Origin: an uncultured Bacteroidia bacterium
Lineage (GTDB): Bacteria; Bacteroidota; Bacteroidia; Bacteroidales; CAJPTX01
DNA length: 64,000 nucleotides
Direction of reading: 5' to 3'
NCBI GenBank assembly: GCA_963543925.1
Contig: CAUUCP010000002.1
Coordinates: 9,485 to 73,484 of the forward strand
How positions within the stretch are numbered: position 1 is the first letter of the stretch; each line of letters begins with the position of its first letter. The notes beneath the pieces are model-generated. The model was given only the letters and a program-made list of their open reading frames with translations, ran no database searches and had not been told where the DNA came from. Made by a program: the position numbers and the translations under genes. Below, in pieces: positions 1-64,000 of the stretch.

Positions 1-485
1 TTGCTATTGACACCGTCCGATACGTACGTTACTTCGACGAACCGTACTTCGCCAGGGAGTAGACCGTTCAAAACCTCGGTATTTCCGAGCTTACGCTTAT
101 ACACGCAACGAGTAGCTTGTCCCTTTGCGGTAAAATCATACACGAATGGGTTGAAGGTAATCGTATAATCCGATCCCGACGCCTTTACAGGGAGATCGAG
201 TTCTGCAGCCGAACCCGTTACCTCGAATCTCTTGACATAGTTATCCGTGGACGTTCCGTAGATTCCCTTGTAAGATGTGCTCACAAGAATCGTAGATTTT
301 ACTTTTAGGGTATCAGCCTTAGCATCCACGACGTCACTCATCACAATCCCAAGACTAAGATAGACCTTAGCGCTACGAGACTCATCCACTTGGGCTTCAG
401 AGCTTACAATCTTGCTATCGCAAGAAGTCATAAACATACTAGCCATAGCTGCTAGTACTGCGAAACCGTAGAACAATTTCTTCAT
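1..485 (-). CDS. lipoprotein, N-terminal part only (gene runs off window start); possibly type V pilin/fimbrillin-like
   Basis: My own minus-strand translation from the ATG at 485-483 gives MKKLFYGFAVLAAMASMFMTSCDSKIVSSEAQ..., a signal peptide plus lipobox Cys. The frame stays open to position 1. It is absent from the ORF track because it is truncated by the window edge. The pilin idea is only a stylistic guess. Confidence 0.55.
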   Translation of the reverse strand, partial: MKKLFYGFAVLAAMASMFMTSCDSKIVSSEAQVDESRSAKVYLSLGIVMSDVVDAKADTLKVKSTILVSTSYKGIYGTSTDNYVKRFEVTGSAAELDLPVKASGSDYTITFNPFVYDFTAKGQATRCVYKRKLGNTEVLNGLLPGEVRFVEVTYVSDGVNS

Positions 486-515
486 TTCTGTTACTTGTGT
501 TTTATTCTCAACACG

Positions 516-523
516 CAAAGGTA
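516..523 (-). promoter_or_regulatory. Bacteroidetes -7 box (TACCTTTG on minus strand)
   Basis: Matches TAnnTTTG, with 30 nt between the box and the ATG at 485. Confidence 0.5.
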
Positions 524-530
524 ATGTTAA

Positions 531-540
531 TTTTTTTTTT
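531..540. repeat. T10/A10 homopolymer tract in promoter spacer
   Basis: Ten consecutive T on the plus strand, 8-17 nt upstream of the -7 box of the lipoprotein gene. Confidence 0.9.
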
Positions 541-621
541 GAACAACACGACGCTGCACAACACAGTTAAATCATCTGCTGCGATCGGGATGCGCTGCAT
601 GTAGAAATCGGTACACTTCGC

Positions 622-629
622 TATCTTTG
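622..629 (+). promoter_or_regulatory. -7 box TATCTTTG, candidate rodA promoter
   Basis: Exact TAnnTTTG match about 105 nt upstream of the rodA GTG start. This distance is longer than for the other genes here. Confidence 0.35.
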
Positions 630-733
630 TTGCTGCAAGAGGTGTCAGATTCGAAGCCCACTCGCCCCCTCCCTCATCATCGGTTCTGTCGTATGCACCT
701 CTTTACAGGACTGTACAATATTTAGGATTTGTC

Positions 734-2143
734 GTGGCAAGAGGGAGTACACTCAATCGGGTAGACTGGGGACTGGTGTTCCTCTACCTCATCTTGGTCA
801 TTTTAGGATGGTTAAGTATCTATGCGTCGGCGTATACCGATGCGCATCCTTCTTTCTTTGACCTTTCGCAACGCTATGGTCAGCAACTCCTTTGGATCTC
901 GGCGGCTTTTGTGCTGGCAACAGGGATTTTATTGGTTGACCGTCGTCTTTTCTATGCATCTGCGTACATCATTTATGGGGCGTTGCTTTTTATACTCCTT
1001 TTGGTTCTATTCATCGGGGTGGCCAAGCATGGTGCTCGTTCGTGGCTAGACTTTGGATTCTTTAAGATTCAGCCCTCGGAATTCGGGAAATTTGCCACAG
1101 CGCTGGCCTTAGCGCGGTACATGGGGCGTGCTCAGTTCCAACGTCACTCGGTACGAGAGTGGATGCGCGTGGGGCTGATCGTAGGACTGCCAGTGGGGTT
1201 AATCCTGTTACAGAACGACCTTGGCTCGGCCATCGTGTATTCGACCTTTCTGCTGGTATGTTATCGCGAGGGGATGCGTGGCGAGGTACTCCTCTTCCTT
1301 TTTTTCGTTGCAGCCATCTTCATCTTCGAACTCCTTTTTGACAAGCTCTATATCCTCCTTGGCTTGCTCACCCTTACCCAGCTCACTTACTACTTTCTTC
1401 AACGTCAACCGAAGGCGCTCTTGCGTTTACTGATATTTCAGCTCCTCTCGTTCGGGGTTGCTTATTTTGCCAATTGGCTCATGGGCTGGGAGTGGGAATG
1501 GTACATCCTCTGTTTGTTTCCAGCGGTGCTCACGATCTTTTACCTTCTGCTGCAAAGCTTTTTGTTGCGTCTTCGCCGTTTGTGGATATTAGGAGGGTTA
1601 CTTGCCTTTAGTCTCCTGTGCAGTTTCAGTGTAGACTACGTATTCAACCACATCCTTGATACGCACCACCAGCGACGGATCAATGACCTACTCGGTATAG
1701 AGAATGACCCGTTGGGGTGGGGTTACAATGTCAACCAATCCATGATAGCGATTGGTTCTGGAGGGCTTTGGGGTAAAGGGTTCTTGGAAGGTACGCAAAC
1801 CAAGTTCAATTTCGTCCCCGAGCAGAGCACCGACTTCATTTTTTGTACTGTAGGCGAAGAGTGGGGATTTATCGGGACGGCCTTCGTGGTAACCCTATTT
1901 ATGGTGCTTCTTTACCGGATCGTCCTTGTAGCCGAGCGACAAAAGGAGCCTTTCCATCGGATTTATGGTTATTCCGTGGCTTCGATCCTCTTTTTTCACA
2001 TGGCGATAAATCTATCGATGACCATCGGTTTATTCCCCGTAGTAGGTATCCCACTTCCCTTCTTTAGCTATGGCGGATCGAGTCTATGGGCTTTTACGAT
2101 GCTCCTTTTTGTCTTGGTAAAATTCGATATGGACAACAAATAG
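734..2143 (+). CDS. rodA: SEDS-family peptidoglycan glycosyltransferase RodA/FtsW
   Basis: 469 aa and polytopic. Motifs seen: QPSEFGK, GSGGLWGKGF, FVPEQSTDFIF, GIPLPFFSYGGSS. GTG start. Confidence 0.85.
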   Translation: MARGSTLNRVDWGLVFLYLILVILGWLSIYASAYTDAHPSFFDLSQRYGQQLLWISAAFVLATGILLVDRRLFYASAYIIYGALLFILLLVLFIGVAKHGARSWLDFGFFKIQPSEFGKFATALALARYMGRAQFQRHSVREWMRVGLIVGLPVGLILLQNDLGSAIVYSTFLLVCYREGMRGEVLLFLFFVAAIFIFELLFDKLYILLGLLTLTQLTYYFLQRQPKALLRLLIFQLLSFGVAYFANWLMGWEWEWYILCLFPAVLTIFYLLLQSFLLRLRRLWILGGLLAFSLLCSFSVDYVFNHILDTHHQRRINDLLGIENDPLGWGYNVNQSMIAIGSGGLWGKGFLEGTQTKFNFVPEQSTDFIFCTVGEEWGFIGTAFVVTLFMVLLYRIVLVAERQKEPFHRIYGYSVASILFFHMAINLSMTIGLFPVVGIPLPFFSYGGSSLWAFTMLLFVLVKFDMDNK

Positions 2144-2159
2144 CCCATCACGTGTATAT

Positions 2160-2362
2160 GGGGGTATGGGGGAAAGGAGTGCTCTAGGAAGTGTGTAAAC
2201 ACCGTGTGTACCTTCAGCGGGAGTATATAGGGAGTATAGAGGGTATACCCCTAGCATGCCTTGTTTGTGGGATAAGGAATTAAGGAAAATATAAAGCGAG
2301 ATTTCCCCGTTTTTCTCCCCAGTTGCTGTGATACCTAGGCACTTTTTTAGGACAGTATTTTT
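2160..2362 (+). repeat. intergenic repeat element, copy A (3' flank of AAA-ATPase paralog 1)
   Basis: The core CTAGCATGCCTTGTTTGTGGGATAAGGAATTAAGGAAAATATAAAGCGAGATTTCCCCGTTTTTCTCCCCAGTTGCTG...CACTTTTTTAGGACAGTAT recurs at 17920-18158 (same orientation) and 42048-42270 (inverted). A partial copy lies at 48734-48780. Confidence 0.8.
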
Positions 2363-4000
2363 CTACGATCGCTCCTGTGGGGTGAGTACCTCTTCCGCCC
2401 ACTCGCCTACGTTTCTTGTCTTTTCGTCAAAGCTGACGCCCACCAGATGGATGGGACGCTTCGTCTTGCTGAACTTTGCCAAGTAACCGCTCTCCTTGAG
2501 CTGGGTGATAGCCTCCTGTGGCGTACCTGCAGTCATTACCTTGAACTCGAAAAGGTAGACACGTTTGCGCGTTGTAATCACCATATCTACACGCCCCGTC
2601 GCACAAATCACCTCCGTCTGTACCTGCATATCAAGGACATAGAATAGAGCATAGAGAACGGACTGATAGTAATATTCTCGTAGCGGGCGTCCCTCCTCAC
2701 CACTGGGGATATTCCCGTAATAAATCCCAGCGAGTACCTTTTTTACCCATAAGATCACTTCAGATAAATCCCCTGAGAGAAGGGCGCGATTGATTGACCC
2801 TATAGACTTGGAAATCAACGATTCATCCCCTGAGGTGTAAAACGGCAAAAGGCACTTTAAGAAACCTTGTTGTACCTCCTCATTAGGGAAGCCGAGGATG
2901 AAGTGGTCAAGTTGAGGCAGGTACTTCTTAATCGTCAGGTAGCCAGAATGAAACAACAACGGAATCGTATCCTGCGTGCCGTAACGGAAGTTCTGTAAGG
3001 ACGAGCTGTCCATTTCCACGTCATCATCGAGGTCTGGGATAGGGTAAGTATTATGCAGCAGTGCTTTAACGAGGTACTCTGGCGTAGCGCTTTCGAACCA
3101 GTAATAATCGTAAGTACTTGTTACCAAGACCTTAAGAAGACTAAAGGGGTTATAGACATTCTCTCCCTTACGAGAAAAACAATAACCGTCATACTCTTTC
3201 TTGAGTCGTTGACGTGTCGCTTTTACAGTGGTATTTTCTGCTAGGGCTAGTTTCTCTATCTCGGGCATAAAGTAGTCGGTAAGTTCTTGCTCGGTAAAGC
3301 CGCAGATAGCATCGTAATTATCCAAGAGCGAGACATCCATCAGGTTGTTAGCCCCGCTAAAGAGGTTCATCCTACTGAACTTGGTGATGCCCGTCAGGAA
3401 GGCAAAGCGGATGTAGCGGTCGCAGTGCTTGAGTACCTCGTAGAATGCGCGAAGGAGCAAGCGGTTGGCTTCGTTGAGCTCGGGGTCTTCTAGGGTGAGC
3501 AGGAGGGGTTTGTCATACTCGTCGATGAGGATAACGACCTGCTTTCCAGTCTGTTCGTAGATGGTTTCTATGAGGTAAATAAGTCGCTCTTCGGGAGCAT
3601 CCTCATCACTTACGACTTGGTATCTCTTTTCTAGCTTCTCGAGTTGCTTTAAAAGGCGGTTGGGTAATGTTTCTCGGGTTACATAGTCCCTCGCATTCAG
3701 GTCGAAGTAGAGCACGGGACTTGCCTCCCACGGCTCGCGTTGTTGCCTGCAGGCGATTTCCTCCTCGTGGTCTGCGATATAGAGCCCCTCAAAGAGCTCC
3801 TTCCGTCCTTCGAAATAGGCTTGGAGGGTAGACAGGAAGAGGCTCTTTCCAAAACGGTGGGGGCGGCTGAGGAAAAACGACTTAGAGCCGACACTCATAC
3901 ATTTCACTATGTAGTGAGTCTTGTCTACATAGATCATCCGATTCCTTCGGATATCTTCAAAGGTTTGAACCCCCACGGGTAGCAGACGCTGTTCTGTCAT
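2363..4000 (-). CDS. AAA-ATPase-like / PD-(D/E)XK nuclease fusion protein (PF09820+PF08011-type, recalled from memory), paralog 1
   Basis: 545 aa. Walker A-like SRPHRFGKS, Walker B VVILIDEYD, and a C-terminal nuclease motif GRVDMV...LFEFK. The last 330 or more residues are essentially identical to paralogs 2 and 3. Confidence 0.75.
   Translation of the reverse strand: MTEQRLLPVGVQTFEDIRRNRMIYVDKTHYIVKCMSVGSKSFFLSRPHRFGKSLFLSTLQAYFEGRKELFEGLYIADHEEEIACRQQREPWEASPVLYFDLNARDYVTRETLPNRLLKQLEKLEKRYQVVSDEDAPEERLIYLIETIYEQTGKQVVILIDEYDKPLLLTLEDPELNEANRLLLRAFYEVLKHCDRYIRFAFLTGITKFSRMNLFSGANNLMDVSLLDNYDAICGFTEQELTDYFMPEIEKLALAENTTVKATRQRLKKEYDGYCFSRKGENVYNPFSLLKVLVTSTYDYYWFESATPEYLVKALLHNTYPIPDLDDDVEMDSSSLQNFRYGTQDTIPLLFHSGYLTIKKYLPQLDHFILGFPNEEVQQGFLKCLLPFYTSGDESLISKSIGSINRALLSGDLSEVILWVKKVLAGIYYGNIPSGEEGRPLREYYYQSVLYALFYVLDMQVQTEVICATGRVDMVITTRKRVYLFEFKVMTAGTPQEAITQLKESGYLAKFSKTKRPIHLVGVSFDEKTRNVGEWAEEVLTPQERS
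2471..3352. repeat. 882-bp tract identical to 4189-5070 (direct); 2471-3333 identical to 47763-48625 (inverted)
   Basis: Compared base by base by eye. The first mismatch with copy 2 is at 3353 (gccccg vs gctccg). The offset to copy 2 is 1718 bp. Confidence 0.8.
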
Positions 4001-4020
4001 CTCCTTGTTATTGATTTGTA

Positions 4021-4028
4021 CAAAGATA
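4021..4028 (-). promoter_or_regulatory. -7 box TATCTTTG for paralog 1
   Basis: TAnnTTTG match with 20 nt between the box and the ATG at 4000. Confidence 0.6.
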
Positions 4029-4092
4029 GGAAAAAGAACACCTATCTACTGAGGCTAGCGACGCTCGAGGCAGTAAGAAGCGCAGAGAGGGT

Positions 4093-5715
4093 TTACTGAT
4101 TTATGACCTCCTCCGCCCACTCGCCTACGTTCCTCGTCTTCTCGTCAAAGCTGACGCCCACCAGATGCACGGAACGTTTCGTCTTACTGAACTTTGCCAA
4201 GTAACCGCTCTCCTTGAGCTGGGTGATAGCCTCCTGTGGCGTACCTGCAGTCATTACCTTGAACTCGAAAAGGTAGACACGTTTGCGCGTTGTAATCACC
4301 ATATCTACACGCCCCGTCGCACAAATCACCTCCGTCTGTACCTGCATATCAAGGACATAGAATAGAGCATAGAGAACGGACTGATAGTAATATTCTCGTA
4401 GCGGGCGTCCCTCCTCACCACTGGGGATATTCCCGTAATAAATCCCAGCGAGTACCTTTTTTACCCATAAGATCACTTCAGATAAATCCCCTGAGAGAAG
4501 GGCGCGATTGATTGACCCTATAGACTTGGAAATCAACGATTCATCCCCTGAGGTGTAAAACGGCAAAAGGCACTTTAAGAAACCTTGTTGTACCTCCTCA
4601 TTAGGGAAGCCGAGGATGAAGTGGTCAAGTTGAGGCAGGTACTTCTTAATCGTCAGGTAGCCAGAATGAAACAACAACGGAATCGTATCCTGCGTGCCGT
4701 AACGGAAGTTCTGTAAGGACGAGCTGTCCATTTCCACGTCATCATCGAGGTCTGGGATAGGGTAAGTATTATGCAGCAGTGCTTTAACGAGGTACTCTGG
4801 CGTAGCGCTTTCGAACCAGTAATAATCGTAAGTACTTGTTACCAAGACCTTAAGAAGACTAAAGGGGTTATAGACATTCTCTCCCTTACGAGAAAAACAA
4901 TAACCGTCATACTCTTTCTTGAGTCGTTGACGTGTCGCTTTTACAGTGGTATTTTCTGCTAGGGCTAGTTTCTCTATCTCGGGCATAAAGTAGTCGGTAA
5001 GTTCTTGCTCGGTAAAGCCGCAGATAGCATCGTAATTATCCAAGAGCGAGACATCCATCAGGTTGTTAGCTCCGCTAAAGAGGTTCATCCTACTGAACTG
5101 GGTGATGCCCGTTAGGAAGGCAAAGCGGATATAGCGGTCGCAGTTCTTGAGTATCTCGTAGAAGGCGCGGAGGAGCAAGCGGTTGGCTTCGTTCAACTTT
5201 GGGTCTTCTAGGGTGAGTAGGAGCGGCTTGTCATACTCGTCTATTAGGATAACGATCTGTTTACCTGTATTTTCGTAGACACTTTCGATCACATTATTGA
5301 ATCGTCCAGGGAAGGTTCTTGCGACGCCCTCACTACCGTAACGTCTTTCCATCGCAGTGAGCTGCCGATCTAGCAAATTCTCCAAGGCAGTATTATCTGT
5401 AAACCGCTCAGCGTTCATATTGAAGTAGAGCACGGGACTCGCCTCCCACGGCTCGCGTTGTTGCCAGCGGGCGATCTCTTCTTCGCGCTCTGCGATGTAG
5501 AGCCCCTCAAAGAGCTCCTTTTTTCCTTCAAAGTAAGCTTGTAGCGTCGAGAGGAAGAGGCTCTTACCGAAACGGTGGGGGCGGCTAAGGAAGAAGCACT
5601 CACCCAGAAGCAAAAGCTTCTCTATGTATTGAGTTTTATCTACGTAGACACTCCCTTTATTCCGTAGCTTCTCGAATGTCTGTCCAGTGATGGGTAAGTT
5701 GCGCGGTGGGGTCAT
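4093..5715 (-). CDS. AAA-ATPase-like / PD-(D/E)XK nuclease fusion protein, paralog 2
   Basis: Same architecture as paralog 1. I prefer the ATG at 5715 (MTPPRNLPITG...) over the track's TTG at 5742, because the -7 box at 5740-5747 overlaps that TTG and paralog 1 starts at the equivalent Met. Confidence 0.75.
   Translation of the reverse strand: MTPPRNLPITGQTFEKLRNKGSVYVDKTQYIEKLLLLGECFFLSRPHRFGKSLFLSTLQAYFEGKKELFEGLYIAEREEEIARWQQREPWEASPVLYFNMNAERFTDNTALENLLDRQLTAMERRYGSEGVARTFPGRFNNVIESVYENTGKQIVILIDEYDKPLLLTLEDPKLNEANRLLLRAFYEILKNCDRYIRFAFLTGITQFSRMNLFSGANNLMDVSLLDNYDAICGFTEQELTDYFMPEIEKLALAENTTVKATRQRLKKEYDGYCFSRKGENVYNPFSLLKVLVTSTYDYYWFESATPEYLVKALLHNTYPIPDLDDDVEMDSSSLQNFRYGTQDTIPLLFHSGYLTIKKYLPQLDHFILGFPNEEVQQGFLKCLLPFYTSGDESLISKSIGSINRALLSGDLSEVILWVKKVLAGIYYGNIPSGEEGRPLREYYYQSVLYALFYVLDMQVQTEVICATGRVDMVITTRKRVYLFEFKVMTAGTPQEAITQLKESGYLAKFSKTKRSVHLVGVSFDEKTRNVGEWAEEVINQ
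4189..5070. repeat. 882-bp tract identical to 2471-3352
   Basis: See the 2471-3352 entry. Confidence 0.8.
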
Positions 5716-5739
5716 CTTTGCTTCCTCAATTTGTTTGTA

Positions 5740-5747
5740 CAAAGATA
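5740..5747 (-). promoter_or_regulatory. -7 box TATCTTTG for paralog 2
   Basis: TAnnTTTG match with 24 nt between the box and the ATG at 5715. Confidence 0.6.
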
Positions 5748-5874
5748 CAATCCTAACGCCTTTCCGTCACCCTGCAGGACTCGTTACGGGAATCACTGGT
5801 ACGTACCCCATTTCAGTGGTTAGAAAGAAGCACTTATACACACGATGACCATTATACACGATTACCGATAGTAC

Positions 5875-5912
5875 AAAAAAAGAGGATGCTTCGCTTATCG
5901 CGAAACACCCTC
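5875..5912 (-). terminator. rho-independent terminator of the giant adhesin gene
   Basis: On the minus strand: GAGGGTGTTTCGCG-ATAA-GCGAAGCATCCTC followed by TTTTTTT. The stem is about 13 bp including G-U pairs. Confidence 0.7.
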
Positions 5913-5943
5913 TTCTTCTCAAGAAAGAGAACGTATTTTCAAA

Positions 5944-8900
5944 CTAACGCTTCACTACACGTACAGTACGTGCCACACCACTCGGCATCTGGAGCTGCAA
6001 GAGATAAAGCCCTGCTGGTAGATCCGCGGTAGACAGTACCGTTACCGCCCCCGATAACTCACCCGCACGTACCACAATTCCCGTTGTACTGAGGAGTGTA
6101 TAACGACCCTCCGTAACACCGTCGTGAAGTACGCGCAACTGTGTGCTGAACGGATTCGGCGCAACCTCTACCTGTGCTAAGAGAGCTTCCTCTACAGAAT
6201 TTACCCTGTCGTCGACCACTGTCACAGTCACCGTAAGTTCTTTGTTTATACGGGTATCCTTGATGGTAATGCTCGTTTCTCCGAGGCTTACCCCAGTTAC
6301 CATACCATTATTCACCGTGCAAATACCTTCATCAGCCGAGCTCCATTCGATATGCGACATATCAGCATCTTCAGGAGTAAGCTTTAGGTCGATATTGGTC
6401 TTATAACCAACTACCACAAAGATTGAAGAGGTCTCCAGAGTAAAGTCCTCTAGCGGCTTCTTATTTCCGTTTTCACCTCCATTATTCCCATTTGCCGACT
6501 GCACCGTTACAGGGATTTCTACGCTATTTCCATTAGCATCCTTTACGGTAATCTTCGTTTCTCCAGTCTTGACACCCGTCACGACGCCGTTCTTGACGGT
6601 GGCTACGCTCTCGTCCTCCGAGGTCCATTCGAGCTTACTCGTATCGCCATTGGCGGGTGTGAGCTTCAGGTTCACTAGGGTTTGATTTCCCTCTACGACG
6701 ACTACAGGCTTATCTGGCTTGTCAAAGGAAGTGAGCGCTGGCTTAGATGGGTCGGTAGCCGACTCTTCTACCACCTTCACTTTGACGGTACCCGAGGTTC
6801 CGTTCTTGGCAGTAATCGTAATGTCAACCGATCCTACAGCAACCCCTGTCACGAAACCCTTTTTGTTCACCGTAGCCACGGCTTCGTCAGCCGACGACCA
6901 AGCGAGGGTTTCTGGCGAAGCTGCAGCAGGTTCTACGCCCGTGAGCTCGATCAATGTCGTAGCACCCTTGAAAACTGTAATCGCCGTAGGCGCTTGGAAA
7001 GCAGTGATGTCTACCAACTCGGTCTCGGACTCTAGAGCATTCACGATCACCGTTTCTTCATGCGAGGGGCTTGATACCTTGATAGTATAAGAACCTCTTT
7101 CCTTAGGAGTCACCACCCCAGAGTTATCCACAGGACACTTCGTTTCATCGGAAGTTTTCCACGTGAGCTTACGGATATCGAACAGTTCATGATCTACACC
7201 CGTGATAGTAATCACACCCGTAGAATTGACCAATACCGAGATAGTACTCTGCTTAACACCGAAAGTCTCCGGAGCTGGTAAGATACGCTTGACAGGAGTC
7301 ACCTTAATCTTCGTAGTAAATGTCTTCTTTGGGTCCGTATTTTCGAGTGTTCCCATCACCTCAATGGGCTCTGTGGTGAGCGCCAAGCCACGAACAAGGG
7401 CATAGCCATACTTGTCAGGGTGAGGTTGGATGGAGACAAGCTTTGCATCCCCTGAGAGGAAGGAAAGGGTGAGGTTATTGGCTGTTGGAGGATTGTACTT
7501 CAACTTAAGATCGATCGTAGCCCCCTGTTCTACCTCGTACATTGGTTCTTCGAAGGCGATATCCCCAGTGAGTTCATTGAGCTCCTCTACCACGATAGTA
7601 CATTCGCTCATGAGCGACGGCTTGTTTTTAAGGTAGACACGAATCTTAGCCTCCCCGACTTCCTTGCCTTTTACGGTACGTTTGAGGACATCGAACTCAA
7701 TCTTATCGGCACCGCTGATCACACTCCAAGCGATCTCCTTGTCCGTTGCATGCTCTGGCTCTACCTGTGGGGCAAAGGTATAGGTAGCACCCTTACCCAA
7801 CTTCAGATTCTTGATGAGCGTTACGCCCGTAGTGGTGACACGTGGGAGCACCTTAATCTTACATACCTTCCGTACGGTCTCGTTGGATACGAGCTTAACC
7901 GTAATCTCAGCATCCCCAGCCTCTATTGCTTTATACGATCCGTCGTCGGAGACCTGTACAATCTTCGAATCGCTGGTTTCCCAAACTACCAGCCTATCGG
8001 TAGCACCTTCTGGTTTATAGCCCAAGATCAACTTTCCGGTCTGCCCTGGTAGAAGCTCGCGACTCGCATCGATTTCGAGTTCCTTGGTTTCTATTTTCGC
8101 TACCACGCGCACAAGACAGTCTTTCCATACGTTGGCTCCCCCCTGCGCAATAACCTTGACCCGTACAGGAGTCTGAGAGATCGTCTTGCCCACGAGACGA
8201 TTATTTTCATCGACCTCTATAATACTAGTATTCTCAGACTCGAACTGCACACGTTTGTCCGTTGCATTGCTAGGTTCCAATTTATAGGGGATCGTCGCAG
8301 GCGTATTGTCAGGAATTTCAAAGACGTGGTCTTCTGACGGACGTGTAATAATCACGCTAGTCACAGGGACAGCCTTTACGGTGACCTTCACTAGACGGAA
8401 GACATTACGATCTACGACGGAGGTTGCGCGTAAGGTAGCCTCACCCTCTTTCACGCCTTTTACGTTCCCCTCCTTATCTACAGAGAGGATTTCTGGCTTC
8501 GAACTCCACCACTCGAGGTCTTTATTCTGGGCATCCTGTGGAGTCACGATCGGCTGGATATGTCGTTCTTCATTCACATTGATGGTAAATGGTTCCATCG
8601 AAATGTGTGTAGGAACAATCGTCTTCTTATAGATGATGTGCACGAGACACCGCGAGGTTACTGCTGGTTTCTCTGCATGCTGGACGATAACCTCTTCTAT
8701 GAACCCTCCGTAGTTAGGATCATTATCATCCACCACCTCAATCTCGCCCGTATCTTCGTTAAGGACTTTAATACGCGTCGATTTCGTCGACCACTTCACA
8801 CTCTTGTTCGTCGTATATTCAGGTTTGAATACGACCCCGAGCTTATAGGTAGTCCCTGGCTTAAGTGAGATCTCACTAGGCGTAGCCTCTATTTCTTGAG

Positions 8901-11679
8901 GATCTACCTTCACAACAGTGACCTTTGCCTTAGCTTGCTTTCTAGACCCATCGAGAGCATCTACGACAATCTCCGTACTCCCCTCGCCCTTTGCGATAGC
9001 GAGTCCTGTATTCTCATCGATCTTAATGATATTCTCATCTTCTGATTTCCAACGCACACTCTTATCGGTAGCGTTATCGGGCGTGATGAGTAGTTGCTTA
9101 GCAAAATCGAACTCGGTATCCAAGGGGATATTTTCGTAAGACTTTTGTTTGAAAGCAAGCTTTTCAACCAAGATGGCTACCGTTACAAAACACCGGTCGT
9201 AGGCTCGTTCGGTACTATTCTTTACCGTAGCCGTGATGATGGCCTTCCCTACACTCAACCCCTCGATCTTACCATCTTTGTAGACAGCAACTTTATCATC
9301 GGTTGTTGTCCATTCGATCTGGTCAGATTCGTCTGGGGAAACCGTAGCCTTAATTGACTCGCTCGTTCCCTTGTTTACCAACAAAGAAATCTTATCTAGG
9401 TAGAGCTTTTTCACTGTTCCCTTTTCACCATCGTTAATTACCCAGAGCTTGTCATTAGTCAGTGTATTATGCGCGTCCTCACTCTCGAAATACTTAATGG
9501 GTGTAGCATCGAGGGTGATTTTCGTTGACGTTGCGGGATTCGCTGCCCACCCCTTCAATGAGCGGTCGTAGTTCGCAATACTCATGTTACAGCCCGTAAG
9601 GGTGAAGGTACCTCCGAGGCTGGCGAGCTTCCATTTTTCCAAGCAACAGTCAAAAGCTTTTGCCTGAGCGAATAGGTTCTCCATGTTGACAACATTGGAG
9701 ACATCCCACCCTGAGAGGTCGGAATTAAATTTCTTCGTCCCCTCAAACATAGACTCCATGTTTATAACGTTCCCCACTTTCCATGCAGAGAGATCGGAGT
9801 TGAATTCCTGGGCATTTCGGAACATACGATACATGTTGGTCGCGTTGGAGACATCCCACTGCGACAAGTCACTTTGGAACTTGGTCGCCCCCGAGAACAT
9901 CGAACCAAAGTCGGTAGCATTCCCGACTTGCCATTTCGAGAGGTCGCATTTGAACTTACTCGCCCCCGAGAATGTAGCCTTGAACGTTCTCACATTATTG
10001 ACATACCAGCCCGAGAGATCGCCTTCGAAGCTCGTACATCCCGCAAACATATCTTCCATATCCGTGAGGAGGGGTGTTCTCCAGTCACGAAGAGATTGAT
10101 TGAAAGAGGTACACCCAGTGAACATCCCCTTGGCATTCTGAAGACTCTTTAGTGACCAACCGTTGATATTGCCATTGAAGTTGATAGCCCCATTAAACAT
10201 ATAGCGCGTGGAGACAGCGTTTTCCATATCCCAGTTCTCAAGGCTTAACCTCATTTCCTTGCAGGACAGGAACATAGCATCGAATTTCACTCCATTAGAG
10301 ACATGCCAACTGTTAAGCCCATTTCCTACGAACGTCGGACACCTAGCAAACATGTAAGAGAAGTTCGTCACGTTATAAACCTTCTCCGCCCACTTAGAGA
10401 AATCTTGCGTCTTGAGCAATGTACACTCATTGAACATCCAACTCATGTCGGTGACCTTGCTCACATTCCACTTGGAGAGATCCTGTGCAAAGACCCCACA
10501 CTTCGAGAACATCTCCGACATATTGGTAACATTGGTGACGTTCCAGTTCCCTAGATTGCTATCAAACTTCTTGCAATTGGAAAAGAGGCGACTCATGTCC
10601 GTGACACGAGTGACGTTCCACTGCGAGAGATCGGCATTGAACGCCAAACAATCGGCAAACATCCCCGAGAGATTCTCGGCATGATTATCCCCAACCAGCC
10701 ACTGCGACAAATCTCCAGCAAAGATGCTACAACCAGAGAACATGTTCTTGAAGTTCCTGACGTTCTTGACATTCCAGTTCTTAATATCTATATTGAAATA
10801 TTTACAACCGCGGAACATCCCAGACATATCCGTAGCCTTACGCACATCCCATCCCGAAATATCCTCGTTAAAGTTGGAGCAACCATAAAAAAGATTTGAA
10901 AAGGATTCTCCATTGGAGACATCCCAATCCTTCAATCCCATCCCGTGGAAATTACCGCACTCGTAGAAGACATTGTCGAAATTGCGGACTTTCTTGAGCT
11001 TGTCCTTCCACCCCGAAAGATTTTTGTCAAACTTTCCACACTTGAAAAACATTGTGGTGATGCTGGACGCATTGGACATATCCCAGTTACCCAGATCTTC
11101 ATTGAAAAATGAGCAACCATAGAACATGGCACTAAAATATTGCACATTGGAGACATTCCAGCTAGAGGCTCCAATGGTCACAAAGTTCTGATTGCTACAC
11201 CCATAAAACATATTGGAGAGGGAGGTACACCGTTCAAGGTTTGGACTCCCCGCTGATGCGGAAATGGTGAGCTGACTACAATCCTTGAATGCATTGTTAA
11301 ACGACTTCCATTTGATATTCCCCCACTGCTCAACCGACAAGAGGTCGAGGTAGGAGTTCACTTGGATAGATTCGAGATCCCCCAACATCTCAACGATGTA
11401 CTCCACCCCAGCATCCGAATGAAAGCTCCAAGGGAAAACATCTTGATACTCGGTGAACTCCTTTGTCGGGGTCGAAGGACAAGACTCCGAAGCCTTGTAG
11501 ACCCAGATCTTGATCCCCTTCCCCTTGAGAAGCATCTCGGTGTCTTTACCACTATTGGAGCCCTTCCACTTCGTGACAAAAGCTCCTGTCTGATAGGCAG
11601 CCCACGCCTGTCCCACACCTAAGACAAGCAAGAGCAATGGCAACAATATGCCACAACATGCAATCTGCTTTATTTTCAT
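5944..11679 (-). CDS. giant T9SS-secreted surface protein: signal peptide, DUF285/BspA-type leucine-rich repeats, Big_2 Ig-like repeats, T9SS C-terminal sorting domain
   Basis: 1911 aa. The N-terminal signal is MKIKQIACCGILLPLLLLVLGVGQAWA. More than 20 repeats of about 25 aa have the form F..C..F..DLS.W.VSNVT.M..MF (approx aa 120-700). About a dozen Big_2-like units follow (e.g. VSPD..DQ.IEWTTTDDKVA...G.I.GLSVGKAIITATV). The C-terminus VAPNPFSTQLRV...GLYLLQLQMPSG..RTVRVVKR is typical of a T9SS CTD. Confidence 0.85.
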   Translation of the reverse strand: MKIKQIACCGILLPLLLLVLGVGQAWAAYQTGAFVTKWKGSNSGKDTEMLLKGKGIKIWVYKASESCPSTPTKEFTEYQDVFPWSFHSDAGVEYIVEMLGDLESIQVNSYLDLLSVEQWGNIKWKSFNNAFKDCSQLTISASAGSPNLERCTSLSNMFYGCSNQNFVTIGASSWNVSNVQYFSAMFYGCSFFNEDLGNWDMSNASSITTMFFKCGKFDKNLSGWKDKLKKVRNFDNVFYECGNFHGMGLKDWDVSNGESFSNLFYGCSNFNEDISGWDVRKATDMSGMFRGCKYFNIDIKNWNVKNVRNFKNMFSGCSIFAGDLSQWLVGDNHAENLSGMFADCLAFNADLSQWNVTRVTDMSRLFSNCKKFDSNLGNWNVTNVTNMSEMFSKCGVFAQDLSKWNVSKVTDMSWMFNECTLLKTQDFSKWAEKVYNVTNFSYMFARCPTFVGNGLNSWHVSNGVKFDAMFLSCKEMRLSLENWDMENAVSTRYMFNGAINFNGNINGWSLKSLQNAKGMFTGCTSFNQSLRDWRTPLLTDMEDMFAGCTSFEGDLSGWYVNNVRTFKATFSGASKFKCDLSKWQVGNATDFGSMFSGATKFQSDLSQWDVSNATNMYRMFRNAQEFNSDLSAWKVGNVINMESMFEGTKKFNSDLSGWDVSNVVNMENLFAQAKAFDCCLEKWKLASLGGTFTLTGCNMSIANYDRSLKGWAANPATSTKITLDATPIKYFESEDAHNTLTNDKLWVINDGEKGTVKKLYLDKISLLVNKGTSESIKATVSPDESDQIEWTTTDDKVAVYKDGKIEGLSVGKAIITATVKNSTERAYDRCFVTVAILVEKLAFKQKSYENIPLDTEFDFAKQLLITPDNATDKSVRWKSEDENIIKIDENTGLAIAKGEGSTEIVVDALDGSRKQAKAKVTVVKVDPQEIEATPSEISLKPGTTYKLGVVFKPEYTTNKSVKWSTKSTRIKVLNEDTGEIEVVDDNDPNYGGFIEEVIVQHAEKPAVTSRCLVHIIYKKTIVPTHISMEPFTINVNEERHIQPIVTPQDAQNKDLEWWSSKPEILSVDKEGNVKGVKEGEATLRATSVVDRNVFRLVKVTVKAVPVTSVIITRPSEDHVFEIPDNTPATIPYKLEPSNATDKRVQFESENTSIIEVDENNRLVGKTISQTPVRVKVIAQGGANVWKDCLVRVVAKIETKELEIDASRELLPGQTGKLILGYKPEGATDRLVVWETSDSKIVQVSDDGSYKAIEAGDAEITVKLVSNETVRKVCKIKVLPRVTTTGVTLIKNLKLGKGATYTFAPQVEPEHATDKEIAWSVISGADKIEFDVLKRTVKGKEVGEAKIRVYLKNKPSLMSECTIVVEELNELTGDIAFEEPMYEVEQGATIDLKLKYNPPTANNLTLSFLSGDAKLVSIQPHPDKYGYALVRGLALTTEPIEVMGTLENTDPKKTFTTKIKVTPVKRILPAPETFGVKQSTISVLVNSTGVITITGVDHELFDIRKLTWKTSDETKCPVDNSGVVTPKERGSYTIKVSSPSHEETVIVNALESETELVDITAFQAPTAITVFKGATTLIELTGVEPAAASPETLAWSSADEAVATVNKKGFVTGVAVGSVDITITAKNGTSGTVKVKVVEESATDPSKPALTSFDKPDKPVVVVEGNQTLVNLKLTPANGDTSKLEWTSEDESVATVKNGVVTGVKTGETKITVKDANGNSVEIPVTVQSANGNNGGENGNKKPLEDFTLETSSIFVVVGYKTNIDLKLTPEDADMSHIEWSSADEGICTVNNGMVTGVSLGETSITIKDTRINKELTVTVTVVDDRVNSVEEALLAQVEVAPNPFSTQLRVLHDGVTEGRYTLLSTTGIVVRAGELSGAVTVLSTADLPAGLYLLQLQMPSGVARTVRVVKR

Positions 11680-11795
11680 CTATAAACTAGTTAGTTTCAG
11701 AACCGTGATATAAATCTACACACTTCGCTACAACAAAGTAACGCACAAGAGGAAGATATCGTTCATACAAAGCCGACAAAATTCCATACAAACGC

Positions 11796-11803
11796 TATTT
11801 TTG
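11796..11803 (+). promoter_or_regulatory. -7 box TATTTTTG for ribE
   Basis: TAnnTTTG match, 21 nt before the ATG at 11825 and 30 nt before the ATG at 11834. Confidence 0.55.
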
Positions 11804-11824
11804 TATTCGATTCACACATAACGA

Positions 11825-12421
11825 ATGACCAAGATGTTTTCTGGAATTATCGAAGAAGTAGGGATCGTACGCAATATCACCCGCAATGCTGGGAACGTAG
11901 ACCTCTCTCTCTCCTGCTCTTTCCTATCGGAACTGACCATAGACCAAAGCATTGCTCACAATGGGGTATGCCTGACGGTGGTCGACCTCCAACCGACGCA
12001 CTACACTGTCACTGCGATAGAGGAGACCCTCCGGAAGTCGAACCTCGGTCTCTTGGAGGTCGGGAGTAAGGTCAACCTCGAACGGAGTATGAAGATGGAC
12101 GGTCGCCTCGACGGGCACATCGTACAGGGGCACGTAGACCAGACGGCGCGCTGTATGGCGGTGACCCCTGAAAACGGAAGCTGGCTCTACACCTTCGAAT
12201 ACGAGCCTCGCGAGGGGATGATTACGGTAGAAAAAGGTTCTATCACGGTGAATGGCGTGAGCTTGACGGTGGTCAACTCGCGTCGCGGGGGCTTTCAAGT
12301 AGCTATCATTCCCTACACCCACGAACACACCAATTTCCATACTTTCGAGGTGGGGACGATTGTCAACCTCGAATTCGATATTCTTGGCAAATACGTTGCG
12401 GCGTTGATGGGAAAAGCCTAG
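11825..12421 (+). CDS. ribE: riboflavin synthase alpha subunit
   Basis: The N-terminus (MTK)MFSGIIEEVG is canonical (MFTGII...). Two lumazine-binding repeats are present. The start may instead be the ATG at 11834. Confidence 0.85.
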   Translation: MTKMFSGIIEEVGIVRNITRNAGNVDLSLSCSFLSELTIDQSIAHNGVCLTVVDLQPTHYTVTAIEETLRKSNLGLLEVGSKVNLERSMKMDGRLDGHIVQGHVDQTARCMAVTPENGSWLYTFEYEPREGMITVEKGSITVNGVSLTVVNSRRGGFQVAIIPYTHEHTNFHTFEVGTIVNLEFDILGKYVAALMGKA

Positions 12422-12569
12422 CGCGCTGCTACCAGACATTCTCTGGTATCTCGGATAGAAAAGGGGGGCAAGTTGCATTCTTTGACGAATGGAGCTTGCC
12501 CCCTTGAGATTGTCCCCCCCCTACCCGCGAGTAGCGGCTACCCATCTTTGAGCTTTTATCTAGCAACGA

Positions 12570-12608
12570 AAAAGCCGCCCCCCTTGGAGAAGGGGGACGG
12601 CGGGAAAA
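12570..12608 (-). terminator. terminator downstream of SusD-like 1
   Basis: On the minus strand: CCGCCGTCCCCC-TTCTCCAA-GGGGGGCGG-CTTTTT. It is homologous to the terminator at 22611-22647. Confidence 0.7.
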
Positions 12609-12632
12609 ACGTGCTACACTACAATAAGCAGA

Positions 12633-14276
12633 CTAGAAGGTATCGTCCTGAGTCTTCCCCAATGTATTGTCTACGATTGCAGGATTCTGCAATACCTCAC
12701 GTCTTGGGAAGACGAAAAGCATTTCAGGCGCATCTGGTTCGAGGTCGAAACGTGTACCCTGAGGATAGTATTGCATGGTTCCCACTTCAAATTTCTTCGA
12801 ATCACTACGAACCATCTTTTTCTTGAAACGCATCATATCATAGTAGCTAAGCATCTCACCCCAGAACTCTAGACGGCGCTGACGGTAGATCTCATCAAAG
12901 AAATTCACATCGGAGGGGAATTCATACTCTTCATCGCGATTTGTCTTGATGAAGTTCTCTAGATAAGCTTTCCCCTCTGTCTCACCGATCGCTTCAGCAT
13001 AGATGTAGTGCATCTCTTCGATACGCATCATAATGTAGTCTGCCGAATTTTCCTCGAGATCGATATTATTATCCGCAGGTCCGAACTTCACGCTCGCATA
13101 CGTGAGCGTATCAATTCGCTTCATCTCTAAGAAAGCTTCAGCCGACGTCATTGCATCCCCATCACTTTGTCCCTTATACGCCTTGTAATAGTTTACAAGA
13201 CCATCTAGACGTTTTTGAGGTACCGTAGAGATCCACAAAGCACGACGAACGTCATTCTCTCCCATACTCTCATAGAGCGCGGGGTTGATACAACGAGGAA
13301 CGAAATCTGCATAGCATTGTGCGCTACTAAGAAATCCCACAGAAGAGCCCCACCCAGCAATAGCAATAATATCTTCATCGCGACTCGTAACAGGAATCCC
13401 CCACAATACATTGTGATCAGCAATGTCGGACAGACCAGGTCTAGATGCTTCCTCTAGGTTATAGGGAGTAAGACCACTCTTTTCTATGACATACTTTGCA
13501 GCTTCAGCTGCCTTAGCATACTCCTGCATCACGAGGTAAGTACGTGCCAAAAGCCCATAGACCACAAACTCATCAATGAGTGCATTACTCTTTGCATGTC
13601 CCTTACCAGTCAAGGTTTCTTTTGCTTGTTCAAGGTTGGTGACAATGTATTTGTAAATAGTCTCCACCGTTACACGCGGATTGTTGATGAAGTCTTTTTG
13701 CGTCATTGTCTCCGTTACGAGCGGTACGGCCAACTTATCCTTATTGTCTACATAGGTATACTGGTATCCTTGCACCAAATTCAGATAAGACCATGCACGG
13801 AATGCCTTGGCTTGTGCACGTGCATTCTGTACAGCCTCACTCTTAGAGTCTTCTTTCGACGCCAAGATAATCTTATTCGCAGCTCCTATGAAATTGTAGA
13901 AGCAGGTATAGAACTGGTTTGTGATGAAGTAGTTTGGACGAAATCCTGAGTAATCCAGTGCAGGACTATACCAGTCATAATCGCCACAGTTCGACCACAT
14001 GTTATCCGTACGCTCATCTAGCATTAACGAGATACTAGGTAATCCGAAATCGCTGTGCCTCTGACGACTACCAAACTTTGCATATATCTTAAGTTCTGCA
14101 TACATACCGTCCACCGAAGAGGACGCACGGTCGTCAAAAGCATCGCCCGCTTCCTGTACTTGCTTAGTACTCAAGAGATCATCTTCTGGCTGTAGTTCCA
14201 ATTCTTTCGCGCAACTTACAAACAAAGTCGCCCCAAGAAAAAGCCCCACAACGTATGAAAAACGAATATAACGCAT
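12633..14276 (-). CDS. SusD/RagB-family outer-membrane lipoprotein (locus 1)
   Basis: 547 aa. Lipobox LFVSC. SusD-like motifs FRAWSYLNLVQ and YRQRRLEFWGEM..YYDMMR. It lies immediately downstream of a SusC gene. Confidence 0.85.
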   Translation of the reverse strand: MRYIRFSYVVGLFLGATLFVSCAKELELQPEDDLLSTKQVQEAGDAFDDRASSSVDGMYAELKIYAKFGSRQRHSDFGLPSISLMLDERTDNMWSNCGDYDWYSPALDYSGFRPNYFITNQFYTCFYNFIGAANKIILASKEDSKSEAVQNARAQAKAFRAWSYLNLVQGYQYTYVDNKDKLAVPLVTETMTQKDFINNPRVTVETIYKYIVTNLEQAKETLTGKGHAKSNALIDEFVVYGLLARTYLVMQEYAKAAEAAKYVIEKSGLTPYNLEEASRPGLSDIADHNVLWGIPVTSRDEDIIAIAGWGSSVGFLSSAQCYADFVPRCINPALYESMGENDVRRALWISTVPQKRLDGLVNYYKAYKGQSDGDAMTSAEAFLEMKRIDTLTYASVKFGPADNNIDLEENSADYIMMRIEEMHYIYAEAIGETEGKAYLENFIKTNRDEEYEFPSDVNFFDEIYRQRRLEFWGEMLSYYDMMRFKKKMVRSDSKKFEVGTMQYYPQGTRFDLEPDAPEMLFVFPRREVLQNPAIVDNTLGKTQDDTF

Positions 14277-14311
14277 TGTATCAATCCTTTCCTTATTTAA
14301 TTGACTTGGGA

Positions 14312-17300
14312 CTAGAATGTAAGGTTCAAACCTCCAGAGATCGAACGAATCGCCTTATAACCCACCCCAGAGGTTGTAGTAAAGCGAGGGTCAAAACCCT
14401 TGCGGGCAGAGAAAAGCCATACATTGTCAGCTACGACATAGACACGTAGACTACCGACATTGATCTTATCCACCCATGACTTCGGAAGCGTATAACCGAG
14501 CGTCAAATTATCGATAGCGAAAAAGCTACGGCTGGTGAGGAAACGATCAGACGTCTCATTAAACTTAGCATTGCTACTAGCATCCATACGTGGGACGTTT
14601 GTATTGGTATTCTGTGGTGTCCAAGAATTCAAGAGATCCTTGTGCATAGCAGCTCCATTACGGTTACCATTTTGCATCAGATCTTGGTATGCACCATCAA
14701 AACGCTTACCACCGAGAGTATAGGTAAATCCTGCACTGAAGTCAAAATCCCAGAAATCTACACTAGTAGAGATACCACCATTGATGATGGAAGAGAGGTC
14801 TTTCATTTCGACGCGGTTCTCATTCTTCGAAGCTACACTATAGTCGGTAGTCACCCCGTACTGCCCCGTTTTTTTGTCATAGGTTTGCCATAGAGCTTCC
14901 CCCTGCTCATTTACTCCCTTGTACTTTGGAATAAAATAGTCATACAAGGAACCACCTTCCTTATAGATGATACTACCTTCTACATACCCATACTCACTTT
15001 GTTTCCACTCAGCAGGGAGTTTCTCTAGCTTATTTTTTATCATACCACCATTCAGGGTTACTGACCAACGGATATTCTTGTCTTGGTAGGGAACACCCGT
15101 GATCTCAAACTCCATCCCCGTGTTAGACATCGCCCCTACATTGTCCCAAACATAGCGGTAGCCTGATGAGCCTGGCATGGTCAACTTAAACAACATGTCG
15201 GAGACCTCACGACGATAGAGCTCTATATTTCCAGACAAGCGGTGGCGGAAAAAGGCAAACTCTACCCCAAAGTTCAGGTTATGACTCGTTTCCCAAGTAA
15301 TATCATTCCCCTTGTAGTAGAAGGTCGTTGCATAAGCACCGTTATTATTAGTCAGTTTGAAACGATCGAGGTAAGCGAAGTTCACCTCAATATTATCGTT
15401 CCCCTGTATCCCATAGCTAGCCTTTACCTTCAAGAGGTCGAGGAAGCTGCGAGTGGACTCCATAAAGCTTTCATTAGAGAGCATCCACGATGCCCCCACG
15501 CTACCGAAGTTCCCCCAACGTCTATTTTCGGAGAAGCGGCTCGAACCATCGCGACGGAACGAGAGTGTGAGGAAGTACTTCTCAGCAAAGTCATACTGAG
15601 CACGTCCTAGGAAACCTTCTACACGGTAACGACTACGCGAGGAGCTCGTCGAAGGTTGACGGATGGCTTGATCCAATTCCCGAGAATCTGGGTGAAACAT
15701 CCCCTCTTTACTACCACTGAGGTATTGCACATCGCGATCGTAGTATTCATGTCCGAGAAGAACGTCGATGTGATTCTCGCCGTAAGCTTGATTCCAAGTC
15801 AACAATTGTTGAAGATTGAGGGTTGTATAGCGATCGAAGGACTTGTCAATAATACCACCGATAGAGGCAAACTGTCCATAATAGGGGTTACGCGTCGCAG
15901 TCTGGTAAGAATCGTCTAAGTCATACCCTCCGATGATACTGAAACGGAAACCGTAGGGCATAATGAAGTCTGCATTCGAACGCATACCGATGATAGCTGC
16001 GACATTATCGTAGATATCATACGTATTCGCTGCCAATGGGTTGGCTAGAGAAAGGTAAGGACGGATAAGCCCAGGGAACTGTCCTGTACCAAAGTCATAG
16101 ACTGGCTTTCCCCACTTATTCTTCAAAATCTGCTTATTCTTATCGCGTACATAGATCGGGTAAATCGGAGCTGCAAAGTTGGTCATTGCAAAAATGTTCC
16201 CCGAGCTCCCAGAAGATTGGGTCGTTGTCGCATCTAGCGAGTTGGTCTTATACCCCGTATAGGAGAGATTTGCGCCGAGGTTCAACCATGTCTTAGGCTT
16301 AAAATCTCCACGGAGACGCGTGGTAAAACGCTCAAAGTTTGAACGAACGGTATATCCCTTATCATTGAGGTAACCAGAAGAGAAGAAATAATTAGCCTTG
16401 TCAGTACGCCCAGAAAGAGAAACCGTATACTCCTGACGCATGTTCGCTTCAAAAGCTTCTTCGTTCCAATCATCGGGTTGCATCCAATACTCGTTGCCTT
16501 CTTTATCTTTGACAGTGGTCCCTATCGTGGCGCTCTTATCCATCTCCCAGTGACCATCATTCGTTCTTGTAAACCAAGGGTTTGTGCTGCCTTCGGCACG
16601 CGAGAATGGGAAGTATACGATACCCTTTTTCGGATTTGAGAACTCGGCATCAGCTGCCTGAGTGATATCTTCATCATCCTTATCCTTGTTTCCCTTCACG
16701 CGATACTTTTGTTGATTCCATATCGCTTCATAGTACTTTGCTGCATACTGCTTGGGGTCTGTAATCTTGTCATAGTCAGGAATCCCGCGGAAGTTATACC
16801 CTACCTTTGCGGTGACATTTACATTCATGACCCCACCATGACGCGCATTTGCACCATTCTTGGTCGTGATCATCACCACGCCGTTGGCTGCACGAGCCCC
16901 GTAGAGCGCCGCCGAGGCTGCGTCCTTGAGCAATACGGTACTCTCTACGTCAGCGGGGTTGATGGCAGATACATCGCCCTCGTAAGGCATACCATCGACT
17001 ACGTAGAGTGGGTTACTGTTCGCATTAAACGAACCATTTCCTCGAATACGGATTGTGGATGAAGAACCCGGTTGGTTGTTGGAAGAGGTTACCGTAACCC
17101 CTGGCACTTTCCCACTCAAGGCATTCAAGACGTTCGAGACTTGCTTACGCTCTAATTCTTTGCCACTTACCGAGGCTGCCGAACCGGTAAAGGTGCTCTT
17201 TTTCGCCTTACCGAATGCTACGACCATGACCTCGTCGATTTCCTCGTTGGCGAGCTGCATCACTACGTTGATGGTTTCTTGTTCTCCCACCGTAATCTCT

Positions 17301-17542
17301 TGAGTGTCAAAACCTGTGTAAGAAAACACAAGTACCGATTCGGGACCTGCAACACGAATCGAATAACGTCCGTTGGCATCGGTCACAGCTCCCGTTGTTG
17401 TGCCTTTCACTTGCACTGCCAGCTGAATTAATGGAGCGCCGTCTTCGACAGACGTAACCACCCCCGTCACGGTGCGCTGCTGACCCAACGCACAGCTTAT
17501 CCCGACAGCCAAGGCTGCGAGTAGAAGTACTACTTTTCTCAT
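14312..17542 (-). CDS. SusC/RagA-family TonB-dependent receptor (locus 1, full length)
   Basis: 1076 aa. It has a signal peptide, a carboxypeptidase-regulatory-like N-domain (VTGVVTS..DGAPL....V.VKGTTTGAVTDANGRYSI), a plug (NPLYVVDGMPYEG...LKDAASAALYGARAANGVVMITTK) and a beta-barrel ending ...GGLNLTF. Confidence 0.9.
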   Translation of the reverse strand: MRKVVLLLAALAVGISCALGQQRTVTGVVTSVEDGAPLIQLAVQVKGTTTGAVTDANGRYSIRVAGPESVLVFSYTGFDTQEITVGEQETINVVMQLANEEIDEVMVVAFGKAKKSTFTGSAASVSGKELERKQVSNVLNALSGKVPGVTVTSSNNQPGSSSTIRIRGNGSFNANSNPLYVVDGMPYEGDVSAINPADVESTVLLKDAASAALYGARAANGVVMITTKNGANARHGGVMNVNVTAKVGYNFRGIPDYDKITDPKQYAAKYYEAIWNQQKYRVKGNKDKDDEDITQAADAEFSNPKKGIVYFPFSRAEGSTNPWFTRTNDGHWEMDKSATIGTTVKDKEGNEYWMQPDDWNEEAFEANMRQEYTVSLSGRTDKANYFFSSGYLNDKGYTVRSNFERFTTRLRGDFKPKTWLNLGANLSYTGYKTNSLDATTTQSSGSSGNIFAMTNFAAPIYPIYVRDKNKQILKNKWGKPVYDFGTGQFPGLIRPYLSLANPLAANTYDIYDNVAAIIGMRSNADFIMPYGFRFSIIGGYDLDDSYQTATRNPYYGQFASIGGIIDKSFDRYTTLNLQQLLTWNQAYGENHIDVLLGHEYYDRDVQYLSGSKEGMFHPDSRELDQAIRQPSTSSSRSRYRVEGFLGRAQYDFAEKYFLTLSFRRDGSSRFSENRRWGNFGSVGASWMLSNESFMESTRSFLDLLKVKASYGIQGNDNIEVNFAYLDRFKLTNNNGAYATTFYYKGNDITWETSHNLNFGVEFAFFRHRLSGNIELYRREVSDMLFKLTMPGSSGYRYVWDNVGAMSNTGMEFEITGVPYQDKNIRWSVTLNGGMIKNKLEKLPAEWKQSEYGYVEGSIIYKEGGSLYDYFIPKYKGVNEQGEALWQTYDKKTGQYGVTTDYSVASKNENRVEMKDLSSIINGGISTSVDFWDFDFSAGFTYTLGGKRFDGAYQDLMQNGNRNGAAMHKDLLNSWTPQNTNTNVPRMDASSNAKFNETSDRFLTSRSFFAIDNLTLGYTLPKSWVDKINVGSLRVYVVADNVWLFSARKGFDPRFTTTSGVGYKAIRSISGGLNLTF
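15391..15625. repeat. inverted homology block 2 between susC locus 1 and truncated susC locus 2 (partner 19625-19859)
   Basis: About 235 bp at roughly 90+ percent identity. It includes a 68-bp perfect match (cgttgggggaacttcggtagcgtgggggcatcgtggatgctctctaatgaaagctttatggagtccac; locus 2 coordinates 19731-19798). Confidence 0.8.
16847..17048. repeat. inverted homology block 1 (plug-coding region), partner 18195-18389
   Basis: About 200 bp at about 85 percent identity by eye. It encodes NGSF.A..NPLYVVDG.P.EGD...INPADVESTVLLKDAASAALYGARAANGVVMITTKNGANA in both genes. Confidence 0.75.
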
Positions 17543-17679
17543 ACAGCTATCTTTTTGAAAATGAATAACATGTGCTAGTTACCTTTCACTTTGCAAGAGT
17601 GCCAACATCGCCTTGCGACCCCTGTCGTTTCCCACACGAATTTGGTGCTTTTTATTTTCCGCGACGGAGAATCTCTACT

Positions 17680-17687
17680 CAAAGATA
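17680..17687 (-). promoter_or_regulatory. -7 box TATCTTTG, candidate promoter of susC locus 1
   Basis: TAnnTTTG match 137 nt upstream of the ATG at 17542. A T9 run on the minus strand immediately precedes it (plus A-run 17687-17695). Confidence 0.45.
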
Positions 17688-17919
17688 AAAAAAAATAGAA
17701 ACATAAGTGTAACTTTTTGCCCACTTCTTCATCGTATCGGGTTATTCTCCTAGATACTGTCCTACACCTACACAGTGTGTAAAGAAGCTACCTATCTACT
17801 TGTCTACGACTTTTTTTAATGCGCATAGTGTAGACCACTACTTTAGGAAATCCTAAGGCGCTATTTTTATACGATGAGCTAAATAATAGAGTAATTAAAT
17901 AAAGAAATGCGTATAGAAT

Positions 17920-18158
17920 ATGGGCTATTTTGGAGTAGGTAATTTTACCTAATTTAGTCGGTGTAGAGTACGTGTAGAGCACGTGTAGAGTACGTGTAGC
18001 ATTGGTGTACTCCTAGCATGCCTTGTTTTGGGATAGGGAATTGAGGAAAATGTAAAGCGACATTTCCCTGTTTTTCTCCCCAGTTGCTGCGACATTTACA
18101 CACTCTCCTAGGAGAGTATCAAAGATGCGCACATTTTTTACGGACAGTATCTGTATTT
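17920..18158 (+). repeat. intergenic repeat element, copy B (solo, at the truncation junction of susC locus 2)
   Basis: Aligns with copy A and with inverted copy C across ATGGGCTATTTTGG..GGTAATTTTACCTAATTTAG, the 11-mer array, the CTAGCATGCC...CAGTTGCTG core and CACATTTTTTACGGACAGTAT. Confidence 0.8.
17961..18004 (+). repeat. tandem 11-bp repeats GTGTAGAG(T/C)AC x4 (a fifth unit is degenerate)
   Basis: Sequence is gtgtagagtac gtgtagagcac gtgtagagtac gtgtagcattg. The equivalent array in copy C is at 42187-42230. Copy A has a degenerate version (ggagtatatag ggagtatagag) at about 2220-2241. Confidence 0.85.
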
Positions 18159-18194
18159 ATTGGGTGTGTTCCTCTGAAAAGGGTGGTATATATA

Positions 18195-18389
18195 AATGGT
18201 TCGTTTTATGCGAGCAATAACCCACTCTACGTGGTGGACGGTGTGCCCTTTGAAGGGGATATCGCCTCGATCAACCCCGCCGACGTAGAGAGTACCGTCC
18301 TGCTCAAGGATGCAGCCTCGGCAGCCCTCTACGGGGCTCGTGCTGCGAATGGCGTGGTGATGATCACCACCAAGAATGGTGCGAATGCC
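18195..18389. repeat. inverted homology block 1, partner of 16847-17048
   Basis: See the 16847-17048 entry. Confidence 0.75.
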
Positions 18390-19624
18390 AAGAACGCAGG
18401 GATGGCAAATATCAACTTTGCCGCCAAGCTCGGTTACAACTTCCGTGGGATTCCTAGCTACGATCGTATTTCTGATCCCAAGCAATACGCAGAAAAGTAT
18501 TTCGAGGCGGTGTGGAACTCCCATCGTTATAGCAACCCCAAAATTCCCAAAGACGCGGATGACGATGATGTGACAGCGGCAGCGCTGGAAGAAGTATTCG
18601 ATCCCGCGGATGGATATGTATATTTCCCCTTCTCCGTAGGAGACGATAACGTCAATGGAGTAAAACCTACGACCGAGTGGTTTAAGCGTCGTGCCGATGG
18701 CACATGGGCCATAAACCCCAATGCCACCATAGGGCGTTATGTTGAAGATAAGGACGGGAACAAGTATTGGATGCAACCCGATGACTGGGAAAAGGAGGCG
18801 ATTAAGCCCAATATGCGCCAAGAGTATACCCTCTCGATGTCTGGGCGTAGCGAAAAGACCAACTACTTCATGTCTGCAGGATACTTGAACGATAAAGGGT
18901 ATACGAACAATTCGGACTTCACGCGCTATTCCTTCCGTCTGCGTGGCGATTACAAAGCAAAAAGCTGGTTGAACATGGGGGGGAACATCTCCTACACGGG
19001 TTACCAAGGTAATACCCTTGACGGTACAGAGGATGCAGGACTCTCTACAAACCTCTTTAGCGTTTTGGATGTAATCTCCCCTCTGTACCCGATGTATGTT
19101 CGGGATGGGGAGAAGAATATCCTAAAAGGTAGCAACGGGTTACCTGTTTATGACTTTGGTTACGAGCAGTTTCCTGGTATCGAAGCGCGTCCTGGGAGCG
19201 GCTGGGCAAACCCCTTGGCAGAGAATACCTACAATATCAACTTGAGCGATGCGTCGGTACTCGGGCTTCGTAGTTATGCCGACATTCTTATTCCTTACGG
19301 TTTCAAGGTAACGCTCAATGTAGGGTATGATGTAGACAATACCCATTTCACCCGAACCACCAACCCATTCTATGGGCAGTATGCGAGTGAGGGTGGACAG
19401 GTGATCAAGCAGGTAGATTACATCGGTACGCTCAACTTGCAACAACTTGTGAATTGGAGCAAGAGTTTCGATCAGCACAACATCGACCTCCTTATCGGGC
19501 ACGAATATAACACCAAAGAGAGTCGTAACATCTATGGTATACGGGATAAGATGTTTAACTACAAGACCAAGGAATTGGACGGGGCTATCGCCAATCCAAA
19601 GACAGGATCTAGTAGTGAACAGTA

Positions 19625-19859
19625 TCGTGTAGAAGGTTTCTTGGGTCGTGCGCAGTATGACTTTGCAGAGAAGTACTTCCTCACGCTCTCGTTCCGTCGC
19701 GATGGTTCGAGCCGCTTTGCGAAGAATAACCGTTGGGGGAACTTCGGTAGCGTGGGGGCATCGTGGATGCTCTCTAATGAAAGCTTTATGGAGTCCACGC
19801 GCAGCTTCCTAGACCTATTGAAAGTAAAGGCTAGCTATGGGATACAGGGGAATGACAAT
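19625..19859. repeat. inverted homology block 2, partner of 15391-15625
   Basis: See the 15391-15625 entry. Confidence 0.8.
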
Positions 19860-20926
19860 CTGGGAGTAGATTTCGCATACACCGACCTGTATCGTGTCAC
19901 CAACCAGAGCGATAATTTTGGGCTTAACTTCGCTAGCAAGGGGAATCCTAACATCACGTGGGAAAAGAGTAATAACTTCAATATCGGTGCAGAATTCGCC
20001 TTCTTCAAGCATCGTCTGACGGGAGGTATCGAAGTCTTTCGTCGTTCGGTGTCGGATATGTTGTTTAAGTTGAGTGTGCCTGTTTCCAGTGGTTATGCTT
20101 ATTACTGGGATAATATCGGCGCTATGTCCAACACAGGGGTAGATTTCGAGTTGCGCGGTGTGCCCTTCCGTAGCAAGGATATTGAGTGGTCTGTTTACCT
20201 GAACGGAGGTCATGTAACGAACCGTATCGATAAACTCCCTGCAGAGTGGAAGACCAAAGATTATGGTCACGTGGTGGGGACCTTGGTCTATCGTGAAGGA
20301 GGTTCTCTTGGCGATCTTCTCATACCACAGTACCTCGGCGTTACAGAAAACGGAGCGGCTAAGTGGAAGACCCAAGAGGGTGAGACAACCGATTATACCA
20401 CGGCACAGTTGCCCAAGAATAGAACCTACTATACCAATCTCGCTCCGAAGGTTCGTGGTGGTTTCGGTACAAACGTAGATTTCTACGGTTTTGACTTTGG
20501 TGCAGCCTTTAGTTATTCCATCGGCGGACAACTGATAGACGAAGCCTATCAGTCGCTCATGAGACCGAAGAATGGTGATGCAATGCATAAGGATCTCTTG
20601 AAAGCTTGGACACCGAACCGGAAGAGTGATATCCCTCGTCTTGAGACGAACAAAGAGTTCCATCGGACCTCGGATCGTTTCTTGGTATCGCGCACCTACT
20701 TCTCTATCGACAACCTGACCCTTGGCTATACCTTCCCCAAGGCTTGGTTGGACAAGATCAATCTTGGTAGCCTCCGTGTATATGCCGTGGCAGATAATAT
20801 CTGGCTCTTCTCTGCCCGCAAGGGTTTCGACCCCCGCTTTGGTGGTGGTGTGGGTTACAAGGCGATTCGTACCATCTCGGGTGGTCTGAATCTCACATTC
20901 TAACAATCTAGCGAAAGGTTTTCACA

Positions 20927-22591
20927 ATGCGTAATAAACGTGTTTTTTATCTTTTCGGGCTCGCTTTACCAGTCATCTTCTCGAGCTGCTCCAAGGAATT
21001 GGAACTAGAGCCCCAGAACGACTACTTAACCCAGGAGCAAGTCCTAGAATCGTCGCGTGTACGTCCCGAATTGAGTGAAGCGCCTCGGGTGGGGATGTAT
21101 GCCGAGCTCAAGAAATACAACCGTATCGGGGTGGAATCTCAATCCGATTTTGGTATCGGGTCTATCTCTCTTACGCTCGGAAATCGTGGCGATGGGCTCA
21201 TTTGTAACCGTCTAGACGGTTATAACAAATATTGGAAAGATACCGACTATAGTTCTAATTCTCCGACCTCGTTCCAATCGCGCTTTATCTACGAGTCGTT
21301 CTATGCTTTTATCAAAAGCGCCAATGACTTGTTGAAGACTACCGATCCGAAGTCTACTGCAACCGAGGTGGTGCAGTACCGTGCTGAGGCGAAAGCCTTT
21401 CGTGCGTGGGCGTATATGAACCTTGTGCAGATCTTCCAATTCAACTATCAAAAGGATCCCAATGCACTCGGGGTACCGATTATCACGGAAGCGACTTCTA
21501 CACAAGAGACTCTTAAAAACCCCCGCAAGACCCTAACAGAGGTGTACAAGTTCATCGGGGATGATCTAAAGGCTGCCTATGAAGCACTGGCGGGTATGGA
21601 AAATAGTACCTCCCACGCATACATAGACAAGCATGTCGTACGTGGTCTACAGGCGCGGATGCATCTCCTCAAAGGAGAATGGGCGGAGGCGGCAGAGGCG
21701 GCAAAACAAGTGATCGAAAAGAGTGGCGCTAAACCCTTGTCGATGACCGAGGCGAGCATGCCGAACTTTGATGACGGCGAGGCGTCCAACATGCTCTGGG
21801 CAAGTATACAGACCTCAGTGGATCGGCTCACGACCTCGGGGCTTGTAAACTTCCAATCCATGATGTGTTCTCTCTCTGGACGTCTTGCTTATACATCGGT
21901 CGCGCCGATGCGTATCAACCCAGATCTTTACCAGTCTATCAATGAGTCCGATGTGCGTCGCTGCTGGTGGGTAATACCTGAGGACATTGAGAAGAATTCG
22001 ATAAAAAAGAACATCGATGGGATGATTAATCACTTCATGCAGATCTATGGCTTAGATCAAGCCACAGCGACGACCACAGCTGAAAAGTATGTAGCGAAGA
22101 AAGGCTTGAAAGCTTTTACAAATATCAAGTTCGCTCCAGTAGATAAAGACATCTACAAGAAGGAGAACTCTTCGGACTTCCCTTTGATGCGAATTGAGGA
22201 GATGTACTACATCGTGGCAGAGGGTATCGCACACTCCGATCTAGAAAACGGTAAGGAGGTTCTGAAAAGCTTCGTATCCACGTACCGCCAAGAGGACTAT
22301 GACCCCGAGATTGCAGATCTGAACGCCTTTATAGACGAGATCTACCGTCAGCGCCGTCTAGAGTTCTGGGGTGAGATGTTACCCTATTACGATATGATGC
22401 GTTTGAACAAACCCATGGAGCGTATCAAAAAGGATGGAATTGCTTCGCTGATTTATCAGCCTATCCAATCCTTCAACCTCGCTGCAGGGGATCCACGTCT
22501 GATTATGCAGTTCCCCGAGCGTGAGTTATCGCAGAACCCAGCGATAGTGCAGAACGAATACAAGGCACCTCCTTCAAATGAAGCGAAATAG
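20927..22591 (+). CDS. SusD/RagB-family outer-membrane lipoprotein (locus 2, intact)
   Basis: 554 aa. Lipobox VIFSSC. Paralogous to locus 1 SusD (FRAWAYMNLVQ, IYRQRRLEFWGEMLPYYDMMR). Confidence 0.85.
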   Translation: MRNKRVFYLFGLALPVIFSSCSKELELEPQNDYLTQEQVLESSRVRPELSEAPRVGMYAELKKYNRIGVESQSDFGIGSISLTLGNRGDGLICNRLDGYNKYWKDTDYSSNSPTSFQSRFIYESFYAFIKSANDLLKTTDPKSTATEVVQYRAEAKAFRAWAYMNLVQIFQFNYQKDPNALGVPIITEATSTQETLKNPRKTLTEVYKFIGDDLKAAYEALAGMENSTSHAYIDKHVVRGLQARMHLLKGEWAEAAEAAKQVIEKSGAKPLSMTEASMPNFDDGEASNMLWASIQTSVDRLTTSGLVNFQSMMCSLSGRLAYTSVAPMRINPDLYQSINESDVRRCWWVIPEDIEKNSIKKNIDGMINHFMQIYGLDQATATTTAEKYVAKKGLKAFTNIKFAPVDKDIYKKENSSDFPLMRIEEMYYIVAEGIAHSDLENGKEVLKSFVSTYRQEDYDPEIADLNAFIDEIYRQRRLEFWGEMLPYYDMMRLNKPMERIKKDGIASLIYQPIQSFNLAAGDPRLIMQFPERELSQNPAIVQNEYKAPPSNEAK

Positions 22592-22610
22592 TTCTTTGTA
22601 GCGTCTTTTC

Positions 22611-22647
22611 CCGCCGTCCCCCTTCGCCAAGGGGGGCGGTTTTTTTT
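22611..22647 (+). terminator. terminator downstream of SusD-like 2
   Basis: CCGCCGTCCCCC-TTCGCCAA-GGGGGGCGG-TTTTTTTT. It is the reverse-complement homolog of the 12570-12608 terminator. Confidence 0.75.
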
Positions 22648-22736
22648 ATGTATTGAAAAGATGGAGAGAATAGAGACTCTCACGCAAAAGAAGCACAAGC
22701 TATGGTATAATGTTTGTGATTCACAATAATAGACGC

Positions 22737-22744
22737 TACTTTTG
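22737..22744 (+). promoter_or_regulatory. -7 box TACTTTTG for the ATPase/RloB operon
   Basis: TAnnTTTG match with 29 nt between the box and the ATG at 22774. The palindrome TGTGATTCACA at 22715-22725 sits in the -33 region. Confidence 0.55.
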
Positions 22745-22773
22745 CATATTATTTCATATAACGAGTCCTATAT

Positions 22774-24066
22774 ATGCTTGTACAATTCTCTGTAGAGAAC
22801 TATATGACCTTTAGACACAAGGCGACACTCAGTCTTGTAGCATCCAACTATGACAAGCAAACCCGCGAGACCGAGAATGTGATCCTAGTAAAGCCCTTCC
22901 GACTACGCTTATTACGTAGCGCTGCAATTTATGGTGCGAATGCAAGCGGTAAAACCAAGCTACTAGAGGCACTATTATTTATGCGCAACTTCGTACTCAC
23001 AAGCTCTAAGGAAGGACAAAAGGGAGACACGATAGATGTCGAACCTTTTCGCCTGAATGTAGCAAGTGAAAAAGAGCCCAGTGAGTTTGAGGTGATCTTT
23101 TATGCCACTAATAAGCTTTATCGATACGGTTTCTCTGTGAACAAAGAGCAGGTATGTGAAGAATGGCTGTATGTAAAAGCTTTACGTAAAGAAGTGGAGA
23201 TCTTTGTGCGGGAAGGGGAACACATGCACATCCATGACAAGTATTTTTCACGCGGGAAACGCCTCTGGGAAGACAAGATGGTGCGAAACAATGCGCTCTT
23301 CCTCTCTGTGGCGGCACAGTTTAACGACGAATTGGCAGGAGAGGTACTGGCTTGGTTTCTGAACTTAAAGATTATTTCTGGGTTACGTAAAGAAGGGTTC
23401 GAGAGCGTTACCTTATCTCAACTCACGAATTCGGAATTCAAGAAAACTCTATTGCATCTCTTACAGGCAGCAGACATCGCGTTAGAGGATATTGAACTCA
23501 AGCGAGATAACCCCGAAGAGCACCTCCCCAAAGAACTTATCCAGCATTTGAAACAACTCAATCCGAATGCCGTCTTTTACCATGACCTCAACACCTTTCA
23601 CAGAAAGTTTGATGCCCAAGGAAATCTACTAACAGAACGCGCCGTCTTCTCCTTCAATGAGAATGAATCGGCTGGTACACAGCAGTTCTTTTCGATAGTG
23701 GGTCCGATTATTGATGTTCTGGTACACGGCTACCTCCTCTATGTCGACGAGCTAGATGCACGCTTACATCCCCGTTTAGTCAGTGCTCTTCTCGCTCTTT
23801 TCAATTCGGCACAAAGTAATCCTCACGATGCGCAGTTGATATTTAATACCCATTATAGCCAACTCTTAGACACTGGCTTGCTCCGTCGCGATCAGGTCTG
23901 GTTTGTAGAAAAGAATGCTCTAGAAGAAGGCTCGCTCTATTCTCTTTCTGATTTCAAAGGCACCCGAAGAGATGAACCCTTCCAACGGAACTACTTACTT
24001 GGGAAGTATGGGGCGGTTCCCATAATAGAAGATTTAACTAGTATAATAGACCATGATGACAAATAA
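22774..24066 (+). CDS. AAA_21/ABC-type ATPase, AbiLi-like defence ATPase
   Basis: 430 aa. The N-terminus MLVQFSVENYMTF... is typical of this family. Walker A GANASGKTKLLEAL and Walker B LLYVDELDARLHP are present. It overlaps the downstream RloB gene by 14 nt. Confidence 0.75.
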   Translation: MLVQFSVENYMTFRHKATLSLVASNYDKQTRETENVILVKPFRLRLLRSAAIYGANASGKTKLLEALLFMRNFVLTSSKEGQKGDTIDVEPFRLNVASEKEPSEFEVIFYATNKLYRYGFSVNKEQVCEEWLYVKALRKEVEIFVREGEHMHIHDKYFSRGKRLWEDKMVRNNALFLSVAAQFNDELAGEVLAWFLNLKIISGLRKEGFESVTLSQLTNSEFKKTLLHLLQAADIALEDIELKRDNPEEHLPKELIQHLKQLNPNAVFYHDLNTFHRKFDAQGNLLTERAVFSFNENESAGTQQFFSIVGPIIDVLVHGYLLYVDELDARLHPRLVSALLALFNSAQSNPHDAQLIFNTHYSQLLDTGLLRRDQVWFVEKNALEEGSLYSLSDFKGTRRDEPFQRNYLLGKYGAVPIIEDLTSIIDHDDK

Positions 24067-24712
24067 AAAACATGCTAGTGAACCCAAGCTAAAACGTCCG
24101 TCTCCGAATCGAGACCCAAAGAGAATCATAGGAATAGTAACAGAGGGTAAGACCGAACAACTCTATTTGCAACGCTTCGTGGAAGAGTTCGAACTACGCA
24201 AGAATCCACGTGTTGAAATACAGATAAGGTCTATCAATACAGGAGCGTCCAAAACGTTATTGCAAGAGGCAAGGAAAAAGAAGAAAGAATGCGACGATGT
24301 CTGGATCGTATGTGACAAGGATGAGAATGGCGATGACGTGTTTTCTCAAATGTTAGCACAGGCTCGTTCGCAAAAGATACAAGTAGCCTATTCCAACCAA
24401 GCTTTTGAGTATTGGGTCTTGCTTCATTTCTCTGATCTTCAAGGGGAAGCTATCGATAGAAGGGATTACGAAAAGAAATTGAATCAAGTACTGAGACCGT
24501 ATAATATCGCATATACAACGACGCCTAAGACTCTTTCACCAGAATTACTGGATGTGCTAATGGATAGCAAACTTATAGACCAAGCAATATCACGTGCAAA
24601 ACGGATTCATGAGAAAAAGATTACTGAAGGAAAACCTTACAGCGAGTCCTGTACGACGGTTTATTGCTTGATCGGGATGCTAAAAGATATCAGTAGAGTT
24701 AAAAGTATATAG
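24053..24712 (+). CDS. RloB-like (TOPRIM-like) protein, AbiLii-like
   Basis: 219 aa. Motifs RIIGIVTEGKTEQLY, WIVCDKDEN and VAYSNQAFEYWVLLHF match the RloB family signature as I recall it. Confidence 0.75.
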   Translation: MMTNKKHASEPKLKRPSPNRDPKRIIGIVTEGKTEQLYLQRFVEEFELRKNPRVEIQIRSINTGASKTLLQEARKKKKECDDVWIVCDKDENGDDVFSQMLAQARSQKIQVAYSNQAFEYWVLLHFSDLQGEAIDRRDYEKKLNQVLRPYNIAYTTTPKTLSPELLDVLMDSKLIDQAISRAKRIHEKKITEGKPYSESCTTVYCLIGMLKDISRVKSI

Positions 24713-24848
24713 TTTTCCGTCACCCTTCATTCCTCCAGCGGTGTTCAAAAAACTCATACCCTTCAATATTATTGAACAAAGCAAAGTTATTGAACAGACT
24801 CTATATAGCCAAACCCTCCCCTTCCACACACAACCCCCGCTTTTTCTC

Positions 24849-24856
24849 TATCTTTG
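24849..24856 (+). promoter_or_regulatory. -7 box TATCTTTG for hutI
   Basis: 34 nt lie between the box and the ATG at 24891. The box is only 4 nt from the track's 24861 start, which argues for 24891. Confidence 0.55.
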
Positions 24857-24890
24857 ACAAGTGTTTTACAACAACGTAACCGAAGAAAAG

Positions 24891-26132
24891 ATGAGTACGC
24901 TGGTCGTAGAGAATATAGCCAAACTGGTACAAGTAGAAGAAGGCGAACCGCGGAAGTGGGTCGCAGGGCAAGATATGCAGCACCTCGCCTGTGTAGAGGA
25001 TGCTTACCTTTTGGTGGAAGACGGCAAGATCCGACAGTGGGGTAAGAGCGCAGATGCGCCACAGGCTGGGATCGACGTGCGCGTAGATGCCAAGGGGGGG
25101 ATGGTCTTCCCTTCTTTCTGCGACAGCCACACCCATCTCGTTTATGCGGGAAGCCGAGAAATAGAATATATAGACAAGATTCGTGGACTCTCTTACGAAG
25201 AGATCGCCAAGCGCGGCGGTGGGATAAATAACTCTGCGGCGCGGCTTCATGCCGCCTCGGAAGATGAGCTCTACGAGAGTGCTATGGAGCGCATCCGCGA
25301 GATCATCCAGTGCGGTACGGGCGCCGTGGAGATTAAGAGCGGCTACGGGCTCACGACCGAGGATGAGCTGAAGATGTTACGCGTTATCCGCCGCATCCGC
25401 GAGACGAGTCCTCTGGTCGTGCGTGCCAACTTCCTCGGGGCACACGCAGTCCCACTCGCCTACAAGGGACGTCAGGGGGAGTATGTAGACCTTCTTATCA
25501 ACGAGATGATCCCACTGGTAGCGTCCGAGGATCTTGCAGACTTTGTTGACGTCTTCTGCGACGCAGGCTTCTTTACCGTGGAGGAGACGGAGCGCATCCT
25601 GATGCAAGGCATCAAGTACGGCATGCGCCCGAAGATTCACGCCAACGAGCTGGCTTGCTCGGGCGGGATTCAGGTTGGTGTGAAGTACAACGCTCTTTCC
25701 GTAGACCACCTCGAGTATACGGGGGATGAGGAAATCGCCGCCCTGCTTGGTTCGGAGACCATGCCGACCCTATTGCCGGGAGCAGCCTTCTTCCTTGGGA
25801 TGGAGAACCCGCCTGCACGCAAGATGATTGAGGCAGGGCTTCCGCTTGCGATGGCATCGGACTACAACCCAGGTTCGTCCCCCTCGGGAGATATGAAGTT
25901 CGTCGTATCGCTCGGGTGTGTCAAGCTCCGTCTTTTGCCTGAAGAAGCTTTTAATGCGACCACGATCAACTCCGCCTACGCCATGGGGCTTAGTGATACC
26001 CACGGGAGTATCGCTCGGGGTAAGGTGGCGAATTTCTACATAACGAAGCCTATCCCCTCGTACGAGTTCATGCCCTACGCCTACACGACACGGCTCATTT
26101 CTCGCGTTTTCCTCGGCGGTGTAGAGCAGTAA
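24891..26132 (+). CDS. hutI: imidazolonepropionase
   Basis: Amidohydrolase motifs FCDSHTHLVYAGSRE, GGGINNS, HANE and ASDYNPGS. The start was moved to MSTLVVENI... on promoter position. Confidence 0.8.
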   Translation: MSTLVVENIAKLVQVEEGEPRKWVAGQDMQHLACVEDAYLLVEDGKIRQWGKSADAPQAGIDVRVDAKGGMVFPSFCDSHTHLVYAGSREIEYIDKIRGLSYEEIAKRGGGINNSAARLHAASEDELYESAMERIREIIQCGTGAVEIKSGYGLTTEDELKMLRVIRRIRETSPLVVRANFLGAHAVPLAYKGRQGEYVDLLINEMIPLVASEDLADFVDVFCDAGFFTVEETERILMQGIKYGMRPKIHANELACSGGIQVGVKYNALSVDHLEYTGDEEIAALLGSETMPTLLPGAAFFLGMENPPARKMIEAGLPLAMASDYNPGSSPSGDMKFVVSLGCVKLRLLPEEAFNATTINSAYAMGLSDTHGSIARGKVANFYITKPIPSYEFMPYAYTTRLISRVFLGGVEQ

Positions 26133-26145
26133 GGTCTTCGGTCTC

Positions 26146-27075
26146 ATGGGAGCAGAAAAACAGCCCTTGCGCTCGATAGTGGAAGGGCTTTTCGCTGAGT
26201 TCTCGCCACGGCGAGGGCTTGGTAAGGTGGCGAATTATATCCCTGCACTTGGCACGGTCGATGCGCACCAGTTTGGTGTTGCCGTGCAGCCGTTGGAGGG
26301 GGAATGTATCTGTTGTGGGGAAGCGCAGGTACGTTTTTCTATCCAGAGTATCAGCAAGCTTTTTGCCTTCACGATGGCCTTTGCGGCACGTGGCGAGCGT
26401 ATCTGGGAGCGTATTGGGAAAGAGCCTTCTGGTACGTCGTTTAACTCACTCTTTCAACTCGAGGCAGAGAATGGCATTCCCCGCAACCCGTTCATCAATG
26501 CAGGCGCTATGGTGATCACGGATATGCTGATTGATGATTTCGACGACCCTATGGGCGAGCTCCTTGCTATTTTGCACCAGCTCACGGGGTGTCACTCTAT
26601 CGATTATGATGAAGAGGTTTACCGTTCAGAGCTTGCCTACGGTTCGCGTAACGCTGCACTGTGCTATCTGATGAAGAGCTTTGGGAATATCCATCACTCG
26701 GTACGGCAAGTGCTCGACCTTTACTTTATGCAATGCTCGGTACGGATGACGTGTAGGGAGCTTGCGCAATCGGTACAATTCTTAGCACAGCACGGTGTCA
26801 ATCCTCTTTCAGGCAAGGCCTTTCTTACGCCCAGTCAAACCAAGCGTACGAATGCGCTGATGCTTACGACGGGACTCTACAATGAGGCGGGGGATTTTGC
26901 TTTTCGGGTCGGTATCCCAGCAAAGAGTGGTGTTGGCGGTGGGATCGTCGGACTCATTCCGGGCGAGCTCACGGTCGCCACTTGGTCGCCTGGGCTTAAT
27001 TCGCTAGGCAATTCACAATTAGGGATAGACTTTCTCGAGGAGTTCACGACACGCACTGGACTTTCTATCTTCTAG
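26146..27075 (+). CDS. glsA: glutaminase A
   Basis: 309 aa. Motifs NYIPALG, the serine-lysine motif IQSISK, NPFINAGA and PAKSGVGGGI. Confidence 0.85.
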   Translation: MGAEKQPLRSIVEGLFAEFSPRRGLGKVANYIPALGTVDAHQFGVAVQPLEGECICCGEAQVRFSIQSISKLFAFTMAFAARGERIWERIGKEPSGTSFNSLFQLEAENGIPRNPFINAGAMVITDMLIDDFDDPMGELLAILHQLTGCHSIDYDEEVYRSELAYGSRNAALCYLMKSFGNIHHSVRQVLDLYFMQCSVRMTCRELAQSVQFLAQHGVNPLSGKAFLTPSQTKRTNALMLTTGLYNEAGDFAFRVGIPAKSGVGGGIVGLIPGELTVATWSPGLNSLGNSQLGIDFLEEFTTRTGLSIF

Positions 27076-27079
27076 AGAG

Positions 27080-27418
27080 ATGGCGAGTAGCAAAGCACGT
27101 GCCTTCTATCGTTTCGAACTCTGGGTACTCACGGGGAGTATCCTACTCATCTTGCTAGCGGGGCTGTTGACGCTCCTCTCTTACAGTGCGGCCAATGGTC
27201 TCGGGGTCTTGGCAGTGCTATTCTATGTCATGGCACGTGGGATCAGCATTCTCGGGCGTGGTATCCGCTACGAACCCAAGTCGCGCCTACTGCTCCTCTT
27301 TCTCCTCTTGGTGGGGCTCGTCTTTGTACTCATGGGGATGGGTAAGCTCTTTATGCTCATGGTATTACTGGGGCTTGACGGCGCTATTCTATACAATCGT
27401 TACCGTAAAGCCAAATAA
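27080..27418 (+). CDS. small hypothetical membrane protein
   Basis: 112 aa with 3-4 hydrophobic helices. It is tightly packed between glsA and rlmN. No family was recognised. Confidence 0.4.
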   Translation: MASSKARAFYRFELWVLTGSILLILLAGLLTLLSYSAANGLGVLAVLFYVMARGISILGRGIRYEPKSRLLLLFLLLVGLVFVLMGMGKLFMLMVLLGLDGAILYNRYRKAK

Positions 27419-27423
27419 TTCGC

Positions 27424-28443
27424 ATGCCTACGGAAAACCTGTTAGGGAAGAACCTTGTTGAGTTAAAAGAACTTGTTGCTGCGAACGGGTATCCGCGTTT
27501 TGCTGCGCAACAGCTTAGCGAATGGCTCTATAAGCGCTGTGTCGCTTCGTTTGAGGAGATGACCAATCTATCTAAGCAGACGCGTGCCGATCTGAGTGAA
27601 AAGTACCTTATTGGGCGCGAGAGCTACCTTTCTGTTCAGACTTCACGAGACGGTACACGCAAATACCTCTTTCCTGCCGACAACGACCGTACCGTCGAGA
27701 CGGCGATGATCCCCGAGCTCGATCGCCGCACGCTTTGCGTTTCCTCGCAAGTAGGCTGTCGCATGGGGTGTCAGTTCTGTGCTACGGGACAACAGCCGTG
27801 GGGTGGGAATCTCTCCGCTTCGCAAATCCTCAATCAGATCTTGAGTGTTGACGAGCGTCCCGAGCTCTCGAACTTGGTATTTATGGGGATGGGCGAGCCC
27901 CTAGACAATGTCGATGTGCTCTTGCGTGTTCTCGAAGTCCTGACGGCGTCGTGGGGGCTGGCGATGAGTCCACGCAGGATTACGGTCTCGACCATTGGTG
28001 TACGTCGCGGTCTGGAACGTTTCTTACGCGAGAGTGAATGTCACCTTGCTATTAGTCTCCACACCCCATTTGAAGAGGAACGTCGTGTACTCCTACCCGG
28101 CACGGGGGGACTACCGCTCCGTGAGCTTTTTTCGTTGCTTCGTACTGTAAATTGGCGAGGACAACGTAAGCTTTCCTTTGAATATGTTGTACTGGCTGGG
28201 GTCAATGACTCAACAGCCCATCTGGAGGGACTCGTCAAGTTATTGCGAGGCGTGCCGTGCTTAGTCAACCTGATAGGCTATCACCCCCATGATGGGGCAT
28301 CGTTTGAGCGCCCGAAAGATGCCGTCCTACTGCGGATGCGCGACAAATTGGGGCAGGCGGGTATCCTTGCTACCTTACGTGCGAGTCGCGGCATGGATAT
28401 CGGCGCAGCGTGTGGCTTGTTGAGTAAAACGAAGAAGGTGTAA
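27424..28443 (+). CDS. rlmN: 23S rRNA/tRNA (adenine-C2)-methyltransferase, radical SAM
   Basis: 339 aa. Motifs CVSSQVGCRMGCQFCATG and FMGMGEPL, plus a C-terminal GAACG. Confidence 0.85.
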   Translation: MPTENLLGKNLVELKELVAANGYPRFAAQQLSEWLYKRCVASFEEMTNLSKQTRADLSEKYLIGRESYLSVQTSRDGTRKYLFPADNDRTVETAMIPELDRRTLCVSSQVGCRMGCQFCATGQQPWGGNLSASQILNQILSVDERPELSNLVFMGMGEPLDNVDVLLRVLEVLTASWGLAMSPRRITVSTIGVRRGLERFLRESECHLAISLHTPFEEERRVLLPGTGGLPLRELFSLLRTVNWRGQRKLSFEYVVLAGVNDSTAHLEGLVKLLRGVPCLVNLIGYHPHDGASFERPKDAVLLRMRDKLGQAGILATLRASRGMDIGAACGLLSKTKKV

Positions 28444-28514
28444 CGGAGAGCGTCGAAACAGTAGGCTCTCACAGAGCATCTGCTAATCCCACCATCCACT
28501 CACGCCCAACTATG

Positions 28515-28547
28515 AAAAAAGCCGTCTCCCTGATGGGGGGCGGCTTT
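28515..28547. terminator. bidirectional terminator between convergent rlmN and rny
   Basis: AAAAAA-GCCGTCTCCC-TGAT-GGGGGGCGGC-TTT. The stem is about 11 bp including G-U pairs. Confidence 0.6.
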
Positions 28548-28738
28548 ACGTTTATTATTAAGGGGTATTGAGGGGAGGATGACTCTATTCTCTGTACATG
28601 CCCCTCATCTCCTCTTGCGCATCGCGGAGGCTTTATTACAGAATAACCTTACTCTTGCAAAAAGAGGTTGATACTCCAAGAGGGCATCTCACTTGTTGTA
28701 ATCCCACTTGTTGTATAGGCTCACCTTACAGACCTTTC

Positions 28739-30283
28739 CTAGCGTGCGATACCAGTGGCTCTCGTCTCGCGAATTACGGTGACCTTGACTTGTCCCGGAT
28801 AGGTCATTTCCTCTTGGATACGCCGCGCGATATCCAATGCCAAGTGCTGGGAGGCTTGGTCGTCAATCTTCTCGCTTCCCACGATAACTCGGAGTTCACG
28901 TCCTGCTTGGATAGCATAGGTCTTTTCTACCCCTGGGTAGGAGAGCGCCAAGGATTCCATATTCTTGAGACGCTTGATATAGGCCTCTACCACTTCACGT
29001 CGTGCCCCAGGACGTGCCCCAGAGATCGCATCGCATACCTGTACAATGGGGGCGATGAGGGTACTCATCTCGATCTCGTCATGGTGCGCACCGATAGCGT
29101 TGCATACCTCGGGCTTCTCCTTGTACTGCTCTGCGAGCTTCATCCCATAGAGAGCGTGTGGCAACTCGGGCTCCTCGTCGGGCACCTTACCGATATCGTG
29201 GAGGAGTCCAGCACGCTTCGCGAGCTTTGCATTGAGTCCCAACTCGCTCGCCATAATGGCACAAAGGTTTGCCACTTCTCTAGAGTGCTGTAAGAGGTTT
29301 TGTCCGTAGGATGATCTGTATTTCATACGCCCGACCATTCGCACCAATTCGGGATGCATGGGCTGTACCCCGAGGTCGATGATAGTCCGCTTTCCAGTCT
29401 CCTGAATTTCCTCCTCGAGCTGCTTGGTAACCCGTGCCACCACCTCCTCGATACGTGCTGGGTGGATACGCCCATCCTGTACCAGTTGATGTAGAGAGAG
29501 TCGTGCAATTTCTCGACGTACGGGATCGAAGGCGGAGAGGACAATGGCGTCTGGCGTGTCATCGACAATCAATTCGACCCCAGTAGCAGCTTCGAGGGAA
29601 CGTATATTTCGTCCCTCACGTCCGATGATCTTTCCCTTTACCTCGTCAGAGTCGATATGGAATACAGAGACTGCATTCTCAATGGCCGTTTCCGTCGCCA
29701 GACGTTGTACGGACTGCACGATAATACGCTTTGCTTCTTTGTTCGCATTGAGCTTTGCTTCCTCGATAATCTCGGCTTCGTAACTCGCCGCCTCGTTCTG
29801 GGCAGCCTCTGTCATAGCCTGTACCAGCTGCTGCTTCGCGGTTTCAGCAGACATGCCAGCAATCTCTTCGATACGAGAGATGTGTTGCGCCTTGAGCTCC
29901 TCAGCCTCACGGCATAGACCGTCATAGTGCTCCATTTTTGCCGTCAGCGATGCTCTCTGCGCCTCATGCTCTTTACGCTTCTTTTGTAACTCAGTTTGTT
30001 GATTTCGGAGGTTATTTTCCCTCTGTTTGAGATCCCTCTCCGCAGTCACCAGCTTTTCTTCTCGAACCTGCGTTTTAGCATCAAACTCCGCCTTCAAGCG
30101 TTGGAAGTGCGCCTCAGCCTTTTCGACCTTTTCAGCATGCACTCGTTCAGCCTCTAATTTAGCCTCTGCAATAAGCCTTTCATTTCGTTCGCGCAGTACC
30201 TTCCCCAGCATCCAATAGGCTACAGCAAAGCCTACGGCTAGCGAAATCAGCACGGCTACGACGATTCCTATAATTGTTCCCAT
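28739..30283 (-). CDS. rny: ribonuclease Y
   Basis: It has an N-terminal TM helix [24 protein letters not shown], a coiled coil, a KH domain ([12 protein letters not shown]) and an HD domain (LLHDIGK). The start was set to the ATG at 30283, which follows GGAGGAAAG. Confidence 0.9.
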
Positions 30284-30550
30284 CTTTCCTCCAATCGACC
30301 TTATAACAATAAAAAAGCCCGTGCCCCCACTGGCTACAGCAAGAAACTCCAAAGAAAATTACGGATGGGTCGGTTGTGTACTTCTGAAGTCCAACGTCCT
30401 ATTTCTAGAATCCCGCCACGCTCCCCTCAGGGGGAGTGCATGGGGTAAAAAGGCCTTTCATTAGGACACTAAATCTCAACCCAATACGCTAAAATGTCGA
30501 GTTCCGCGTAAGCAAACAGCTAGGCAAACGGGCTATAGAATTTTCTCGCA

Positions 30551-30847
30551 CTATTTAGAACGTTGCATACCACTCTCTATTGCCTCTTGGATCTGGATAT
30601 CAAGGCTTTTCAAACGCCCTTCGATATCTTGTTGCAAGGATTTTTCTTCCTCCCGGAGTTGCAGGGTCATGAGCTCCAGTGCAATGATTGCAATCGCCTG
30701 ATCCTCATCCTTGAGTGAAAGATGGACAAACTTCTGACGAATCATCTGATTGATCCGCTCCTCGGCGCGACGTACCCTTGCCAGGTGTTCCTTGCTCAGG
30801 TTGACACTCAGAGTAATACGTCCAATTTGTACCAATTCACTTGCCAT
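30551..30847 (-). CDS. zapA: cell division protein ZapA
   Basis: 98 aa. The N-terminal beta region plus C-terminal coiled coil are typical. The position upstream of rny is common in Bacteroidetes (from memory). Confidence 0.6.
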   Translation of the reverse strand: MASELVQIGRITLSVNLSKEHLARVRRAEERINQMIRQKFVHLSLKDEDQAIAIIALELMTLQLREEEKSLQQDIEGRLKSLDIQIQEAIESGMQRSK

Positions 30848-30887
30848 GCGCCCCTTCTTGGGTAATCATATATAGAGAGCGAGCTTC

Positions 30888-31184
30888 TTACGCTTGTAAT
30901 AGCGCAATACAAGCATCTATTTCCCGTAACAACGAAGTGAGGAGTTTCCGTGCCTTTCGCACCTGCTCTGGATCTGAGGATAACACTGCGGCAGCACTCA
31001 AGACTTTGACCTCTTCGGTAGAGACCTTCACCTGCGACCGCAGCGTCGCAAGCTCTTGTTCCAACTCCGCTTTCTCCACCTCGAGTTTCTGCACACGCTC
31101 CTCCAGAACAGCTACATACGCGAGCAACCGTCCGACACTATCCTCTAGGGATTCCAATGCTTTTAATCGCTCGTCGTATGACAC
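30888..31184 (-). CDS. hypothetical coiled-coil protein (ZapB-like position)
   Basis: 98 aa with a heptad-rich sequence (LEERVQKLEVEKAELEQELATLRSQ). A -7 box lies 23 nt upstream. Confidence 0.5.
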   Translation of the reverse strand: MSYDERLKALESLEDSVGRLLAYVAVLEERVQKLEVEKAELEQELATLRSQVKVSTEEVKVLSAAAVLSSDPEQVRKARKLLTSLLREIDACIALLQA

Positions 31185-31207
31185 TTCTAGTCCCCTCTCT
31201 TCTCTTG

Positions 31208-31215
31208 CAAAGGTA
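31208..31215 (-). promoter_or_regulatory. -7 box TACCTTTG for the coiled-coil/zapA(/rny) unit
   Basis: TAnnTTTG match with 23 nt between the box and the ATG at 31184. Confidence 0.55.
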
Positions 31216-31348
31216 CACTAATTTTCAAATGTTCTAGCAAAAGCAAGAAAAGACAGCGTATAAACTAGCGCTATCTATAGTATTTGTCAAACAAAGCAAG
31301 GTAACAGACGTTTTTCATACAGTAGAACCTTATTAGCTAAAAGGGACA

Positions 31349-31828
31349 ATGGAAGAGGTAGCACAGTACGTAGGAGAGGATCTAGAATTGATGCGCGCAG
31401 CCAAGGATGCGACAATCGCGCATGGCGAGAAACTAGAAGAGATCCGTTTATTCGCTCGCAACGCCGGGATACACAAGATCGGGATAGCACACTGTGCTGC
31501 CCTAGCGCGTGAGGCTGCGATCATTGCCGAGCGTTTGGGAGATGAGTTTGAGACCTTTGCCGTAGGGTGTAAAGTGTCCAAGCTCCCACTGGCAAGTATC
31601 TTAAACGACGATTCTCAGGGATTGGCTTGTAACCCGATAGGTCAAGTGCAGGAATTGGAGCACTGGGGTAGCGAATTCAACATCGTCGTGGGGCTCTGTC
31701 TTGGTCACGACATGCTTTTTTACAAGTACAGCAAGGTGCCTACGACCACCCTGATCGTAAAAGATCGTGCCCACAAGCACAACCCGATGGCCTCCCTGCA
31801 ACCCAAAGAGAAAACAGAAGAGGCGTAG
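31349..31828 (+). CDS. DUF1847-like metal-binding protein (tentative)
   Basis: 159 aa. The assignment rests on my recollection of the family pattern (IGIAHC..., GLCLGHD, ...KHNP). No search was run. Confidence 0.45.
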   Translation: MEEVAQYVGEDLELMRAAKDATIAHGEKLEEIRLFARNAGIHKIGIAHCAALAREAAIIAERLGDEFETFAVGCKVSKLPLASILNDDSQGLACNPIGQVQELEHWGSEFNIVVGLCLGHDMLFYKYSKVPTTTLIVKDRAHKHNPMASLQPKEKTEEA

Positions 31829-32021
31829 CACGTCCCCGTAGGGAAGGGACTATATTTTTAGATAAATCGTAGGGTAGATAAATTGGCGGGGGCTCGTTGC
31901 ACCACTCTCATTGTTTTCTTGTTGGGGCGTAAGGGGGTATTCTCATCCTCTCTGCAAAGAAAATCACGAACGGGAGGGAGCAACAGCCCCCGCTACTATG
32001 TTGTGGCTAATCCAGTACCCA

Positions 32022-35000
32022 ATGCATCGTATACTCTATACACTGGTCTTCCTGCTCGTGGTCGTTTCTAATCTTTTTGCTGTTCCGACCGAGCTCTGGC
32101 GTGTCCACTTGGGCAAGGAGATGTCTGTCGAAAAATGGACAGCGTGTCAACAGCGTGGCGTCGAGATAGTTGATTACCTTGGTGAGGGGGACTATCTGGT
32201 GAGAATCCCTCAGGCTCTTTCTCACAAAAAGGTCACCCAAATCACTCGGGGCGAGGTGTCACCTCCTCCCACTCTTTTTACACCAGAGGAGAAGATATCC
32301 CCTAGGTTAGTGGCTCGTTTACAGAAGGATACTTCCCGCCTTTCCCTGCGTGTGGTGTCATTACCGAGAAGCGAGGAGTCCTTGATGCGTAGCACCTTGC
32401 TCACACTCGGTGGAGAGTGGCTCGGCTATGACCCCATCACCTCTACCCTACGTTGCACGATTTCAGCGCAAAATCTAAAACCACTTGCCTCGCAGGAGTG
32501 GGTTCTTTGGATACATCCTTCCCCTCGCCCGCGTCACGTCCTGGATGCAACGAGTGGGCTGCTGAGTGGGGTTCCCCTCCTTGATGCGCAAGCTTTAGGA
32601 GGACGTTACCACCTTACTGGCAAGGGCGTACGGGTCGGAATCTGGGACGAGAGTCTCGACCCACACCCCGACCTGCGGGGGCGCTATACGCAGGAGGAAC
32701 ACAACCTCCTGAGCAATGGGCATGGGACACACGTAGCGGGAATCCTACTCGGCGGAGGGTATGGAAACCGTACTGCACGCGGCATAGCGCCAGCGGCACA
32801 TGCTTGGTGCTACAATTTTAAGACAACGGGCGAGGTGACCCAACGCGACGATTGGGAAGAGATGGCCTCGGCACATATCACCCATCGCATCAGCCTAACC
32901 AACAACTCCTACGGAGTTTCGTATGACGAAAAAACTTGTTCGGACTACAATGAGATGGTCTATGACCTCGACGCCCCCTACGACCAAGTAGCGGCACACT
33001 ACCCATTCATGACGCATGTTTTTGCGGTAGGAAATGAACGAGCACTGAAGGCGTGTCAGACGAAGTTCCGTAACGGAGGGTATGCCTCCTCTCCGAGCCG
33101 CGGTAAAAATCTTTTGTTCGTCGGAGCAATTGACGCCGATCAGAGCATGCCGCGTTTCTCCTCTTGGGGTCCTAGCGACGATGGTCGTCTTCTCCCCACA
33201 GTAGTTGCCCATGGCGTGCAAGTCATGAGTACCAATAAAGAGGCTGGGTATATCCCCTATTCTGGGACGTCGATGTCTACCCCTGCAGCGACAGGCGTCT
33301 TAGCCCTCGCAACCGAGTATTACGCGCAACAACACGGCGGCGACGTCCCACGTAGTGACCTTCTTCGCGCACTAGCAGCAAACTGTGCCGACGATCTTTT
33401 TGCCGCTGGACCAGATTACACCTCGGGGTATGGGCTCGTGAATGCCCCAGCCATGATAACGACCCTCGAGCAGGGATGGTATGCTTTCGGACGCGCGGAG
33501 TCTCAAGGAGAAACCTCGGAACATACCCTCATTGTCCCCGAAGGTACGACGCGCGTGCGCGTCATGCTAGTATGGAACGATGCCGTATCGCTCCGACCAC
33601 ACGTATGGGGGGCACGAGCCTTGATCAACGACCTAGACCTACGTGTGACGAGTTCCAAGGGCTCTACGCTCCCATGGATTCTTGACGCCAGCCATCCCAC
33701 GGCAGTGGCCACTCGCGGTACAGATCGATTCAACAACATAGAGCAGGTAACTCTAGACAACCCCACTGGAATGTTAAAGGTTGAGGTTCTGGCACACGAA
33801 CTTCCCAAGCCTGCTCAGGACTGGGTCTTAGTCTGGTACTTTGAACGAGAGAGTACCCCCAAGTTCCTAGTACCTAGTAAGGAGGGAACGGTGGGGCGTC
33901 TCTTGCCTGTTTTTACAGAAGGTTTTGTCCCGCCCCTTCGTCTCGAAGTCTTGAAGGGGGAGAGTAAGATATCGGAACAGTCGCTCTCGACCCCAGGGAC
34001 ATTGCTTCGTCTCCCCGAGACGCTGCAGGGATCGTTCCACCTACGCGCCCGCGATACCAAGGGGAACAAGGTATTGTCACCTCAACTGCAGCTACTCCCC
34101 ATCCCAACAGGTCTGACCCTAAGCGCGACAGAGACCCACATTTTCCTTTCTTGGGATGCTGTGCAGGGAGTCTCCGAGCCCTTCCATTACAGTGTAAAGA
34201 TGTCGTGTGGCGCGCAGGATGCTTGGCAGGAAGTGGCTCAAGTCTCTACAGCGCCAGAGTGTACCCTTCCCTTAGAAAAGCTTTTTGGTGCAACAGAGGT
34301 AGCCTTTGCCGTCAATGTCGTCACAGCAAAGGGAGAGGGAGGTCTTTCAGAGACAGTGCTCTCCCCCTCATTACCCTATTTGACAGAAGCAAGCTTGCAG
34401 TTCGACAATACCCCAGAGGTGGAAATCATCCCCGAGGTAGAGGGTCAGAAACTCACCAGTGGCGCACGGCTTCCACGAGGGACACGTCTCACCCTTGGGG
34501 TTCAAACCAGCGATGGGAAGGCGCTAGAGCGCCTTTCGGTGAATGGGGTGTCCATTGACTTCCGACGTCAAAATGCAGGGCGATACACAGCACAATTTAC
34601 GATCCCCTACTCAGGGCTCTTCCCCGTTTTCCACATTACAGCCTCAACACAGGCGATAGAACGCCCTCAGGTAACATTACACACCCTTCGTTCAGAAAAA
34701 GGGGATTATGCGGTACTATGGGGCTCAGATACGCTACAAAATGGGACGCTACTATTGGGCGGTACGTGGTTGCACCTCCATCATCCCATACGTGGACGTT
34801 TTCTTCCGACCCACTTTTTGGTGAATGGGCGTCCGCTCATGGGGCTTCACGAGAAAGGGGCGCTCGTGGCGCTGTATCGGTTACCTGCGGATTATTCCGA
34901 ACCGACATTGAACGTTTCGTGTGCCTACGAGGCGTTGCCTACGCGCCGCCTACATTGCACGCTAGCTGGTGGCGAAGCTACATGGGAATGTGAGAGCAAT

Positions 35001-35468
35001 GGCGCTCCCGTAGGGGCAGATAGTCTCTGTGTACAAGGGGCAGAATTGCGAATTATGGTACGCCTAGCAGACAATTACGTCCTCGATAAGCTGATTTGTG
35101 ACGGCAGGAGCTTACAAGTCTTCCAAAAAGATGGCATATTCGTAGGCTTATATACCGTCCCCACGGGGAGTACACTTCCCGTACGCATCGAATTCCGATT
35201 GCGAGCACTCCGAACCCCCACAGAGGAGCGCGTAGACTGGTCGACAGTTGCAGTATCCCCCAATCCCTTTACCACGCGAGTGCAGATAAAGAGCCTGGGT
35301 CTCGAAGGAGCCTATACCCTACTCTCCCCCCTAGGGGTCGTGCTTTCTGAAGGTGTATGGGGTGTCGGATGTACAGAGCTCTCGACGACAAATTTACCCT
35401 CAGGAGTCTACCTCCTGCAGCTACAGAGTGGGATGTCACACCGCTACTTCACTCTCTATCGTCAATAA
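32022..35468 (+). CDS. S8 subtilisin-family serine peptidase with T9SS C-terminal sorting domain
   Basis: Catalytic triad contexts are VGIWDESLD, GHGTHVAGI and GTSMSTPAATGV. A P-domain-like segment follows. The C-terminus is VAVSPNPFTTRVQIKS...GVYLLQLQSG.SHRYFTLYRQ. I chose the start at MHRILYTLVFLLVVVSNLFA (signal peptide); ATG 31998 or 31911 is also possible. Confidence 0.8.
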   Translation: MHRILYTLVFLLVVVSNLFAVPTELWRVHLGKEMSVEKWTACQQRGVEIVDYLGEGDYLVRIPQALSHKKVTQITRGEVSPPPTLFTPEEKISPRLVARLQKDTSRLSLRVVSLPRSEESLMRSTLLTLGGEWLGYDPITSTLRCTISAQNLKPLASQEWVLWIHPSPRPRHVLDATSGLLSGVPLLDAQALGGRYHLTGKGVRVGIWDESLDPHPDLRGRYTQEEHNLLSNGHGTHVAGILLGGGYGNRTARGIAPAAHAWCYNFKTTGEVTQRDDWEEMASAHITHRISLTNNSYGVSYDEKTCSDYNEMVYDLDAPYDQVAAHYPFMTHVFAVGNERALKACQTKFRNGGYASSPSRGKNLLFVGAIDADQSMPRFSSWGPSDDGRLLPTVVAHGVQVMSTNKEAGYIPYSGTSMSTPAATGVLALATEYYAQQHGGDVPRSDLLRALAANCADDLFAAGPDYTSGYGLVNAPAMITTLEQGWYAFGRAESQGETSEHTLIVPEGTTRVRVMLVWNDAVSLRPHVWGARALINDLDLRVTSSKGSTLPWILDASHPTAVATRGTDRFNNIEQVTLDNPTGMLKVEVLAHELPKPAQDWVLVWYFERESTPKFLVPSKEGTVGRLLPVFTEGFVPPLRLEVLKGESKISEQSLSTPGTLLRLPETLQGSFHLRARDTKGNKVLSPQLQLLPIPTGLTLSATETHIFLSWDAVQGVSEPFHYSVKMSCGAQDAWQEVAQVSTAPECTLPLEKLFGATEVAFAVNVVTAKGEGGLSETVLSPSLPYLTEASLQFDNTPEVEIIPEVEGQKLTSGARLPRGTRLTLGVQTSDGKALERLSVNGVSIDFRRQNAGRYTAQFTIPYSGLFPVFHITASTQAIERPQVTLHTLRSEKGDYAVLWGSDTLQNGTLLLGGTWLHLHHPIRGRFLPTHFLVNGRPLMGLHEKGALVALYRLPADYSEPTLNVSCAYEALPTRRLHCTLAGGEATWECESNGAPVGADSLCVQGAELRIMVRLADNYVLDKLICDGRSLQVFQKDGIFVGLYTVPTGSTLPVRIEFRLRALRTPTEERVDWSTVAVSPNPFTTRVQIKSLGLEGAYTLLSPLGVVLSEGVWGVGCTELSTTNLPSGVYLLQLQSGMSHRYFTLYRQ

Positions 35469-35491
35469 AAATCTCTATCGTCAATAAAAAA
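35454..35491 (+). repeat. tandem 19-bp duplication spanning the protease stop codon
   Basis: ctctatcgtcaataaaaat followed by ctctatcgtcaataaaaaa (18/19 identical). Confidence 0.9.
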
Positions 35492-35515
35492 GTAAATTCA
35501 ATCAGTTATAGCCCT

Positions 35516-36793
35516 ATGAAACAAGAAATACAAGCCATAGACCGCAAGGATTTTGCCCCTATCGTACACGCTATCGGGGCAGACATTGAGCAAACGCAGG
35601 TGCGTATCGTGGCATCCGCCAATGCCGATATGCTCTTTCACTATTGGAAGGTGGGGCATTTCATTCTCTACCTCCAAGAGAAAGAGGGCTGGGGAGCTAA
35701 GGTCATCGACAAACTTTCGGAGGCTATTCGCTCACAATATCCTGATAAGAAAGGCTATTCTCGCAGAAACATCTTCTACATGTGTCGCTTTGCCAGTGCC
35801 TATCCTCTGAATGTGTTGCAACAAATGTGCGAGGCAGACAGCATGCTAAGTAATCCATCTGTGGGCGCAGTGAAAGCCCTTACGACTCAACTCAATCAAT
35901 TAGTGCAAGAGCCTCTTGCACTAATCCCAAATACAGAAGATCAACCGATTGAAATTACGCAAGAACCTCTTGCACAATTAGGAGAAGTAGCTCAAACGTT
36001 ATCCTCTGTCTATCAGACAGACATCAAGCAAATAGAGACGCTCTTCAAGCGTTCTGCGGTTGTTCGTACAAATTGGGCGAGCCATGTGATACTCCTCAAC
36101 AGCAAGCTCCCTCTTGGCGAACGCTATTGGTATATCACGCAAGCCGTGGCGAATGGATGGAGTAGCAACGTTCTAAAAACACAGTTGGACACCAATCTTT
36201 TCGCTCGTCAGATTACGGCAAAGAAAGTGAGCAACTTCTCTGCACGCTTGCCAAAACCACAAAGCGACCTTGCTAACTATTTGATGAAAGACCCTTATAT
36301 CTTCGATATGATGGGGCAAACGGACAAGATGGCAGAAAAGGATATTGAACGGCAATTGGTTTCGCACATCACGAAGTATCTGCTTGAAATGGGGAGTGGT
36401 TTTGCTTTTGTTGCTCAGCAAAAACATTTTCAGGTGGGCGAACAAGACTTCTATGCCGACCTCGTCCTCTACAACATTCAGCTGCACGCCTATGTGGTCA
36501 TCGAGCTGAAGGCAACGCCCTTCAAACCCGAATACATGGGGCAACTGAATTTCTACATCAATGTGATAGACGACACGCTCCGAGGCGAACACGATAACAA
36601 GACCATCGGCTTGCTGCTCTGCAATGGTGGCGACAAGGTAGTGGCGCAATATGCTCTCTCAGGCTACGACCAGCCAATCGGTGTCAGCGATTATCAACTA
36701 ACAAAGGCTATTCCAGACAATTTGAAGTCTGCCTTACCTACAATTGAAGAAGTCGAGGAAGAATTAACTAAGATTGTAGAGCAAGTAGATTAA
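35516..36793 (+). CDS. DUF1016/YhcG-family PD-(D/E)XK nuclease-like protein
   Basis: The signature core is GFAFVAQQKHFQVGEQDFYADLVLYNIQLHAYVVIELKATPFKPEYMGQLNFYINVID. The start was set at MKQEIQAI.... The track's 35357 start overlaps the protease gene. Confidence 0.75.
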   Translation: MKQEIQAIDRKDFAPIVHAIGADIEQTQVRIVASANADMLFHYWKVGHFILYLQEKEGWGAKVIDKLSEAIRSQYPDKKGYSRRNIFYMCRFASAYPLNVLQQMCEADSMLSNPSVGAVKALTTQLNQLVQEPLALIPNTEDQPIEITQEPLAQLGEVAQTLSSVYQTDIKQIETLFKRSAVVRTNWASHVILLNSKLPLGERYWYITQAVANGWSSNVLKTQLDTNLFARQITAKKVSNFSARLPKPQSDLANYLMKDPYIFDMMGQTDKMAEKDIERQLVSHITKYLLEMGSGFAFVAQQKHFQVGEQDFYADLVLYNIQLHAYVVIELKATPFKPEYMGQLNFYINVIDDTLRGEHDNKTIGLLLCNGGDKVVAQYALSGYDQPIGVSDYQLTKAIPDNLKSALPTIEEVEEELTKIVEQVD

Positions 36794-36873
36794 GCCATTT
36801 TACGTGCTGGATTCAACCCACAAATACAACAATTCCATACAAGAAATACCGAGAAACTTTTTGGGTGTAATAA

Positions 36874-36900
36874 AGGGTGTAACTCATTGAGTTACACCCT
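36874..36900. terminator. hairpin between the DUF1016 gene and the tRNA-Ser 3' end
   Basis: AGGGTGTAACTC-ATTG-AGTTACACCCT. The T-runs on both sides are weak. Confidence 0.45.
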
Positions 36901-36904
36901 TCAT

Positions 36905-36992
36905 TGGCGGAGAAAGAGGGATTCGAACCCCCGGTACGTTGCCGTACTACGGTTTTCAAGACCGTCGCATTAGACCACTCTGCCATTTCTCC
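36905..36992 (-). tRNA. tRNA-Ser: tRNA-Ser (anticodon UGA), CCA encoded
   Basis: The minus strand reads GGAGAAATGGCAGAGTGGTCTAATGCGACGGTCTTGAAAACCGTAGTACGGCAACGTACCGGGGGTTCGAATCCCTCTTTCTCCGCCA. It folds as a cloverleaf with a long variable arm and anticodon loop CTTGAAA. Confidence 0.9.
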
Positions 36993-36996
36993 ACCG

Positions 36997-37004
36997 CAAA
37001 GATA
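36997..37004 (-). promoter_or_regulatory. -7 box TATCTTTG for tRNA-Ser
   Basis: TAnnTTTG match 4 nt upstream of the mature 5' end. Confidence 0.55.
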
Positions 37005-37065
37005 GCACCTTTCTTTGAAATACCAACAACAAAGAAAGAAGAGAAGAGAGAGAGGATAAAAGAAG

Positions 37066-37107
37066 AAGCCCTCCCCTGACCATTGGTCAAGGAAGGGCTT
37101 TGTTTTT
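37066..37107. terminator. terminator downstream of SusD-like 3
   Basis: The AAGCCCT...AGGGCTT stem is flanked by T-rich runs on both strands. Confidence 0.5.
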
Positions 37108-37135
37108 CGTTATCCACACCCCGCTGCTTCGTTAT

Positions 37136-38614
37136 TTAGAAGCTAGCGAAGCCGTCGGTCTGGACTAGGTTCGGATTTGCTCTTAGCTCCTCGGCAGGGA
37201 TAGGGAGCGTAAACTTCTTCGTCCCATACTTATAGGCATCCTTGTAGAAATCGCCTGTCCCCTTCACCTCACACTTCTCGTCTACACTCCGTTTGAATCG
37301 TGCTAAATCGTCGAAACGGAATCCTTCAAAACAGAGCTCCTTTTGCCGCTCCAGTAAGATGGCGTCTTCCGTCGCCTCAGTGTGTAGAGAAGCACCACGC
37401 TGCGCAGCAATGCTATTGAGTGCCGCCAACGCTCCAGCAAGGTCGCCTATACGGAAGAGCGCCTCAGCCTTCATCAGTACGACCTCTTCGTAACGCATGA
37501 GTACGATGTTGTCGGTATTGTTCTTGTGGTCAGGATATTTCCCCAAGTTCGCCAAATAGGTGTGCAACTTTTCGTTCGCCTTTTCCTTGCGTTTCCTTTG
37601 CTCAACATTTTCGCCTATCATAGCCTCGCTTCCTCGGATGTCGTTGGCTTCGAATAGGTTCTTCAGGTACTGGGTTGGTGCTACAGCCCCGAAATCTGGG
37701 TCGTGATAGGTCTGTGCTAGACTGAGGGTATTGGTCATCGCAGCTGCGGTAATCGCGAGTTCAAAGATCGAATTCGGATTCAGCTTTTTTCTCCACGAAG
37801 CCACGTACTCATTTTTGTCTAGGATACGGAACTGATTGCTATTTTCGACTTCCTTCAGACTTTGGAGCGCTTTTTCCCATTCACCGAACCATAGCGCCAT
37901 ACGGGCACGTAGTACGTGTGCCGCATAGTAATTTAGGTAGACTTGCAGGTTCATAGCATTCTGCCCACCAGTGAGCTTTTCATCGTCCTTTCCTGCCTTC
38001 AGCAAGGTGATGGCCTTATCGATATCAGCATATAGTTGCGTCTTTACCTCGTCAACCGAATTACGGGCCATCGTGAGATTCTTAGGCGGATAAGCCGTCG
38101 CGTACGGGATACCCGTCACCGAGCTTCCCGAATGTTGCGCCCCAAAGACACGCAGCAAGTCGTAATGTATCAATGCCCGCAACCCGTAGGCTTGCCCCAC
38201 AGCGAATTGCGCTTCCTTGTTACCAGAGAAGGCGGTTTCGTGTGCTATAACGGCATTGGTGGCGGCCACTGCCTTGTACATATTCGTCCACAGGTTCAAG
38301 ATATCGTAGTTCTCCGGCACGATGTACTTCCCAGCGTTGTACTCCATATACATATACATGGCGTTGAGGTTCGCCATACAATTTTCCGATCGAAGCTCTC
38401 CCAAGACCACCATATATCGCCCATAGTATGCATCTGTTGCCATGAGGCGATACGCGCTATAGAGAACCGAACTGAGCACCTCCACGGAATTGATATCCTC
38501 GTACTTGAGCTTCCCTGAAACAGGAAACTCCAAAGAGTCTTTACCACACGCACCGAGGAATATACTTGCTGCAGCGAGGAGGGCAAGGAGGGGGGTAATT
38601 ATTCTTCTTTTCAT
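37136..38614 (-). CDS. SusD/RagB-family lipoprotein (locus 3)
   Basis: 492 aa. Lipobox FLGAC. The fold is TPR-like helical, and it is adjacent to a SusC gene. Confidence 0.8.
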   Translation of the reverse strand: MKRRIITPLLALLAAASIFLGACGKDSLEFPVSGKLKYEDINSVEVLSSVLYSAYRLMATDAYYGRYMVVLGELRSENCMANLNAMYMYMEYNAGKYIVPENYDILNLWTNMYKAVAATNAVIAHETAFSGNKEAQFAVGQAYGLRALIHYDLLRVFGAQHSGSSVTGIPYATAYPPKNLTMARNSVDEVKTQLYADIDKAITLLKAGKDDEKLTGGQNAMNLQVYLNYYAAHVLRARMALWFGEWEKALQSLKEVENSNQFRILDKNEYVASWRKKLNPNSIFELAITAAAMTNTLSLAQTYHDPDFGAVAPTQYLKNLFEANDIRGSEAMIGENVEQRKRKEKANEKLHTYLANLGKYPDHKNNTDNIVLMRYEEVVLMKAEALFRIGDLAGALAALNSIAAQRGASLHTEATEDAILLERQKELCFEGFRFDDLARFKRSVDEKCEVKGTGDFYKDAYKYGTKKFTLPIPAEELRANPNLVQTDGFASF

Positions 38615-38632
38615 TCTCTAGAGCCTCCCAAA

Positions 38633-41600
38633 CTAGAAATTAATATTACAACCCACGGAGTATGTGCGCATAGCGGGGTTACGGAACTCCCACAGACCGT
38701 TGTCAGGAACCTCGGGGTCGTAATTCAGCTTCTTATCAAACTTGTAAGTAAAGAGATTAGTGAGTTGTCCGTACACCGTTACCGAGCCGTTGAAGTGGAT
38801 TCTATTGAGCCACGATTTAGGAAGGTTGTACCCTAACGTTAGGTCTCTGAGTCGGAAAAAGTCTCCCTTTCGTAGAAAATGGTCGCTATTGCGAATCACA
38901 CCGTTCTGTCCCGCTCCTATTCCTGTAATCGGTAGGTCGGCCTCTGTATCTCCGATCCCCTTCCAGAGTTTTCCATACATCCCGTCGACACCGCGGTGTT
39001 TCAAGATATGGGAAGCGTCATCGTTGTAGAAGTCCGAGAAATAGGGGTTCATAATCTTGTGCCCCATGGCTAGGTATCCACTAATGTCAAGGTAAGCACC
39101 CTTCCAGTCAACATGGAAAGAGAGTCCCGAGGTGAGCGTCGGTATAGCGCTGCACCCCATCCACAGACGCTGTGCTTGTGTATAGTCTTTAGTGGTGCTG
39201 GTACGGGTCTCGTCGGTATAGTAGAGCGACATCCCCGTGGTAGGATCTACCCCTGCATAGGCATAGAGATACCACTCATTTACGGTATGGTCTTCATCGA
39301 TGTTGGTATAAGCACCATTACTTAGTGGGATGGTCTTTCCCGATTGAGGGTCATGTGCCAATTTTGTCACCTTGTTGCTTACTGTAGCAAGGTTTACTCC
39401 CAAATTCATATTGAGGTCTTTCAGACGTAGAATACCGAAATCTAGCTGCGTTTCTATACCCCGGTTATACATCTCCCCAGCATTGCGATAGACGGAGGTA
39501 TGTCCCGACGAGAGGGGTAGCGGGACAGGCTGTAATAGGTCATAGGTACGCTTGTTGAAATAGGTCACCGAGCCCGAAATACGGTCATACCAGAGCGAAA
39601 ACTCCATCCCTACGTCCAGTGTAGCGTTCTTTTCCCAAGTCAGATCTGGGTTACCGTAGTCATAGACATCGCCAGCAGGACGTCCATTGTAAGAACCAAA
39701 ATATTCGAGGGTACGAAGATATCTCCCCTCTCCCCCAACCTCCGAGTTTCCACTAATCCCGTAGGAGGTACGGAAGCGTAGGCGAGTGATGGTGTTCACA
39801 AAAGGCTCAAAGAACTTTTCAGCGTGGATATTCCAAGCGACGCCAACCGATCCAAAGTTCCCAAACCGTTTGTCACGAGCAAAACGTGACGAACCTTCCA
39901 GACGATAAGAGAGGTCAAGGATATACCGTCCATCGTAGTCGTAGTTGGCAAGCAGAAGGTAAGCTGCATTCCCCCAGCTCGACTCCGATCCGTTAGTACC
40001 CTGATTGGTCTTCAAAGAACCAAGCTCTTTCATCTTATCCGTAGCTGAGTTGAAAGCCTGTCCCGAGAGGAAATTGACATAGCTACGTTGGTATTCTTGG
40101 AGGGCGAGCAAGGAGATCTTGTGGTTCTCCAAGAATCGGAGGTCGTAGTTCAGCGAGTTCTGTGTCACAAAGTTGTAGGTAGACTGCTTACTCTGGTAGG
40201 CGCGTCCTCCCTCGTAGCTATGGTCGCTATGCAGTCGGTTGTCGTACTCTTTTGCATCAAAAAGTACAAAGTCTAGCGCCACACGACTCTTAAAGCTTAA
40301 TCCCTCAATAATAGTTGCCGTCAATTGGTTGTTCGTCGAAAGGTGCGAAAGCACTTGTTTTCCCTCGTTATGGTCTTTCAAATAGAGCCAGTTCAGTGCA
40401 CCTCCAAGATCAATATTGGGCTTCCCATCTTTGTAGACTGGTGTGAAAGGAGAGGCATAATAAGGTCCCGCAACAGGATTTCCCATAGTACCGATCTGTT
40501 CAGCAAAAACCCCGTCCTGTCTAGTATACGAAACTTGGTTGTTCGTTGAGAACTTCAACCACTTTACGAGCGTTCTGTCTACGTTGAGTGCACCACTCAC
40601 TCGCTTGAAATCTGCACCTACAACTGGGTTTTGCGAATAGTTTCCTCCGAAGGACGCATAAAAGGTCTGTGTATCATCTCCCCCCGAAGCAGAAATCTGT
40701 GCATCGACGGTGCTCGTAATGGGTCGCCAGTAAGCCTTCGCGAAATCGTAATCGGGACGTCCCGCATCGTTCCAAGCCTTGATATTCGGCGTAGTCCCGT
40801 CAGCATTGCTCAGAATATCTTTTCTGTAGGTTTCCACATCAGGCAGCGAATTCCATAACTCGTTGACCTTCTCCAGCTGCTTCGGAGTCAGTTTCCCGAT
40901 CGCATAGTTCAGGTAAATCCCTTTGTCATGCTTCTGCTCATCAAGCAACTTCTTCACGAATGCTCCATTCCTCTTTGTAAAAGCGAGGAGTTCGAGCTGC
41001 TGCTCTGCCGTCATAAATCCTAGGTTCGGAAGACGCTGTGCCGCACCGTATCGTGCACTAAAGTTGAACTTGGTAGCCCCTTTTCGTCCATTCTTGGTTT
41101 TGATGACGATAACACCGTTCGATCCCCGTGCTCCGTAAGCCGCCGTCGCAGATGCATCCTTCAGCAAAGTCACCGACTCGATATCTGCATTGTTTAGCGA
41201 AGCAAGGGCGGAGAGACTAGAGGAATTAAGCCCTCTGTTTTCTTTTTCATATGCGATAGGCACTCCATCTACGACGTAAAGCGGATCGGTATTACTCCCC
41301 GTTACAGAACTAGCCCCACGCACACGCACCGTGGAGAGCGAGCCTGGAGTCGAAGAGCTCATGTTCGTAACCATCCCAGGTACCTTTCCCGCCATCCCCT
41401 CTACAACCTGTAGTGCAGGACGCGCGTTGAGATCCTTGGCATCCATCTGAACACTAGATCCCGTCATCTGATTCTTTCCGCGCGAGGTATATCCTAGCAC
41501 CATGACTTGGTCAATCTCCTCAAGCGCTGGTTGCATCTCCACATTGAGTTCTACCTGTCCATGCCCCGCTCCAACCACAATCTCCTGCGTTTGCATCCCA

Positions 41601-41854
41601 ACGTACTCGAATATCAGGACAGCCGCCACATCCTCTACATTGATAGAGTATTTCCCATCCATATTCGTGACCACACCCGTATTTGTACCCTTGATTCGTA
41701 CAGCAAGCTGTGGTAGCGGCAACCCATCCTCTGCAGAGGTCACGACCCCCGAGACGGTAAAACGTTCCACCACCACATTGGGGACGGCTATTTCTTGTGC
41801 GAGCGCGACTCCCACAAGCATCAGTAGTAGAAAGAGTAGCAAATTCCTTTTCAT
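38633..41854 (-). CDS. SusC-family TonB-dependent receptor (locus 3)
   Basis: Start at MKRNLLLFLLLMLVGVALAQE. It has a CarboxypepD_reg-like N-domain, the plug motif DPLYVVDGVPI...LKDASATAAYGARGSNGVIVIKTKNG, and a barrel ending ...SVGCNINF. Confidence 0.9.
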   Translation of the reverse strand: MKRNLLLFLLLMLVGVALAQEIAVPNVVVERFTVSGVVTSAEDGLPLPQLAVRIKGTNTGVVTNMDGKYSINVEDVAAVLIFEYVGMQTQEIVVGAGHGQVELNVEMQPALEEIDQVMVLGYTSRGKNQMTGSSVQMDAKDLNARPALQVVEGMAGKVPGMVTNMSSSTPGSLSTVRVRGASSVTGSNTDPLYVVDGVPIAYEKENRGLNSSSLSALASLNNADIESVTLLKDASATAAYGARGSNGVIVIKTKNGRKGATKFNFSARYGAAQRLPNLGFMTAEQQLELLAFTKRNGAFVKKLLDEQKHDKGIYLNYAIGKLTPKQLEKVNELWNSLPDVETYRKDILSNADGTTPNIKAWNDAGRPDYDFAKAYWRPITSTVDAQISASGGDDTQTFYASFGGNYSQNPVVGADFKRVSGALNVDRTLVKWLKFSTNNQVSYTRQDGVFAEQIGTMGNPVAGPYYASPFTPVYKDGKPNIDLGGALNWLYLKDHNEGKQVLSHLSTNNQLTATIIEGLSFKSRVALDFVLFDAKEYDNRLHSDHSYEGGRAYQSKQSTYNFVTQNSLNYDLRFLENHKISLLALQEYQRSYVNFLSGQAFNSATDKMKELGSLKTNQGTNGSESSWGNAAYLLLANYDYDGRYILDLSYRLEGSSRFARDKRFGNFGSVGVAWNIHAEKFFEPFVNTITRLRFRTSYGISGNSEVGGEGRYLRTLEYFGSYNGRPAGDVYDYGNPDLTWEKNATLDVGMEFSLWYDRISGSVTYFNKRTYDLLQPVPLPLSSGHTSVYRNAGEMYNRGIETQLDFGILRLKDLNMNLGVNLATVSNKVTKLAHDPQSGKTIPLSNGAYTNIDEDHTVNEWYLYAYAGVDPTTGMSLYYTDETRTSTTKDYTQAQRLWMGCSAIPTLTSGLSFHVDWKGAYLDISGYLAMGHKIMNPYFSDFYNDDASHILKHRGVDGMYGKLWKGIGDTEADLPITGIGAGQNGVIRNSDHFLRKGDFFRLRDLTLGYNLPKSWLNRIHFNGSVTVYGQLTNLFTYKFDKKLNYDPEVPDNGLWEFRNPAMRTYSVGCNINF

Positions 41855-42047
41855 GTGCCTTAGCGTTATTTCGTTTCCACACTTACTCACGAACAAAATT
41901 ACAATATCCAATAAAAATACCAACCCACGTTTCTAATTTATTGTGATTTTACTCATGCTACCAAGATGTCCCCCCAAAAAATATACCGAACGTGCAGAGA
42001 GATTTACAGACGCTACGCACTACGTACCCCCATTAGTACGATACGAT

Positions 42048-42270
42048 CCTAAAAAAGTGTGTCCCACATCACAGCAACGGGGGAGAAAAATGAGGAAGAG
42101 AAATGGGGAAGAAAAACGTGGAAATACCGCTTTATGTTTTCCTTAATGCCTTATCCCCAAAAAAGGCACACTAGGAGTACACCAATGCTACACATACTCT
42201 ATACGTGCTCTACACGTACTCTACACGTACTAAATTAGGTAAAATTACCTACCCAAAAAATAGCCCATAT
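42048..42270 (-). repeat. intergenic repeat element, copy C (solo, inverted, between susC locus 3 and ftsY)
   Basis: Its reverse complement aligns with copy B across the whole element, including the 11-mer array (42187-42230). Confidence 0.8.
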
Positions 42271-42510
42271 TTACATATACTCCCTTATTTCTACGTAGCA
42301 TTATTTATATTACCGTATAGAAAAGAGGCTTTAGAAATTCGTAAAGTAGGCGGATGGAAAGGGGGATAAGAAACGGAAGGAGACGGAGAAATGGGCAGCT
42401 TTTACAGACACTACATTAAAATCCCATAAGGTGGATAGTCTGATGACTTTTTCTGTTGGCTATAACTTTTCTTGGTATCTTTACGCCAAAATTTAATAAC
42501 TATTCGGTCA

Positions 42511-43452
42511 ATGGCGCTATTCGGTTTGTTTGGTCGGAAAAAGAAGGACAAAGAGGACTTGGACAAAGGACTTCAAAAGACCAAAGAGGGGCTTTTCTCG
42601 AAATTCGCACGGCTCATCACGGCGCGTTCACGCATTGACGACGAAATGCTCGACGAGCTGGAGGAGATCCTGATTTCCTCCGATATGGGCGTAGAAACGA
42701 CAATCAAGATCATCGATACGCTCAAAAAGCGTGTAGCACAAGAGCGGTACAAAAACGCTGCAGAGCTGCAGGGATACCTGCGGGAGGTAATCCTTGATCT
42801 CCTCCAAGAAGAGCCCCCCCTCCCTCCCCCAGAGGAAAGTAAGCCGTACGTCATCTTGGTAGTTGGGGTGAATGGTGTGGGAAAGACGACCACCATAGGC
42901 AAGTTAGCGCATCGTTTTAGAGAAGAGGGGAAGAAGGTACTGATCGGGGCGGCGGATACTTTTCGTGCAGCGGCCGTAGACCAGCTTTCCATTTGGGCAG
43001 AACGTGCACAGTGTCACATCATCAAACAACAAATGGGCGCAGACCCCGCGGCAGTAGCCTTTGACACGATGACAGCCGCTAAGGCTGGGGACTATGATGT
43101 GGTCTTGATAGACACTGCGGGGCGCTTGCACAACAAGGTCAATCTGATGAATGAGCTTGGCAAGATCAAGCGCGTCATGCAAAAGGTATTTCCATTCGTA
43201 CCTCAGGAGGTGCTCTTGGTACTCGATGCCGCCACAGGTCAGAACGCCTATGAGCAGGCCAAGCAGTTTATGAGTGTCACGGAGATCAACGCACTTGCAC
43301 TCACCAAGCTGGATGGTACAGCACGAGGAGGCGTAGCCATCGGGATTAGCGATCAGTTACGCGTCCCAATCAAGTATATCGGCGTGGGCGAAGGTATTGA
43401 TGATTTACAAAATTTCGACCGCGTAGCTTTTGTAGACTCGCTCTTTGCCTAG
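42511..43452 (+). CDS. ftsY: signal recognition particle receptor FtsY
   Basis: Start at MALFGLFGRKKK. Motifs GVNGVGKTTTIGKLA, DTAGR and TKLDGTARGG. Confidence 0.9.
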   Translation: MALFGLFGRKKKDKEDLDKGLQKTKEGLFSKFARLITARSRIDDEMLDELEEILISSDMGVETTIKIIDTLKKRVAQERYKNAAELQGYLREVILDLLQEEPPLPPPEESKPYVILVVGVNGVGKTTTIGKLAHRFREEGKKVLIGAADTFRAAAVDQLSIWAERAQCHIIKQQMGADPAAVAFDTMTAAKAGDYDVVLIDTAGRLHNKVNLMNELGKIKRVMQKVFPFVPQEVLLVLDAATGQNAYEQAKQFMSVTEINALALTKLDGTARGGVAIGISDQLRVPIKYIGVGEGIDDLQNFDRVAFVDSLFA

Positions 43453-44766
43453 ATGGGAGGTACTACTTCGCCGCGCGTGGTGATAGTAACGCTCGGGTGT
43501 TCGAAGAATGTCGTAGACTCCGAGCACATCGGGGCCTCCTTTGCTGAGGGAGGTTGGCGCGTATATTACGACGAAGAGCCACGCCGAGGCGACCTGCTGA
43601 TATTGAACACGTGCGGATTTATCGGTGACGCCAAAGAGGAATCGGTGAACTATATCTTGCGTGCGGAGCGTCTTCGCAAAGAGGGCTTCTTGAAGCGTTT
43701 GGTGGTAATGGGCTGTCTTTCCCAGCGCTACCGAAACGAGTTGCGCACGGAGATCCCCAACGTAGATGCATGGTATGGGGTAAATGAGGAGGCGTCTCTC
43801 CTTCGCGACCACAACCTTTCTCCCGCGGCGGGAAATTTGCGTCTCCAATCCACGCCGCGTCATTTTGCCTATCTGAAGATAGCAGAGGGTTGTGACCGTA
43901 GTTGTGCGTTTTGTGCAATCCCTGCGATACGGGGGCGTTTCCATTCTACGGACGAAGAAACCTTGGTACGCGAAGCCAAGGAGCTCGCCGCAGGGGGAGT
44001 GAAGGAGCTTATCCTTGTAGCCCAGGAGCTAACCTACTATGGTCGGGAACGTCGCCAGGCGAATGCGTTAGTCCATTTATTGGAGCGTTTGGCAGGCGAG
44101 ACGGAGATCGAATGGTTGCGACTCCACTACGCGTATCCGCATGACTTTCCGTCAGATCTGATAGCGTGGATGGCACGTGAGCCGAAGGCGTGTCACTACC
44201 TAGACATCCCCGTGCAGCATGCCGCAGACTCGGTATTACAGTCGATGCATCGTGCGCATTCCCACGCACAGACCGTAACCTTGATCGAACAACTGCGTGA
44301 CGCAATCCCAGACATTGCGCTTCGCACGACGCTCATCGTCGGATATCCGACAGAGGGAGACAAAGAGTTCGCGGAGCTTCTTGATTTTGTCCAGTGGGCA
44401 TCTTTCGAACACTTGGGCGCTTTTCCTTACTCTTCCGAAGACGGGACATATGCTGCGCAGCATCTGAGTGATGTCGTACCTCCAGAGGAAAAACAGCGTC
44501 GGTATGATGAGCTTATGAAGCTTCAACGAGGTATCGCGGAACTTGTTCGCGGCAAGCGCGTTGGAACGACATTACCCGTGCTTTTGGAGTCGGAGATGGA
44601 ATCGGGGCTTTGGGTGGGGCGTACACGCTATGACTCGCCAGAGATAGATGGCGAAGTGCACGTACGCACGGGAGCGACTGTGGTGCACGCAGGAGAGATT
44701 CTCCCCGTAAAGCTTGTTTCAGTGTTAGACTATGACTTCGAAGGTGTTTTAACAGCGCTCCCGTAA
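43453..44766 (+). CDS. rimO: ribosomal protein S12 methylthiotransferase RimO
   Basis: 437 aa. It has an N-terminal MTTase domain (TLGCSKNVVDSE), a radical SAM motif CDRSCAFCAIP and a C-terminal TRAM domain. Confidence 0.8.
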   Translation: MGGTTSPRVVIVTLGCSKNVVDSEHIGASFAEGGWRVYYDEEPRRGDLLILNTCGFIGDAKEESVNYILRAERLRKEGFLKRLVVMGCLSQRYRNELRTEIPNVDAWYGVNEEASLLRDHNLSPAAGNLRLQSTPRHFAYLKIAEGCDRSCAFCAIPAIRGRFHSTDEETLVREAKELAAGGVKELILVAQELTYYGRERRQANALVHLLERLAGETEIEWLRLHYAYPHDFPSDLIAWMAREPKACHYLDIPVQHAADSVLQSMHRAHSHAQTVTLIEQLRDAIPDIALRTTLIVGYPTEGDKEFAELLDFVQWASFEHLGAFPYSSEDGTYAAQHLSDVVPPEEKQRRYDELMKLQRGIAELVRGKRVGTTLPVLLESEMESGLWVGRTRYDSPEIDGEVHVRTGATVVHAGEILPVKLVSVLDYDFEGVLTALP

Positions 44767-44815
44767 GGAGAAATTTGCTGTATTCCCACGCGGCTTCCCA
44801 TTAGAAAAGATTTAC

Positions 44816-44823
44816 TATATTTG
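44816..44823 (+). promoter_or_regulatory. -7 box TATATTTG for the Hpt-STAS pair
   Basis: TAnnTTTG match with 29 nt between the box and the ATG at 44853. Confidence 0.55.
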
Positions 44824-44852
44824 CAATGGGTAAGGTTTAGAGTAGTTAAGGG

Positions 44853-45218
44853 ATGTCAAGCGAATTACCTTTGGATCGCGAGTGGTTGACCAGTCTCTGT
44901 AGTGCGGGGACGAGTTTCTTGCGGGATCTTCTTTGGCTCTTTAAGGATCAGAGTCATAATTATATCCGTACGCTTCGTAGCACAACGCTACAGAAGAACG
45001 AGGAGTTGTGTGCGTTGACCCATAAGCTCAAGGGGAGTGCGAGTTCACTTGGCTTGAAGCGATTGGCTGCGTTGACCCAAGAGTTTGAGAACCATATCCG
45101 TGCGGGAGTAGAGTCGGAGTCCGATCTCCGGCGTCGCGCCGAGCTGCTGGAGTCGGAGATCAATACGGGAGCGACGGCAGTAGCTCATTACATCGAGGAA
45201 ATCGATAAACATAAATAA
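44853..45218 (+). CDS. stand-alone histidine phosphotransfer (Hpt) domain protein
   Basis: 121 aa. The motif THKLKGSASSLG matches the Hpt consensus H.LKGS...G. Confidence 0.65.
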   Translation: MSSELPLDREWLTSLCSAGTSFLRDLLWLFKDQSHNYIRTLRSTTLQKNEELCALTHKLKGSASSLGLKRLAALTQEFENHIRAGVESESDLRRRAELLESEINTGATAVAHYIEEIDKHK

Positions 45219-45220
45219 AG

Positions 45221-45526
45221 ATGTTGCAAGTCACAGTCAATGGGAGCGAAACGCGGGTAAGTTTCGATCCAGGTAGTAAACTAAACATCGCCAAGGCGGG
45301 CGAGGCAAAGAACGAGTTTGCACGCATAGTCAAAGGAGAGAATGGTCGTTTGGTATTGGATTTAGCCAACCTAGACTACATAGATTCGTCAGGAGTGGGT
45401 GCCTTGCTCTCCCTTCTTCGTCTCTGTAAGGAGCACAAGTGGACTCTCTCTCTGATCAATCCTCAGCAAGCTGTGAAGGACTTGTTCAACCTCCTTCAGC
45501 TTCAGTCTATTTTCAAATTCCAATAG
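45221..45526 (+). CDS. STAS-domain anti-sigma-factor antagonist (SpoIIAA-like)
   Basis: 101 aa. The motif LDYIDSSGVGALL contains a candidate phosphorylatable Ser. There is a 2-nt gap after the Hpt stop. Confidence 0.7.
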   Translation: MLQVTVNGSETRVSFDPGSKLNIAKAGEAKNEFARIVKGENGRLVLDLANLDYIDSSGVGALLSLLRLCKEHKWTLSLINPQQAVKDLFNLLQLQSIFKFQ

Positions 45527-45542
45527 CGTAGTAATGTGGTGT

Positions 45543-45585
45543 TCCCTTCGCAGAGAGTTACTCACGAAGGGGACGCTTTTTTTTT
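45543..45585 (+). terminator. rho-independent terminator after the STAS gene
   Basis: TCCCTTCG-loop-CGAAGGGGA followed by CGCTTTTTTTTT. Confidence 0.7.
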
Positions 45586-45671
45586 GTAGTAAGGGTCTCT
45601 GATCGGGAGCGTATGGATAGTACGTTCCCTCCTAAACAAAAAGAATCATGTTGTCGGGTGGTATCAAATTT

Positions 45672-46961
45672 ATGAGTGCAGAGGAGGCGGTACAGGTAGT
45701 CCGCTCTGGAGATCATATTCATCTGGGGAGCGTAGCTACAACCCCCACCATTCTAGTAAATGCGCTGTGTGCGTATGGTAAATCGGCAGGGCTAAAGGAT
45801 GTACATATCCACCATTTGCACACCGAGCCTCCAGCCCCGTATAGCGAGCCCGAGTATGAAGGGATCTTTCAACTGGACTCCTTTTTCGTAGGAAAGAACG
45901 TGCGTAAGATAACCCAAGCTGGCTATGCGGACTATATTCCGATCTTCTTGGGTGAGACGCAAAAACTGTATAGAGAGGGGGTGTTGCCCGTTGACGTGGC
46001 CATGGTACAGGTTTCCCCTCCCGATGCTTTTGGGTATGTATCGTTAGGTAGCTCGGTGGATGCGACCTTGGCAGCAATAGAGAAGGCACGCTGTGTGATC
46101 GCTGTGGTAAACAAGCACGTACCGCGCACGTTGGGCGATGCGATGATCCGCATAGAGCAGATAGATCGTTGGGTAGCGCATGATGAACCCCTTGAAGAGG
46201 TGCACTTCGGTACTCCGAATGCAGAAGAGCAGACGATTGGTAGGAACTGTGCAGAGCTGATCGAGGACGGGGCGACGCTTCAGATGGGGATCGGGAACAT
46301 CCCCAATGCCGTGCTCTCGTGCCTAACGAATCACAAAGACCTTGGTATTCACACCGAGATGTTTGCAGACGGGGTACTCCCTCTGGTAGCGAGTGGTGTG
46401 ATCAATGGTTCGAAAAAGGTGACTGACCCCTATCGCATCGTCTCGACATTCCTAATGGGTTCGCAGAAGGTTTATGACTTCATAGACAATAACCCTGGAG
46501 TATTGATGATGGATGTGGGCTATACGAACGATCCATTTATCATAGCGCAGAACCCTCGGATGACGGCCATCAACTCTGCTCTCGAGGTAGATATCACAGG
46601 GCAAGTTTGTGCCGACTCTATCGGGACAAAGTTCTACTCGGGTGTAGGAGGACAAGTGGACTTCCTATACGGCGCATCTCGTTCAAAGGGTGGGAAACCA
46701 ATCATCGCGATGCCAGCACGCACAGCCAAAGGGGAGAGCAAGCTCGTTCCAACTCTGAAGGTCGGAGCAGGTGTGGTAACGACGCGTTCGCATATGCACT
46801 GGCTCGTAACGGAGTTCGGAGCTGTAAATCTATACGGTAAGACCTTGCAGGAGCGTGCTCGTCTGATCACTTCGGTAGCCCATCCAGATGATCGCGAGAT
46901 GCTAGACCGCGCCGCCTTTGAGCGTTATGGCAGTCACTTCCATTTCTTGGGTGGAAAGTAA
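45672..46961 (+). CDS. acetyl-CoA hydrolase/transferase family protein, 4-hydroxybutyrate CoA-transferase-like
   Basis: About 430 aa. Motifs GIGNIPNAV, HTEMF and SGVGGQVDF. I prefer the start at MSAEEAVQVV. Confidence 0.75.
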   Translation: MSAEEAVQVVRSGDHIHLGSVATTPTILVNALCAYGKSAGLKDVHIHHLHTEPPAPYSEPEYEGIFQLDSFFVGKNVRKITQAGYADYIPIFLGETQKLYREGVLPVDVAMVQVSPPDAFGYVSLGSSVDATLAAIEKARCVIAVVNKHVPRTLGDAMIRIEQIDRWVAHDEPLEEVHFGTPNAEEQTIGRNCAELIEDGATLQMGIGNIPNAVLSCLTNHKDLGIHTEMFADGVLPLVASGVINGSKKVTDPYRIVSTFLMGSQKVYDFIDNNPGVLMMDVGYTNDPFIIAQNPRMTAINSALEVDITGQVCADSIGTKFYSGVGGQVDFLYGASRSKGGKPIIAMPARTAKGESKLVPTLKVGAGVVTTRSHMHWLVTEFGAVNLYGKTLQERARLITSVAHPDDREMLDRAAFERYGSHFHFLGGK

Positions 46962-47066
46962 GGGGAATTATACCCATTGTAAGAATCAGCTACGGCGCGT
47001 CATCTCCCCTGTGAGGTGGCGCGCCGTATAGATGTAGAGGAGTCTATTGGACGGTACCCTTTTTCC

Positions 47067-47074
47067 TACCTTTG
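47067..47074 (+). promoter_or_regulatory. -7 box TACCTTTG for paralog 3
   Basis: TAnnTTTG match with 24 nt between the box and the ATG at 47099. The geometry matches paralog 2. Confidence 0.6.
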
Positions 47075-47098
47075 TACAAACGAATGGAGGAAGCAAAG

Positions 47099-48733
47099 AT
47101 GACCGAACAGCGCAACTTACCCATCACTGGACAGACATTCGAGAAGCTACGGAATAAAGGGAGTGTCTACGTAGATAAAACTCAATACATAGAGAAGCTT
47201 TTACTTCTGGGTGAGTGCTTCTTTCTCAGCCGTCCCCACCGTTTCGGTAAGAGCCTCTTCCTATCTACCCTCCAATCCTATTTCGAAGGACGAAAAGAGC
47301 TCTTCGAGGGGCTCTACATCGCAGACCACGAAGAGGAGATCGCCCGCAAGCAACGACGCGAGCCGTGGGAGGCAAGTCCCGTGCTCTACTTCGACCTGAA
47401 TGCGAGGGACTATGTAACCCGAGAAACATTACCCAACCGCCTTTTAAAGCAACTCGAGAAGCTAGAAAAGAGATACCAAGTCGTAAGTGATGAGGATGCT
47501 CCCGAAGAGCGACTTATTTACCTCATAGAAACCATCTACGAACAGACTGGAAAGCAGGTCGTTATCCTCATAGACGAGTATGACAAGCCCCTCCTATTCA
47601 CCCTAGAAGACCCAGAGTTGAACGAAGCCAACCGCTTGCTCCTTCGCGCATTCTATGAGGTACTTAAGCATTGCGATCGCTACATCCGCTTTGCATTCCT
47701 GACGGGCATCACCAAGTTCAGTAGGATGAACCTCTTTAGCGGAGCTAACAACTTGAAGGATATCTCGCTCTTGGATAATTACGATGCTATCTGCGGCTTT
47801 ACCGAGCAAGAACTTACCGACTACTTTATGCCCGAGATAGAGAAACTAGCCCTAGCAGAAAATACCACTGTAAAAGCGACACGTCAACGACTCAAGAAAG
47901 AGTATGACGGTTATTGTTTTTCTCGTAAGGGAGAGAATGTCTATAACCCCTTTAGTCTTCTTAAGGTCTTGGTAACAAGTACTTACGATTATTACTGGTT
48001 CGAAAGCGCTACGCCAGAGTACCTCGTTAAAGCACTGCTGCATAATACTTACCCTATCCCAGACCTCGATGATGACGTGGAAATGGACAGCTCGTCCTTA
48101 CAGAACTTCCGTTACGGCACGCAGGATACGATTCCGTTGTTGTTTCATTCTGGCTACCTGACGATTAAGAAGTACCTGCCTCAACTTGACCACTTCATCC
48201 TCGGCTTCCCTAATGAGGAGGTACAACAAGGTTTCTTAAAGTGCCTTTTGCCGTTTTACACCTCAGGGGATGAATCGTTGATTTCCAAGTCTATAGGGTC
48301 AATCAATCGCGCCCTTCTCTCAGGGGATTTATCTGAAGTGATCTTATGGGTAAAAAAGGTACTCGCTGGGATTTATTACGGGAATATCCCCAGTGGTGAG
48401 GAGGGACGCCCGCTACGAGAATATTACTATCAGTCCGTTCTCTATGCTCTATTCTATGTCCTTGATATGCAGGTACAGACGGAGGTGATTTGTGCGACGG
48501 GGCGTGTAGATATGGTGATTACAACGCGCAAACGTGTCTACCTTTTCGAGTTCAAGGTAATGACTGCAGGTACGCCACAGGAGGCTATCACCCAGCTCAA
48601 GGAGAGCGGTTACTTGGCAAAGTTCAGTAAGACGAAACGTTCCATCCATCTGGTGGGCGTCAGCTTTGACGAGAAAACGAGGAACGTAGGCGAGTGGGCG
48701 GAAGAGGTACTCACGCCACAGGAGCTGTTGTAG
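47099..48733 (+). CDS. AAA-ATPase-like / PD-(D/E)XK nuclease fusion protein, paralog 3 (mosaic)
   Basis: Start at MTEQRNLPITG. The first ~40 residues (about 50 in the track ORF numbering) resemble paralog 2, residues from about 55 to 220 (about 60-230 in track numbering) resemble paralog 1, and the C-terminal 290 or more are identical to both. Confidence 0.75.
   Translation: MTEQRNLPITGQTFEKLRNKGSVYVDKTQYIEKLLLLGECFFLSRPHRFGKSLFLSTLQSYFEGRKELFEGLYIADHEEEIARKQRREPWEASPVLYFDLNARDYVTRETLPNRLLKQLEKLEKRYQVVSDEDAPEERLIYLIETIYEQTGKQVVILIDEYDKPLLFTLEDPELNEANRLLLRAFYEVLKHCDRYIRFAFLTGITKFSRMNLFSGANNLKDISLLDNYDAICGFTEQELTDYFMPEIEKLALAENTTVKATRQRLKKEYDGYCFSRKGENVYNPFSLLKVLVTSTYDYYWFESATPEYLVKALLHNTYPIPDLDDDVEMDSSSLQNFRYGTQDTIPLLFHSGYLTIKKYLPQLDHFILGFPNEEVQQGFLKCLLPFYTSGDESLISKSIGSINRALLSGDLSEVILWVKKVLAGIYYGNIPSGEEGRPLREYYYQSVLYALFYVLDMQVQTEVICATGRVDMVITTRKRVYLFEFKVMTAGTPQEAITQLKESGYLAKFSKTKRSIHLVGVSFDEKTRNVGEWAEEVLTPQELL
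47763..48625. repeat. 863-bp tract identical to the reverse complement of 2471-3333 (and of 4189-5051)
   Basis: Compared by eye. The flanking mismatch is at 47762 (gatAtc vs gatGtc). Confidence 0.8.
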
Positions 48734-48945
48734 AGAAAGTGTCCGTAAAAAGTGTGTAAACTTGGGAGAGAAAACCTCCCCGTTGGGGAACAACAACTTT
48801 TTTTCAGAGTAGGTACTAGCGTTTTTGACTTGATAGAAATCCCATGAAAGAGAGTCGGTACGGAAGGAATTGTTGTCGAAAAAAAAATACCTACTATTTA
48901 GGGTAACTACGTAGTAATACCTACTATATAATGAAAAAGATCGCC

Positions 48946-48953
48946 TACTTTTG
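48946..48953 (+). promoter_or_regulatory. -7 box TACTTTTG
   Basis: 25 nt lie between the box and the ATG at 48979. Confidence 0.55.
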
Positions 48954-48978
48954 GGCTTGTAATTAACAACGTTATACG

Positions 48979-50250
48979 ATGAAGAAGTTTTTATTACTCG
49001 GCACGGCAGTGCTTTTGCTTGCCTCGGCAACGTTTGCACGGGACTGGTATGTGTCTGCAACCACTGGTGGAAACCGAAATGATGGGGCGAAGGGGACTCC
49101 ACTCAAGGATTTACAGAAGGCTATCGACCAAGCTACGGCAGGGGACAAAATCTATATCGCTGCAGGAAACTACACGGGAAAGCTCGATGTCGGGTATATT
49201 TCCCTAGACAAGCCGCTAGAACTCTACGGTGGCTATACGACCGACTTTAGCGCACGCGACGTCTTAGCTAATCGCACGACAATCTATACCGAGCCCAAGC
49301 ACAACGGTACAGCAGGGAGCAAGGCGCTGATTCACTTAGAAGACAAGATCACTCCTGGCAAGACCGTAATCGACGGTTTTCTCTTCGACCGTGGAGCAGC
49401 AAACAATTACAAAGACGTTTCTACCAGCGAGGTGAAGGGGCTCTTATCTGGGATAATGGTTCCCGACCAAAAGCAGACGGAGAAGCCCGCAATCTATGGT
49501 CAGACGAAGGGTGAGCTAATCATCCGGAACTGTGTATTTAACAATATGACGAACTATGCCCTCCAGTTCAGCATTGACAATGGTGCTCCTGTAAAGATAG
49601 AAAACAACGTTTTTACCGCAGTGCGTTATGCAGCGATTCAGCTCACTGGTCGTAAGAATGGCGTATGTGCTCCAGTGGAGATCTGCAACAACACGATCCT
49701 TTTTGTCTGGACACGTACCAAGACTTTCGAAGACATGGGGTATGGAATCCGCTCATTCTCGGGTACAAGCCTTAATATTCACGACAATGTACTTGGTTTG
49801 ACCTACAACGGAGCTATCGACCTCGGGCACAGCACAGGCTGGCGTTGGGGCGAAAAAGTACGTGCTGACAAGAACGCCTTCTTTATGAACAAGAAGGGGG
49901 ATATCAACCTTCCCTCGGGTGGCGGCATGTTCCTACAACGCAGAGCCGAGGATTTTGAGGATGTAGACCTCCTCGAAACGGCCGATGGGAACTACGAGCT
50001 CAAGGATGTACAAGGGTTGAAGGCTGCTATTGACCCTGCTTATCTGAATGGCTTCTTGTCAGCAACCTATTCGGAAAAGACCGACTATGATCCGAATAGT
50101 AACGTAAACCAATTCCGTTCCGCGATGGGTATGAACCAAGTAGGGAGCATCCAATCAAAGGTTACGATGTTCATGAACCGTTACCCCATTGAGAGCTCGA
50201 TCAAGTGCTTTGGTGCAGTAAAAGGGGTTGGTGCACAGCTTCCTCGCTAG
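48979..50250 (+). CDS. secreted right-handed beta-helix (pectate-lyase-fold/DUF1565-like) protein
   Basis: The signal peptide is MKKFLLLGTAVLLLASATFA. The N-terminus RDWYVSATTGGNRNDGAKGTPLKDLQKAIDQATAGDKIYIAAGNY is typical of beta-helix proteins. Confidence 0.6.
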   Translation: MKKFLLLGTAVLLLASATFARDWYVSATTGGNRNDGAKGTPLKDLQKAIDQATAGDKIYIAAGNYTGKLDVGYISLDKPLELYGGYTTDFSARDVLANRTTIYTEPKHNGTAGSKALIHLEDKITPGKTVIDGFLFDRGAANNYKDVSTSEVKGLLSGIMVPDQKQTEKPAIYGQTKGELIIRNCVFNNMTNYALQFSIDNGAPVKIENNVFTAVRYAAIQLTGRKNGVCAPVEICNNTILFVWTRTKTFEDMGYGIRSFSGTSLNIHDNVLGLTYNGAIDLGHSTGWRWGEKVRADKNAFFMNKKGDINLPSGGGMFLQRRAEDFEDVDLLETADGNYELKDVQGLKAAIDPAYLNGFLSATYSEKTDYDPNSNVNQFRSAMGMNQVGSIQSKVTMFMNRYPIESSIKCFGAVKGVGAQLPR

Positions 50251-50284
50251 TTTTCGTCTCCTATTTAAGAGGATCTATAGAACG

Positions 50285-50316
50285 AACGCTGTCCTGCGAG
50301 GGACGGCGTTTGTTTT
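50285..50316 (+). terminator. rho-independent terminator
   Basis: AACGCTGTCC-TGCGAG-GGACGGCGTT-TGTTTT. Confidence 0.7.
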
Positions 50317-50497
50317 AGGACAGTACCATAGGGAGGTAGCCAAGATTCCTCAAAAAAGGATGTATTGCACTATAGGAAAGTATCGATCAATTTTCCCCAC
50401 GATATATATCCTCCTATTATCATCAATGGTCGTATGCGCTTCAAACAATAAAGTCAGAGTGAAGGTATTTTTCCACTCTTATCTCGCTATTCTCTAG

Positions 50498-50557
50498 ATA
50501 AGAGGAACGACAATAAGAGAAACGACAATAAGAAAAACGACTGTAAGAGGAACGCGG
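50498..50557 (+). repeat. tandem 15-bp repeats x4 (ATAAGAGGAACGACA-like)
   Basis: Units are ataagaggaacgaca, ataagagaaacgaca, ataagaaaaacgact and gtaagaggaacgcgg. A 9-bp-stem hairpin (ctcttatct...agataagag) precedes the array at 50476-50505. Confidence 0.85.
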
Positions 50558-50564
50558 AAACAAG

Positions 50565-50599
50565 AACGGCGTGGTAACCTTACATTACAACGCCGTTTT
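50565..50599. terminator. hairpin terminator in the convergent intergenic region (serves the GT2 operon)
   Basis: AACGGCGT-loop-ACGCCGTT followed by TT. Confidence 0.5.
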
Positions 50600-50640
50600 A
50601 TCTAACCTATTATCAACTTTTCTATGCGGGAGGTGTGCAC

Positions 50641-51366
50641 TTAAACAGCCCGATACCGCCGCAAAAATCGATAGGCAAGCGATACCCCCAGCACTCCAAA
50701 GCCATAGGTCATACTGCGCCTAAAATTGATAGAGGAGGCTTCTTTGAAGTACTTTGTCGGGCAGCTCACCTCACCAATCTGGAATCCATGACCGAAGCAC
50801 TGGGCTATAAACTGATTGTCAAAGACGAAGTCGTCACTATTGTCATGGTAAGGTATACGTTCGAGTACCTTTCGTGCATATGCTCGATAGCCCGTGTGAT
50901 ACTCACTAAGCTTCTCTCCAAGGAGAAGATTCTCAAAGAGAGTCAAAAAGCGATTGGCAATGTATTTATAGCGTGGCATCCCTCCCTTGAGACAGTCTCC
51001 ACCAAGAATACGCGAGCCCAGCACAACTGGGTAGAGCCCCTGTGCTATCATGTAAGCCATAGACGGAATTAAGAGCGGTGTGTACTGATAATCGGGATGG
51101 AGCATGATAATGATATCCGCCCCCAGCTGGAGTGCATAGTCGTAGCAAGTCTTTTGATTTGCTCCGTAACCTCGATTTTCCTCGTGCTGTAAAACATGGG
51201 TAAGCCCAAGAGAGGCGGCTACGGTCACCGTGTCGTCACTACTACGATCATCCACCAAGACGATCTCATCTACGATATCGCGAGGGATCTCTGCCACCGT
51301 ACGCTCTAGAGTCGTAGCAGCATTATAGGCAGGCATTACGACCACGACACGCTGTCCAGCTATCAT
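50641..51366 (-). CDS. family 2 glycosyltransferase, polyprenyl-phosphate sugar synthase-like
   Basis: 241 aa. Motifs VVVMPAYNAATTL, the DxD region IVLVDDRSSDDT, and HPDYQY. Confidence 0.75.
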   Translation of the reverse strand: MIAGQRVVVVMPAYNAATTLERTVAEIPRDIVDEIVLVDDRSSDDTVTVAASLGLTHVLQHEENRGYGANQKTCYDYALQLGADIIIMLHPDYQYTPLLIPSMAYMIAQGLYPVVLGSRILGGDCLKGGMPRYKYIANRFLTLFENLLLGEKLSEYHTGYRAYARKVLERIPYHDNSDDFVFDNQFIAQCFGHGFQIGEVSCPTKYFKEASSINFRRSMTYGFGVLGVSLAYRFLRRYRAV

Positions 51367-53391
51367 TTATTCCTCTCCTCCCTCTTTTGCTCGTGCAAAA
51401 CACGCCGCAGCCCGTTTATCTCCCGCTTTCTGATAACACACTCCGAGGTTATAGACAAGCCGCGCATCATCGGGATAGTCGTTGACCAGCGTCTCAAACT
51501 CAGCAATGGCAGCAGCGAAATCCCCTTTAGCAAAACGTATCTTCCCCAACAGTTCACGAATGGCAGGCGAGAGTGGTTGTTTTTCCTCCTCGAAGATCTT
51601 AATAGCTTCCAATAGATATTCGTGCGCCTCGTCAGGACGACGTTCTTCCAAACTCAAGCTCGCAAGACGGTAATACGCCTCGGGATTGTTTGGATAGACA
51701 TAGAGCCCCGAACGCAGACGTTGACGTTGCACGTCCACAGCGCCACTCCTCTCTTGACGATTGAGACGAAAGAGGAAGGCTGGTTCACTAGAACCTTCGT
51801 AGTGTACCAATTCGAGGAAATCAGGCTGTTCATGGAGCACAAGACTGAGAGTGATGTGCATGGTATTGATAAACTCGTCAGTACGCTGTTCGGTGAAACG
51901 TCGCAAGCGTCCGCAAATCGCATACTCTACATGGTTGGAGTCTAGATAGCTACGTACGGTCTGCGCATCTTCTCCAGGAAGCTTAAAGATACCCAAGAAG
52001 GGACGGTTGCCATAGATGCGCGAATTATTGGGCTTACGACAAGCGACCACGACGGAGTCTGGGAGATGTGCCCCCACCCATTCACTCACTTTTAGATAGC
52101 TCTCCCAGTCTGGAGTATAGCCAGCATAACGATCACCACGTAAATTGGCACGTATACGCACAATGTCTACTCCCTGTGCATTTTGAAAGAGAAGGACAAT
52201 AAGAGAAATAAAAAAGAGCACGAATCCCCCGAGACGCAACCACGACTGCCGCAGGAGGCGACACACCCCACCCAAGATGAAAAAAAGAAACAGAGGGAAG
52301 TAAACGAGCACGAGGCGCTCTTGATTCCAAGAGACCTGTTGCGTGATAAAGGTTACCCCGTACATAGCAGCAAGGTAAAGTCCGAGGAGGGTGAGGATCT
52401 TATCCTTACGCCAGAGCTTAATCAGTAAAAAAAGTAACAGCGCCACCAACCCGACTGTCACCACCCAGATGGGAGTAAAGTTCACGAAACCAAGAAAATG
52501 TAGATTGTGGTACGCAAGATATTGCTTACAATTGAGGGCAAAACGAGTGAGCATACCAATGAAATCTTCTTGCCCAGCAGCCGCGTTGTAGAAATCGACC
52601 TGAAGAGCACGAGCAAGCTGTCCACTAAAAGAAGCATCCGTAACGCCCCACCAGATTCTACGGTAAATGGTAAAGAGCAGAAGAAGCCCGAGAAAGGTAA
52701 CGCCGAAGATTCTAGCTCCACGGATCTTATCCTTCCTTACGGCAAAAAAGTAGACAAGCAGCGCCAGAAAGGCACCATATCCGACGTTTCTAGTCAATGC
52801 TAATAAGAGGGTAAGGACACCCAGCAGCACTAGCCAAATAAAGCCTTGTTTCGCCTTTTGTTTTTCGATGGGTAATGTTTCATAAGCAAAGAGGGTATAG
52901 AAGATACCACTCTGAAGAAGGAGAAAAAGCGGCTCACTGTAAGTGGTACTTCCCAATACGACAAAGCTCGGTGTCACAGCAAAGAGGGTAACACCACAAA
53001 GCCACGCCAATGGCTCGAGGCTCTTATGAAATGCCACGCCTAGCACCCAAATACTCGCCAGTGCAAAGAGAACGGAAAAGAGCTTGAGAGGGACAAGTGC
53101 AAGCCCCCATGCTGCGATAAACGGACTAAGCAGGATCGAATAAAATGCTCCATGCCACGAAGGAAAAGCAATCCCTTTCCAGAAGTCTTGAGCAGCAAGC
53201 AGATACCACGAATCGTCTCCGCCAATGGAAACCTTGGGGTCAAAAGTTACCCCCATCAATACCGCGCTCAAGATAACCGTAAGCAACAAAAAGAGCCGCC
53301 AATGTTTTTCAATGGCAAAAGACAACCGATCCATTGAGGAAGATGTAGGTTGTTGCGAAAACAAGGAGTTAGTTTCTCCCTTAGGCATCAC
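51367..53391 (-). CDS. GT-C fold (ArnT/PMT-like) membrane glycosyltransferase with C-terminal TPR domain
   Basis: 674 aa with 10 or more hydrophobic helices. An acidic first-loop motif SIGGDDSWY is present. The C-terminal TPR-like repeats read (AYYRLASLSLEERRPDEAHEYL..., ...DARLVYNLGVCYQKAGDKRAA). It abuts the GT2 start codon. Confidence 0.65.
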   Translation of the reverse strand: MMPKGETNSLFSQQPTSSSMDRLSFAIEKHWRLFLLLTVILSAVLMGVTFDPKVSIGGDDSWYLLAAQDFWKGIAFPSWHGAFYSILLSPFIAAWGLALVPLKLFSVLFALASIWVLGVAFHKSLEPLAWLCGVTLFAVTPSFVVLGSTTYSEPLFLLLQSGIFYTLFAYETLPIEKQKAKQGFIWLVLLGVLTLLLALTRNVGYGAFLALLVYFFAVRKDKIRGARIFGVTFLGLLLLFTIYRRIWWGVTDASFSGQLARALQVDFYNAAAGQEDFIGMLTRFALNCKQYLAYHNLHFLGFVNFTPIWVVTVGLVALLLFLLIKLWRKDKILTLLGLYLAAMYGVTFITQQVSWNQERLVLVYFPLFLFFILGGVCRLLRQSWLRLGGFVLFFISLIVLLFQNAQGVDIVRIRANLRGDRYAGYTPDWESYLKVSEWVGAHLPDSVVVACRKPNNSRIYGNRPFLGIFKLPGEDAQTVRSYLDSNHVEYAICGRLRRFTEQRTDEFINTMHITLSLVLHEQPDFLELVHYEGSSEPAFLFRLNRQERSGAVDVQRQRLRSGLYVYPNNPEAYYRLASLSLEERRPDEAHEYLLEAIKIFEEEKQPLSPAIRELLGKIRFAKGDFAAAIAEFETLVNDYPDDARLVYNLGVCYQKAGDKRAAACFARAKEGGEE

Positions 53392-53692
53392 ACTTATTCA
53401 CAGCACTGATGAACGGGTTCATCTCCGAATCTTCGTGGAGGTCAATCTCTCCGAATCCACTTTCGTAGCGACGTATATTCTCTCCCAAGGCATGGAGTAA
53501 ACGCTTTACGTGATCTGGAGTCATAACCACGCGACTTACTACCTTTGCACCGCTATGCCCTGGCATAACACGGGAAAAATCCAACACGAACTCAGAGCTC
53601 GAGTGGGAGATTACCACTAAGTTGGAATAAACCCCGAGCTCCAACGTTTCATCAATATCTATTGAGAACTCCTTTTTTTCTTCCGTTGTCAT
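53381..53692 (-). CDS. DUF3467-like small protein
   Basis: 103 aa. YSNLVVISHSSSEFVLDF matches the family pattern as I recall it. It overlaps the GT-C gene by 11 nt. Confidence 0.5.
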   Translation of the reverse strand: MTTEEKKEFSIDIDETLELGVYSNLVVISHSSSEFVLDFSRVMPGHSGAKVVSRVVMTPDHVKRLLHALGENIRRYESGFGEIDLHEDSEMNPFISAVNKCDA

Positions 53693-53720
53693 CTTACCTT
53701 CTACAGTCTTCTTTATCGTA

Positions 53721-53728
53721 CAAAATTA
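53721..53728 (-). promoter_or_regulatory. -7 box TAATTTTG for the DUF3467/GT-C/GT2 operon
   Basis: 28 nt lie between the box and the ATG at 53692. Confidence 0.55.
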
Positions 53729-53746
53729 AGGAAATATTACGAAAGA

Positions 53747-54472
53747 ATGCCATCATTATTACGCCTCCTTCTCTTGTTACCATTTTGCCTATTCTTCCTG
53801 TCTATCCATGCACAAGTACTTCTACGCCAGCACCCCTTGTCTACCCCTCCTAGACTACACACAAGTTTAGAAGAGACAAATATTCCACCTCTCTCGTTAT
53901 ACAATGAGTCACAAACATGGTACTACTATGCCATTCCTGCTAGTTTAGTGCTTGGAGGCGGCGCCCTACTGAATCGCCTTGACTGGTTTGTATTGAATAA
54001 GGAGGTTCGCGAACGCTGGCGTTACCGCGAGTATCGCGCACGGTATGTCGACGATGTATTACAGTTCCTCCCGATGAGCTGTGCCATGAGTTGGGATATC
54101 ACCCATCTCATACAAACGAACAACTGGCATCCGCTCGCCGAAAATGCTACGAGCATCGCCTTAATGGTGGGTTTAGTACACGGCATCAAGGCGATGGAGA
54201 TCGAGCTCCGCCCCGATAATTCTACGTGGAATAGCTTTCCATCGGGACATACTGCTACGGCCTTTGTAGGCGCGGAGCTTCTTCGCCAACGCCTTGGTCG
54301 TGAATACTGGTATATCTCTGTCCTCGGCTACGCGGCTGCTACTGGTACTGCATACCTACGCATTTATCACAATCGACACTGGCTGGGCGACACTCTCGCA
54401 GGGGCTGGTATTGGTATTCTTTCGGCTTGGCTAGGCAAGACCCTCACGCAACAAATAACCAAACGAAGATAA
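53747..54472 (+). CDS. PAP2-family (acid/lipid) phosphatase, membrane
   Basis: Motifs are KAMEIELRPD, SFPSGHTATAF and RIYHNRHWLGD (KX6RP / PSGH / SRX5HX3D-type). Confidence 0.8.
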   Translation: MPSLLRLLLLLPFCLFFLSIHAQVLLRQHPLSTPPRLHTSLEETNIPPLSLYNESQTWYYYAIPASLVLGGGALLNRLDWFVLNKEVRERWRYREYRARYVDDVLQFLPMSCAMSWDITHLIQTNNWHPLAENATSIALMVGLVHGIKAMEIELRPDNSTWNSFPSGHTATAFVGAELLRQRLGREYWYISVLGYAAATGTAYLRIYHNRHWLGDTLAGAGIGILSAWLGKTLTQQITKRR

Positions 54473-54521
54473 AGCAACAAAAGAAAATAGGACGTCGTTG
54501 ACGCCCTATTTCTTTGTAATT

Positions 54522-56288
54522 CTATTTCTGTATCCAGATATCCCCCTCGACTTCTACATCCTGAAATACTCCATTTGGGAACTTCACCTTTATCTTCACC
54601 CTAAGGTGCTTAGTTTCAATTCCTGCAGAGAACTCGCCGACGGCCTCCTTAAACTTCTCGCGATCTGTGACTATGAGCTCGCCCAATTTCCTCTCCGCAT
54701 GCGCTGTTTCCACATTAGAAGACAAGCTCACTTGAAGGAAATCTGCCGCCGCGCCTACCACTTCACATTCAATATCTGACTGAGACGCCAATGCCCCAAA
54801 ACTCAAATGTGGTGTGATTAATCTTTCAGAGTCTGGAGAGAGCTCTGGTTCGATGAGTAAATCAAAGCTATTACTTTCAACCGTCCCGACCCCAAGCCCC
54901 AATTTCAAACTCAATTGATCTTGCGAGAGCATCTTAAGATTTTCTGGGATCGGATACTCAATCACTACTGGCGCAATATCCTTTCCTACCGCCGTAATAC
55001 GGAGCTTACCCTTGGGGAAGACAAAACTTGACGTAAGTTTTAAAGTCGGTTTCAAAGCTACAGCCTTGGTGGGGTCAACAGTTGATCCCCAAACAAGGGG
55101 ATCTGTCACCTGAAGATAATCCGACAACTTACGCGAATCCGTGGATTCATTGAGAATTTCAATCTTGGAAATTTTCAAGACCTCCTTTCCGCTGGAGATT
55201 ACTGGGTAACGCCAACGCATCAGATTTGTAAACCCGAACTCACCTACAAGATCCCCACCTTTCGGATAAAACGAATTCATCCAAGGCCACGAAAGAGCAT
55301 ATTCTCCTGCGCGTTGTATGGGTCTTGGCTTTACCACTACATCCTCGGGTTTGTGTAACGTCTCGATAGCTCCTTCCTTCGTGATATTCGCTACGACCTT
55401 CTCTGGCTCGGTACGATCTCGGAATTGGAAGGTACTCTCCACCTCGCACTTATCGATGGTAAAGTAAGTCTCCTTTTCTCCGACTTGAAAAAGCTTGTGC
55501 TGTGGAAGTGTTGACGGCTCTTCCCCTCGGAATTTGTTACGGGTCATGACCGCAAACCCGCCACGTGGGCGACGCGTCGTCTCCCCTTCAGGATCGATAA
55601 AAACGTTGACATTCCCACCGCCTATCGTAAAGCGATCGGTAAGTTGGTAAGAGGGTTCTTCGGTACGCATTGAACGACGGAAAGAGCGTACCGCAAAACC
55701 ACCACGCGGGCGACGCGTCTCCTCGGTCACGGGGACATTGATCGTTACCGCATCTTCATAAACCGAAAAGAGGGGTGCACCGTCGCTATTTTGCACCTGA
55801 AAGATGGATTCTCCAGCTTCCTTTCCCTTTTTCGTTCCCTTGATCAAAGAGACAGAATTCGCATAAAGCGCATAGGGAACCGCCTGCATCGGGACAGGAT
55901 CGCCCAGAGAAACAAACGTTCCATTGGCTGCGATATCGACTTCGGCAGCAACACGAAGTCCTTTTTCCCATGGCACAGTCTCCATGCTACCTTGCTGCAC
56001 GCTCCCCTGCCCAGCGCCAACCGTCACGTTCACGAGCCCAGCCTTAGTTGTCTTAGCTGAAATTTGCTCGGCATAGAGCACCTGCCCTGCAAGATCTTGA
56101 AGCTTTACCAAGAGCTTCACTGTTTTTTCTGCAACAGGCTTCCCCTCTTGATAGATCAAGGCTGTGTAGTTGAATGCCGTCGGTAACGTAGCTGCAGAGA
56201 GCTGATCGTCCACCACATCCCCTGCTTCCCCCTGTGCGTGGAGTAGGAAAGGAGCAAATAGCGTAAAAAGTAAGAATAGATACTTCAT
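54522..56288 (-). CDS. secreted hypothetical protein, tandem paralog A
   Basis: Start at MKYLFLLFTLFAPFLLHAQ (signal peptide), supported by a -7 box 24 nt upstream. The N-terminal 340 aa or so are about 90+ percent identical to paralog B, while the C-terminal 250 aa or so are divergent. Confidence 0.7.
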   Translation of the reverse strand: MKYLFLLFTLFAPFLLHAQGEAGDVVDDQLSAATLPTAFNYTALIYQEGKPVAEKTVKLLVKLQDLAGQVLYAEQISAKTTKAGLVNVTVGAGQGSVQQGSMETVPWEKGLRVAAEVDIAANGTFVSLGDPVPMQAVPYALYANSVSLIKGTKKGKEAGESIFQVQNSDGAPLFSVYEDAVTINVPVTEETRRPRGGFAVRSFRRSMRTEEPSYQLTDRFTIGGGNVNVFIDPEGETTRRPRGGFAVMTRNKFRGEEPSTLPQHKLFQVGEKETYFTIDKCEVESTFQFRDRTEPEKVVANITKEGAIETLHKPEDVVVKPRPIQRAGEYALSWPWMNSFYPKGGDLVGEFGFTNLMRWRYPVISSGKEVLKISKIEILNESTDSRKLSDYLQVTDPLVWGSTVDPTKAVALKPTLKLTSSFVFPKGKLRITAVGKDIAPVVIEYPIPENLKMLSQDQLSLKLGLGVGTVESNSFDLLIEPELSPDSERLITPHLSFGALASQSDIECEVVGAAADFLQVSLSSNVETAHAERKLGELIVTDREKFKEAVGEFSAGIETKHLRVKIKVKFPNGVFQDVEVEGDIWIQK

Positions 56289-56312
56289 CGTTGTTAGTTC
56301 TTTTTGTTCCCA

Positions 56313-56320
56313 CAAATGTA
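56313..56320 (-). promoter_or_regulatory. -7 box TACATTTG for paralog A
   Basis: TAnnTTTG match 24 nt upstream of the ATG at 56288. Paralog B has TATCTTCG (one mismatch) at 58192-58199 in the same geometry. Confidence 0.55.
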
Positions 56321-56371
56321 CAACAATCTCACAGACATTCTCACCTGCCATTGACGAGCCCAAAACGTCGC

Positions 56372-58165
56372 CTAGGGTTTGAAACGTATCGTTTTATTGA
56401 CTATAACGGGGGGATAAATGTCTCGAGGGAATTTCATTTTTATCTTAACTCTCAAAAGACGTTCGGTAGCTCCTGGTCTTGGTGCTCCTAACACTTCTTG
56501 AAGCTTTGTAACATCGGTGACTTGTAGCGTCATAAACCTATTAGAGAGGCGATCCTTTTCTTGCACCAATTCAAGCTTTAAGAAATTGTCATACCCATCA
56601 AGAAGCGAATAGCCGATATGGAGATTGCTAATTACATCAAGAAAGTTGGCGCCATCGGTAATTCGCATATCTCTAGGATTCGGCAATAGGAAATTGATCA
56701 TCTGTCCTTGGGAGACATCGTATATCCGATCTTTTTCACTTTCATGGAGAAAGAGTTCCAAATTATCGGCACTCAACATTTTCATATTATCAGGAACAGA
56801 GAAGATAATACTATCCAAAGAGGTAGCGAGTTTGGGGCTAGAATAGAAGATACAAATCTTTCCTTTCGGGAAGACAAAATCAGGTGTCAAGCAGAATGTA
56901 GAATCCAAGACTACTCCCATAACATCGTGGACTTCATACCGTTCGTCGGACTTATATAACATATTTCTGAAATGATGCACCTTGATATAATCGGAAAGTC
57001 TCCTTGTATCCCCTTCATTGTTTATGATTTCCATCCTCTGAATCTGCATTGTATCCCTTCCCTTTGTAACCAGAGGGACACGCCAACGGATCAGATTCGT
57101 GAAACCAAATTGTCCCTCCACAGGGAACTTATAAGCCTTCATATAAAGGTGCTCTATCGGCCATGGCCATTGGAGACTGTACTCTCCGACCCGTTGTACA
57201 GGTCTTGGCTTTACTACCACATCTTCTGGTTTGTGCAGTGTCTCGATGGTTCCTTCCTTTGTAATGTTAGCTACAACTTTTTCTGGCTCAGCACGGTCTC
57301 GGAATTGGAAGGTACTCCCCACCTCGCACTTGTCGATAGTAAAATAGGTTTCTTTTTCTCCGACTTGAAAAAGCTTGTGCTGTGGAAGCGTCGAGGGCTC
57401 TTCCTCGCGGAAATGGTTACGCGTCATGACCGCAAAACCTCCACGTGGGCGACGCGTCTCCCCTTCAGGATCGATAAAGACGTTGACATTCCCACCGCCT
57501 ATCGTAAAGCGATCTGTAAGTTGGTAGCCAGATTCCTCTGCACGCATTGAACGACGGAAAGAGCGTACCGCAAACCCTCCACGTGGGCGACGCGTCTCCT
57601 CGGTCACTGGGACATTGATCGTTACCGCATCTTCATAAACCGAAAAGAGGGGGGCACCCTCGCTATTTTGCACCTGAAAGATCGACTCGCCAGCTTCCTT
57701 TCCCTTTTTCGTTCCCTTGACTAAAGAAACGGTATTGGCATAAAGAGCGTAGGGCACGGCTTGCATCAGGACAGGAGACCCCAACGAAACAAAGCTCCCA
57801 CTCCCTTCGATATCCACTTCGGCAGCAACACGAAGACCTTTTTCCCATGGCACAGCCTCCATACTTCCTTGCTGCACGCTCCCCTGCCCGGCGCCCACCG
57901 TTACGTTCACAAGCCCAGCCTTGGTCGTCTTGGCAGAGATTTGTTCGGAGTAAAGTACCTGCCCTGCTGGGTCTTGAAGCTTTACCAAGAGCTTCACTGT
58001 CTTTTCTGCAACGGGTTTTCCTTCTTGATAGATCAAGGCTGTGTAGTTGAATGCTGTCGGTAGCGTAGCTGCGGAGAGCTGATCATCCACCACATCCCCA
58101 CCTGTCTCCTGCGCATGGAGTAAACAAGAAACCGATAGCATCAGGAGCAAAAATAGATACTTCAT
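56372..58165 (-). CDS. secreted hypothetical protein, tandem paralog B
   Basis: 597 aa with signal peptide MKYLFLLLMLSVSCLLHAQ. See paralog A. Confidence 0.7.
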   Translation of the reverse strand: MKYLFLLLMLSVSCLLHAQETGGDVVDDQLSAATLPTAFNYTALIYQEGKPVAEKTVKLLVKLQDPAGQVLYSEQISAKTTKAGLVNVTVGAGQGSVQQGSMEAVPWEKGLRVAAEVDIEGSGSFVSLGSPVLMQAVPYALYANTVSLVKGTKKGKEAGESIFQVQNSEGAPLFSVYEDAVTINVPVTEETRRPRGGFAVRSFRRSMRAEESGYQLTDRFTIGGGNVNVFIDPEGETRRPRGGFAVMTRNHFREEEPSTLPQHKLFQVGEKETYFTIDKCEVGSTFQFRDRAEPEKVVANITKEGTIETLHKPEDVVVKPRPVQRVGEYSLQWPWPIEHLYMKAYKFPVEGQFGFTNLIRWRVPLVTKGRDTMQIQRMEIINNEGDTRRLSDYIKVHHFRNMLYKSDERYEVHDVMGVVLDSTFCLTPDFVFPKGKICIFYSSPKLATSLDSIIFSVPDNMKMLSADNLELFLHESEKDRIYDVSQGQMINFLLPNPRDMRITDGANFLDVISNLHIGYSLLDGYDNFLKLELVQEKDRLSNRFMTLQVTDVTKLQEVLGAPRPGATERLLRVKIKMKFPRDIYPPVIVNKTIRFKP

Positions 58166-58464
58166 GGGTGTATTAGTCTTTCTTATTTGTACGAAGATAC
58201 AACATTTTACCTATTCATTCCATCGGCAAGAAGACCTCCGCTGCTTATTTAGCGATATATATAAGGAAGAGCATATTATATACGCTCCTTTATCATATTC
58301 ACAGAATATTCCCAACGTTTTTACTATGGTTCTCACATCTCTTGGCGAATGCTCCTACGAAAGATGTGAGGTAAAACAAGCGCAAGAGCGGGAAATCCGA
58401 ACGAGTTCCCCACTAGCGTTCTACGAAGCTCCCGTAAAGCATCTTCGTGGAGACACTTTCCTTC

Positions 58465-58506
58465 AAAAACCAAGAACGCTACCACGTACGACGTAGTAGC
58501 GTTCTT
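58465..58506 (-). terminator. terminator of the rnf operon
   Basis: On the minus strand: AAGAACGCTAC-loop-GTAGCGTTCTT followed by GGTTTTT. Confidence 0.7.
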
Positions 58507-58533
58507 GTCAAAAGAGAAAATCACAGGATCTGG

Positions 58534-59106
58534 TTAGACTACGCCAGAGAACCCCATGAAGGCTAATGCCAACATTCCAGCAGTGAGGAGGGCGATCGGC
58601 ATCCCCTTCATTGCTTTTGGAACGTTTCTTAGATTTAACGATTCTCGTAAACCCGCCAAAAGGATCAGTGCTAAACCGAACCCCAATGCGCCCGCTATCG
58701 CATATACGATACTCTCGAGGAGATTATAATCCTTCATAATCACCAAGATCGCGACCCCGAGTACGGCACAGTTAGTAGTAATCAATGGCAAGAAGATCCC
58801 CAATGCGGCATAAAGTCCAGGACTTAACTTTTTGAGAATAATCTCGACACACTGTACTAGCGCCGCAATGACCAAGATGAAAGAAACCGTTTGTAGGAAC
58901 TCTACATTTAGTGGCACCAGCACAAACTTCTGCAAGACCCAGGTAAATATGGTAGCAAGCGCCATGACAAAGAGCACCGCACCCGCCATCCCGACACTGG
59001 TATCAATTTTCTTGGAGACACCGAGGAATGGACAAATTCCCAAGAACTGCGCGAGGACAATGTTATTCACAAAGACCCCCGCAATAATCATCAATACGTA
59101 GCTCAT
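58534..59106 (-). CDS. rnfA: Rnf electron transport complex subunit A
   Basis: 190 aa and polytopic, with canonical RnfA/RsxA sequence (NNIVLAQFLGICPFLGVS...). Confidence 0.9.
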   Translation of the reverse strand: MSYVLMIIAGVFVNNIVLAQFLGICPFLGVSKKIDTSVGMAGAVLFVMALATIFTWVLQKFVLVPLNVEFLQTVSFILVIAALVQCVEIILKKLSPGLYAALGIFLPLITTNCAVLGVAILVIMKDYNLLESIVYAIAGALGFGLALILLAGLRESLNLRNVPKAMKGMPIALLTAGMLALAFMGFSGVV

Positions 59107-59114
59107 GAACGTTC

Positions 59115-59711
59115 CTATTTTTTAACGAAACGGTTAAACAAGAGCATCAGGTATGCGAGCACTAAGAAGGCACCTGGTGCTAATACAAAGAGCAGTGGTC
59201 CGAAGGTCTGTGGATAGAGCGGGAAACCGAACACCGCCCCAGAGCCTAGGAACTCTCTGACGGCACCGATCACCACCAAGGAGACGGTGAATCCGAGTCC
59301 GATCCCAATACCGTCGAACATGGAACGGATGACATTGTTCTTTGCAGCAAAAGCCTCGGCACGTCCAAGGATGATACAGTTCACGACGATGAGTGGTATA
59401 TATACCCCGAGGCTCTTGTAGAGCGCAGGCACGTAGGCCTCCATGGTCATCTGTACGATGGTAACAAATGTAGCGATGACGACGATAAAAGAAGGTATAC
59501 GCACCTTGTCAGGTATCAGGTTTTTAATGGCAGCGATAACCATATTCGCTCCAATCAATACGAATGCTGTTGCGAGCCCCATGCCTAGTGCGTTGGCCGC
59601 CGAGGTGGTTGTCCCCAGTGTCGGACACATCCCCAAGACGAGCACGAAGGTTGGGTTTTCCCGGACGAGCCCGTTGAGGATAATCCCAAAGTTCGACTTA
59701 TTACTACTCAT
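59115..59711 (-). CDS. rnfE: Rnf complex subunit E
   Basis: 198 aa. Motifs NPTFVLVLGMCPTLGTTT and IPLIVVNCIILGRAEAFA. Confidence 0.9.
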   Translation of the reverse strand: MSSNKSNFGIILNGLVRENPTFVLVLGMCPTLGTTTSAANALGMGLATAFVLIGANMVIAAIKNLIPDKVRIPSFIVVIATFVTIVQMTMEAYVPALYKSLGVYIPLIVVNCIILGRAEAFAAKNNVIRSMFDGIGIGLGFTVSLVVIGAVREFLGSGAVFGFPLYPQTFGPLLFVLAPGAFLVLAYLMLLFNRFVKK

Positions 59712-60420
59712 TGCTCACTTCCTCCTGCACCTTGTTATCGTTGGACGGAGTTGCCCCCGTGTAATCTATGGCACCTCTAAAACCAGCATAGGCGAGATTT
59801 ACGGCGTCGAGGAAAGCACGCGAGCTAATGGTAGCGGCGGTGATCGCATCGATAGTACCTCCGCTCTTTGATACGCTCAATCCTTGTTCACCAGGGCAAA
59901 TCCCATAGACGTTGCTATTCTTTTCAGGTGCTTTAATTTCGAATCCGAAGATTCGCTCCAGTAGACTCTTTACGGGTGCTACAGGAGGCTTGAACCAACT
60001 TACCATTCGGTCTCCGAGTCCTGGGGTCTCTGCATGTTCCAAGACGGAATATCCAGAGATTTTCCCTTCCTTATCAAATCCGACCATAATGGATATTTTT
60101 CCTCCGAATCCTTTTGGAGAAAAGGACTCGACGGCAGTTCCCACCATCTGTCCTGCTTTTTTTGCAGGATACATGATGAGTCGACAGGTATCCATTTTGT
60201 TATCAATCTTTCGAATGACCTCTTGTACAAACTTCTCGGTTGCAGGGTCATTGTCGAAGTCTGGCAGCACCTCCTTCAATGCAGCGAGCACCTTTTCGCT
60301 CTTAGACTTAGCGATCGGTTCTTGGGTGAGAATGCTCATTCCTCCGAGCCCTGCAGCAGATAGACATGTGATCACCACGAGGGTGAGGATCAGATTTTTC
60401 AACGTAGAGGGTTTTGCCAT
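59704..60420 (-). CDS. rnfG: Rnf complex subunit G (FMN-binding)
   Basis: 238 aa with an N-terminal TM helix. It has an FMN-attachment-type motif DAITAATISSRA. Its position is between rnfD and rnfE. Confidence 0.8.
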   Translation of the reverse strand: MAKPSTLKNLILTLVVITCLSAAGLGGMSILTQEPIAKSKSEKVLAALKEVLPDFDNDPATEKFVQEVIRKIDNKMDTCRLIMYPAKKAGQMVGTAVESFSPKGFGGKISIMVGFDKEGKISGYSVLEHAETPGLGDRMVSWFKPPVAPVKSLLERIFGFEIKAPEKNSNVYGICPGEQGLSVSKSGGTIDAITAATISSRAFLDAVNLAYAGFRGAIDYTGATPSNDNKVQEEVSNE

Positions 60421-60421
60421 C

Positions 60422-61411
60422 TTACTTTCCTCCTTTCTTGTGACCGAACTTACGCGGCTTCATGTAACGATCGATGAGCGGAACAAAGGCATTCATAATG
60501 AGAATGGCGAAAGAGACTCCCTCGGGATACGCCCCCCAGGTACGAATCACCACGGTCAGAAGACCAATCCCGCACCCGAAGACCAACATTCCCTTTTTTG
60601 ACATAGGCGATGTGACGTAGTCGGTAGCCATAAATATAGCGCCGAGCATCAAACCACCGACACAGAGCTCTACGAGTGGGTTGACAAACTTCGTGGGATC
60701 TACCAAGAAGAAGATTCCCGAGAGGAGGAATACGCTGGCAAAGATCGCCACGGGTATGTGCCAAGATATGACACGACGAATGAGCAGGTAGGCGAAGCCG
60801 AGTAGGAGTGCAATAGCAGAGACTTCCCCTAGCGATCCGCCGATAGCCCCGAAGAGCATGTCCATGAGATTAGGCATTCCTTGCAAGGCACCCCCTCCTT
60901 TGACAGCGGCCTTCATGATGCTCAGGGGGGTAGCTCCTGTGACCGCATCGAGATACGCCAAACGGGAGGCGATGGGTACTGGCCATGTAGTCATTTGTAC
61001 AGGGAAGGATACTAGCAAGAAGGCTCGCGCGAAGAGTGCTGGGTTAAAGAGGTTGTTTCCCAATCCTCCGAAACTGATCTTCCCGACCCCGATGGCCATA
61101 ATAGCCCCGATGAGCACAATCCACCAAGAGAGGTTTGAGGGGACGTTCATTGCCAAAAGCAATCCAGTTACAATGGCCGATCCGTCGGAGATGGTTGGTG
61201 TATGCTTCAACACGAAGCGCTGTAGGAGATACTCGACCCCCACACAGCTGACCACGGAGATGAGGGTCACAATCAGCGCCCCAAGACCGAAGAACCACAA
61301 ACCGACCAACCATGCCGGTAGGAGTGCGATCACCACATCCAGCATTAGGCGGCGTGTTTGGAACGCACCGTGCAGATGTGGCGAGGGAGATATAGTTAAT
61401 GTATTACTCAT
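60422..61411 (-). CDS. rnfD: Rnf complex subunit D
   Basis: 329 aa and polytopic. The start SPSPHLH... is typical of RnfD/NqrB. Confidence 0.85.
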   Translation of the reverse strand: MSNTLTISPSPHLHGAFQTRRLMLDVVIALLPAWLVGLWFFGLGALIVTLISVVSCVGVEYLLQRFVLKHTPTISDGSAIVTGLLLAMNVPSNLSWWIVLIGAIMAIGVGKISFGGLGNNLFNPALFARAFLLVSFPVQMTTWPVPIASRLAYLDAVTGATPLSIMKAAVKGGGALQGMPNLMDMLFGAIGGSLGEVSAIALLLGFAYLLIRRVISWHIPVAIFASVFLLSGIFFLVDPTKFVNPLVELCVGGLMLGAIFMATDYVTSPMSKKGMLVFGCGIGLLTVVIRTWGAYPEGVSFAILIMNAFVPLIDRYMKPRKFGHKKGGK

Positions 61412-61446
61412 TTGTTGATACTCTCTTTTTCAAATCTTACGCTGAC

Positions 61447-62787
61447 TTATTTCTTTGCGTTTCTCGCCCTGATCATCGCCCCCGTCATTCCCTTCCCAAG
61501 ACGGATAAAGTCTAACAATGGGAGATTTGCAGGACAGGTAAAGCTACAACATCCGCACTCGATACACGACATGATGTCCTCTTGTTCCATCCATTCGGTA
61601 TCACTCCCCTGCCCTAACTTATAGAGCAACCAGGGTTCGAGCCCCATTGGACACCCCGAGGCACACTTAGCACAACGGATACAGGTTGCAGGTTCTTTTC
61701 TCTCGGCCAACTTAGTTGGTAACACCAATACCCCCGAGGTACCCTTGGTGACGGGCGCATCAATATTCTTGAGCGCCTTCCCCATCATAGGACCTCCACT
61801 GATCACCTTTCCTGTATCTTCTGGCAAGCCGCCTGCCGCTTCTAGAAGCTGCGAGATGGGGGTACCGACACGGACTAGGAAATTTCCTGGCTTTGAAAGA
61901 CTGGGTCCTGTTACTGTAACCACACGCTCAAACAAAGGCTTATTCTTCTGTACTGCTTCGTAGACCGCATAGGCGGTTCCAACATTTTGCACGACAGCTC
62001 CCACGGCGATTGGTAGACCTCCTGCTGGGACTTCTCTTCCAGTAACGGCCTCGATGAGCTGTTTTTCTCCCCCTTGCGGATACTTGACGACCAAGGGTTG
62101 CACCTCAATTCCGGGGAAATTCTTTGCCTTCTCGTTCAAGAGGTTGATGGCATCCATCTTGTTTCGCTCGATCCCGATCACGGTCTTAGGATTTCCTAGC
62201 GCTCTTCGCAGGATGGAGATCCCCACCAAGAGTTCTTCAGGTTTTTCAAGCATCAGACGATGGTCGGATGTCAAGAATGGCTCACACTCGACGCCATTGA
62301 TAATCAAGAACTCGGCCTTCTTATCTGGAGGCACAGAGAGCTTTACGTGTGCTGGAAAAGTCGCCCCTCCCATACCGACAATGCCCGCCTTTGCGATCCG
62401 ATCGATAATTTCCTTAGGTTCTAGCTCACACTCCCGCACGAGTGTGGTTGAGCGATCGATCTCGGGCATCCATTCATCACCTTCGACCGTGATGTAAATC
62501 GCAGGCTTCGGGTAACCGGACGCGTCGACGATCTTATCGATCTTGGATACAGTGCCACTCACCGAAGAGTGAAGCTGCGCCGACATAAATGCGGACGCCT
62601 TGGCAATAGGCTGCCCCACCAGGACCTTATCCCCCTTGGCGACTAACACCTCAGACGGAGCTCCCAACTGTTGAGAAGCCATAAAGACCATCTCCGCAGC
62701 GACCGGGAAGGTTTCTATAGATTTACCACTGGTGAGCTTACCTTCAGGCGGATGCACGCCGCCCATACTAAATGTCTTAAAATTCAT
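61447..62787 (-). CDS. rnfC: Rnf complex subunit C
   Basis: 446 aa. It carries two 4Fe-4S motifs, CIRCAKCASGCP and CIECGCCSFTCP, and a GGATFP nucleotide-binding region. Confidence 0.9.
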   Translation of the reverse strand: MNFKTFSMGGVHPPEGKLTSGKSIETFPVAAEMVFMASQQLGAPSEVLVAKGDKVLVGQPIAKASAFMSAQLHSSVSGTVSKIDKIVDASGYPKPAIYITVEGDEWMPEIDRSTTLVRECELEPKEIIDRIAKAGIVGMGGATFPAHVKLSVPPDKKAEFLIINGVECEPFLTSDHRLMLEKPEELLVGISILRRALGNPKTVIGIERNKMDAINLLNEKAKNFPGIEVQPLVVKYPQGGEKQLIEAVTGREVPAGGLPIAVGAVVQNVGTAYAVYEAVQKNKPLFERVVTVTGPSLSKPGNFLVRVGTPISQLLEAAGGLPEDTGKVISGGPMMGKALKNIDAPVTKGTSGVLVLPTKLAERKEPATCIRCAKCASGCPMGLEPWLLYKLGQGSDTEWMEQEDIMSCIECGCCSFTCPANLPLLDFIRLGKGMTGAMIRARNAKK

Positions 62788-62829
62788 GAGCTCTTATTTC
62801 CTCTATATTACCTCGTTAGACCACCAATC

Positions 62830-63786
62830 TTAAGCATTTGTTTCTTTCACAGGAGTTGCCTCAGTAGGCTGTGTAGCCTCTTTTGTAGCAACCTCGTTCG
62901 CAGGTGCAGGAGTCGCAGCAACCGTAGCAGTTGTTTCATTCTTTGGTTCGCTCTTTACGACTCTAGGGGGGAAGTTTACCTCCCATATAGCGCCCGTTGG
63001 GCAGACAGCGACGCACTTGCGACACAGCTTACACTTGGTAAAGTCAATATAAGCCAAGTTATTTTCCACGACGATAGCGCCGAAAGGACACTCTTTTTGA
63101 CACCGGGCACAGCCAATACATGCTACGCCACAGGCTTTTTTAGCCACTCCCCCTTTTTCCTGATTGATACAAGATACGAATACACGACGATCCTTGACAT
63201 TCTTCTTTCTGAGCTCCAGCACGTGCTTAGGGCAAATCTTGACACAAGCACCACAGGCGGTACATTTGTCTTGATCTACCACGGGTAGCTTCCTTTGGTT
63301 GTCGATATGAATTGCGTCGAAGTTACAAACCGTTTCACAGTCACCCAACCCAAGGCATCCCCAAGAACAGCCAGTGTCTCCGTTGAAGAGGTTATTCGCC
63401 ACACGACAGGATACCGCACCGTCATACTTAGCCACCGCGGGTCTATGTTGTGGTGTTCCAGCACATCGCACCACAGCGATCATTGGGTCTTTTGCCTCTA
63501 CGGTACGCCCCATGACAGCGGCGACTTTCTCCATGACGGGATTCCCCCCTACAGGACAAAAGAAACGCCCGAGATCTCCCGCTTCAGCCTTGACATAAGC
63601 ATCAGCAAACCCACGACACCCTGGAAACCCACATCCTCCGCAATTCGCGCCTGGGAGTGTAGACTCGACCTCGTCGATACGTGGGTCTTCCTCCACCTTA
63701 AATCGTTGCGAGACGATGTACAACAACACGGCCGCCACAAGCCCAATGCCTACCAAGACGGCAAGCGTCATCACTATTGTATTCAT
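62830..63786 (-). CDS. rnfB: Rnf complex subunit B (polyferredoxin)
   Basis: 318 aa with an N-terminal TM helix. Motifs include LPGANCGGCGFPGCRGFA and several CxxCxxCxxxCP clusters. Confidence 0.9.
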   Translation of the reverse strand: MNTIVMTLAVLVGIGLVAAVLLYIVSQRFKVEEDPRIDEVESTLPGANCGGCGFPGCRGFADAYVKAEAGDLGRFFCPVGGNPVMEKVAAVMGRTVEAKDPMIAVVRCAGTPQHRPAVAKYDGAVSCRVANNLFNGDTGCSWGCLGLGDCETVCNFDAIHIDNQRKLPVVDQDKCTACGACVKICPKHVLELRKKNVKDRRVFVSCINQEKGGVAKKACGVACIGCARCQKECPFGAIVVENNLAYIDFTKCKLCRKCVAVCPTGAIWEVNFPPRVVKSEPKNETTATVAATPAPANEVATKEATQPTEATPVKETNA

Positions 63787-63788
63787 GT

Positions 63789-64000
63789 TTACTCCAATTT
63801 CCTCTCCGAAGATATTGTAAAAGAAAAACGCCGCGAGACGCGACTACGCAATAGATACAACACAACGTAATACATGGCGACTATCCCCAACATGGAGAGC
63901 GCCATAATCCCCTCAGTAGCTCCGAGACCATAGCTCAGGATCAAAGCGAGGAGTAGAAGCAAGAATGGGAGAACGTACCCCAAGAAGATAGCGAAATATC
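63789..64000 (-). CDS. small membrane protein, partial (continues beyond window end); RseC/MucC-like position upstream of rnfB (tentative)
   Basis: The frame stays open to position 64000; the track's M at 63983 is a TTG. Two hydrophobic helices are present. The family call rests on operon position only. Confidence 0.4.
   Translation of the reverse strand, partial: YFAIFLGYVLPFLLLLLALILSYGLGATEGIMALSMLGIVAMYYVVLYLLRSRVSRRFSFTISSERKLE

Follow-up and report, generated by a model that had tools for sequence, protein, structure and literature searches.

The 64,000-nucleotide stretch of an uncultured Bacteroidia genome analyzed here (the window) contains three paralogous genes that agree base for base over long tracts and differ in a patchwork toward their 5′ ends, raising the questions of how this combination arose and what role it may play. 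All three genes were recovered as open reading frames (ORFs) at the positions assigned to them in an earlier sequence-only reading, and a fourth member of the subgroup lies on another contig.

Genes, domains and promoters

2363–4000, minus strand: P1, DUF1703 gene (ORF, Pfam), 545 aa, head a, cassette alpha and shared body
4093–5715, minus strand: P2, DUF1703 gene (ORF, Pfam), 540 aa, head b, cassette beta and shared body; tandem neighbor of P1
47099–48733, plus strand: P3, DUF1703 gene (ORF, Pfam), 544 aa, head b, cassette alpha and shared body; in opposite orientation to P1 and P2
Contig C4 of genome G000, 16618–18243, minus strand: P4, the fourth subgroup member
4021–4028, minus strand: P1 promoter box TATCTTTG, Bacteroidetes -7 type
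5740–5747, minus strand: P2 promoter box TATCTTTG
47067–47074, plus strand: P3 promoter box TACCTTTG

The architecture that had been proposed, an ATPase fused to a PD-(D/E)XK nuclease, is borne out by Pfam searches of the three proteins, which match PF09820 (AAA-ATPase_like) and PF08011 (PDDEXK_9) alone. The PF09820 profile is covered completely in each (positions 1–201 of 201; E 1e-60 to 5e-63; 205–213 bits against a cut-off of 26.1), and PF08011 is matched with E of about 1e-19 (69–70 bits against a cut-off of 25.5, the Pfam gathering score for PDDEXK_9); in P1 the two domains span aa 8–214 and 441–534, respectively. The catalytic residues are all intact. Positions R46, P47, R49, F50, G51, K52, D160, E161, Y162 and D163 are invariant in an alignment of 34 sequences, with S53 present in at least 90% of them, and the nuclease residues E442, D472, E485, K487 and Q500 (PD-(D/E)XK motifs I–IV: E, D, ExK, Q) are likewise invariant. 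Every copy in this genome that spans the relevant positions, together with 120 of 120 homologues, retains both R46, P47, R49, G51, K52, S53, D160, E161, Y162 and D163, from which the atypical Walker A (RPHRFGKS) and Walker B (DEYD) of the family are built, and the five nuclease residues. All full-length family copies in the genome are open reading frames. A crude estimate of pN/pS per segment gives 0.23–0.52 throughout, with no sign of positive selection in any segment, and is uninformative for the cassette because synonymous sites are saturated (pS 0.63–0.80).

Each of the three genes carries its own TA(T/C)CTTTG box, ending 20–24 nt upstream of the ATG, just as the sequence-only reading had described. 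The listed ORF of P2 extends to a TTG at 5742 and that of P3 begins at a TTG at 47072; these codons fall within the promoter boxes, and the ATG is therefore taken as the start. Likeness among the copies ends 29–46 nt upstream of the ATG and, on the downstream side, within about 50 nt, and the junction from P2 to P1 is 95% identical to a junction on contig C70. No Rfam family was found within or beside the genes, and scans for sigma-70 promoters and terminators gave nothing of consequence above shuffled sequences.

Exact tracts and mosaic modules

2469–3352, minus strand: P1 exact tract of 884 nt common to P2 (= 4187–5070; string comparison)
2469–3333, minus strand: P1 exact tract of 865 nt common to P3 (= reverse complement of 47763–48627; string comparison)
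4171–5051, minus strand: P2 exact tract of 881 nt common to P3 (= reverse complement of 47763–48643; string comparison)
4171–5070, minus strand: whole exact-tract span in P2 (string comparison)
47763–48643, plus strand: exact tract in P3 (string comparison)
3875–4000, minus strand: P1 head module, aa 1–42, allele a
5593–5715, minus strand: P2 head module, allele b, 97% nt identical to P3
47099–47221, plus strand: P3 head module, allele b
3551–3703, minus strand: P1 cassette, aa 100–150, allele alpha
5269–5421, minus strand: P2 cassette, allele beta
47393–47545, plus strand: P3 cassette, allele alpha

The 3′ two-thirds of the genes had been described as identical. String comparison upholds the identity itself, with tract coordinates nearly as first given (some ends are 2 nt off), and reduces its extent to 53–54% of the gene, ending about 100 nt short of the stop codon; the gene end beyond is 97–99% identical. 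P4 has 760–801 nt of exact tract in common with P1–P3. In P1, the tract 2469–3352 codes for aa 217–510, which covers the helical middle domain and the greater part of the nuclease. Given flanks that are 3–10% diverged, the chance of 865 nt passing without a difference is at most 4e-12. The tract ends are staggered by pair, lying at nt 627, 649 or 668 on the 5′ side and 1427, 1532 or 1548 on the 3′ side, and they cluster just past the head (nt 118–145), at the cassette borders (about 270–300 and 430–476) and past Walker B (505–690). The tract-end histogram peaks further at nt 1173, 1299 and 1312, but these peaks were disregarded as alignment-gap artefacts relative to P1.

The 5′ parts are assembled differently in each gene. 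The P1 head is 98% identical at the nucleotide level to that of P4, 90–95% to copies on C70 and C56, and 59–61% to those of P2 and P3, whereas the P1 cassette is 100% identical to that of P3 and 42–48% to those of P2 and P4. P3 thus joins the N-terminus of P2 (97% over nt 1–126, as against 61% to P1) to the middle of P1 (100% over nt 298–450, as against 42% to P2), in agreement with the patchwork originally noticed. P4 combines head a with a third cassette, gamma, and the body of P1–P3. A four-way alignment accordingly pairs P1 with P4 and P2 with P3 over nt 1–126, pairs P1 with P3 over nt 300–445 (P2 and P4 each differing), and contains no difference at all over nt 668–1427, so that four combinations of two head and three cassette alleles result. 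The P2 cassette is also 95% identical at the nucleotide level to that of copy C70:25, although the bodies of these two are only 58% identical. A PHI-type recombination test on P1–P4, in line with the suggestion that these genes recombine, is significant (observed 0.150 versus 0.525 ± 0.016 expected, with a value as low in 0 of 2000 permutations), as it is in a 13-gene group and a 7-gene group (0 of 500 permutations each).

The family extends well beyond the three genes first noticed. There are 27 members in the genome (P1–P4 and 23 further matches, P4 and the 23 being absent from the earlier reading), occupying about 2% of 2.19 Mb, and exact tracts of 1353, 996, 712, 658 and 434 nt occur in other pairs. 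Within the genome of a sister species assembled independently (G008) there are exact tracts of 995, 868, 710 and 525 nt, whereas the longest exact match between that genome and the focal species is 26 nt; the tracts are specific to each species, which argues that conversion is recent and concerted. The same pattern is seen in contigs from other samples. The proposed design of a variable ATPase head and a homogenized nuclease tail does not hold for the family at large and is confined to P1–P4: exact tracts of other pairs, here and in the sister species, fall within the N-terminal half, and it is the body that divides the subfamilies, which are mutually 50–65% identical at the nucleotide level. 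The P1–P4 body is 57–68% identical to every other copy, and identity over the Walker A and Walker B segments ranges from 75 to 94% among about a dozen copies. Among the 144 contig ends of the assembly, 47 match stop-to-stop ORFs containing family genes; about 20 of these represent one dispersed repeat of 52–54 nt (the end of C51), further ones sit in a non-genic 5′ extension of the ORF at C3:31215, and only about 10 ends are located in a family gene or directly next to one. Searching public assemblies for the exact sequences of P1 and P3 gave no match; clustered at 50% identity, the family has about 16,600 representatives in a public library (matches with E up to 0.001).

Origin of the shared tracts

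The sequence pattern of P1–P4 very probably reflects recent gene conversion among the paralogs of this genome. On this reading, non-reciprocal homologous recombination among the 27 paralogs has shaped the four genes, and the exchanges find their anchors in strongly conserved stretches, coding for the motifs, on both sides of the variable modules. A single allele of the body, comprising middle domain and nuclease, is now present at four loci with zero differences over 760–884 nt, and two head and three cassette alleles have been re-dealt over these loci. The ongoing conversion postulated from the window is favored by the mosaic, the PHI-type test, the pattern in G008 and a positional orthologue of P4 in a different sample (L113). 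There, a DUF1703 gene adjoins the same ubiX-like gene as P4 and carries cassette gamma (91–97% nt identical to P4), head b and a body of the C41/C53 type. Because the P4 site in this related species is occupied by a DUF1703 gene with another body, the body was replaced there rather than the gene newly inserted.

It is very improbable that the pattern is instead a product of assembly, with the exact tracts a collapsed consensus of similar repeats traversed several times and some of the mosaics chimeric joins. The genome is metagenome-assembled in 72 contigs, whose ends overlap by 52–55 nt, as a k=55 de Bruijn graph would give, and match family ORFs in the proportion given above, and a tract of 760–884 nt exceeds most short-read inserts; with such a graph, the perfect identity of the tracts could partly be a collapsed consensus of near-identical copies, and the linkage of 5′ and 3′ parts across a tract is taken from the assembled contigs. 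Collapse, however, could hide a few SNPs at most and could not generate the pattern. Diagnostic sites flanking the head, cassette and Walker-segment junctions are less than 55 nt apart in the alignment, so that each junction is a k-mer that must occur in the reads. The staggering of tract ends between pairs also argues against collapse, as do the synteny of the outer flanks of P3 (with G002) and of P4 with sister genomes and the recurrence of the pattern in the independently assembled sister species and in contigs from other samples.

The copy sites bear on a different proposal, that the shared body stems mainly from duplicative dispersal, with a gene recently copied to three new sites and its 5′ modules converted later, which we regard as rather unlikely. 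In none of the sister genomes examined does a DUF1703 gene occur at the P1/P2 or P3 site, be it behind RodA or between the genes for the acetyl-CoA hydrolase and the beta-helix lipoprotein; both neighborhoods are rearranged there (RodA has a small conserved gene after it, the hydrolase has yceD-plsX-fabH), so that what these loci give is the absence of DUF1703 and not an insertion boundary. In G005 and G003 the ubiX-like gene and ribF adjoin directly; in the focal genome P4 sits between them as a clean insert of about 1.9 kb. The loss of likeness 29–46 nt upstream of the ATG would fit a small gene-sized unit. Dispersal to new sites therefore also contributes, and the identity of the bodies at P1/P2 and P3 may partly reflect such recent copying. 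Against dispersal as the main source, the P4 site in L113 is occupied, with the same cassette and another body, the 5′ mosaics need conversion in any event, and the copies show neither a transposase nor terminal repeats nor target duplications. An insertion sequence, MITE or other transposon-like unit was rejected since the copies have no shared ends, and a Tn7-like TnsA/TnsC logic, prompted by a weak fold match to TnsC, was dropped as there is no transposase nearby.

The family could also spread and homogenize for its own sake, in the manner of free-standing homing-endonuclease genes and without service to the host. Copy number varies from 0 to 44 between genomes of one genus, insertion sites are species-specific, the genes code for a predicted nuclease, members are present on 67 plasmids and 32 virome contigs, expansions occur in unrelated symbionts (PMC6387759), and fragments have been labelled “MITE candidates” (PMC12039267). 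Yet just one of the 27 copies is visibly decayed, every segment is under purifying selection, the subfamilies are old (50–65% nt identity) with no recent burst, no element ends are seen and genomes of cultured phages do not contain the family, and we consider a purely selfish nature improbable. On balance, the explanation built on conversion among paralogs is probable, the defence-type function being its less likely part.

Predicted fold, known systems and possible role

An AF2 model of P1 (pLDDT 84.4, pTM 0.80) has a secondary structure that fits a four-domain layout of AAA+ alpha/beta domain, lid, helical middle domain and nuclease. In it the P1 cassette forms a two-helix hairpin (helices 111–126 and 136–151) between strand beta2 and the Walker B strand. 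Initiator-clade AAA+ proteins have a helical insertion, the initiator-specific motif, at this point, together with a winged-helix DNA-binding domain; judging by general AAA+ topology, the cassette may be equivalent to that motif. The best PDB fold match found with Foldseek is Orc1/Cdc6 (2qby_A; E 7e-5, TM just 0.22–0.30). ORC, Apaf-1 and the plant resistosome are further matches, the last two weak (E 4e-4 to 8e-3, TM 0.17–0.32), and HincII is matched by the nuclease part; neither sequence nor profile searches turned up a meaningful match among solved structures in the PDB.

The DUF1703 family, defined by the pairing of PF09820 with PF08011 (Knizewski et al. 2007, PMC1913061), is among the larger protein families without an established function, and the literature agrees on this point with the sequence-only reading. 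P1–P3 share with it both domains, the Walker A (RPxRFGKS) and Walker B (DEYD) motifs, the nuclease motifs and the four-domain layout, without difference. Cardinium hertigii cCpun has about 25 DUF1703 paralogs with recombination detected by RDP4 and PHI and reticulate evolution (Siozios et al. 2019, PMC6387759). Like the focal genome it is a small host-associated Bacteroidota genome with many paralogs whose copies break the assembly, but its authors saw no homogenization (mean 39% aa identity; PMC6387759), whereas the focal genome and its sister species have exact paralog tracts of up to 1353 nt. The focal organism moreover differs from this intracellular symbiont in belonging to a gut Bacteroidia lineage, and its proteins lack a start resembling a signal peptide. 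Both the family and its paralog recombination have thus been published, and the locus is a clear further example, not a new type of system. It leaves the current picture of the family unchanged and adds three things to the literature: a recent, homogenizing conversion within a lineage, with species-specific tracts; the replacement of modules at a fixed locus, seen through a positional orthologue; and, in P1–P4, a natural near-isogenic series.

Concerted evolution and cassette exchange are known from the homogenization of tuf and rRNA genes and from cassette conversion at pilE/pilS, vlsE and msp2. The likeness lies in non-reciprocal recombination among dispersed or tandem paralogs, exact tracts and cassettes re-dealt between conserved anchors. 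By contrast, the DUF1703 copies are all complete and have promoters, with no single expression site served by silent donors, and the product is cytoplasmic and not a surface antigen.

A sensing or defence role had been suggested from the head-and-tail pattern. The focal copies lie outside defence islands, among housekeeping and surface-protein genes; PADLOC finds no fitting model (weak Cas4, PDC-M45C and PDC-S41 matches only, E at least 9e-4), NCBIfam gives no match, and no published phage-defence test of the family was found in the literature. McrBC and the Avs or bacterial NLR-like proteins with PD-(D/E)XK or Mrr effectors share the logic of a nucleotide-gated, oligomerizing ATPase joined to a restriction-fold nuclease, but DUF1703 differs from Avs/STAND proteins in having no repeat-type sensor (TPR, WD40, LRR), in its C-terminal nuclease and in matching no Avs model in PADLOC. 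RdrA of RADAR has been reported to match PF09820 (PMC10952713); this system was ruled against, with no RdrA match in PADLOC (E up to 0.1) and no deaminase or RdrB-like gene among 20 neighbors scanned. From the model and these likenesses, an ATP-gated, oligomerizing nuclease of conflict or defence type can be put forward tentatively.

The protein would then consist of an N-terminal cap, an Orc1/Cdc6- or STAND-like AAA+ switch ATPase, a helical middle and a C-terminal PD-(D/E)XK nuclease, with the cap and the two-helix cassette placed where initiator AAA+ proteins bear a DNA-contacting insertion. The variable surfaces of cap and cassette could set the recognition target, and recognition could license DNA cleavage. 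A speculative and improbable extension is that recombination feeds a recognition repertoire, one ATP-gated nuclease body being fitted, through conversion anchored in the Walker-motif stretches, with exchangeable caps and with two-helix cassettes where the initiator-specific motif would lie; a genome would then have dozens of specificities, re-dealt within the lifetime of a species, and P1–P4 would represent four of the six possible combinations (two heads by three cassettes) on one identical body. In a bolder form, the family nuclease itself may make the breaks that start paralog conversion and insertion at new sites. P1–P4 constitute a natural near-isogenic series of two heads and three cassettes, and as their body is identical, the part that sets specificity could be tested directly in laboratory strains.

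Four DUF1703 genes and their exact tracts

Three complete genes of the DUF1703 family (P1, P2 and P3) are present in the window, which spans C2:9485-73484, and a fourth member of the same subgroup (P4) lies on another contig, C4, of this 2.19 Mb genome (G000; 72 contigs, G+C 49.6%). P1, P2 and P3 match PF09820 (AAA-ATPase_like) over the full Pfam profile (E 1e-60 to 5e-63) and PF08011 (PDDEXK_9) with E about 1e-19, and the closest public relatives are metagenome-assembled genomes of uncultured Bacteroidia. The genes and the exact tracts obtained by string comparison are as follows.

P1: 2363-4000, minus strand, complete DUF1703 gene
P2: 4093-5715, minus strand, complete DUF1703 gene, immediately 5′ of P1 in the same orientation
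P3: 47099-48733, plus strand, complete DUF1703 gene
P4: C4:16618-18243, minus strand, fourth subgroup member, with 760-801 nt of the tract in common
P1/P2 exact tract: 2469-3352 = 4187-5070, 884 nt
P1/P3 exact tract: 2469-3333 = reverse complement of 47763-48627, 865 nt
P2/P3 exact tract: 4171-5051 = reverse complement of 47763-48643, 881 nt

The string comparison bears out two claims of the sequence-only reading, that exact tracts are common to the three genes and that each gene has a promoter box of its own; in P1, P2 and P3 this is a TA(T/C)CTTTG box ending 20–24 nt before the ATG. Upstream likeness between the copies is lost 29–46 nt from the ATG, so each copy carries a minimal promoter only. 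The identity of the 3′ two-thirds claimed in that reading is real, but its extent was overstated: the tract occupies slightly more than half of the gene, leaving about 100 nt between its end and the stop codon. It codes for amino acids 217–510 (P1 numbering), a span that takes in the helical middle domain and the greater part of the nuclease. Since the divergence on both sides is 3–10%, 865 nt without a difference would arise with a probability of at most 4e-12, and the tract is not due to chance.

A mosaic of heads and cassettes on one body

A four-way alignment of P1–P4 (whose gene coordinates are used here) reveals a mosaic. At the head (nt 1–126) P1 equals P4 and P2 equals P3, and the two types, alleles a and b, are only 53–65% identical. 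At the cassette (nt about 300–445) P1 and P3 are 100% identical, whereas those of P2 and P4 have 38–48% identity to P1 and 55–77% to each other. From nt 668 to 1427, within the body (middle domain plus nuclease), all four are identical. One body is thus combined with a+alpha in P1, b+beta in P2, b+alpha in P3 and a+gamma in P4, and the head and cassette partitions are mutually incompatible. The PHI statistic, in our own implementation with permutations, is 0.150 for P1–P4 against a permuted 0.525 ± 0.016 (none of 2000 as low), and 0 of 500 permutations were as low for either a 13-gene or a 7-gene group of the family.

The locations of the copies are informative as to the direction of events. 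P1 and P2 are flanked by RodA and a 1911-aa DUF285/Big_2 surface protein, and P3 by an acetyl-CoA hydrolase and a beta-helix lipoprotein; a DUF1703 gene is absent both downstream of RodA and between hydrolase and lipoprotein in the sister genomes examined. P4 lies between ubiX-like and ribF genes, which abut in G005 and G003, so the positions of copies change from one species to the next. In contig L113, which comes from another sample and is about 85–90% identical in nucleotides in the flank, the P4 site is likewise occupied by a DUF1703 gene. Its cassette is gamma, as in P4 (91–97%), but its head is b and its body is of the type seen on contigs C41 and C53 (87–97%), in place of head a and the P1–P3 body. 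Head and body were thus replaced at a fixed locus after the lineages split, and this is conversion and not duplication alone. The incompatible partitions, the PHI statistic and this positional orthologue together uphold the earlier suggestion of gene conversion, and we regard conversion among paralogs as very probably the explanation of the P1–P4 pattern.

The principal concern is that the exact tracts and mosaics may derive from collapsed repeats. The assembly, free of Ns and with contig ends that overlap by 52–55 nt, was built from a de Bruijn graph with k=55, so the assembler crossed a tract longer than most inserts, and this is the chief caveat. Every 5′ junction, however, has diagnostic sites on both sides within less than 55 nt of each other, so the junction k-mers are present in the reads, and the tract ends are staggered from pair to pair. 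The genes flanking P3 are also close together in G002 (about 3.2 kb between), those flanking P4 are adjacent in G005, G003, G008 and G001, and the independently assembled sister species G008 has the same pattern (exact tracts of 995, 868, 710 and 525 nt) although its copies share no exact match longer than 26 nt with those of G000. Collapse could mask a few SNPs within the tract but cannot produce the pattern, and an assembly artefact is very improbable.

Several further junctions were noted. About 20 contig ends (e.g. C1, C2, C8, C13, C14, C20 and C34) carry the same 52–54 nt as the end of C51; they represent overlaps of the k=55 graph at a single dispersed repeat, and this repeat and the DUF1703 copies between them break up the assembly. 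In six sister genomes a yceD-plsX-fabH block comes next after the acetyl-CoA hydrolase gene (G002, contig L061, was used for comparison); in G000 it is on another contig (C31:16893-19689) and P3 is in its place (window 46961-48979), which points either to a rearrangement whose breakpoint holds a DUF1703 gene or to a join that the assembly left unresolved. At the trmE site (C56:7763 in G000), the 3′ half and downstream flank of contig L112, from another sample, match the C21:6666 locus, which would fit either a chromosomal rearrangement through copy-to-copy recombination or a chimeric contig. The tandem junction, running from the stop codon through some 90 nt that include the promoter box to the start of a head-a gene at its ATG, is 95% conserved between P2-to-P1 (4001-4092) and the C70 pair (C70:1681-1727) and is seen again behind P4's positional orthologue (L113:2284-2446), as if tandem pairs may have been copied or converted as units.

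The family across the genome and the modelled protein

G000 has 27 PF09820 matches, none with internal stops; 20 are full length, six are truncated by contig ends and one lacks the nuclease domain. The last (C21:8460-9719, minus strand, 420 aa), contig-internal and in tandem with a full copy, is the sole visibly decayed member. Exact tracts of 1353, 996, 712, 658, 434 and 401 nt join other pairs, at varying gene positions, and copy number ranges from 0 to 44 across genomes of the genus. The proposed variable head and constant tail applies within P1–P4 only; segment by segment, their body has just 57–68% nucleotide identity to all other copies, against 75–94% to about a dozen of them for the Walker A and Walker B segments. 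Heads and cassettes act as discrete alleles common to different subfamilies: C70:25 has a cassette 95% identical to that of P2 (bodies 58%), and head a is 90–95% identical to C70 and C56 copies. Exact-tract ends in G000 and G008 cluster just past the head (nt 118–145), at the cassette borders and past Walker B, so that conserved motif-coding stretches act as recombination anchors. Amino-acid diversity is highest at positions 106–150 (the cassette), 316–345 and 391–420; pN/pS is 0.23–0.52 in all segments, a crude measure in that pS (0.63–0.80) is saturated and the cassette value uninformative.

In the AlphaFold2 (AF2) model (pLDDT 84.4, pTM 0.80) the cassette is a two-helix hairpin (111–126, 136–151) between strand 96–100 and the Walker B strand 155–160. 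Initiator-clade AAA+ proteins have a DNA-contacting initiator-specific motif between the corresponding strand and the Walker B strand, and the modelled cassette may occupy that site. Fold matches include Orc1/Cdc6 (2qby_A, E 7e-5), Apaf-1, ORC subunits and a wheat resistosome, with the low TM-scores expected of a multi-domain query, and HincII at the C-terminus; searches by sequence found no matching solved structure and no NCBIfam model. Knizewski et al. (PMC1913061) defined the family and its architecture in 2007; the catalytic residues that they listed show no variation among 34 diverse sequences (S53 is kept in at least 90% of these), and are also present in 120 homologues and in every G000 copy spanning them.

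The family (about 16,600 representatives at 50% identity) and recombination among its paralogs were already published. Cardinium cCpun has a 25-copy expansion with recombining paralogs (2019, PMC6387759), a feature in common with G000, and DUF1703 fragments are reported to be up-regulated in another Cardinium (2025, PMC12039267). What is new is so in degree only: recent species-specific homogenisation, positional-orthologue evidence and a near-isogenic series of four genes.

Neighbouring genes and other repeats

Among about 20 DUF1703 loci three adjoin type I restriction-modification parts and one a YhcG/DUF1016 nuclease; the others have housekeeping or secreted-protein genes alongside.

C41:6224-6829 and C3:75457-76020: short HsdS-like ORFs or fragments
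C3:33386-36379: HsdR
C3:78490-79536: YhcG/DUF1016

These neighbours are a weak tie to defence genes, and the focal copies have none of them. PADLOC matched no system, the family occurs on 67 of 72,556 plasmids, and among phage records it is found only in 32 unannotated virome contigs. The sensing or defence role suggested in the sequence-only reading is a possibility, somewhat less likely than not.

A short hairpin-bearing repeat piece (ACTCTCCGAAAAGAGTG-like) lies directly 3′ of the DUF1703 genes P1, P3, C53, C41 and C3:76137. A non-coding repeat of about 330 nt has roughly 60 copies in G000, with copies or parts at the following positions.

Window: 2265-2358, 18026-18119, about 17810-18092 and about 42105-42396
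L112: 4077-4407

Finally, two lipoprotein-like paralogs of 613 and 597 aa (window 54522-58165, minus strand) are another tandem pair of which one half is constant and the other variable, the N-terminal 330 or so amino acids being about 90% identical and the C-terminal halves strongly diverged.

Follow-up and report, generated by a model that had tools for sequence, protein, structure and literature searches.

The stretch of DNA analysed here (64,000 nt; hereafter the window) contains a genuine susC/susD shufflon of a known kind, and it is likely that this locus represents a minimal, two-cassette version operated by a site-specific invertase encoded elsewhere. A full-length susC/susD pair on the minus strand faces a promoterless susC'/susD pair on the plus strand (Table 1). 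The positions given in the original prediction for the open reading frames, the inverted blocks, the promoter box and the pair of terminators are all accurate to within a few bases.

Table 1. Coordinates of the features of the two-cassette susC/susD locus in the window
Feature	Position	Strand	Description
Terminator 3' of susD1	12569-12608	-	Intrinsic; 12-bp stem, T-run; inverted copy of the susD2 terminator
susD1	12633-14276	-	547 aa; ORF, Pfam SusD-like_3 and SusD_RagB; partner of susC1
susC1	14312-17542	-	1076 aa; signal peptide, CarboxypepD_reg, Plug, barrel; joined to promoter segment (ON state)
Block 2, left copy	15366-15628	-	Homogenised, in barrel-coding region; partner 19623-19885
Left recombination site	17016-17049	-	GTATTCGAGGAAATGG-TT-CGTTTAATGCGAACAG; core GTTCGTTT at 17034-17027
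Invertible segment	17034-18199		~1166 bp: susC codons 1-169, conserved 5' leader, promoter, dispersed-repeat insertion, 'truncated-side' end
Bacteroidetes -7 box	17680-17687	-	TATCTTTG, driving susC1; sole TAnnTTTG in 17400-18300
Dispersed ~250-bp repeat	17838-18085		11-bp tandem units (GTGTAGAGTAC x3.5), inserted in invertible segment
susC' mechanical ORF	18084-20903	+	
Right recombination site	18184-18217	+	TGGTATATATAAATGG-TT-CGTTTTATGCGAGCAA; core GTTCGTTT at 18199-18206; exact start of susC' body
susC' body	18199-20903	+	~901 codons; promoterless, lacking codons 1-169; OFF cassette
Block 2, right copy	19623-19885	+	Partner 15366-15628
susD2	20927-22591	+	554 aa; ORF and Pfam; partner of susC'
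Terminator 3' of susD2	22606-22645	+	Intrinsic

The absence from susC' of a promoter, signal peptide, N-terminal domain and first part of the plug was confirmed by ORF, homology and Pfam analyses and by a promoter-box scan, and its uninterrupted 2.7-kb frame and intact susD partner by ORFs and Pfam. Compared with the CarboxypepD_reg, complete Plug and barrel domains of susC1, only the last ~58 Plug positions and the barrel are present in susC', the truncation point corresponding to residue ~169. Homology between the two genes begins abruptly at AAATGGTTCGTTT (18194 and 17039, respectively), and the sequences upstream are unrelated. The two outer repeats are 95% complementary, and both copies score as intrinsic terminators. 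No promoter box (TAnnTTTG) facing susC' was found in 17400-18300, and the box predicted for susC1 is kept, together with the 5' leader, in orthologs. In the present orientation, susC' is presumably silent. When the reverse complement of 17040-17542 was joined to 18194-20903, an open frame of 1070 codons was obtained, which is consistent with the in-frame fusion proposed originally. The segment varies in length from 743 bp (L056) to 1166 bp (window), and the dispersed repeat is absent from L056-type segments. Further copies of this repeat were observed at 42101-42349 and 2242-2328.

Comparison of related strains, which had been suggested as a check, revealed both orientations (L056/L057 versus L131/L058, and the window versus L059). 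The same cassettes A and B are present in L131 and L056/L057 (99.2% and 98.3% identity), whereas the central 738-743 bp are 98.1% identical when compared inverted and only 26% when compared collinearly. The full-length copy is B in L056/L057 and A in L131, the other cassette being truncated in each case. Relative to L056, L058 is inverted in the same way but has a different right cassette. A second example is provided by L059, which is 92% identical to the window across 6.9 kb of left flank. Here, the truncated susC adjoins the riboflavin-synthase gene and is preceded by a homolog of window 18121-18198; a contig from the same sample (L060) carries the susD2-type cassette and the right flank of the window. 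The left cassette is therefore OFF in this relative (L059/L060). The opposite orientations come from different strains that are 98-99% identical and not from one clone, each assembly showing one orientation; reversibility within a population would be expected.

Such differences might in principle be metagenome assembly artefacts at inverted repeats. Several related contigs (L059, L060, L061, L063 and L130) do end within or close to the locus, and L130, which switches in block 2 inside a 35-40-nt common stretch without GTTCGTTT, may be a chimera at this block. However, each state is backed by two of four independent metagenome assemblies from four samples (L056, L057, L058 and L131), and the junctions of the inverted relatives are precise and in frame. 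Moreover, perfect runs in the junction arms do not exceed ~20 nt, which is too short for k-mer assemblers to flip the segment. An artefact is thus hardly conceivable.

The short inverted sites for which a search within block 1 had been suggested were found as a conserved ~34-bp imperfect palindrome with GTTCGTTT. The left site lies in frame at susC1 codons ~165-176 and includes an exact GTTCGTTTAA at 17025-17034, and the right one includes an exact GTTCGTTTTA at 18199-18208. On the basis of segment- and body-specific SNPs, the exchange could be confined to GTTCGTTTTCTGC in L056/L058/L131 and to GTTCGTTT in the window/L059. The crossover falls inside the palindrome and within the first 8-18 nt of homology, the inner side having none. 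GTTCGTTT was present at all 13 junctions of two-cassette loci examined and in none of six single-cassette orthologs, in which the same xGSF is encoded by other codons. Both boundary and motif are kept across lineages whose cassettes are just ~60% identical. In the 64-kb window, GTTCGTTTWA occurs twice (0.24 expected), at the two junctions and in inverted orientation. Dyad symmetry around the central TT extends over 8-11 of 16 positions, and truncated-side sites read AAAACG-TT-CGTTTT. In two lineages, the truncated side varies (TG/AC) at the dinucleotide next to the core, a pattern that just one cut at the central TT leaves unexplained.

The original prediction left the mechanism between homologous recombination and a distant invertase. 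Because the crossover lies at the extreme edge of homology, a site-specific process, and with it the distant enzyme, is favoured over homologous recombination. RecA-dependent exchange involving the block-1 arms of ~195 bp, and also block 2, could give occasional inversions without a dedicated recombinase, and this would fit arms that are 85-89% identical, the lack of a recombinase gene nearby and the L130 switch in a stretch devoid of the motif. Block 1 (16845-17039 and 18194-18388; 195 nt, 85% identical) was indeed found with the expected identity and starts at the truncation boundary, although its left arm ends at 17039 instead of 17048. However, its longest perfect runs are ~17 nt, and crossovers with unrelated sequence on one side are unusable as a substrate for RecA. 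The identity of the window pair is 0.84, compared with 0.70-0.76 for either copy to single-copy orthologs, indicating that the nucleotide similarity of block 1 mostly reflects ordinary constraint on the plug-domain protein. Block 2 (263 nt, 89% identical, with a 68-nt perfect run) behaves differently: the pair is 0.88 identical, as opposed to 0.65-0.75 with single-copy orthologs, and identity at synonymous codons reaches 85-88% versus a background of ~45%, which indicates that it is truly homogenised, as gene conversion would give. The earlier view that both blocks are far more similar than the rest of the genes is corrected accordingly for block 1. The conservation of boundary and motif in two-cassette loci and their absence from single-copy orthologs also argue against RecA, which we consider very unlikely to be responsible.

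If susC'/susD2 were a pseudo-operon that has not yet decayed, left by an ancient inverted duplication and followed by rare, effectively irreversible rearrangements, signs of decay by frameshifts or stops might be expected in orthologous copies. None were seen: all six independent truncated copies have intact 2.7-kb frames. The dN/dS values were 0.15 and 0.07 for window susC' against L060 and L056_B, respectively, 0.17 for susD2 against L060, 0.04-0.05 for truncated versus full copies of the same cassette and 0.026 between two truncated copies (L059 and L056_A; dS saturated). Such values (0.03-0.15 for the truncated copies) indicate purifying selection. A relic would agree with the single orientation per assembly, with the dispersed repeat inserted in the intergenic part and with the NCBI protein collection, in which the susD2 product is present and that of susC' has not been released. 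On the other hand, strains of one lineage that diverged by only 1-2% include both states, and a second lineage shows the opposite one, making a relic highly improbable. Together with the orientations in relatives, purifying selection supports the idea put forward originally that inversion of the promoter and 5' coding region between the block-1 copies would switch SusC/SusD pairs.

With regard to the enzyme, searches of the 64-kb window detected no recombinase gene, as had been noted for the immediate neighbourhood, nor was one seen in the flanks of L056/L058, and a Hin-based tblastn search over 1.8 Mb of sequence gave no invertase match. Capsule-promoter inverted repeats, as quoted in PMC8375218, contain ARACGTTCGTN (B. 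fragilis Mpi) and GTTCGTTTAA (B. intestinalis). The L059 site, AAACGTTCGTTTAA, includes both of these quoted motifs. L056, L057, L058 and L059 have an exact ARACGTTCGT at their truncated-side sites, whereas both window sites read AAATGG-TT-CG, not AAAACG-TT-CG, and match it at 8 of 10 positions. Since the site matches these repeats, an Mpi-like serine invertase is the most likely candidate, by motif resemblance alone; it would probably act in trans and differ in class from the enzymes of known susC shufflons.

A tyrosine recombinase encoded elsewhere (Tsr0667- or BT1041-like), with a 6-8-bp overlap in or next to GTTCGTTT, could drive the same switch. All characterised susC shufflons use such enzymes (BT1041 with a 7-bp crossover; Tsr0667 acting globally), and the TG/AC polymorphism 5' of the core would arise more readily from heteroduplex repair if the overlap were longer. 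The Tsr0667 inverted-repeat consensus, however, is reportedly AGTYYYN4GDACT, which has no match in the window. In addition, the dyad centre is TT and not an 8-bp spacer, and all 14 nt obtained by merging the published Mpi-type and capsule-promoter repeats are present in the site. We therefore regard a tyrosine enzyme as a real but minor possibility.

The suggestion that the mechanism would be new for this type of locus was overstated, considering the susC shufflons with 5'-truncated copies (10.1101/521070) and the non-adjacent global invertase Tsr0667 (PMC4747536). In the B. thetaiotaomicron BT1040/BT1042/BT1046 PUL, 5'-truncated susC genes are swapped by site-specific recombination (Porter et al., 10.1101/521070). 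Shared with the window are one full-length susC accompanied by 5'-truncated paralogs, a separate susD operon for each of them, the transfer of promoter and N-terminal portion to a different cassette by recombination within the 5' coding region, and a crossover narrowed by SNP tracking to a few bp. That system differs in having three cassettes, an internal tyrosine recombinase (BT1041), ECF-sigma/anti-sigma control and glycan-degrading genes, whereas the window locus has two head-to-head cassettes, no enzymes, regulators or local recombinase, and a different site sequence. According to the accounts available in PMC4747536 and PMC9881135 (Nakayama-Imaohji 2009), Tsr0667 acts globally on distant B. 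fragilis SusC/SusD shufflons, in which inversion likewise selects the expressed pair and the invertase need not be adjacent; it is a tyrosine recombinase, unlike the enzyme favoured here, and its consensus is absent from the window. The Mpi/FinA capsule invertons (Coyne 2003; B. intestinalis PVR7-12), as described in PMC8375218, share the core motifs and a promoter-bearing invertible element, with a recombinase encoded elsewhere that serves many loci. Those elements are ~183-230-bp intergenic promoter flips turning one operon ON or OFF; the window segment is not such a short (~0.2 kb) flip, being 0.74-1.17 kb with sites in frame within coding sequence, so that the N-terminus is swapped and the choice is either/or between two operons. 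Thus, this type of susC/susD switch is known in gut Bacteroides, and the capsule-promoter-like flip site is what differs.

The locus had also been described as rag-like, which is appropriate only in the broad sense of the SusC/RagA family. Specific RagA/RagB orthology was rejected: the similarity is at the family level, susC1 matching a B. thetaiotaomicron SusC homolog (8aa4, 6e-96) slightly better than RagA (6sli, 3e-91), itself one of its best matches among solved structures, and SusD2 matched RagB with an E-value of only 4e-06. P. gingivalis ragA/ragB is likewise a SusC/SusD-family pair that stands alone, with no glycan enzymes, and several divergent rag alleles exist among strains. To our knowledge, however, rag is a single expressed pair subject to allelic replacement between strains and not an invertible two-cassette locus. 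By RimO, the closest named relatives are ~51% identical and Rikenellaceae-like, placing the host among uncultured Bacteroidales and not in Porphyromonas.

In the proposed switch, one ~1.17-kb segment between two head-to-head cassettes would carry the sole promoter, the 5' leader and codons 1-169 of susC, which encode the signal peptide, the N-terminal domain and the first plug part. Each cassette comprises a susC body followed by a susD and a terminator. The distant invertase would recombine the two inverted palindromes, centred on G-TT-CG in GTTCGTTT and in frame at the N-G-S-F codons of susC, a serine enzyme presumably cutting at the central TT. Inversion would separate susC1 from its promoter and 5' end, both of which would be fused in frame to susC'. 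Because the promoter and 5' end would be joined to one cassette at a time, exactly one SusC/SusD pair would be made. The bacterium would thus be able to express either transporter pair by means of a flip site resembling that of capsule promoters, and the pay-off may be variation of a surface antigen, a phage receptor or the substrate.

The coordinates originally predicted for the susC and susD genes agreed with our ORF, domain and repeat analyses of the window, which lies in a 93,288-bp contig. Translation revealed that the likeness of susC' to susC1 starts abruptly at ...NGSF.A.NPLYVVDG, and that the frame 5' of NGSF is unrelated to susC1 and contains stops. The two cassette halves have a background identity of 55-65% and share three inverted repeat pairs; an intrinsic terminator score was obtained for both copies of the outer pair. 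When the reverse complement of 17040-17542 was fused in silico to 18194-20903, an open frame of 1070 codons resulted. The sole TAnnTTTG box in 17400-18300 is oriented toward susC1, and neither glycan-degrading genes nor regulators were found at the locus.

Features of the two-cassette locus and its surroundings (window coordinates)
Feature	Position	Strand or orientation	Remarks
susD1	12633-14276	minus	
susC1	14312-17542	minus	CarboxypepD_reg at N-terminus, complete Plug, barrel
susC' ORF	18084-20903	plus	barrel and only last ~58 Plug positions
susD2	20927-22591	plus	
Block 1	16845-17039 / 18194-18388	inverted pair	85% (repeat search)
Block 2	15366-15628 / 19623-19885	inverted pair	89% (repeat search)
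Outer repeat (terminators)	12569-12608 / 22606-22645	inverted pair	95% (repeat search)
TAnnTTTG box	17687-17680	toward susC1	TATCTTTG
GTTCGTTTWA	17025-17034 / 18199-18208	minus / plus	
Dispersed ~250-bp intergenic repeat	17838-18085; 42101-42349; 2242-2328	second copy inverted	81% (second copy), 91% (third copy); 3.5 tandem 11-mers GTGTAGAGTAC
AAA_21 + RloB gene pair	22774-24712		AAA_21, AbiEii/OLD-like ATPase
AAA-ATPase_like + PDDEXK_9 genes	2363-4000; 4093-5742; 47072-48733		three paralogs, 545-553 aa
DUF285/Big_2 protein	5944-11679		1911 aa; six DUF285 and eight Big_2 repeats

Both orientations of the locus could be identified in relatives, which supports the proposal that inversion switches the cassette pairs. 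Using the predicted chimera as a query against a protein collection, we found full-length relatives (for example, P0001, 81%, 1070 aa) and relatives without the same ~165 N-terminal residues (P0004, P0018 and P0019; 910, 906 and 890 aa, respectively), and their contigs had the same head-to-head architecture. Two related loci, L056 and L057, have a truncated susC of 911 aa on the left and a full-length one of 1070 aa on the right, whereas L058 and L131 have the full-length gene (1075 aa) on the left and the truncated one (906 aa) on the right. The same cassette pair occurs in L131 and L056 (left, 99.2% over 5.2 kb; right, 98.3% over 3.4 kb), and their centres (738-743 bp) are 98.1% identical when inverted versus 26% when collinear. 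The centre of L058 is likewise inverted relative to L056 (97-98%), with an identical left cassette and a different allele on the right. Window 5692-12601, with the genes for the DUF285 giant protein and riboflavin synthase, has a counterpart of 91.9% identity in a further locus, L059. The cassette next to the riboflavin synthase gene of L059 is truncated, and the sequence before it is homologous to window 18121-18198, where the invertible segment has its 'truncated-side' end. The sample that yielded L059 also contained L060, which carries a susD2-type cassette (95% at the amino-acid level) followed by the AAA_21/RloB genes of the window. Thus, the state opposite to that of the window exists in a sister lineage. 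Two candidates for further truncated susC genes, L011 and L051, were rejected as full-length. When metagenomes were searched with the N-terminal segment, the further matches were confined to single-cassette relatives and short fragments, and a SusD2 search of genome contigs found no conspecific genome (best match 62%).

Alignment of the junctions defined the point of exchange. All 13 two-cassette junctions read ...AAA(TG/AC)-GTTCGTTT-(T/A)..., and GTTCGTTT occurred in none of six single-cassette orthologs (L003, L004, L005, L064, L065 and L066), which encode the same xGSF with other codons. In the window, GTTCGTTTWA is present only twice (0.24 expected). Nucleotides linked to the invertible segment stop 1-6 nt before the core, and those of the cassette body begin 1 nt (window and L059) or 6 nt (L056 and L131) after it, which places the exchange within 8-18 nt at the extreme edge of homology; the inner side of the exchange point is unrelated sequence. 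Judged from the sequences, this pattern is what would be expected of a site-specific recombinase. RecA-dependent recombination cannot use a substrate with homology on one side only. Therefore, of the two mechanisms in the original prediction, a distant invertase was favored by the crossover position, and homologous recombination was disfavored. Each site forms an imperfect palindrome centred on TT (T.GCT...A.AAAACG-TT-CGTTTT.T...AGC.A, with symmetry at 8-11 of 16 positions); on the truncated side of L056, L058 and L059, the palindrome is perfect over 6+2+6 nt. Immediately 5' of the core, the truncated side reads AAATG in the window (18194-18198), L131 (~3397-3401) and L130 (236-240), and AAAAC in L056 (8298-8302), L057, L058 (9010-9014) and L059 (235-239); the full-length side always reads AAATG. 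One crossover at the central TT leaves this truncated-side TG/AC polymorphism, seen in two lineages, unaccounted for.

With regard to the enzyme, the reported absence of an adjacent recombinase was borne out: no recombinase domain was detected among the substantial ORFs of the 64-kb window, and domain analysis and inspection of locus flanks revealed no recombinase gene near any of the related loci. A tblastn search with a Hin sequence over 1.8 Mb gave no match, and a 300-316-aa gene beside the left susD in L056 and L058 was rejected as a recombinase candidate because it encodes a coiled-coil protein. The motif of Tsr0667, the tyrosine recombinase of B. fragilis susC shufflons, was absent from the 64-kb window. 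A conserved GTTCGTTTAA flanks five capsule promoters of B. intestinalis (PMC8375218) and overlaps the ARACGTTCGTN repeats of B. fragilis promoters controlled by the serine invertase Mpi (PMC8375218; also 10.1101/2024.11.17.624012). Taking both motifs as quoted in PMC8375218, we found that the L059 site, AAACGTTCGTTTAA, is their exact union. The left site of the window contains GTTCGTTTAA exactly. Sites of the Hin/Gin type consist of a non-palindromic central dinucleotide between inverted half-sites. The combination of capsule-inverton repeats with a Hin/Gin-like layout favors a trans-encoded Mpi-like serine invertase as the putative enzyme, an assignment made by motif resemblance only. A tyrosine recombinase is a live alternative to this assignment, considering that the two window sites read AAATGG, not AAAACG, and that a simple cut at TT leaves the TG/AC polymorphism unexplained.

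The unusual similarity claimed for blocks 1 and 2 was rechecked in a codon alignment of the window copies with ten further cassettes and single-copy orthologs, and it held for block 2 only. The window copies of block 1 are 0.84 identical to each other, and either is 0.70-0.76 identical to single-cassette orthologs, so most of the block-1 similarity reflects ordinary plug-motif constraint. The copies of block 2 are 0.88 identical versus 0.65-0.75 to single-copy orthologs, with a synonymous-codon identity of 85-88% versus ~45% elsewhere, and block 2 has been homogenised among cassettes. Among the related loci, L130 (236-2957 of a 3.4-kb HMP scaffold, ERZ28575122) has a truncated susC that matches cassette B at 98-100% as far as block 2 and cassette A at 98-100% from there on, with the switch point in a 35-40-nt stretch common to both; it arose either by inversion at block 2 or as a chimera of the assembly. 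Except for L130, the cassettes showed congruent relationships in their 5' and 3' halves, and no wider mosaicism was seen.

At least four types of cassette body could be distinguished. The window contains C1 and a B-like body, L056 and L131 contain A and B, L058 contains A and R, and L059/L060 contain A-like and B-like bodies. The site marks the 5' boundary of every cassette and a near-identical terminator its 3' boundary, which suggests allele-like cassette replacement between strains. The terminators after both susD genes are near-identical in every two-cassette locus (3812-3863 and 13469-13520 in L056), with bodies (A, B, R, C1) varying by strain, and together with the site they may act as homology anchors for replacement. 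In L061 and L062, the SusD1-type cassette adjoins an AbiEi_2 gene, not riboflavin synthase.

The original prediction had stressed the uninterrupted 2.7-kb frame of susC', and all truncated copies indeed keep frames of ~2.7 kb. The dN/dS ratio was 0.15 between susC' and L060 (630 codons, dS 0.21), 0.07 between susC' and L056_B, 0.026 between L059 and L056_A (both truncated in their assemblies), and 0.04-0.05 between truncated and full-length copies of one cassette. By these ratios, truncated copies are indistinguishable from expressed genes, which argues that OFF cassettes are expressed often enough to remain under selection.

Even single-cassette orthologs keep the promoter, -7 box and ~135-nt leader. 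A strongly conserved stretch of the leader (17543-17676 and orthologs), GCGATGTTGGCACTCTTGCAAAGTG, is common to two-cassette and single-cassette orthologs; no supported consensus structure was obtained for the leader (-0.8 kcal/mol, 6 pairs), and 16500-18700 had no Rfam match. The invertible segment is ~400 bp longer in the window (1166 bp) than in L056 (743 bp), owing to the insertion, at ~17838-18085, of a dispersed repeat that contains 11-bp tandem units. Short inverted repeats flank this copy (17752-17762 / 18142-18152, and others), and another copy lies upstream of an unrelated susC at 38633-41923. The repeat looks MITE-like.

RimO of the window shares at most ~51% identity with named species (Rikenella, Millionella and Alistipes). 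The host belongs to an uncultured Bacteroidales lineage, not Porphyromonas. Since the matches of susC1 to solved SusC homologs are about as good as its match to RagA, the description 'rag-like' is appropriate at the family level but not beyond it. Directly 3' of susD2, the AAA_21 and RloB genes are shared with L060 and missing from the syntenic L056 and L058 loci; they are probably a small defence island inserted next to the switch. Two of the three AAA-ATPase_like + PDDEXK_9 genes are in tandem. The 1911-aa protein just left of the locus, 92% conserved in L059, is probably a giant surface protein.

The original prediction held that the mechanism would be new for a rag-type locus, which overstates its novelty, as switching of this kind is established for susC genes. 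In B. thetaiotaomicron, the 5'-truncated susC genes BT1040/1042/1046 acquire a common promoter and N-terminus through recombinase BT1041 with a 7-bp crossover (10.1101/521070); in B. fragilis, Tsr0667 serves three SusC/SusD clusters as a global recombinase (PMC4747536). In addition, predicted targets of programmed inversion across bacteria are significantly enriched in SusC/RagA genes (PMC9881135). The window locus is a real, well-supported instance of this known susC/susD recombination switch. Its distinguishing features are a minimal design of two head-to-head cassettes, the lack of a local recombinase, its deep uncultured host lineage and, chiefly, its site, which is of the capsule-promoter (Mpi) class and lies in frame inside the gene.

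A joint reading, which we consider tentative and rather unlikely as a whole, would combine an Mpi-like master invertase co-opted to the in-frame susC site with block-2 exchange and allele-like swapping. Enzymes of this class invert capsule promoters; in this uncultured Bacteroidales lineage, one of them would act on a site in frame in the plug-coding region of susC, so that a single trans-acting enzyme would vary both the type of capsule and a major surface transporter of the SusC/SusD kind. Motif-less block-2 exchange, as in the B-5'/A-3' chimera of L130, would add mosaic barrels and give four SusC variants from two cassettes, and strains would exchange, in the manner of alleles, the bodies that lie between the site and the identical terminators.

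For genome annotation, 'truncated susC pseudogenes' adjoining a full-length paralog are best read as silent cassettes; where MAG contigs break at such loci or disagree in orientation, the reason is biology, not error. SusC/SusD complexes of Bacteroidota serve as dominant surface antigens, as gates for nutrients and as receptors for phages. The locus extends either/or switching between entire SusC/SusD pairs from cultured gut Bacteroides to a deep uncultured lineage of the Bacteroidales, where it takes a very compact form with two cassettes and a site of the capsule-promoter class. If the enzyme assignment is true, transporter and capsule variation would be coupled through one global invertase.

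Follow-up and report, generated by a model that had tools for sequence, protein, structure and literature searches.

Tandem exported paralogs with alike N-terminal halves and divergent C-terminal tips, putatively of the MAT-type fibre superfamily, in an uncultured Bacteroidales bacterium

Organization of the tandem locus

Two intact paralogous genes, here termed A and B, are located in tandem on the minus strand of the window, the whole 64-kb stretch of Bacteroidales DNA that was analysed. The locus comprises the following features:

54484..54512, minus strand: terminator-like hairpin and T-run, directly past the A stop codon
54522..56288, minus strand: gene A (P0001), downstream paralog, intact ORF of 588 aa
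56313..56320, minus strand: A -7 box TACATTTG, exact Bacteroidetes TAnnTTTG, 25 nt 5′ of the A ATG
56372..58165, minus strand: gene B (P0002), upstream paralog, intact ORF of 597 aa
58192..58199, minus strand: B -7 box TATCTTCG, one mismatch, 27 nt 5′ of the B ATG
58471..58507, minus strand: strong hairpin terminator with a 17-bp stem, ending the rnf operon upstream of B

The MKYLFLL start of gene A was favoured over a TTG codon farther upstream at 56363, as its signal peptide then aligns with that of B and of the whole family. The start-to-start offset between the two genes is 1,877 nt, in line with the approximately 1,880 bp given in the first-pass annotation, while of the promoter boxes, described there as sharing the same geometry, that of A is exact and that of B has one mismatch and a slightly longer spacing to its ATG. 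The A box sits inside the 83-nt B-A spacer, which contains no terminator, and the hairpin and T-run past A likely mark the end of a B-A unit. A convergent PAP2 gene lies beyond this terminator. In agreement with the first-pass annotation, no immunity-like small ORF follows A or B on the coding strand; no third gene copy is found within the 64-kb window. When the locus was scanned for repeats, neither invertible nor switch-type ones were detected, and no silent cassettes or invertases were found.

The translated products of A and B share 64% amino acid identity overall (BLASTP). Their description as tandem paralogs with a like N-terminal part and a divergent, colinear C-terminal part was borne out, with 92% identity over residues 21-336 (289/315) and 34% from residue 337 to the end (84/247). 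An identity of more than 90%, which had been extended to the DNA level, holds for the protein, whereas the conserved part shows 83-91% DNA identity per block and is thus similar rather than near-identical. The DNA likeness sets in about 20 nt 5′ of the ATG and collapses past codon ~337, at a ...WPW motif. All shared motifs listed beforehand were recovered, namely E.TRRPRGGFAV (twice), MQAVPYALYA and LRVKIK.KFP, the last close to the C-terminus. The encoded proteins can be divided as follows:

58109..58165, minus strand: B signal peptide (residues 1-19, ...LLHA/QE), type I, no lipobox, by sequence reading
57761..58075, minus strand: B base domain (residues ~31-135), beta-rich and Ig-like, predicted MAT N domain homologue by NF053851 match
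57416..57718, minus strand: B stalk, two repeats of ~40-45 residues (residues ~150-250), each ending TRRPRGGFAV, by sequence
57155..57415, minus strand: B neck (residues 251-337), family-conserved, of low confidence as a monomer model; the homogenised tract ends here
56375..57154, minus strand: B tip (residues 338-597), two tandem beta-sandwich domains (AF2)
55275..56288, minus strand: A signal peptide, base, repeats and neck (residues 1-338), tract kept B-like (92% amino acid identity; repeat families D1 and D2)
54525..55274, minus strand: A tip (residues 339-588), homologous to the B tip and anciently diverged

Both N-termini resemble signal peptides ending in LLHAQ; residues 2-16 of B form a helix in the AF2 model and the signal-peptide consensus of the family ends in AQ. 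This agrees with the earlier reading of signal peptides in proteins lacking both a lipobox and a type IX secretion system (T9SS) C-terminal domain (CTD), the latter by the absence of Pfam matches to Por_Secre_tail (PF18962) in A and B. The confidently modelled portions of B are the base, predicted as a beta domain (residues 35-135; AF2 pLDDT: 80-91), and the tip (residues 350-597), which modelled alone folds independently (pLDDT: 89; pTM: 0.83). Residues 136-348 are strongly conserved in sequence, yet fall below a pLDDT of 50 in the monomer model, a combination compatible with a stretch that would fold as an obligate oligomer. Each ~40-residue repeat is modelled with about four strands.

No solved structure was matched by the stalk or the tip in PDB profile and Foldseek searches: the family-alignment profile gave no matches at E ≤ 1 against all PDB sequences, the tip retrieved only generic cadherin EC1-2 and Ig double domains (TM <0.3), which indicate the fold class only, and the full-length model retrieved generic multi-Ig proteins from PDB and BFVD (complement C3, cadherins and herpesvirus glycoproteins) at an uninformative TM of 0.12-0.16. 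When A and B were scanned against Pfam, NCBIfam and PHROGs, a weak MAT_N match was the only outcome; neither a Peptidase_S74 domain (Pfam) nor a YadA-type membrane anchor or head (Pfam and NCBIfam) was found in either protein.

The first-pass annotation had also read the constant N-terminus and variable C-terminus as a hallmark of, among others, polymorphic effectors. That A and B act as toxins or effectors whose toxic C-termini can be exchanged is, however, scarcely credible, the layout being the one point in its favour. The same three database scans detected no toxin, RHS, PAAR, TPS or CTD domain and no other secretion marker, the modelled tip consists of two Ig-like sandwiches and is conserved between strains, and neither gene is followed by a small immunity-like ORF, the spacer spanning 83 nt and A being succeeded by a terminator and the convergent PAP2 gene.

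Relationship to the MAT-type fibre superfamily

The subfamily_domain model Bdello_MAT_N (NF053851) matches residues 31-124 of B (E = 7e-7; Bitscore: 29.2) as well as A (E = 2.9e-5; Bitscore: 23.9), and furthermore detects its domain in 44 of the 52 distant relatives examined (best E = 1e-14). Homology of the A and B base domain to the MAT N domain is thereby supported through a chain of relatives, and the two proteins would fall in the MAT subgroup without S74. Membership in the Bdellovibrio subfamily NF053851 itself was rejected, as both scores fall short of the 60 bits set as cut-off by NCBI curation.

Experimental descriptions of MAT fibres come only from the predator Bdellovibrio. Their traits include an intertwined trimeric beta-prism fibre and surface display, with an S74 subgroup carrying a C-terminal chaperone-protease domain, while the Bdellovibrio bacteriovorus MATs Bd2133, Bd1334, Bd2439, Bd2734 and Bd2740 are without S74 (Caulton et al. 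2024, PMC10769870). Those B. bacteriovorus MATs whose base domain is homologous are located on the cell surface, and the question of which partner their invariant N domain has is left open (PMC10769870).

As in the MATs, the signal peptide of A and B is directly followed by a conserved beta-rich N domain (~100-130 aa), a repetitive beta-rich stalk and a tip that folds independently, in the model, and differs between paralogs. The MATs likewise occur as several paralogs per genome and have undergone tip swapping in evolution. A and B are, however, shorter (~590 aa, against ~1,000 aa in Bdellovibrio), their stalk is built from RGGFAV 40-mers, for which no sequence similarity to the solved MAT fragments could be detected, and their tip is a two-sandwich unit without a solved relative. 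Their host belongs to the Bacteroidales and is of a non-predatory type, and, unlike the MATs, the relatives of A and B are found in fixed gene arrays beside a small T9SS-tagged protein. From sequence and monomer models, on which the likening to MAT trimers is based, we infer that A and B may form trimers, be displayed on the surface and function in adhesion.

The family profile matched 21,294 representative clusters, nearly all of which share only profile positions ~33-250, located at the N-termini of proteins of 180 to >3,000 aa. Full-length likeness to the A/B profile extends to only ~12 clusters, to which the A/B-type tip is restricted. At least 9,400 protein clusters begin with the base and repeats and continue into a wide variety of C-termini, and the RGGFAV unit is iterated two to nine times across the superfamily at a spacing of 37-44 residues, with repeat numbers of two, three and four dominating. 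The C-termini of base-sharing relatives are of the phage tail-fibre, S74, YadA-head or Fib_succ_major type. Among them, Bacteroidota chromosomal fibres named 'tail fiber domain-containing' by NCBI or terminating in S74 (P0050, P0065, P0093 and others) have the base and RGGFAV repeats in common with A and B (30-45% identity over residues ~33-250), but end in one of these four modules instead of the small-family two-sandwich tip. P0050, unlike A and B, contains the S74 domain (PF13884). Of the YadA features, certain distant relatives possess the head repeats alone. The MAT_N match and the C-termini of the relatives favour that part of the earlier interpretation which saw modular proteins of the receptor-binding or adhesin-like fibre kind.

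In related genomes, the family occurs in arrays of two to three paralogs between a small protein (~185 aa), which precedes the array and matches PF18962, and a 214-aa protein. Copies of these two neighbours were not found in the 64-kb window (tblastn), which counts against A and B being MAT-type fibres, as does the absence of a T9SS CTD, lipobox or outer-membrane anchor in either. The proteins may alternatively reside in the periplasm or outer membrane, with the repeats forming beta-propeller blades completed by oligomerisation and the sandwiches being non-adhesive. The repeat weakly matches a designed 'Cake' PQQ-type repeat in register (summed E = 1e-8; ~15 bits per repeat), a likeness that would mean a stalk of different architecture, the four modelled strands per repeat would suit a blade, and an outer-membrane export or anchoring signal is lacking in both proteins. 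Repeat-summed scores are, however, inflated, and the range of repeat numbers is better accommodated by a stalk of variable length. Furthermore, relatives built on the same base and repeats carry modules of the phage tail-fibre, S74 and YadA-head kinds, and the Bdellovibrio MATs are surface-located. As such, a non-surface location is rather improbable.

The two halves differ in age

The C-terminal part of B is the more AT-rich, as observed in the first-pass annotation, with a GC content of 40.6% against 52.3% in the N-terminal part (A: 45.6% and 52.2%) and a GC3 of 0.43 in the tip against 0.50 in the N-terminal half. This had been taken to fit a replaced cassette; in such a scenario, a recent duplication would have been followed by replacement of one tip with a foreign C-terminal cassette from a divergent strain or species. 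An N-to-C drop in GC of 1-10 points is, however, also seen in 23 relatives from other genomes, so that it lends little weight to a foreign origin. The tips of A and B are homologous, belong to a single family and group in the same subclade as weak sisters in the C-terminal tree, and a search of 5.8 billion proteins with residues 338-597 of B found no tip more than 35% identical to A or B, and hence no closer donor. In a sister lineage, alleles have indeed exchanged their tips: P0005 and P0008 are ~99% identical up to residue ~430 and ~45% identical beyond, and P0008 and P0010 have their last 170 residues in common. The swapped-cassette origin first proposed for A and B is nonetheless unlikely, also in view of the strain comparison below.

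Membership of both C-termini in one family could also point to a simple old duplication without recombination, in which the N-terminal half is merely under tighter constraint. Across the family the N-terminal half is always the better conserved, and between A and B it shows a dN/dS of 0.07 (dS: 0.62). The divergence is, however, far from uniform along the proteins, and includes silent sites: at fourfold-degenerate sites of conserved residues, 54/155 (0.35) differ in the N-terminal and 20/30 (0.67) in the C-terminal part (p = 0.002), the latter value being saturated. Furthermore, the A-B tree path measures 0.087 in the N-terminal and 1.98 in the C-terminal part, a C/N ratio of 23 that is 6-10 times the family norm (1.4-4.1 in 20 other family pairs). 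An old duplication with constraint alone is thus very unlikely.

An ortholog of B, here termed B2, is present in the same rnf neighbourhood of a related strain (L074) and is 94-98% identical to B in its flanks and tip. The comparison covers this one strain and B only, and we infer the direction of conversion, as the A ortholog of L074 was not recovered. The tips of B and B2 share 96-98% DNA identity, whereas the likeness of their N-terminal halves is patchy, a pattern predicted by conversion of the N-terminal half and not by import of a tip. Between nt 331 and 625, five sites group B2 with A of the window and 26 with B, while between nt 626 and 925 the counts are 27 and seven, respectively (Fisher p = 3e-7). 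The N-terminal segments yield conflicting trees for A, B and B2, which an old duplication without recombination would not explain. For B against B2, dS amounts to 0.18 in the tip, 0.41 in the N-terminal half and 0.82 over residues 209-308. Tracts have thus been exchanged between the paralogs, and the mosaic points to homogenisation of the N-terminal half by gene conversion that did not extend beyond base and stalk. Modular replacement of the tip, as envisaged earlier, is not seen for B in this strain, the exchange having affected the N-terminal half instead. Both genes are under purifying selection (dN/dS: 0.07 for the N-terminal half of A and B, and 0.10 for the tip of B and B2).

Concerted evolution by segmental gene conversion is a general phenomenon in tandem surface-protein paralogs. 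As in such systems, the conserved 5′ parts of A and B appear homogenised between the tandem copies while the variable 3′ parts escape, although the converted tracts are old and patchy (dS of about 0.6), unlike those of a rapid antigenic-variation system.

Proposed function and significance

We consider it likely that the paralogs A and B are both functional, are exported by the Sec route and represent a Bacteroidota branch of the MAT-type superfamily without S74, and that they arose by an old tandem duplication and were subsequently subject to gene conversion in the N-terminal half. The duplicated gene would have been the 'position-2' member of the conserved gene array of the family. The tips would retain their ancient divergence, potentially equipping the cell with two specificities, while recurrent conversion halting at the stalk-tip boundary, together with strong purifying selection, would keep the first ~1 kb alike, so that both proteins could fit the same docking or assembly partners. 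By analogy with the Bdellovibrio MATs, the base domain would attach A and B to the cell envelope. The stalk, consisting of the two RGGFAV repeats and the neck, probably folds only as an oligomer, and the two-sandwich tip is the likely ligand-binding end.

More speculatively, the base and stalk could remain alike because the two proteins use common machinery, either forming mixed two-tip trimers or competing for one docking partner, the small T9SS-tagged protein of the arrays. The separate CTD of the latter might export or anchor the CTD-less fibres, and conversion bounded by the domains might keep orphan fibre genes compatible; we regard this extension as doubtful.

These data suggest that a short form built on a MAT-type base domain exists in host-associated-type Bacteroidales, as part of a superfamily that exceeds 9,000 protein clusters, and provide a name for a family currently without a Pfam or NCBIfam assignment. 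The ~590-aa pair represents compact material for the study of fibre assembly, docking and binding, with residue ~337 as a domain boundary past which the tips can be handled as separate units. In this family, base and stalk appear to evolve as one tightly linked unit; the divergence or exchange of tips sets in precisely where one domain ends and the next begins.

Layout and predicted structure of the gene pair

Genes A (P0001) and B (P0002) are two functional secreted paralogs, each encoding a base domain, a repeat stalk and a tip of two beta-sandwich domains. They are placed in tandem on the minus strand between an rnf operon and a PAP2 gene, and no additional copy is found elsewhere in the window:

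58165..56372, minus strand: B, intact gene, 597 aa
57416-57718, minus strand: RGGFAV stalk repeats of B
56288..54522, minus strand: A, intact gene, 588 aa
55536-55841, minus strand: RGGFAV stalk repeats of A

The two genes are separated by an 83 nt spacer in which no terminator was found, while a strong terminator ends the rnf operon 5′ of B and a second one lies 3′ of A. A TAnnTTTG box is exact in A, with the ATG 25 nt downstream, and is present with one mismatch in B, with the ATG 27 nt downstream. End to end the proteins share 64% amino acid identity (BLASTP), but this is distributed unequally, with 289/315 residues (92%) identical between residues 21 and 336 and 84/247 (34%), still colinear, from residue 337 to the end. 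At the DNA level, similarity begins ~20 nt 5′ of the ATG, amounts to 83-91% per block and is lost 3′ of the ...GEY.L.WPW motif. The first-pass annotation, which described two paralogs with a similar N-terminal part and a divergent C-terminal part, is thus borne out, and its motifs, its offset (1877 nt) and its observation that lipobox and T9SS CTD are absent are likewise correct. In the protein collection, an unrelated 56-aa protein (P0114) stands as representative of the 90% cluster containing A, which looks like a clustering artefact, and A is consequently missing from homology searches with B.

The motif TRRPRGGFAV marks a ~40-residue unit which occurs twice in each of A and B, and in 2-9 copies at 37-44-residue spacing across the superfamily. 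In the AF2 model of the B monomer (input alignment of 38 sequences), confidence is high in the base (residues 35-135; pLDDT 80-91) and again across residues 350-597 (pLDDT 85-94), but poor at residues 136-348 (pLDDT below 50), the best-conserved stretch in the family. Low model confidence at conserved residues would be expected of an obligate-oligomer stalk, without being proof of one. When modelled alone, the tip folds into two beta-sandwich domains (pLDDT 89; pTM 0.83), for which Foldseek retrieved no specific solved relative, only generic double-Ig/cadherin matches (TM below 0.3); Foldseek searches with the full-length model were uninformative.

Gene conversion in the base and stalk

The two halves of the genes differ in age. 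Among fourfold-degenerate sites at conserved residues, 54/155 (0.35) differ between A and B in the N-terminal part as opposed to 20/30 (0.67, near saturation) in the C-terminal part (p = 0.002), with Nei-Gojobori pS values of 0.42 and 0.82, respectively. In the N tree A and B lie only 0.087 substitutions per site apart, compared with 1.98 in the C tree. This amounts to a C/N ratio of 23, where 20 other orthologous or paralogous pairs give 1.4-4.1, and the two tips are as distant from each other as either is from genes of other species. Furthermore, in a related strain (contig L074) a B ortholog (P0113) comes after the same rnf operon. Its tip and the DNA upstream of it share 94-98% identity with those of B, while its N-terminal half is a patchwork of A-like and B-like tracts. 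Informative sites join P0113 to A in 27 cases and to B in 7 at nt 626-925, and to A in 5 and B in 26 at nt 331-625 (Fisher p = 3e-7; runs test over all 132 sites, P = 0.01). The dS between B and P0113 is 0.18 in the tip, 0.41 in the N-terminal half and 0.82 at residues 209-308. Silent sites, tree distances and the second strain are three independent lines showing that the N-terminal half is younger than the C-terminal half, and merely tighter constraint on the former is thereby ruled out. Exchange between the paralogs inside the N-terminal half is the simplest explanation, and it ends where the stalk meets the tip domains. Base and stalk have been homogenised by conversion, and the pair clearly illustrates concerted evolution that respects domain limits. 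Between strains the tip evolves under purifying selection (dN/dS of B against P0113: 0.10) and is therefore not hypervariable.

The tip of B is indeed AT-richer than its conserved part (40.6% and 52.3% GC, respectively), from which a foreign, replaced cassette had been proposed. This is not supported: GC falls by 1-10 points towards the C-terminus in 23/23 relatives examined, no relative of either tip in the protein collection exceeds 35% identity, and the A and B tips group weakly together in the C tree, so that import of a cassette into one tip is not needed and is rather unlikely. Tip exchange is nevertheless real in a sister lineage (P0005, P0008 and P0010). There, P0005 (L002_8001) and P0008 share ~99% identity as far as about residue 430 but ~45% past this point, P0008 and P0010 have identical last ~160-170 residues, and the breakpoint of this allelic swap falls between the two sandwich domains.

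Fibre gene arrays in relatives

The close relatives all derive from uncultured Bacteroidia MAGs and metagenomes, where a fixed cassette comprises a ~185-aa Por_Secre_tail CTD protein, two to three tandem fibre paralogs and a 214-aa secreted protein:

L001:396-977: ~185-aa CTD protein
L002:5634-6188: ~185-aa CTD protein
L079:3652-4200: ~185-aa CTD protein
L003, L006, L007, L009-L011: equivalent CTD protein genes
L001:4684-5328: 214-217-aa protein
L002:9887-10531: 214-217-aa protein
L079:7948-8601: 214-217-aa protein
L005-L009: equivalent 214-217-aa protein genes

The CTD protein, in which a Pro/Asp/Thr-rich linker joins the signal peptide and a short conserved segment to the CTD, is encoded directly 5′ of every fibre array in the relatives. 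The 214-217-aa protein is always encoded 3′, shares 49-99% identity between loci and belongs to no Pfam family. Neither gene accompanies the window pair within the 64 kb. The N-domain tree resolves one old clade for each of the three array positions (1, 2 and 3), with A and B as sisters inside the position-2 clade. The P0039 (579 aa) and P0007 (604 aa) clusters each have one member on the same 87-kb NCBI contig, and the related contig L079 encodes a CTD protein, tandem fibre paralogs and then a 214-217-aa-type protein; the species therefore probably carries a canonical cassette in addition to the "orphan" A/B pair. P0004, which is most closely related to this pair, occurs in another MAG as a lone orphan gene adjoining clpB.

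Repeated N-terminal halves may fragment short-read assemblies, leaving paralog counts in MAGs too low. Among the metagenome contigs, L074 ends (9851) 54 nt past the stop codon of the B ortholog, and L004 starts inside the N-terminal half of a P0004-type gene. In L076 (2209-3298) two overlapping reading frames, of 257 aa and 110 aa, make up the position-2 fibre gene following P0039, owing either to a frameshift or to misassembly. Elsewhere in the window, three paralogous copies of an N-terminal AAA-ATPase-like segment (3500-3988, 5218-5703 and 47111-47596; 48-52% identity) resemble a 167-aa ORF ending L002 (L002:10847-11347).

Family assignment and proposed function

A Pfam scan returned no match for A or B, and NCBIfam a single match in each, at residues 31-124, to NF053851 (Bdello_MAT_N; e-value: 7e-7 for B and 2.9e-5 for A, both under the curated cut-off). 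This models the N domain of the mosaic adhesive trimer (MAT) fibres of Bdellovibrio, which the A/B base thus weakly resembles. The same model is matched by 44/52 distant relatives, namely proteins having their N-terminal 110-250 residues in common with A and B (best e-value: 1e-14), and the match is no fluke. The C-termini of these relatives are Peptidase_S74, YadA-head repeat, Fib_succ_major or collagen-like modules, and the proteins match many phage tail-fibre PHROGs. An exhaustive search with the family profile recovered 21,294 representative clusters at E <= 1e-3, of which 9,439 also pass E <= 1e-10, nearly all aligning at their own N-termini with profile positions ~33-250 only, in proteins of 180 to >3,000 aa; only ~12 clusters match over the full length. 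A and B are best regarded as a novel, short form of MAT-type fibre from Bacteroidales. Of the earlier interpretation, a modular adhesin or receptor-binding protein stands, while the effector and the foreign cassette are not supported.

The RGGFAV repeat aligns in register with the designed "Cake" beta-propeller repeat (PDB 6tjc-6tji), in the window repeats of A and B and in residues 138-560 of the protein P0123 (summed e-value: 1e-8). This likeness is weak (~15 bits per repeat) and may reflect a true relation to PQQ-type blades, which would imply a different stalk architecture, or mere common beta-hairpin periodicity.

We suggest that A and B would form oligomeric, probably trimeric, fibres, held at the envelope via the base domain and exposing two different binding tips. 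Association of the T9SS-tagged gene with the fibre arrays is seen directly at the loci of the relatives, and its product is a candidate aid in outer membrane crossing or attachment for fibres with neither a CTD nor a lipid anchor. Homogenisation of the base and stalk may keep A and B fit for one common partner or assembly route.
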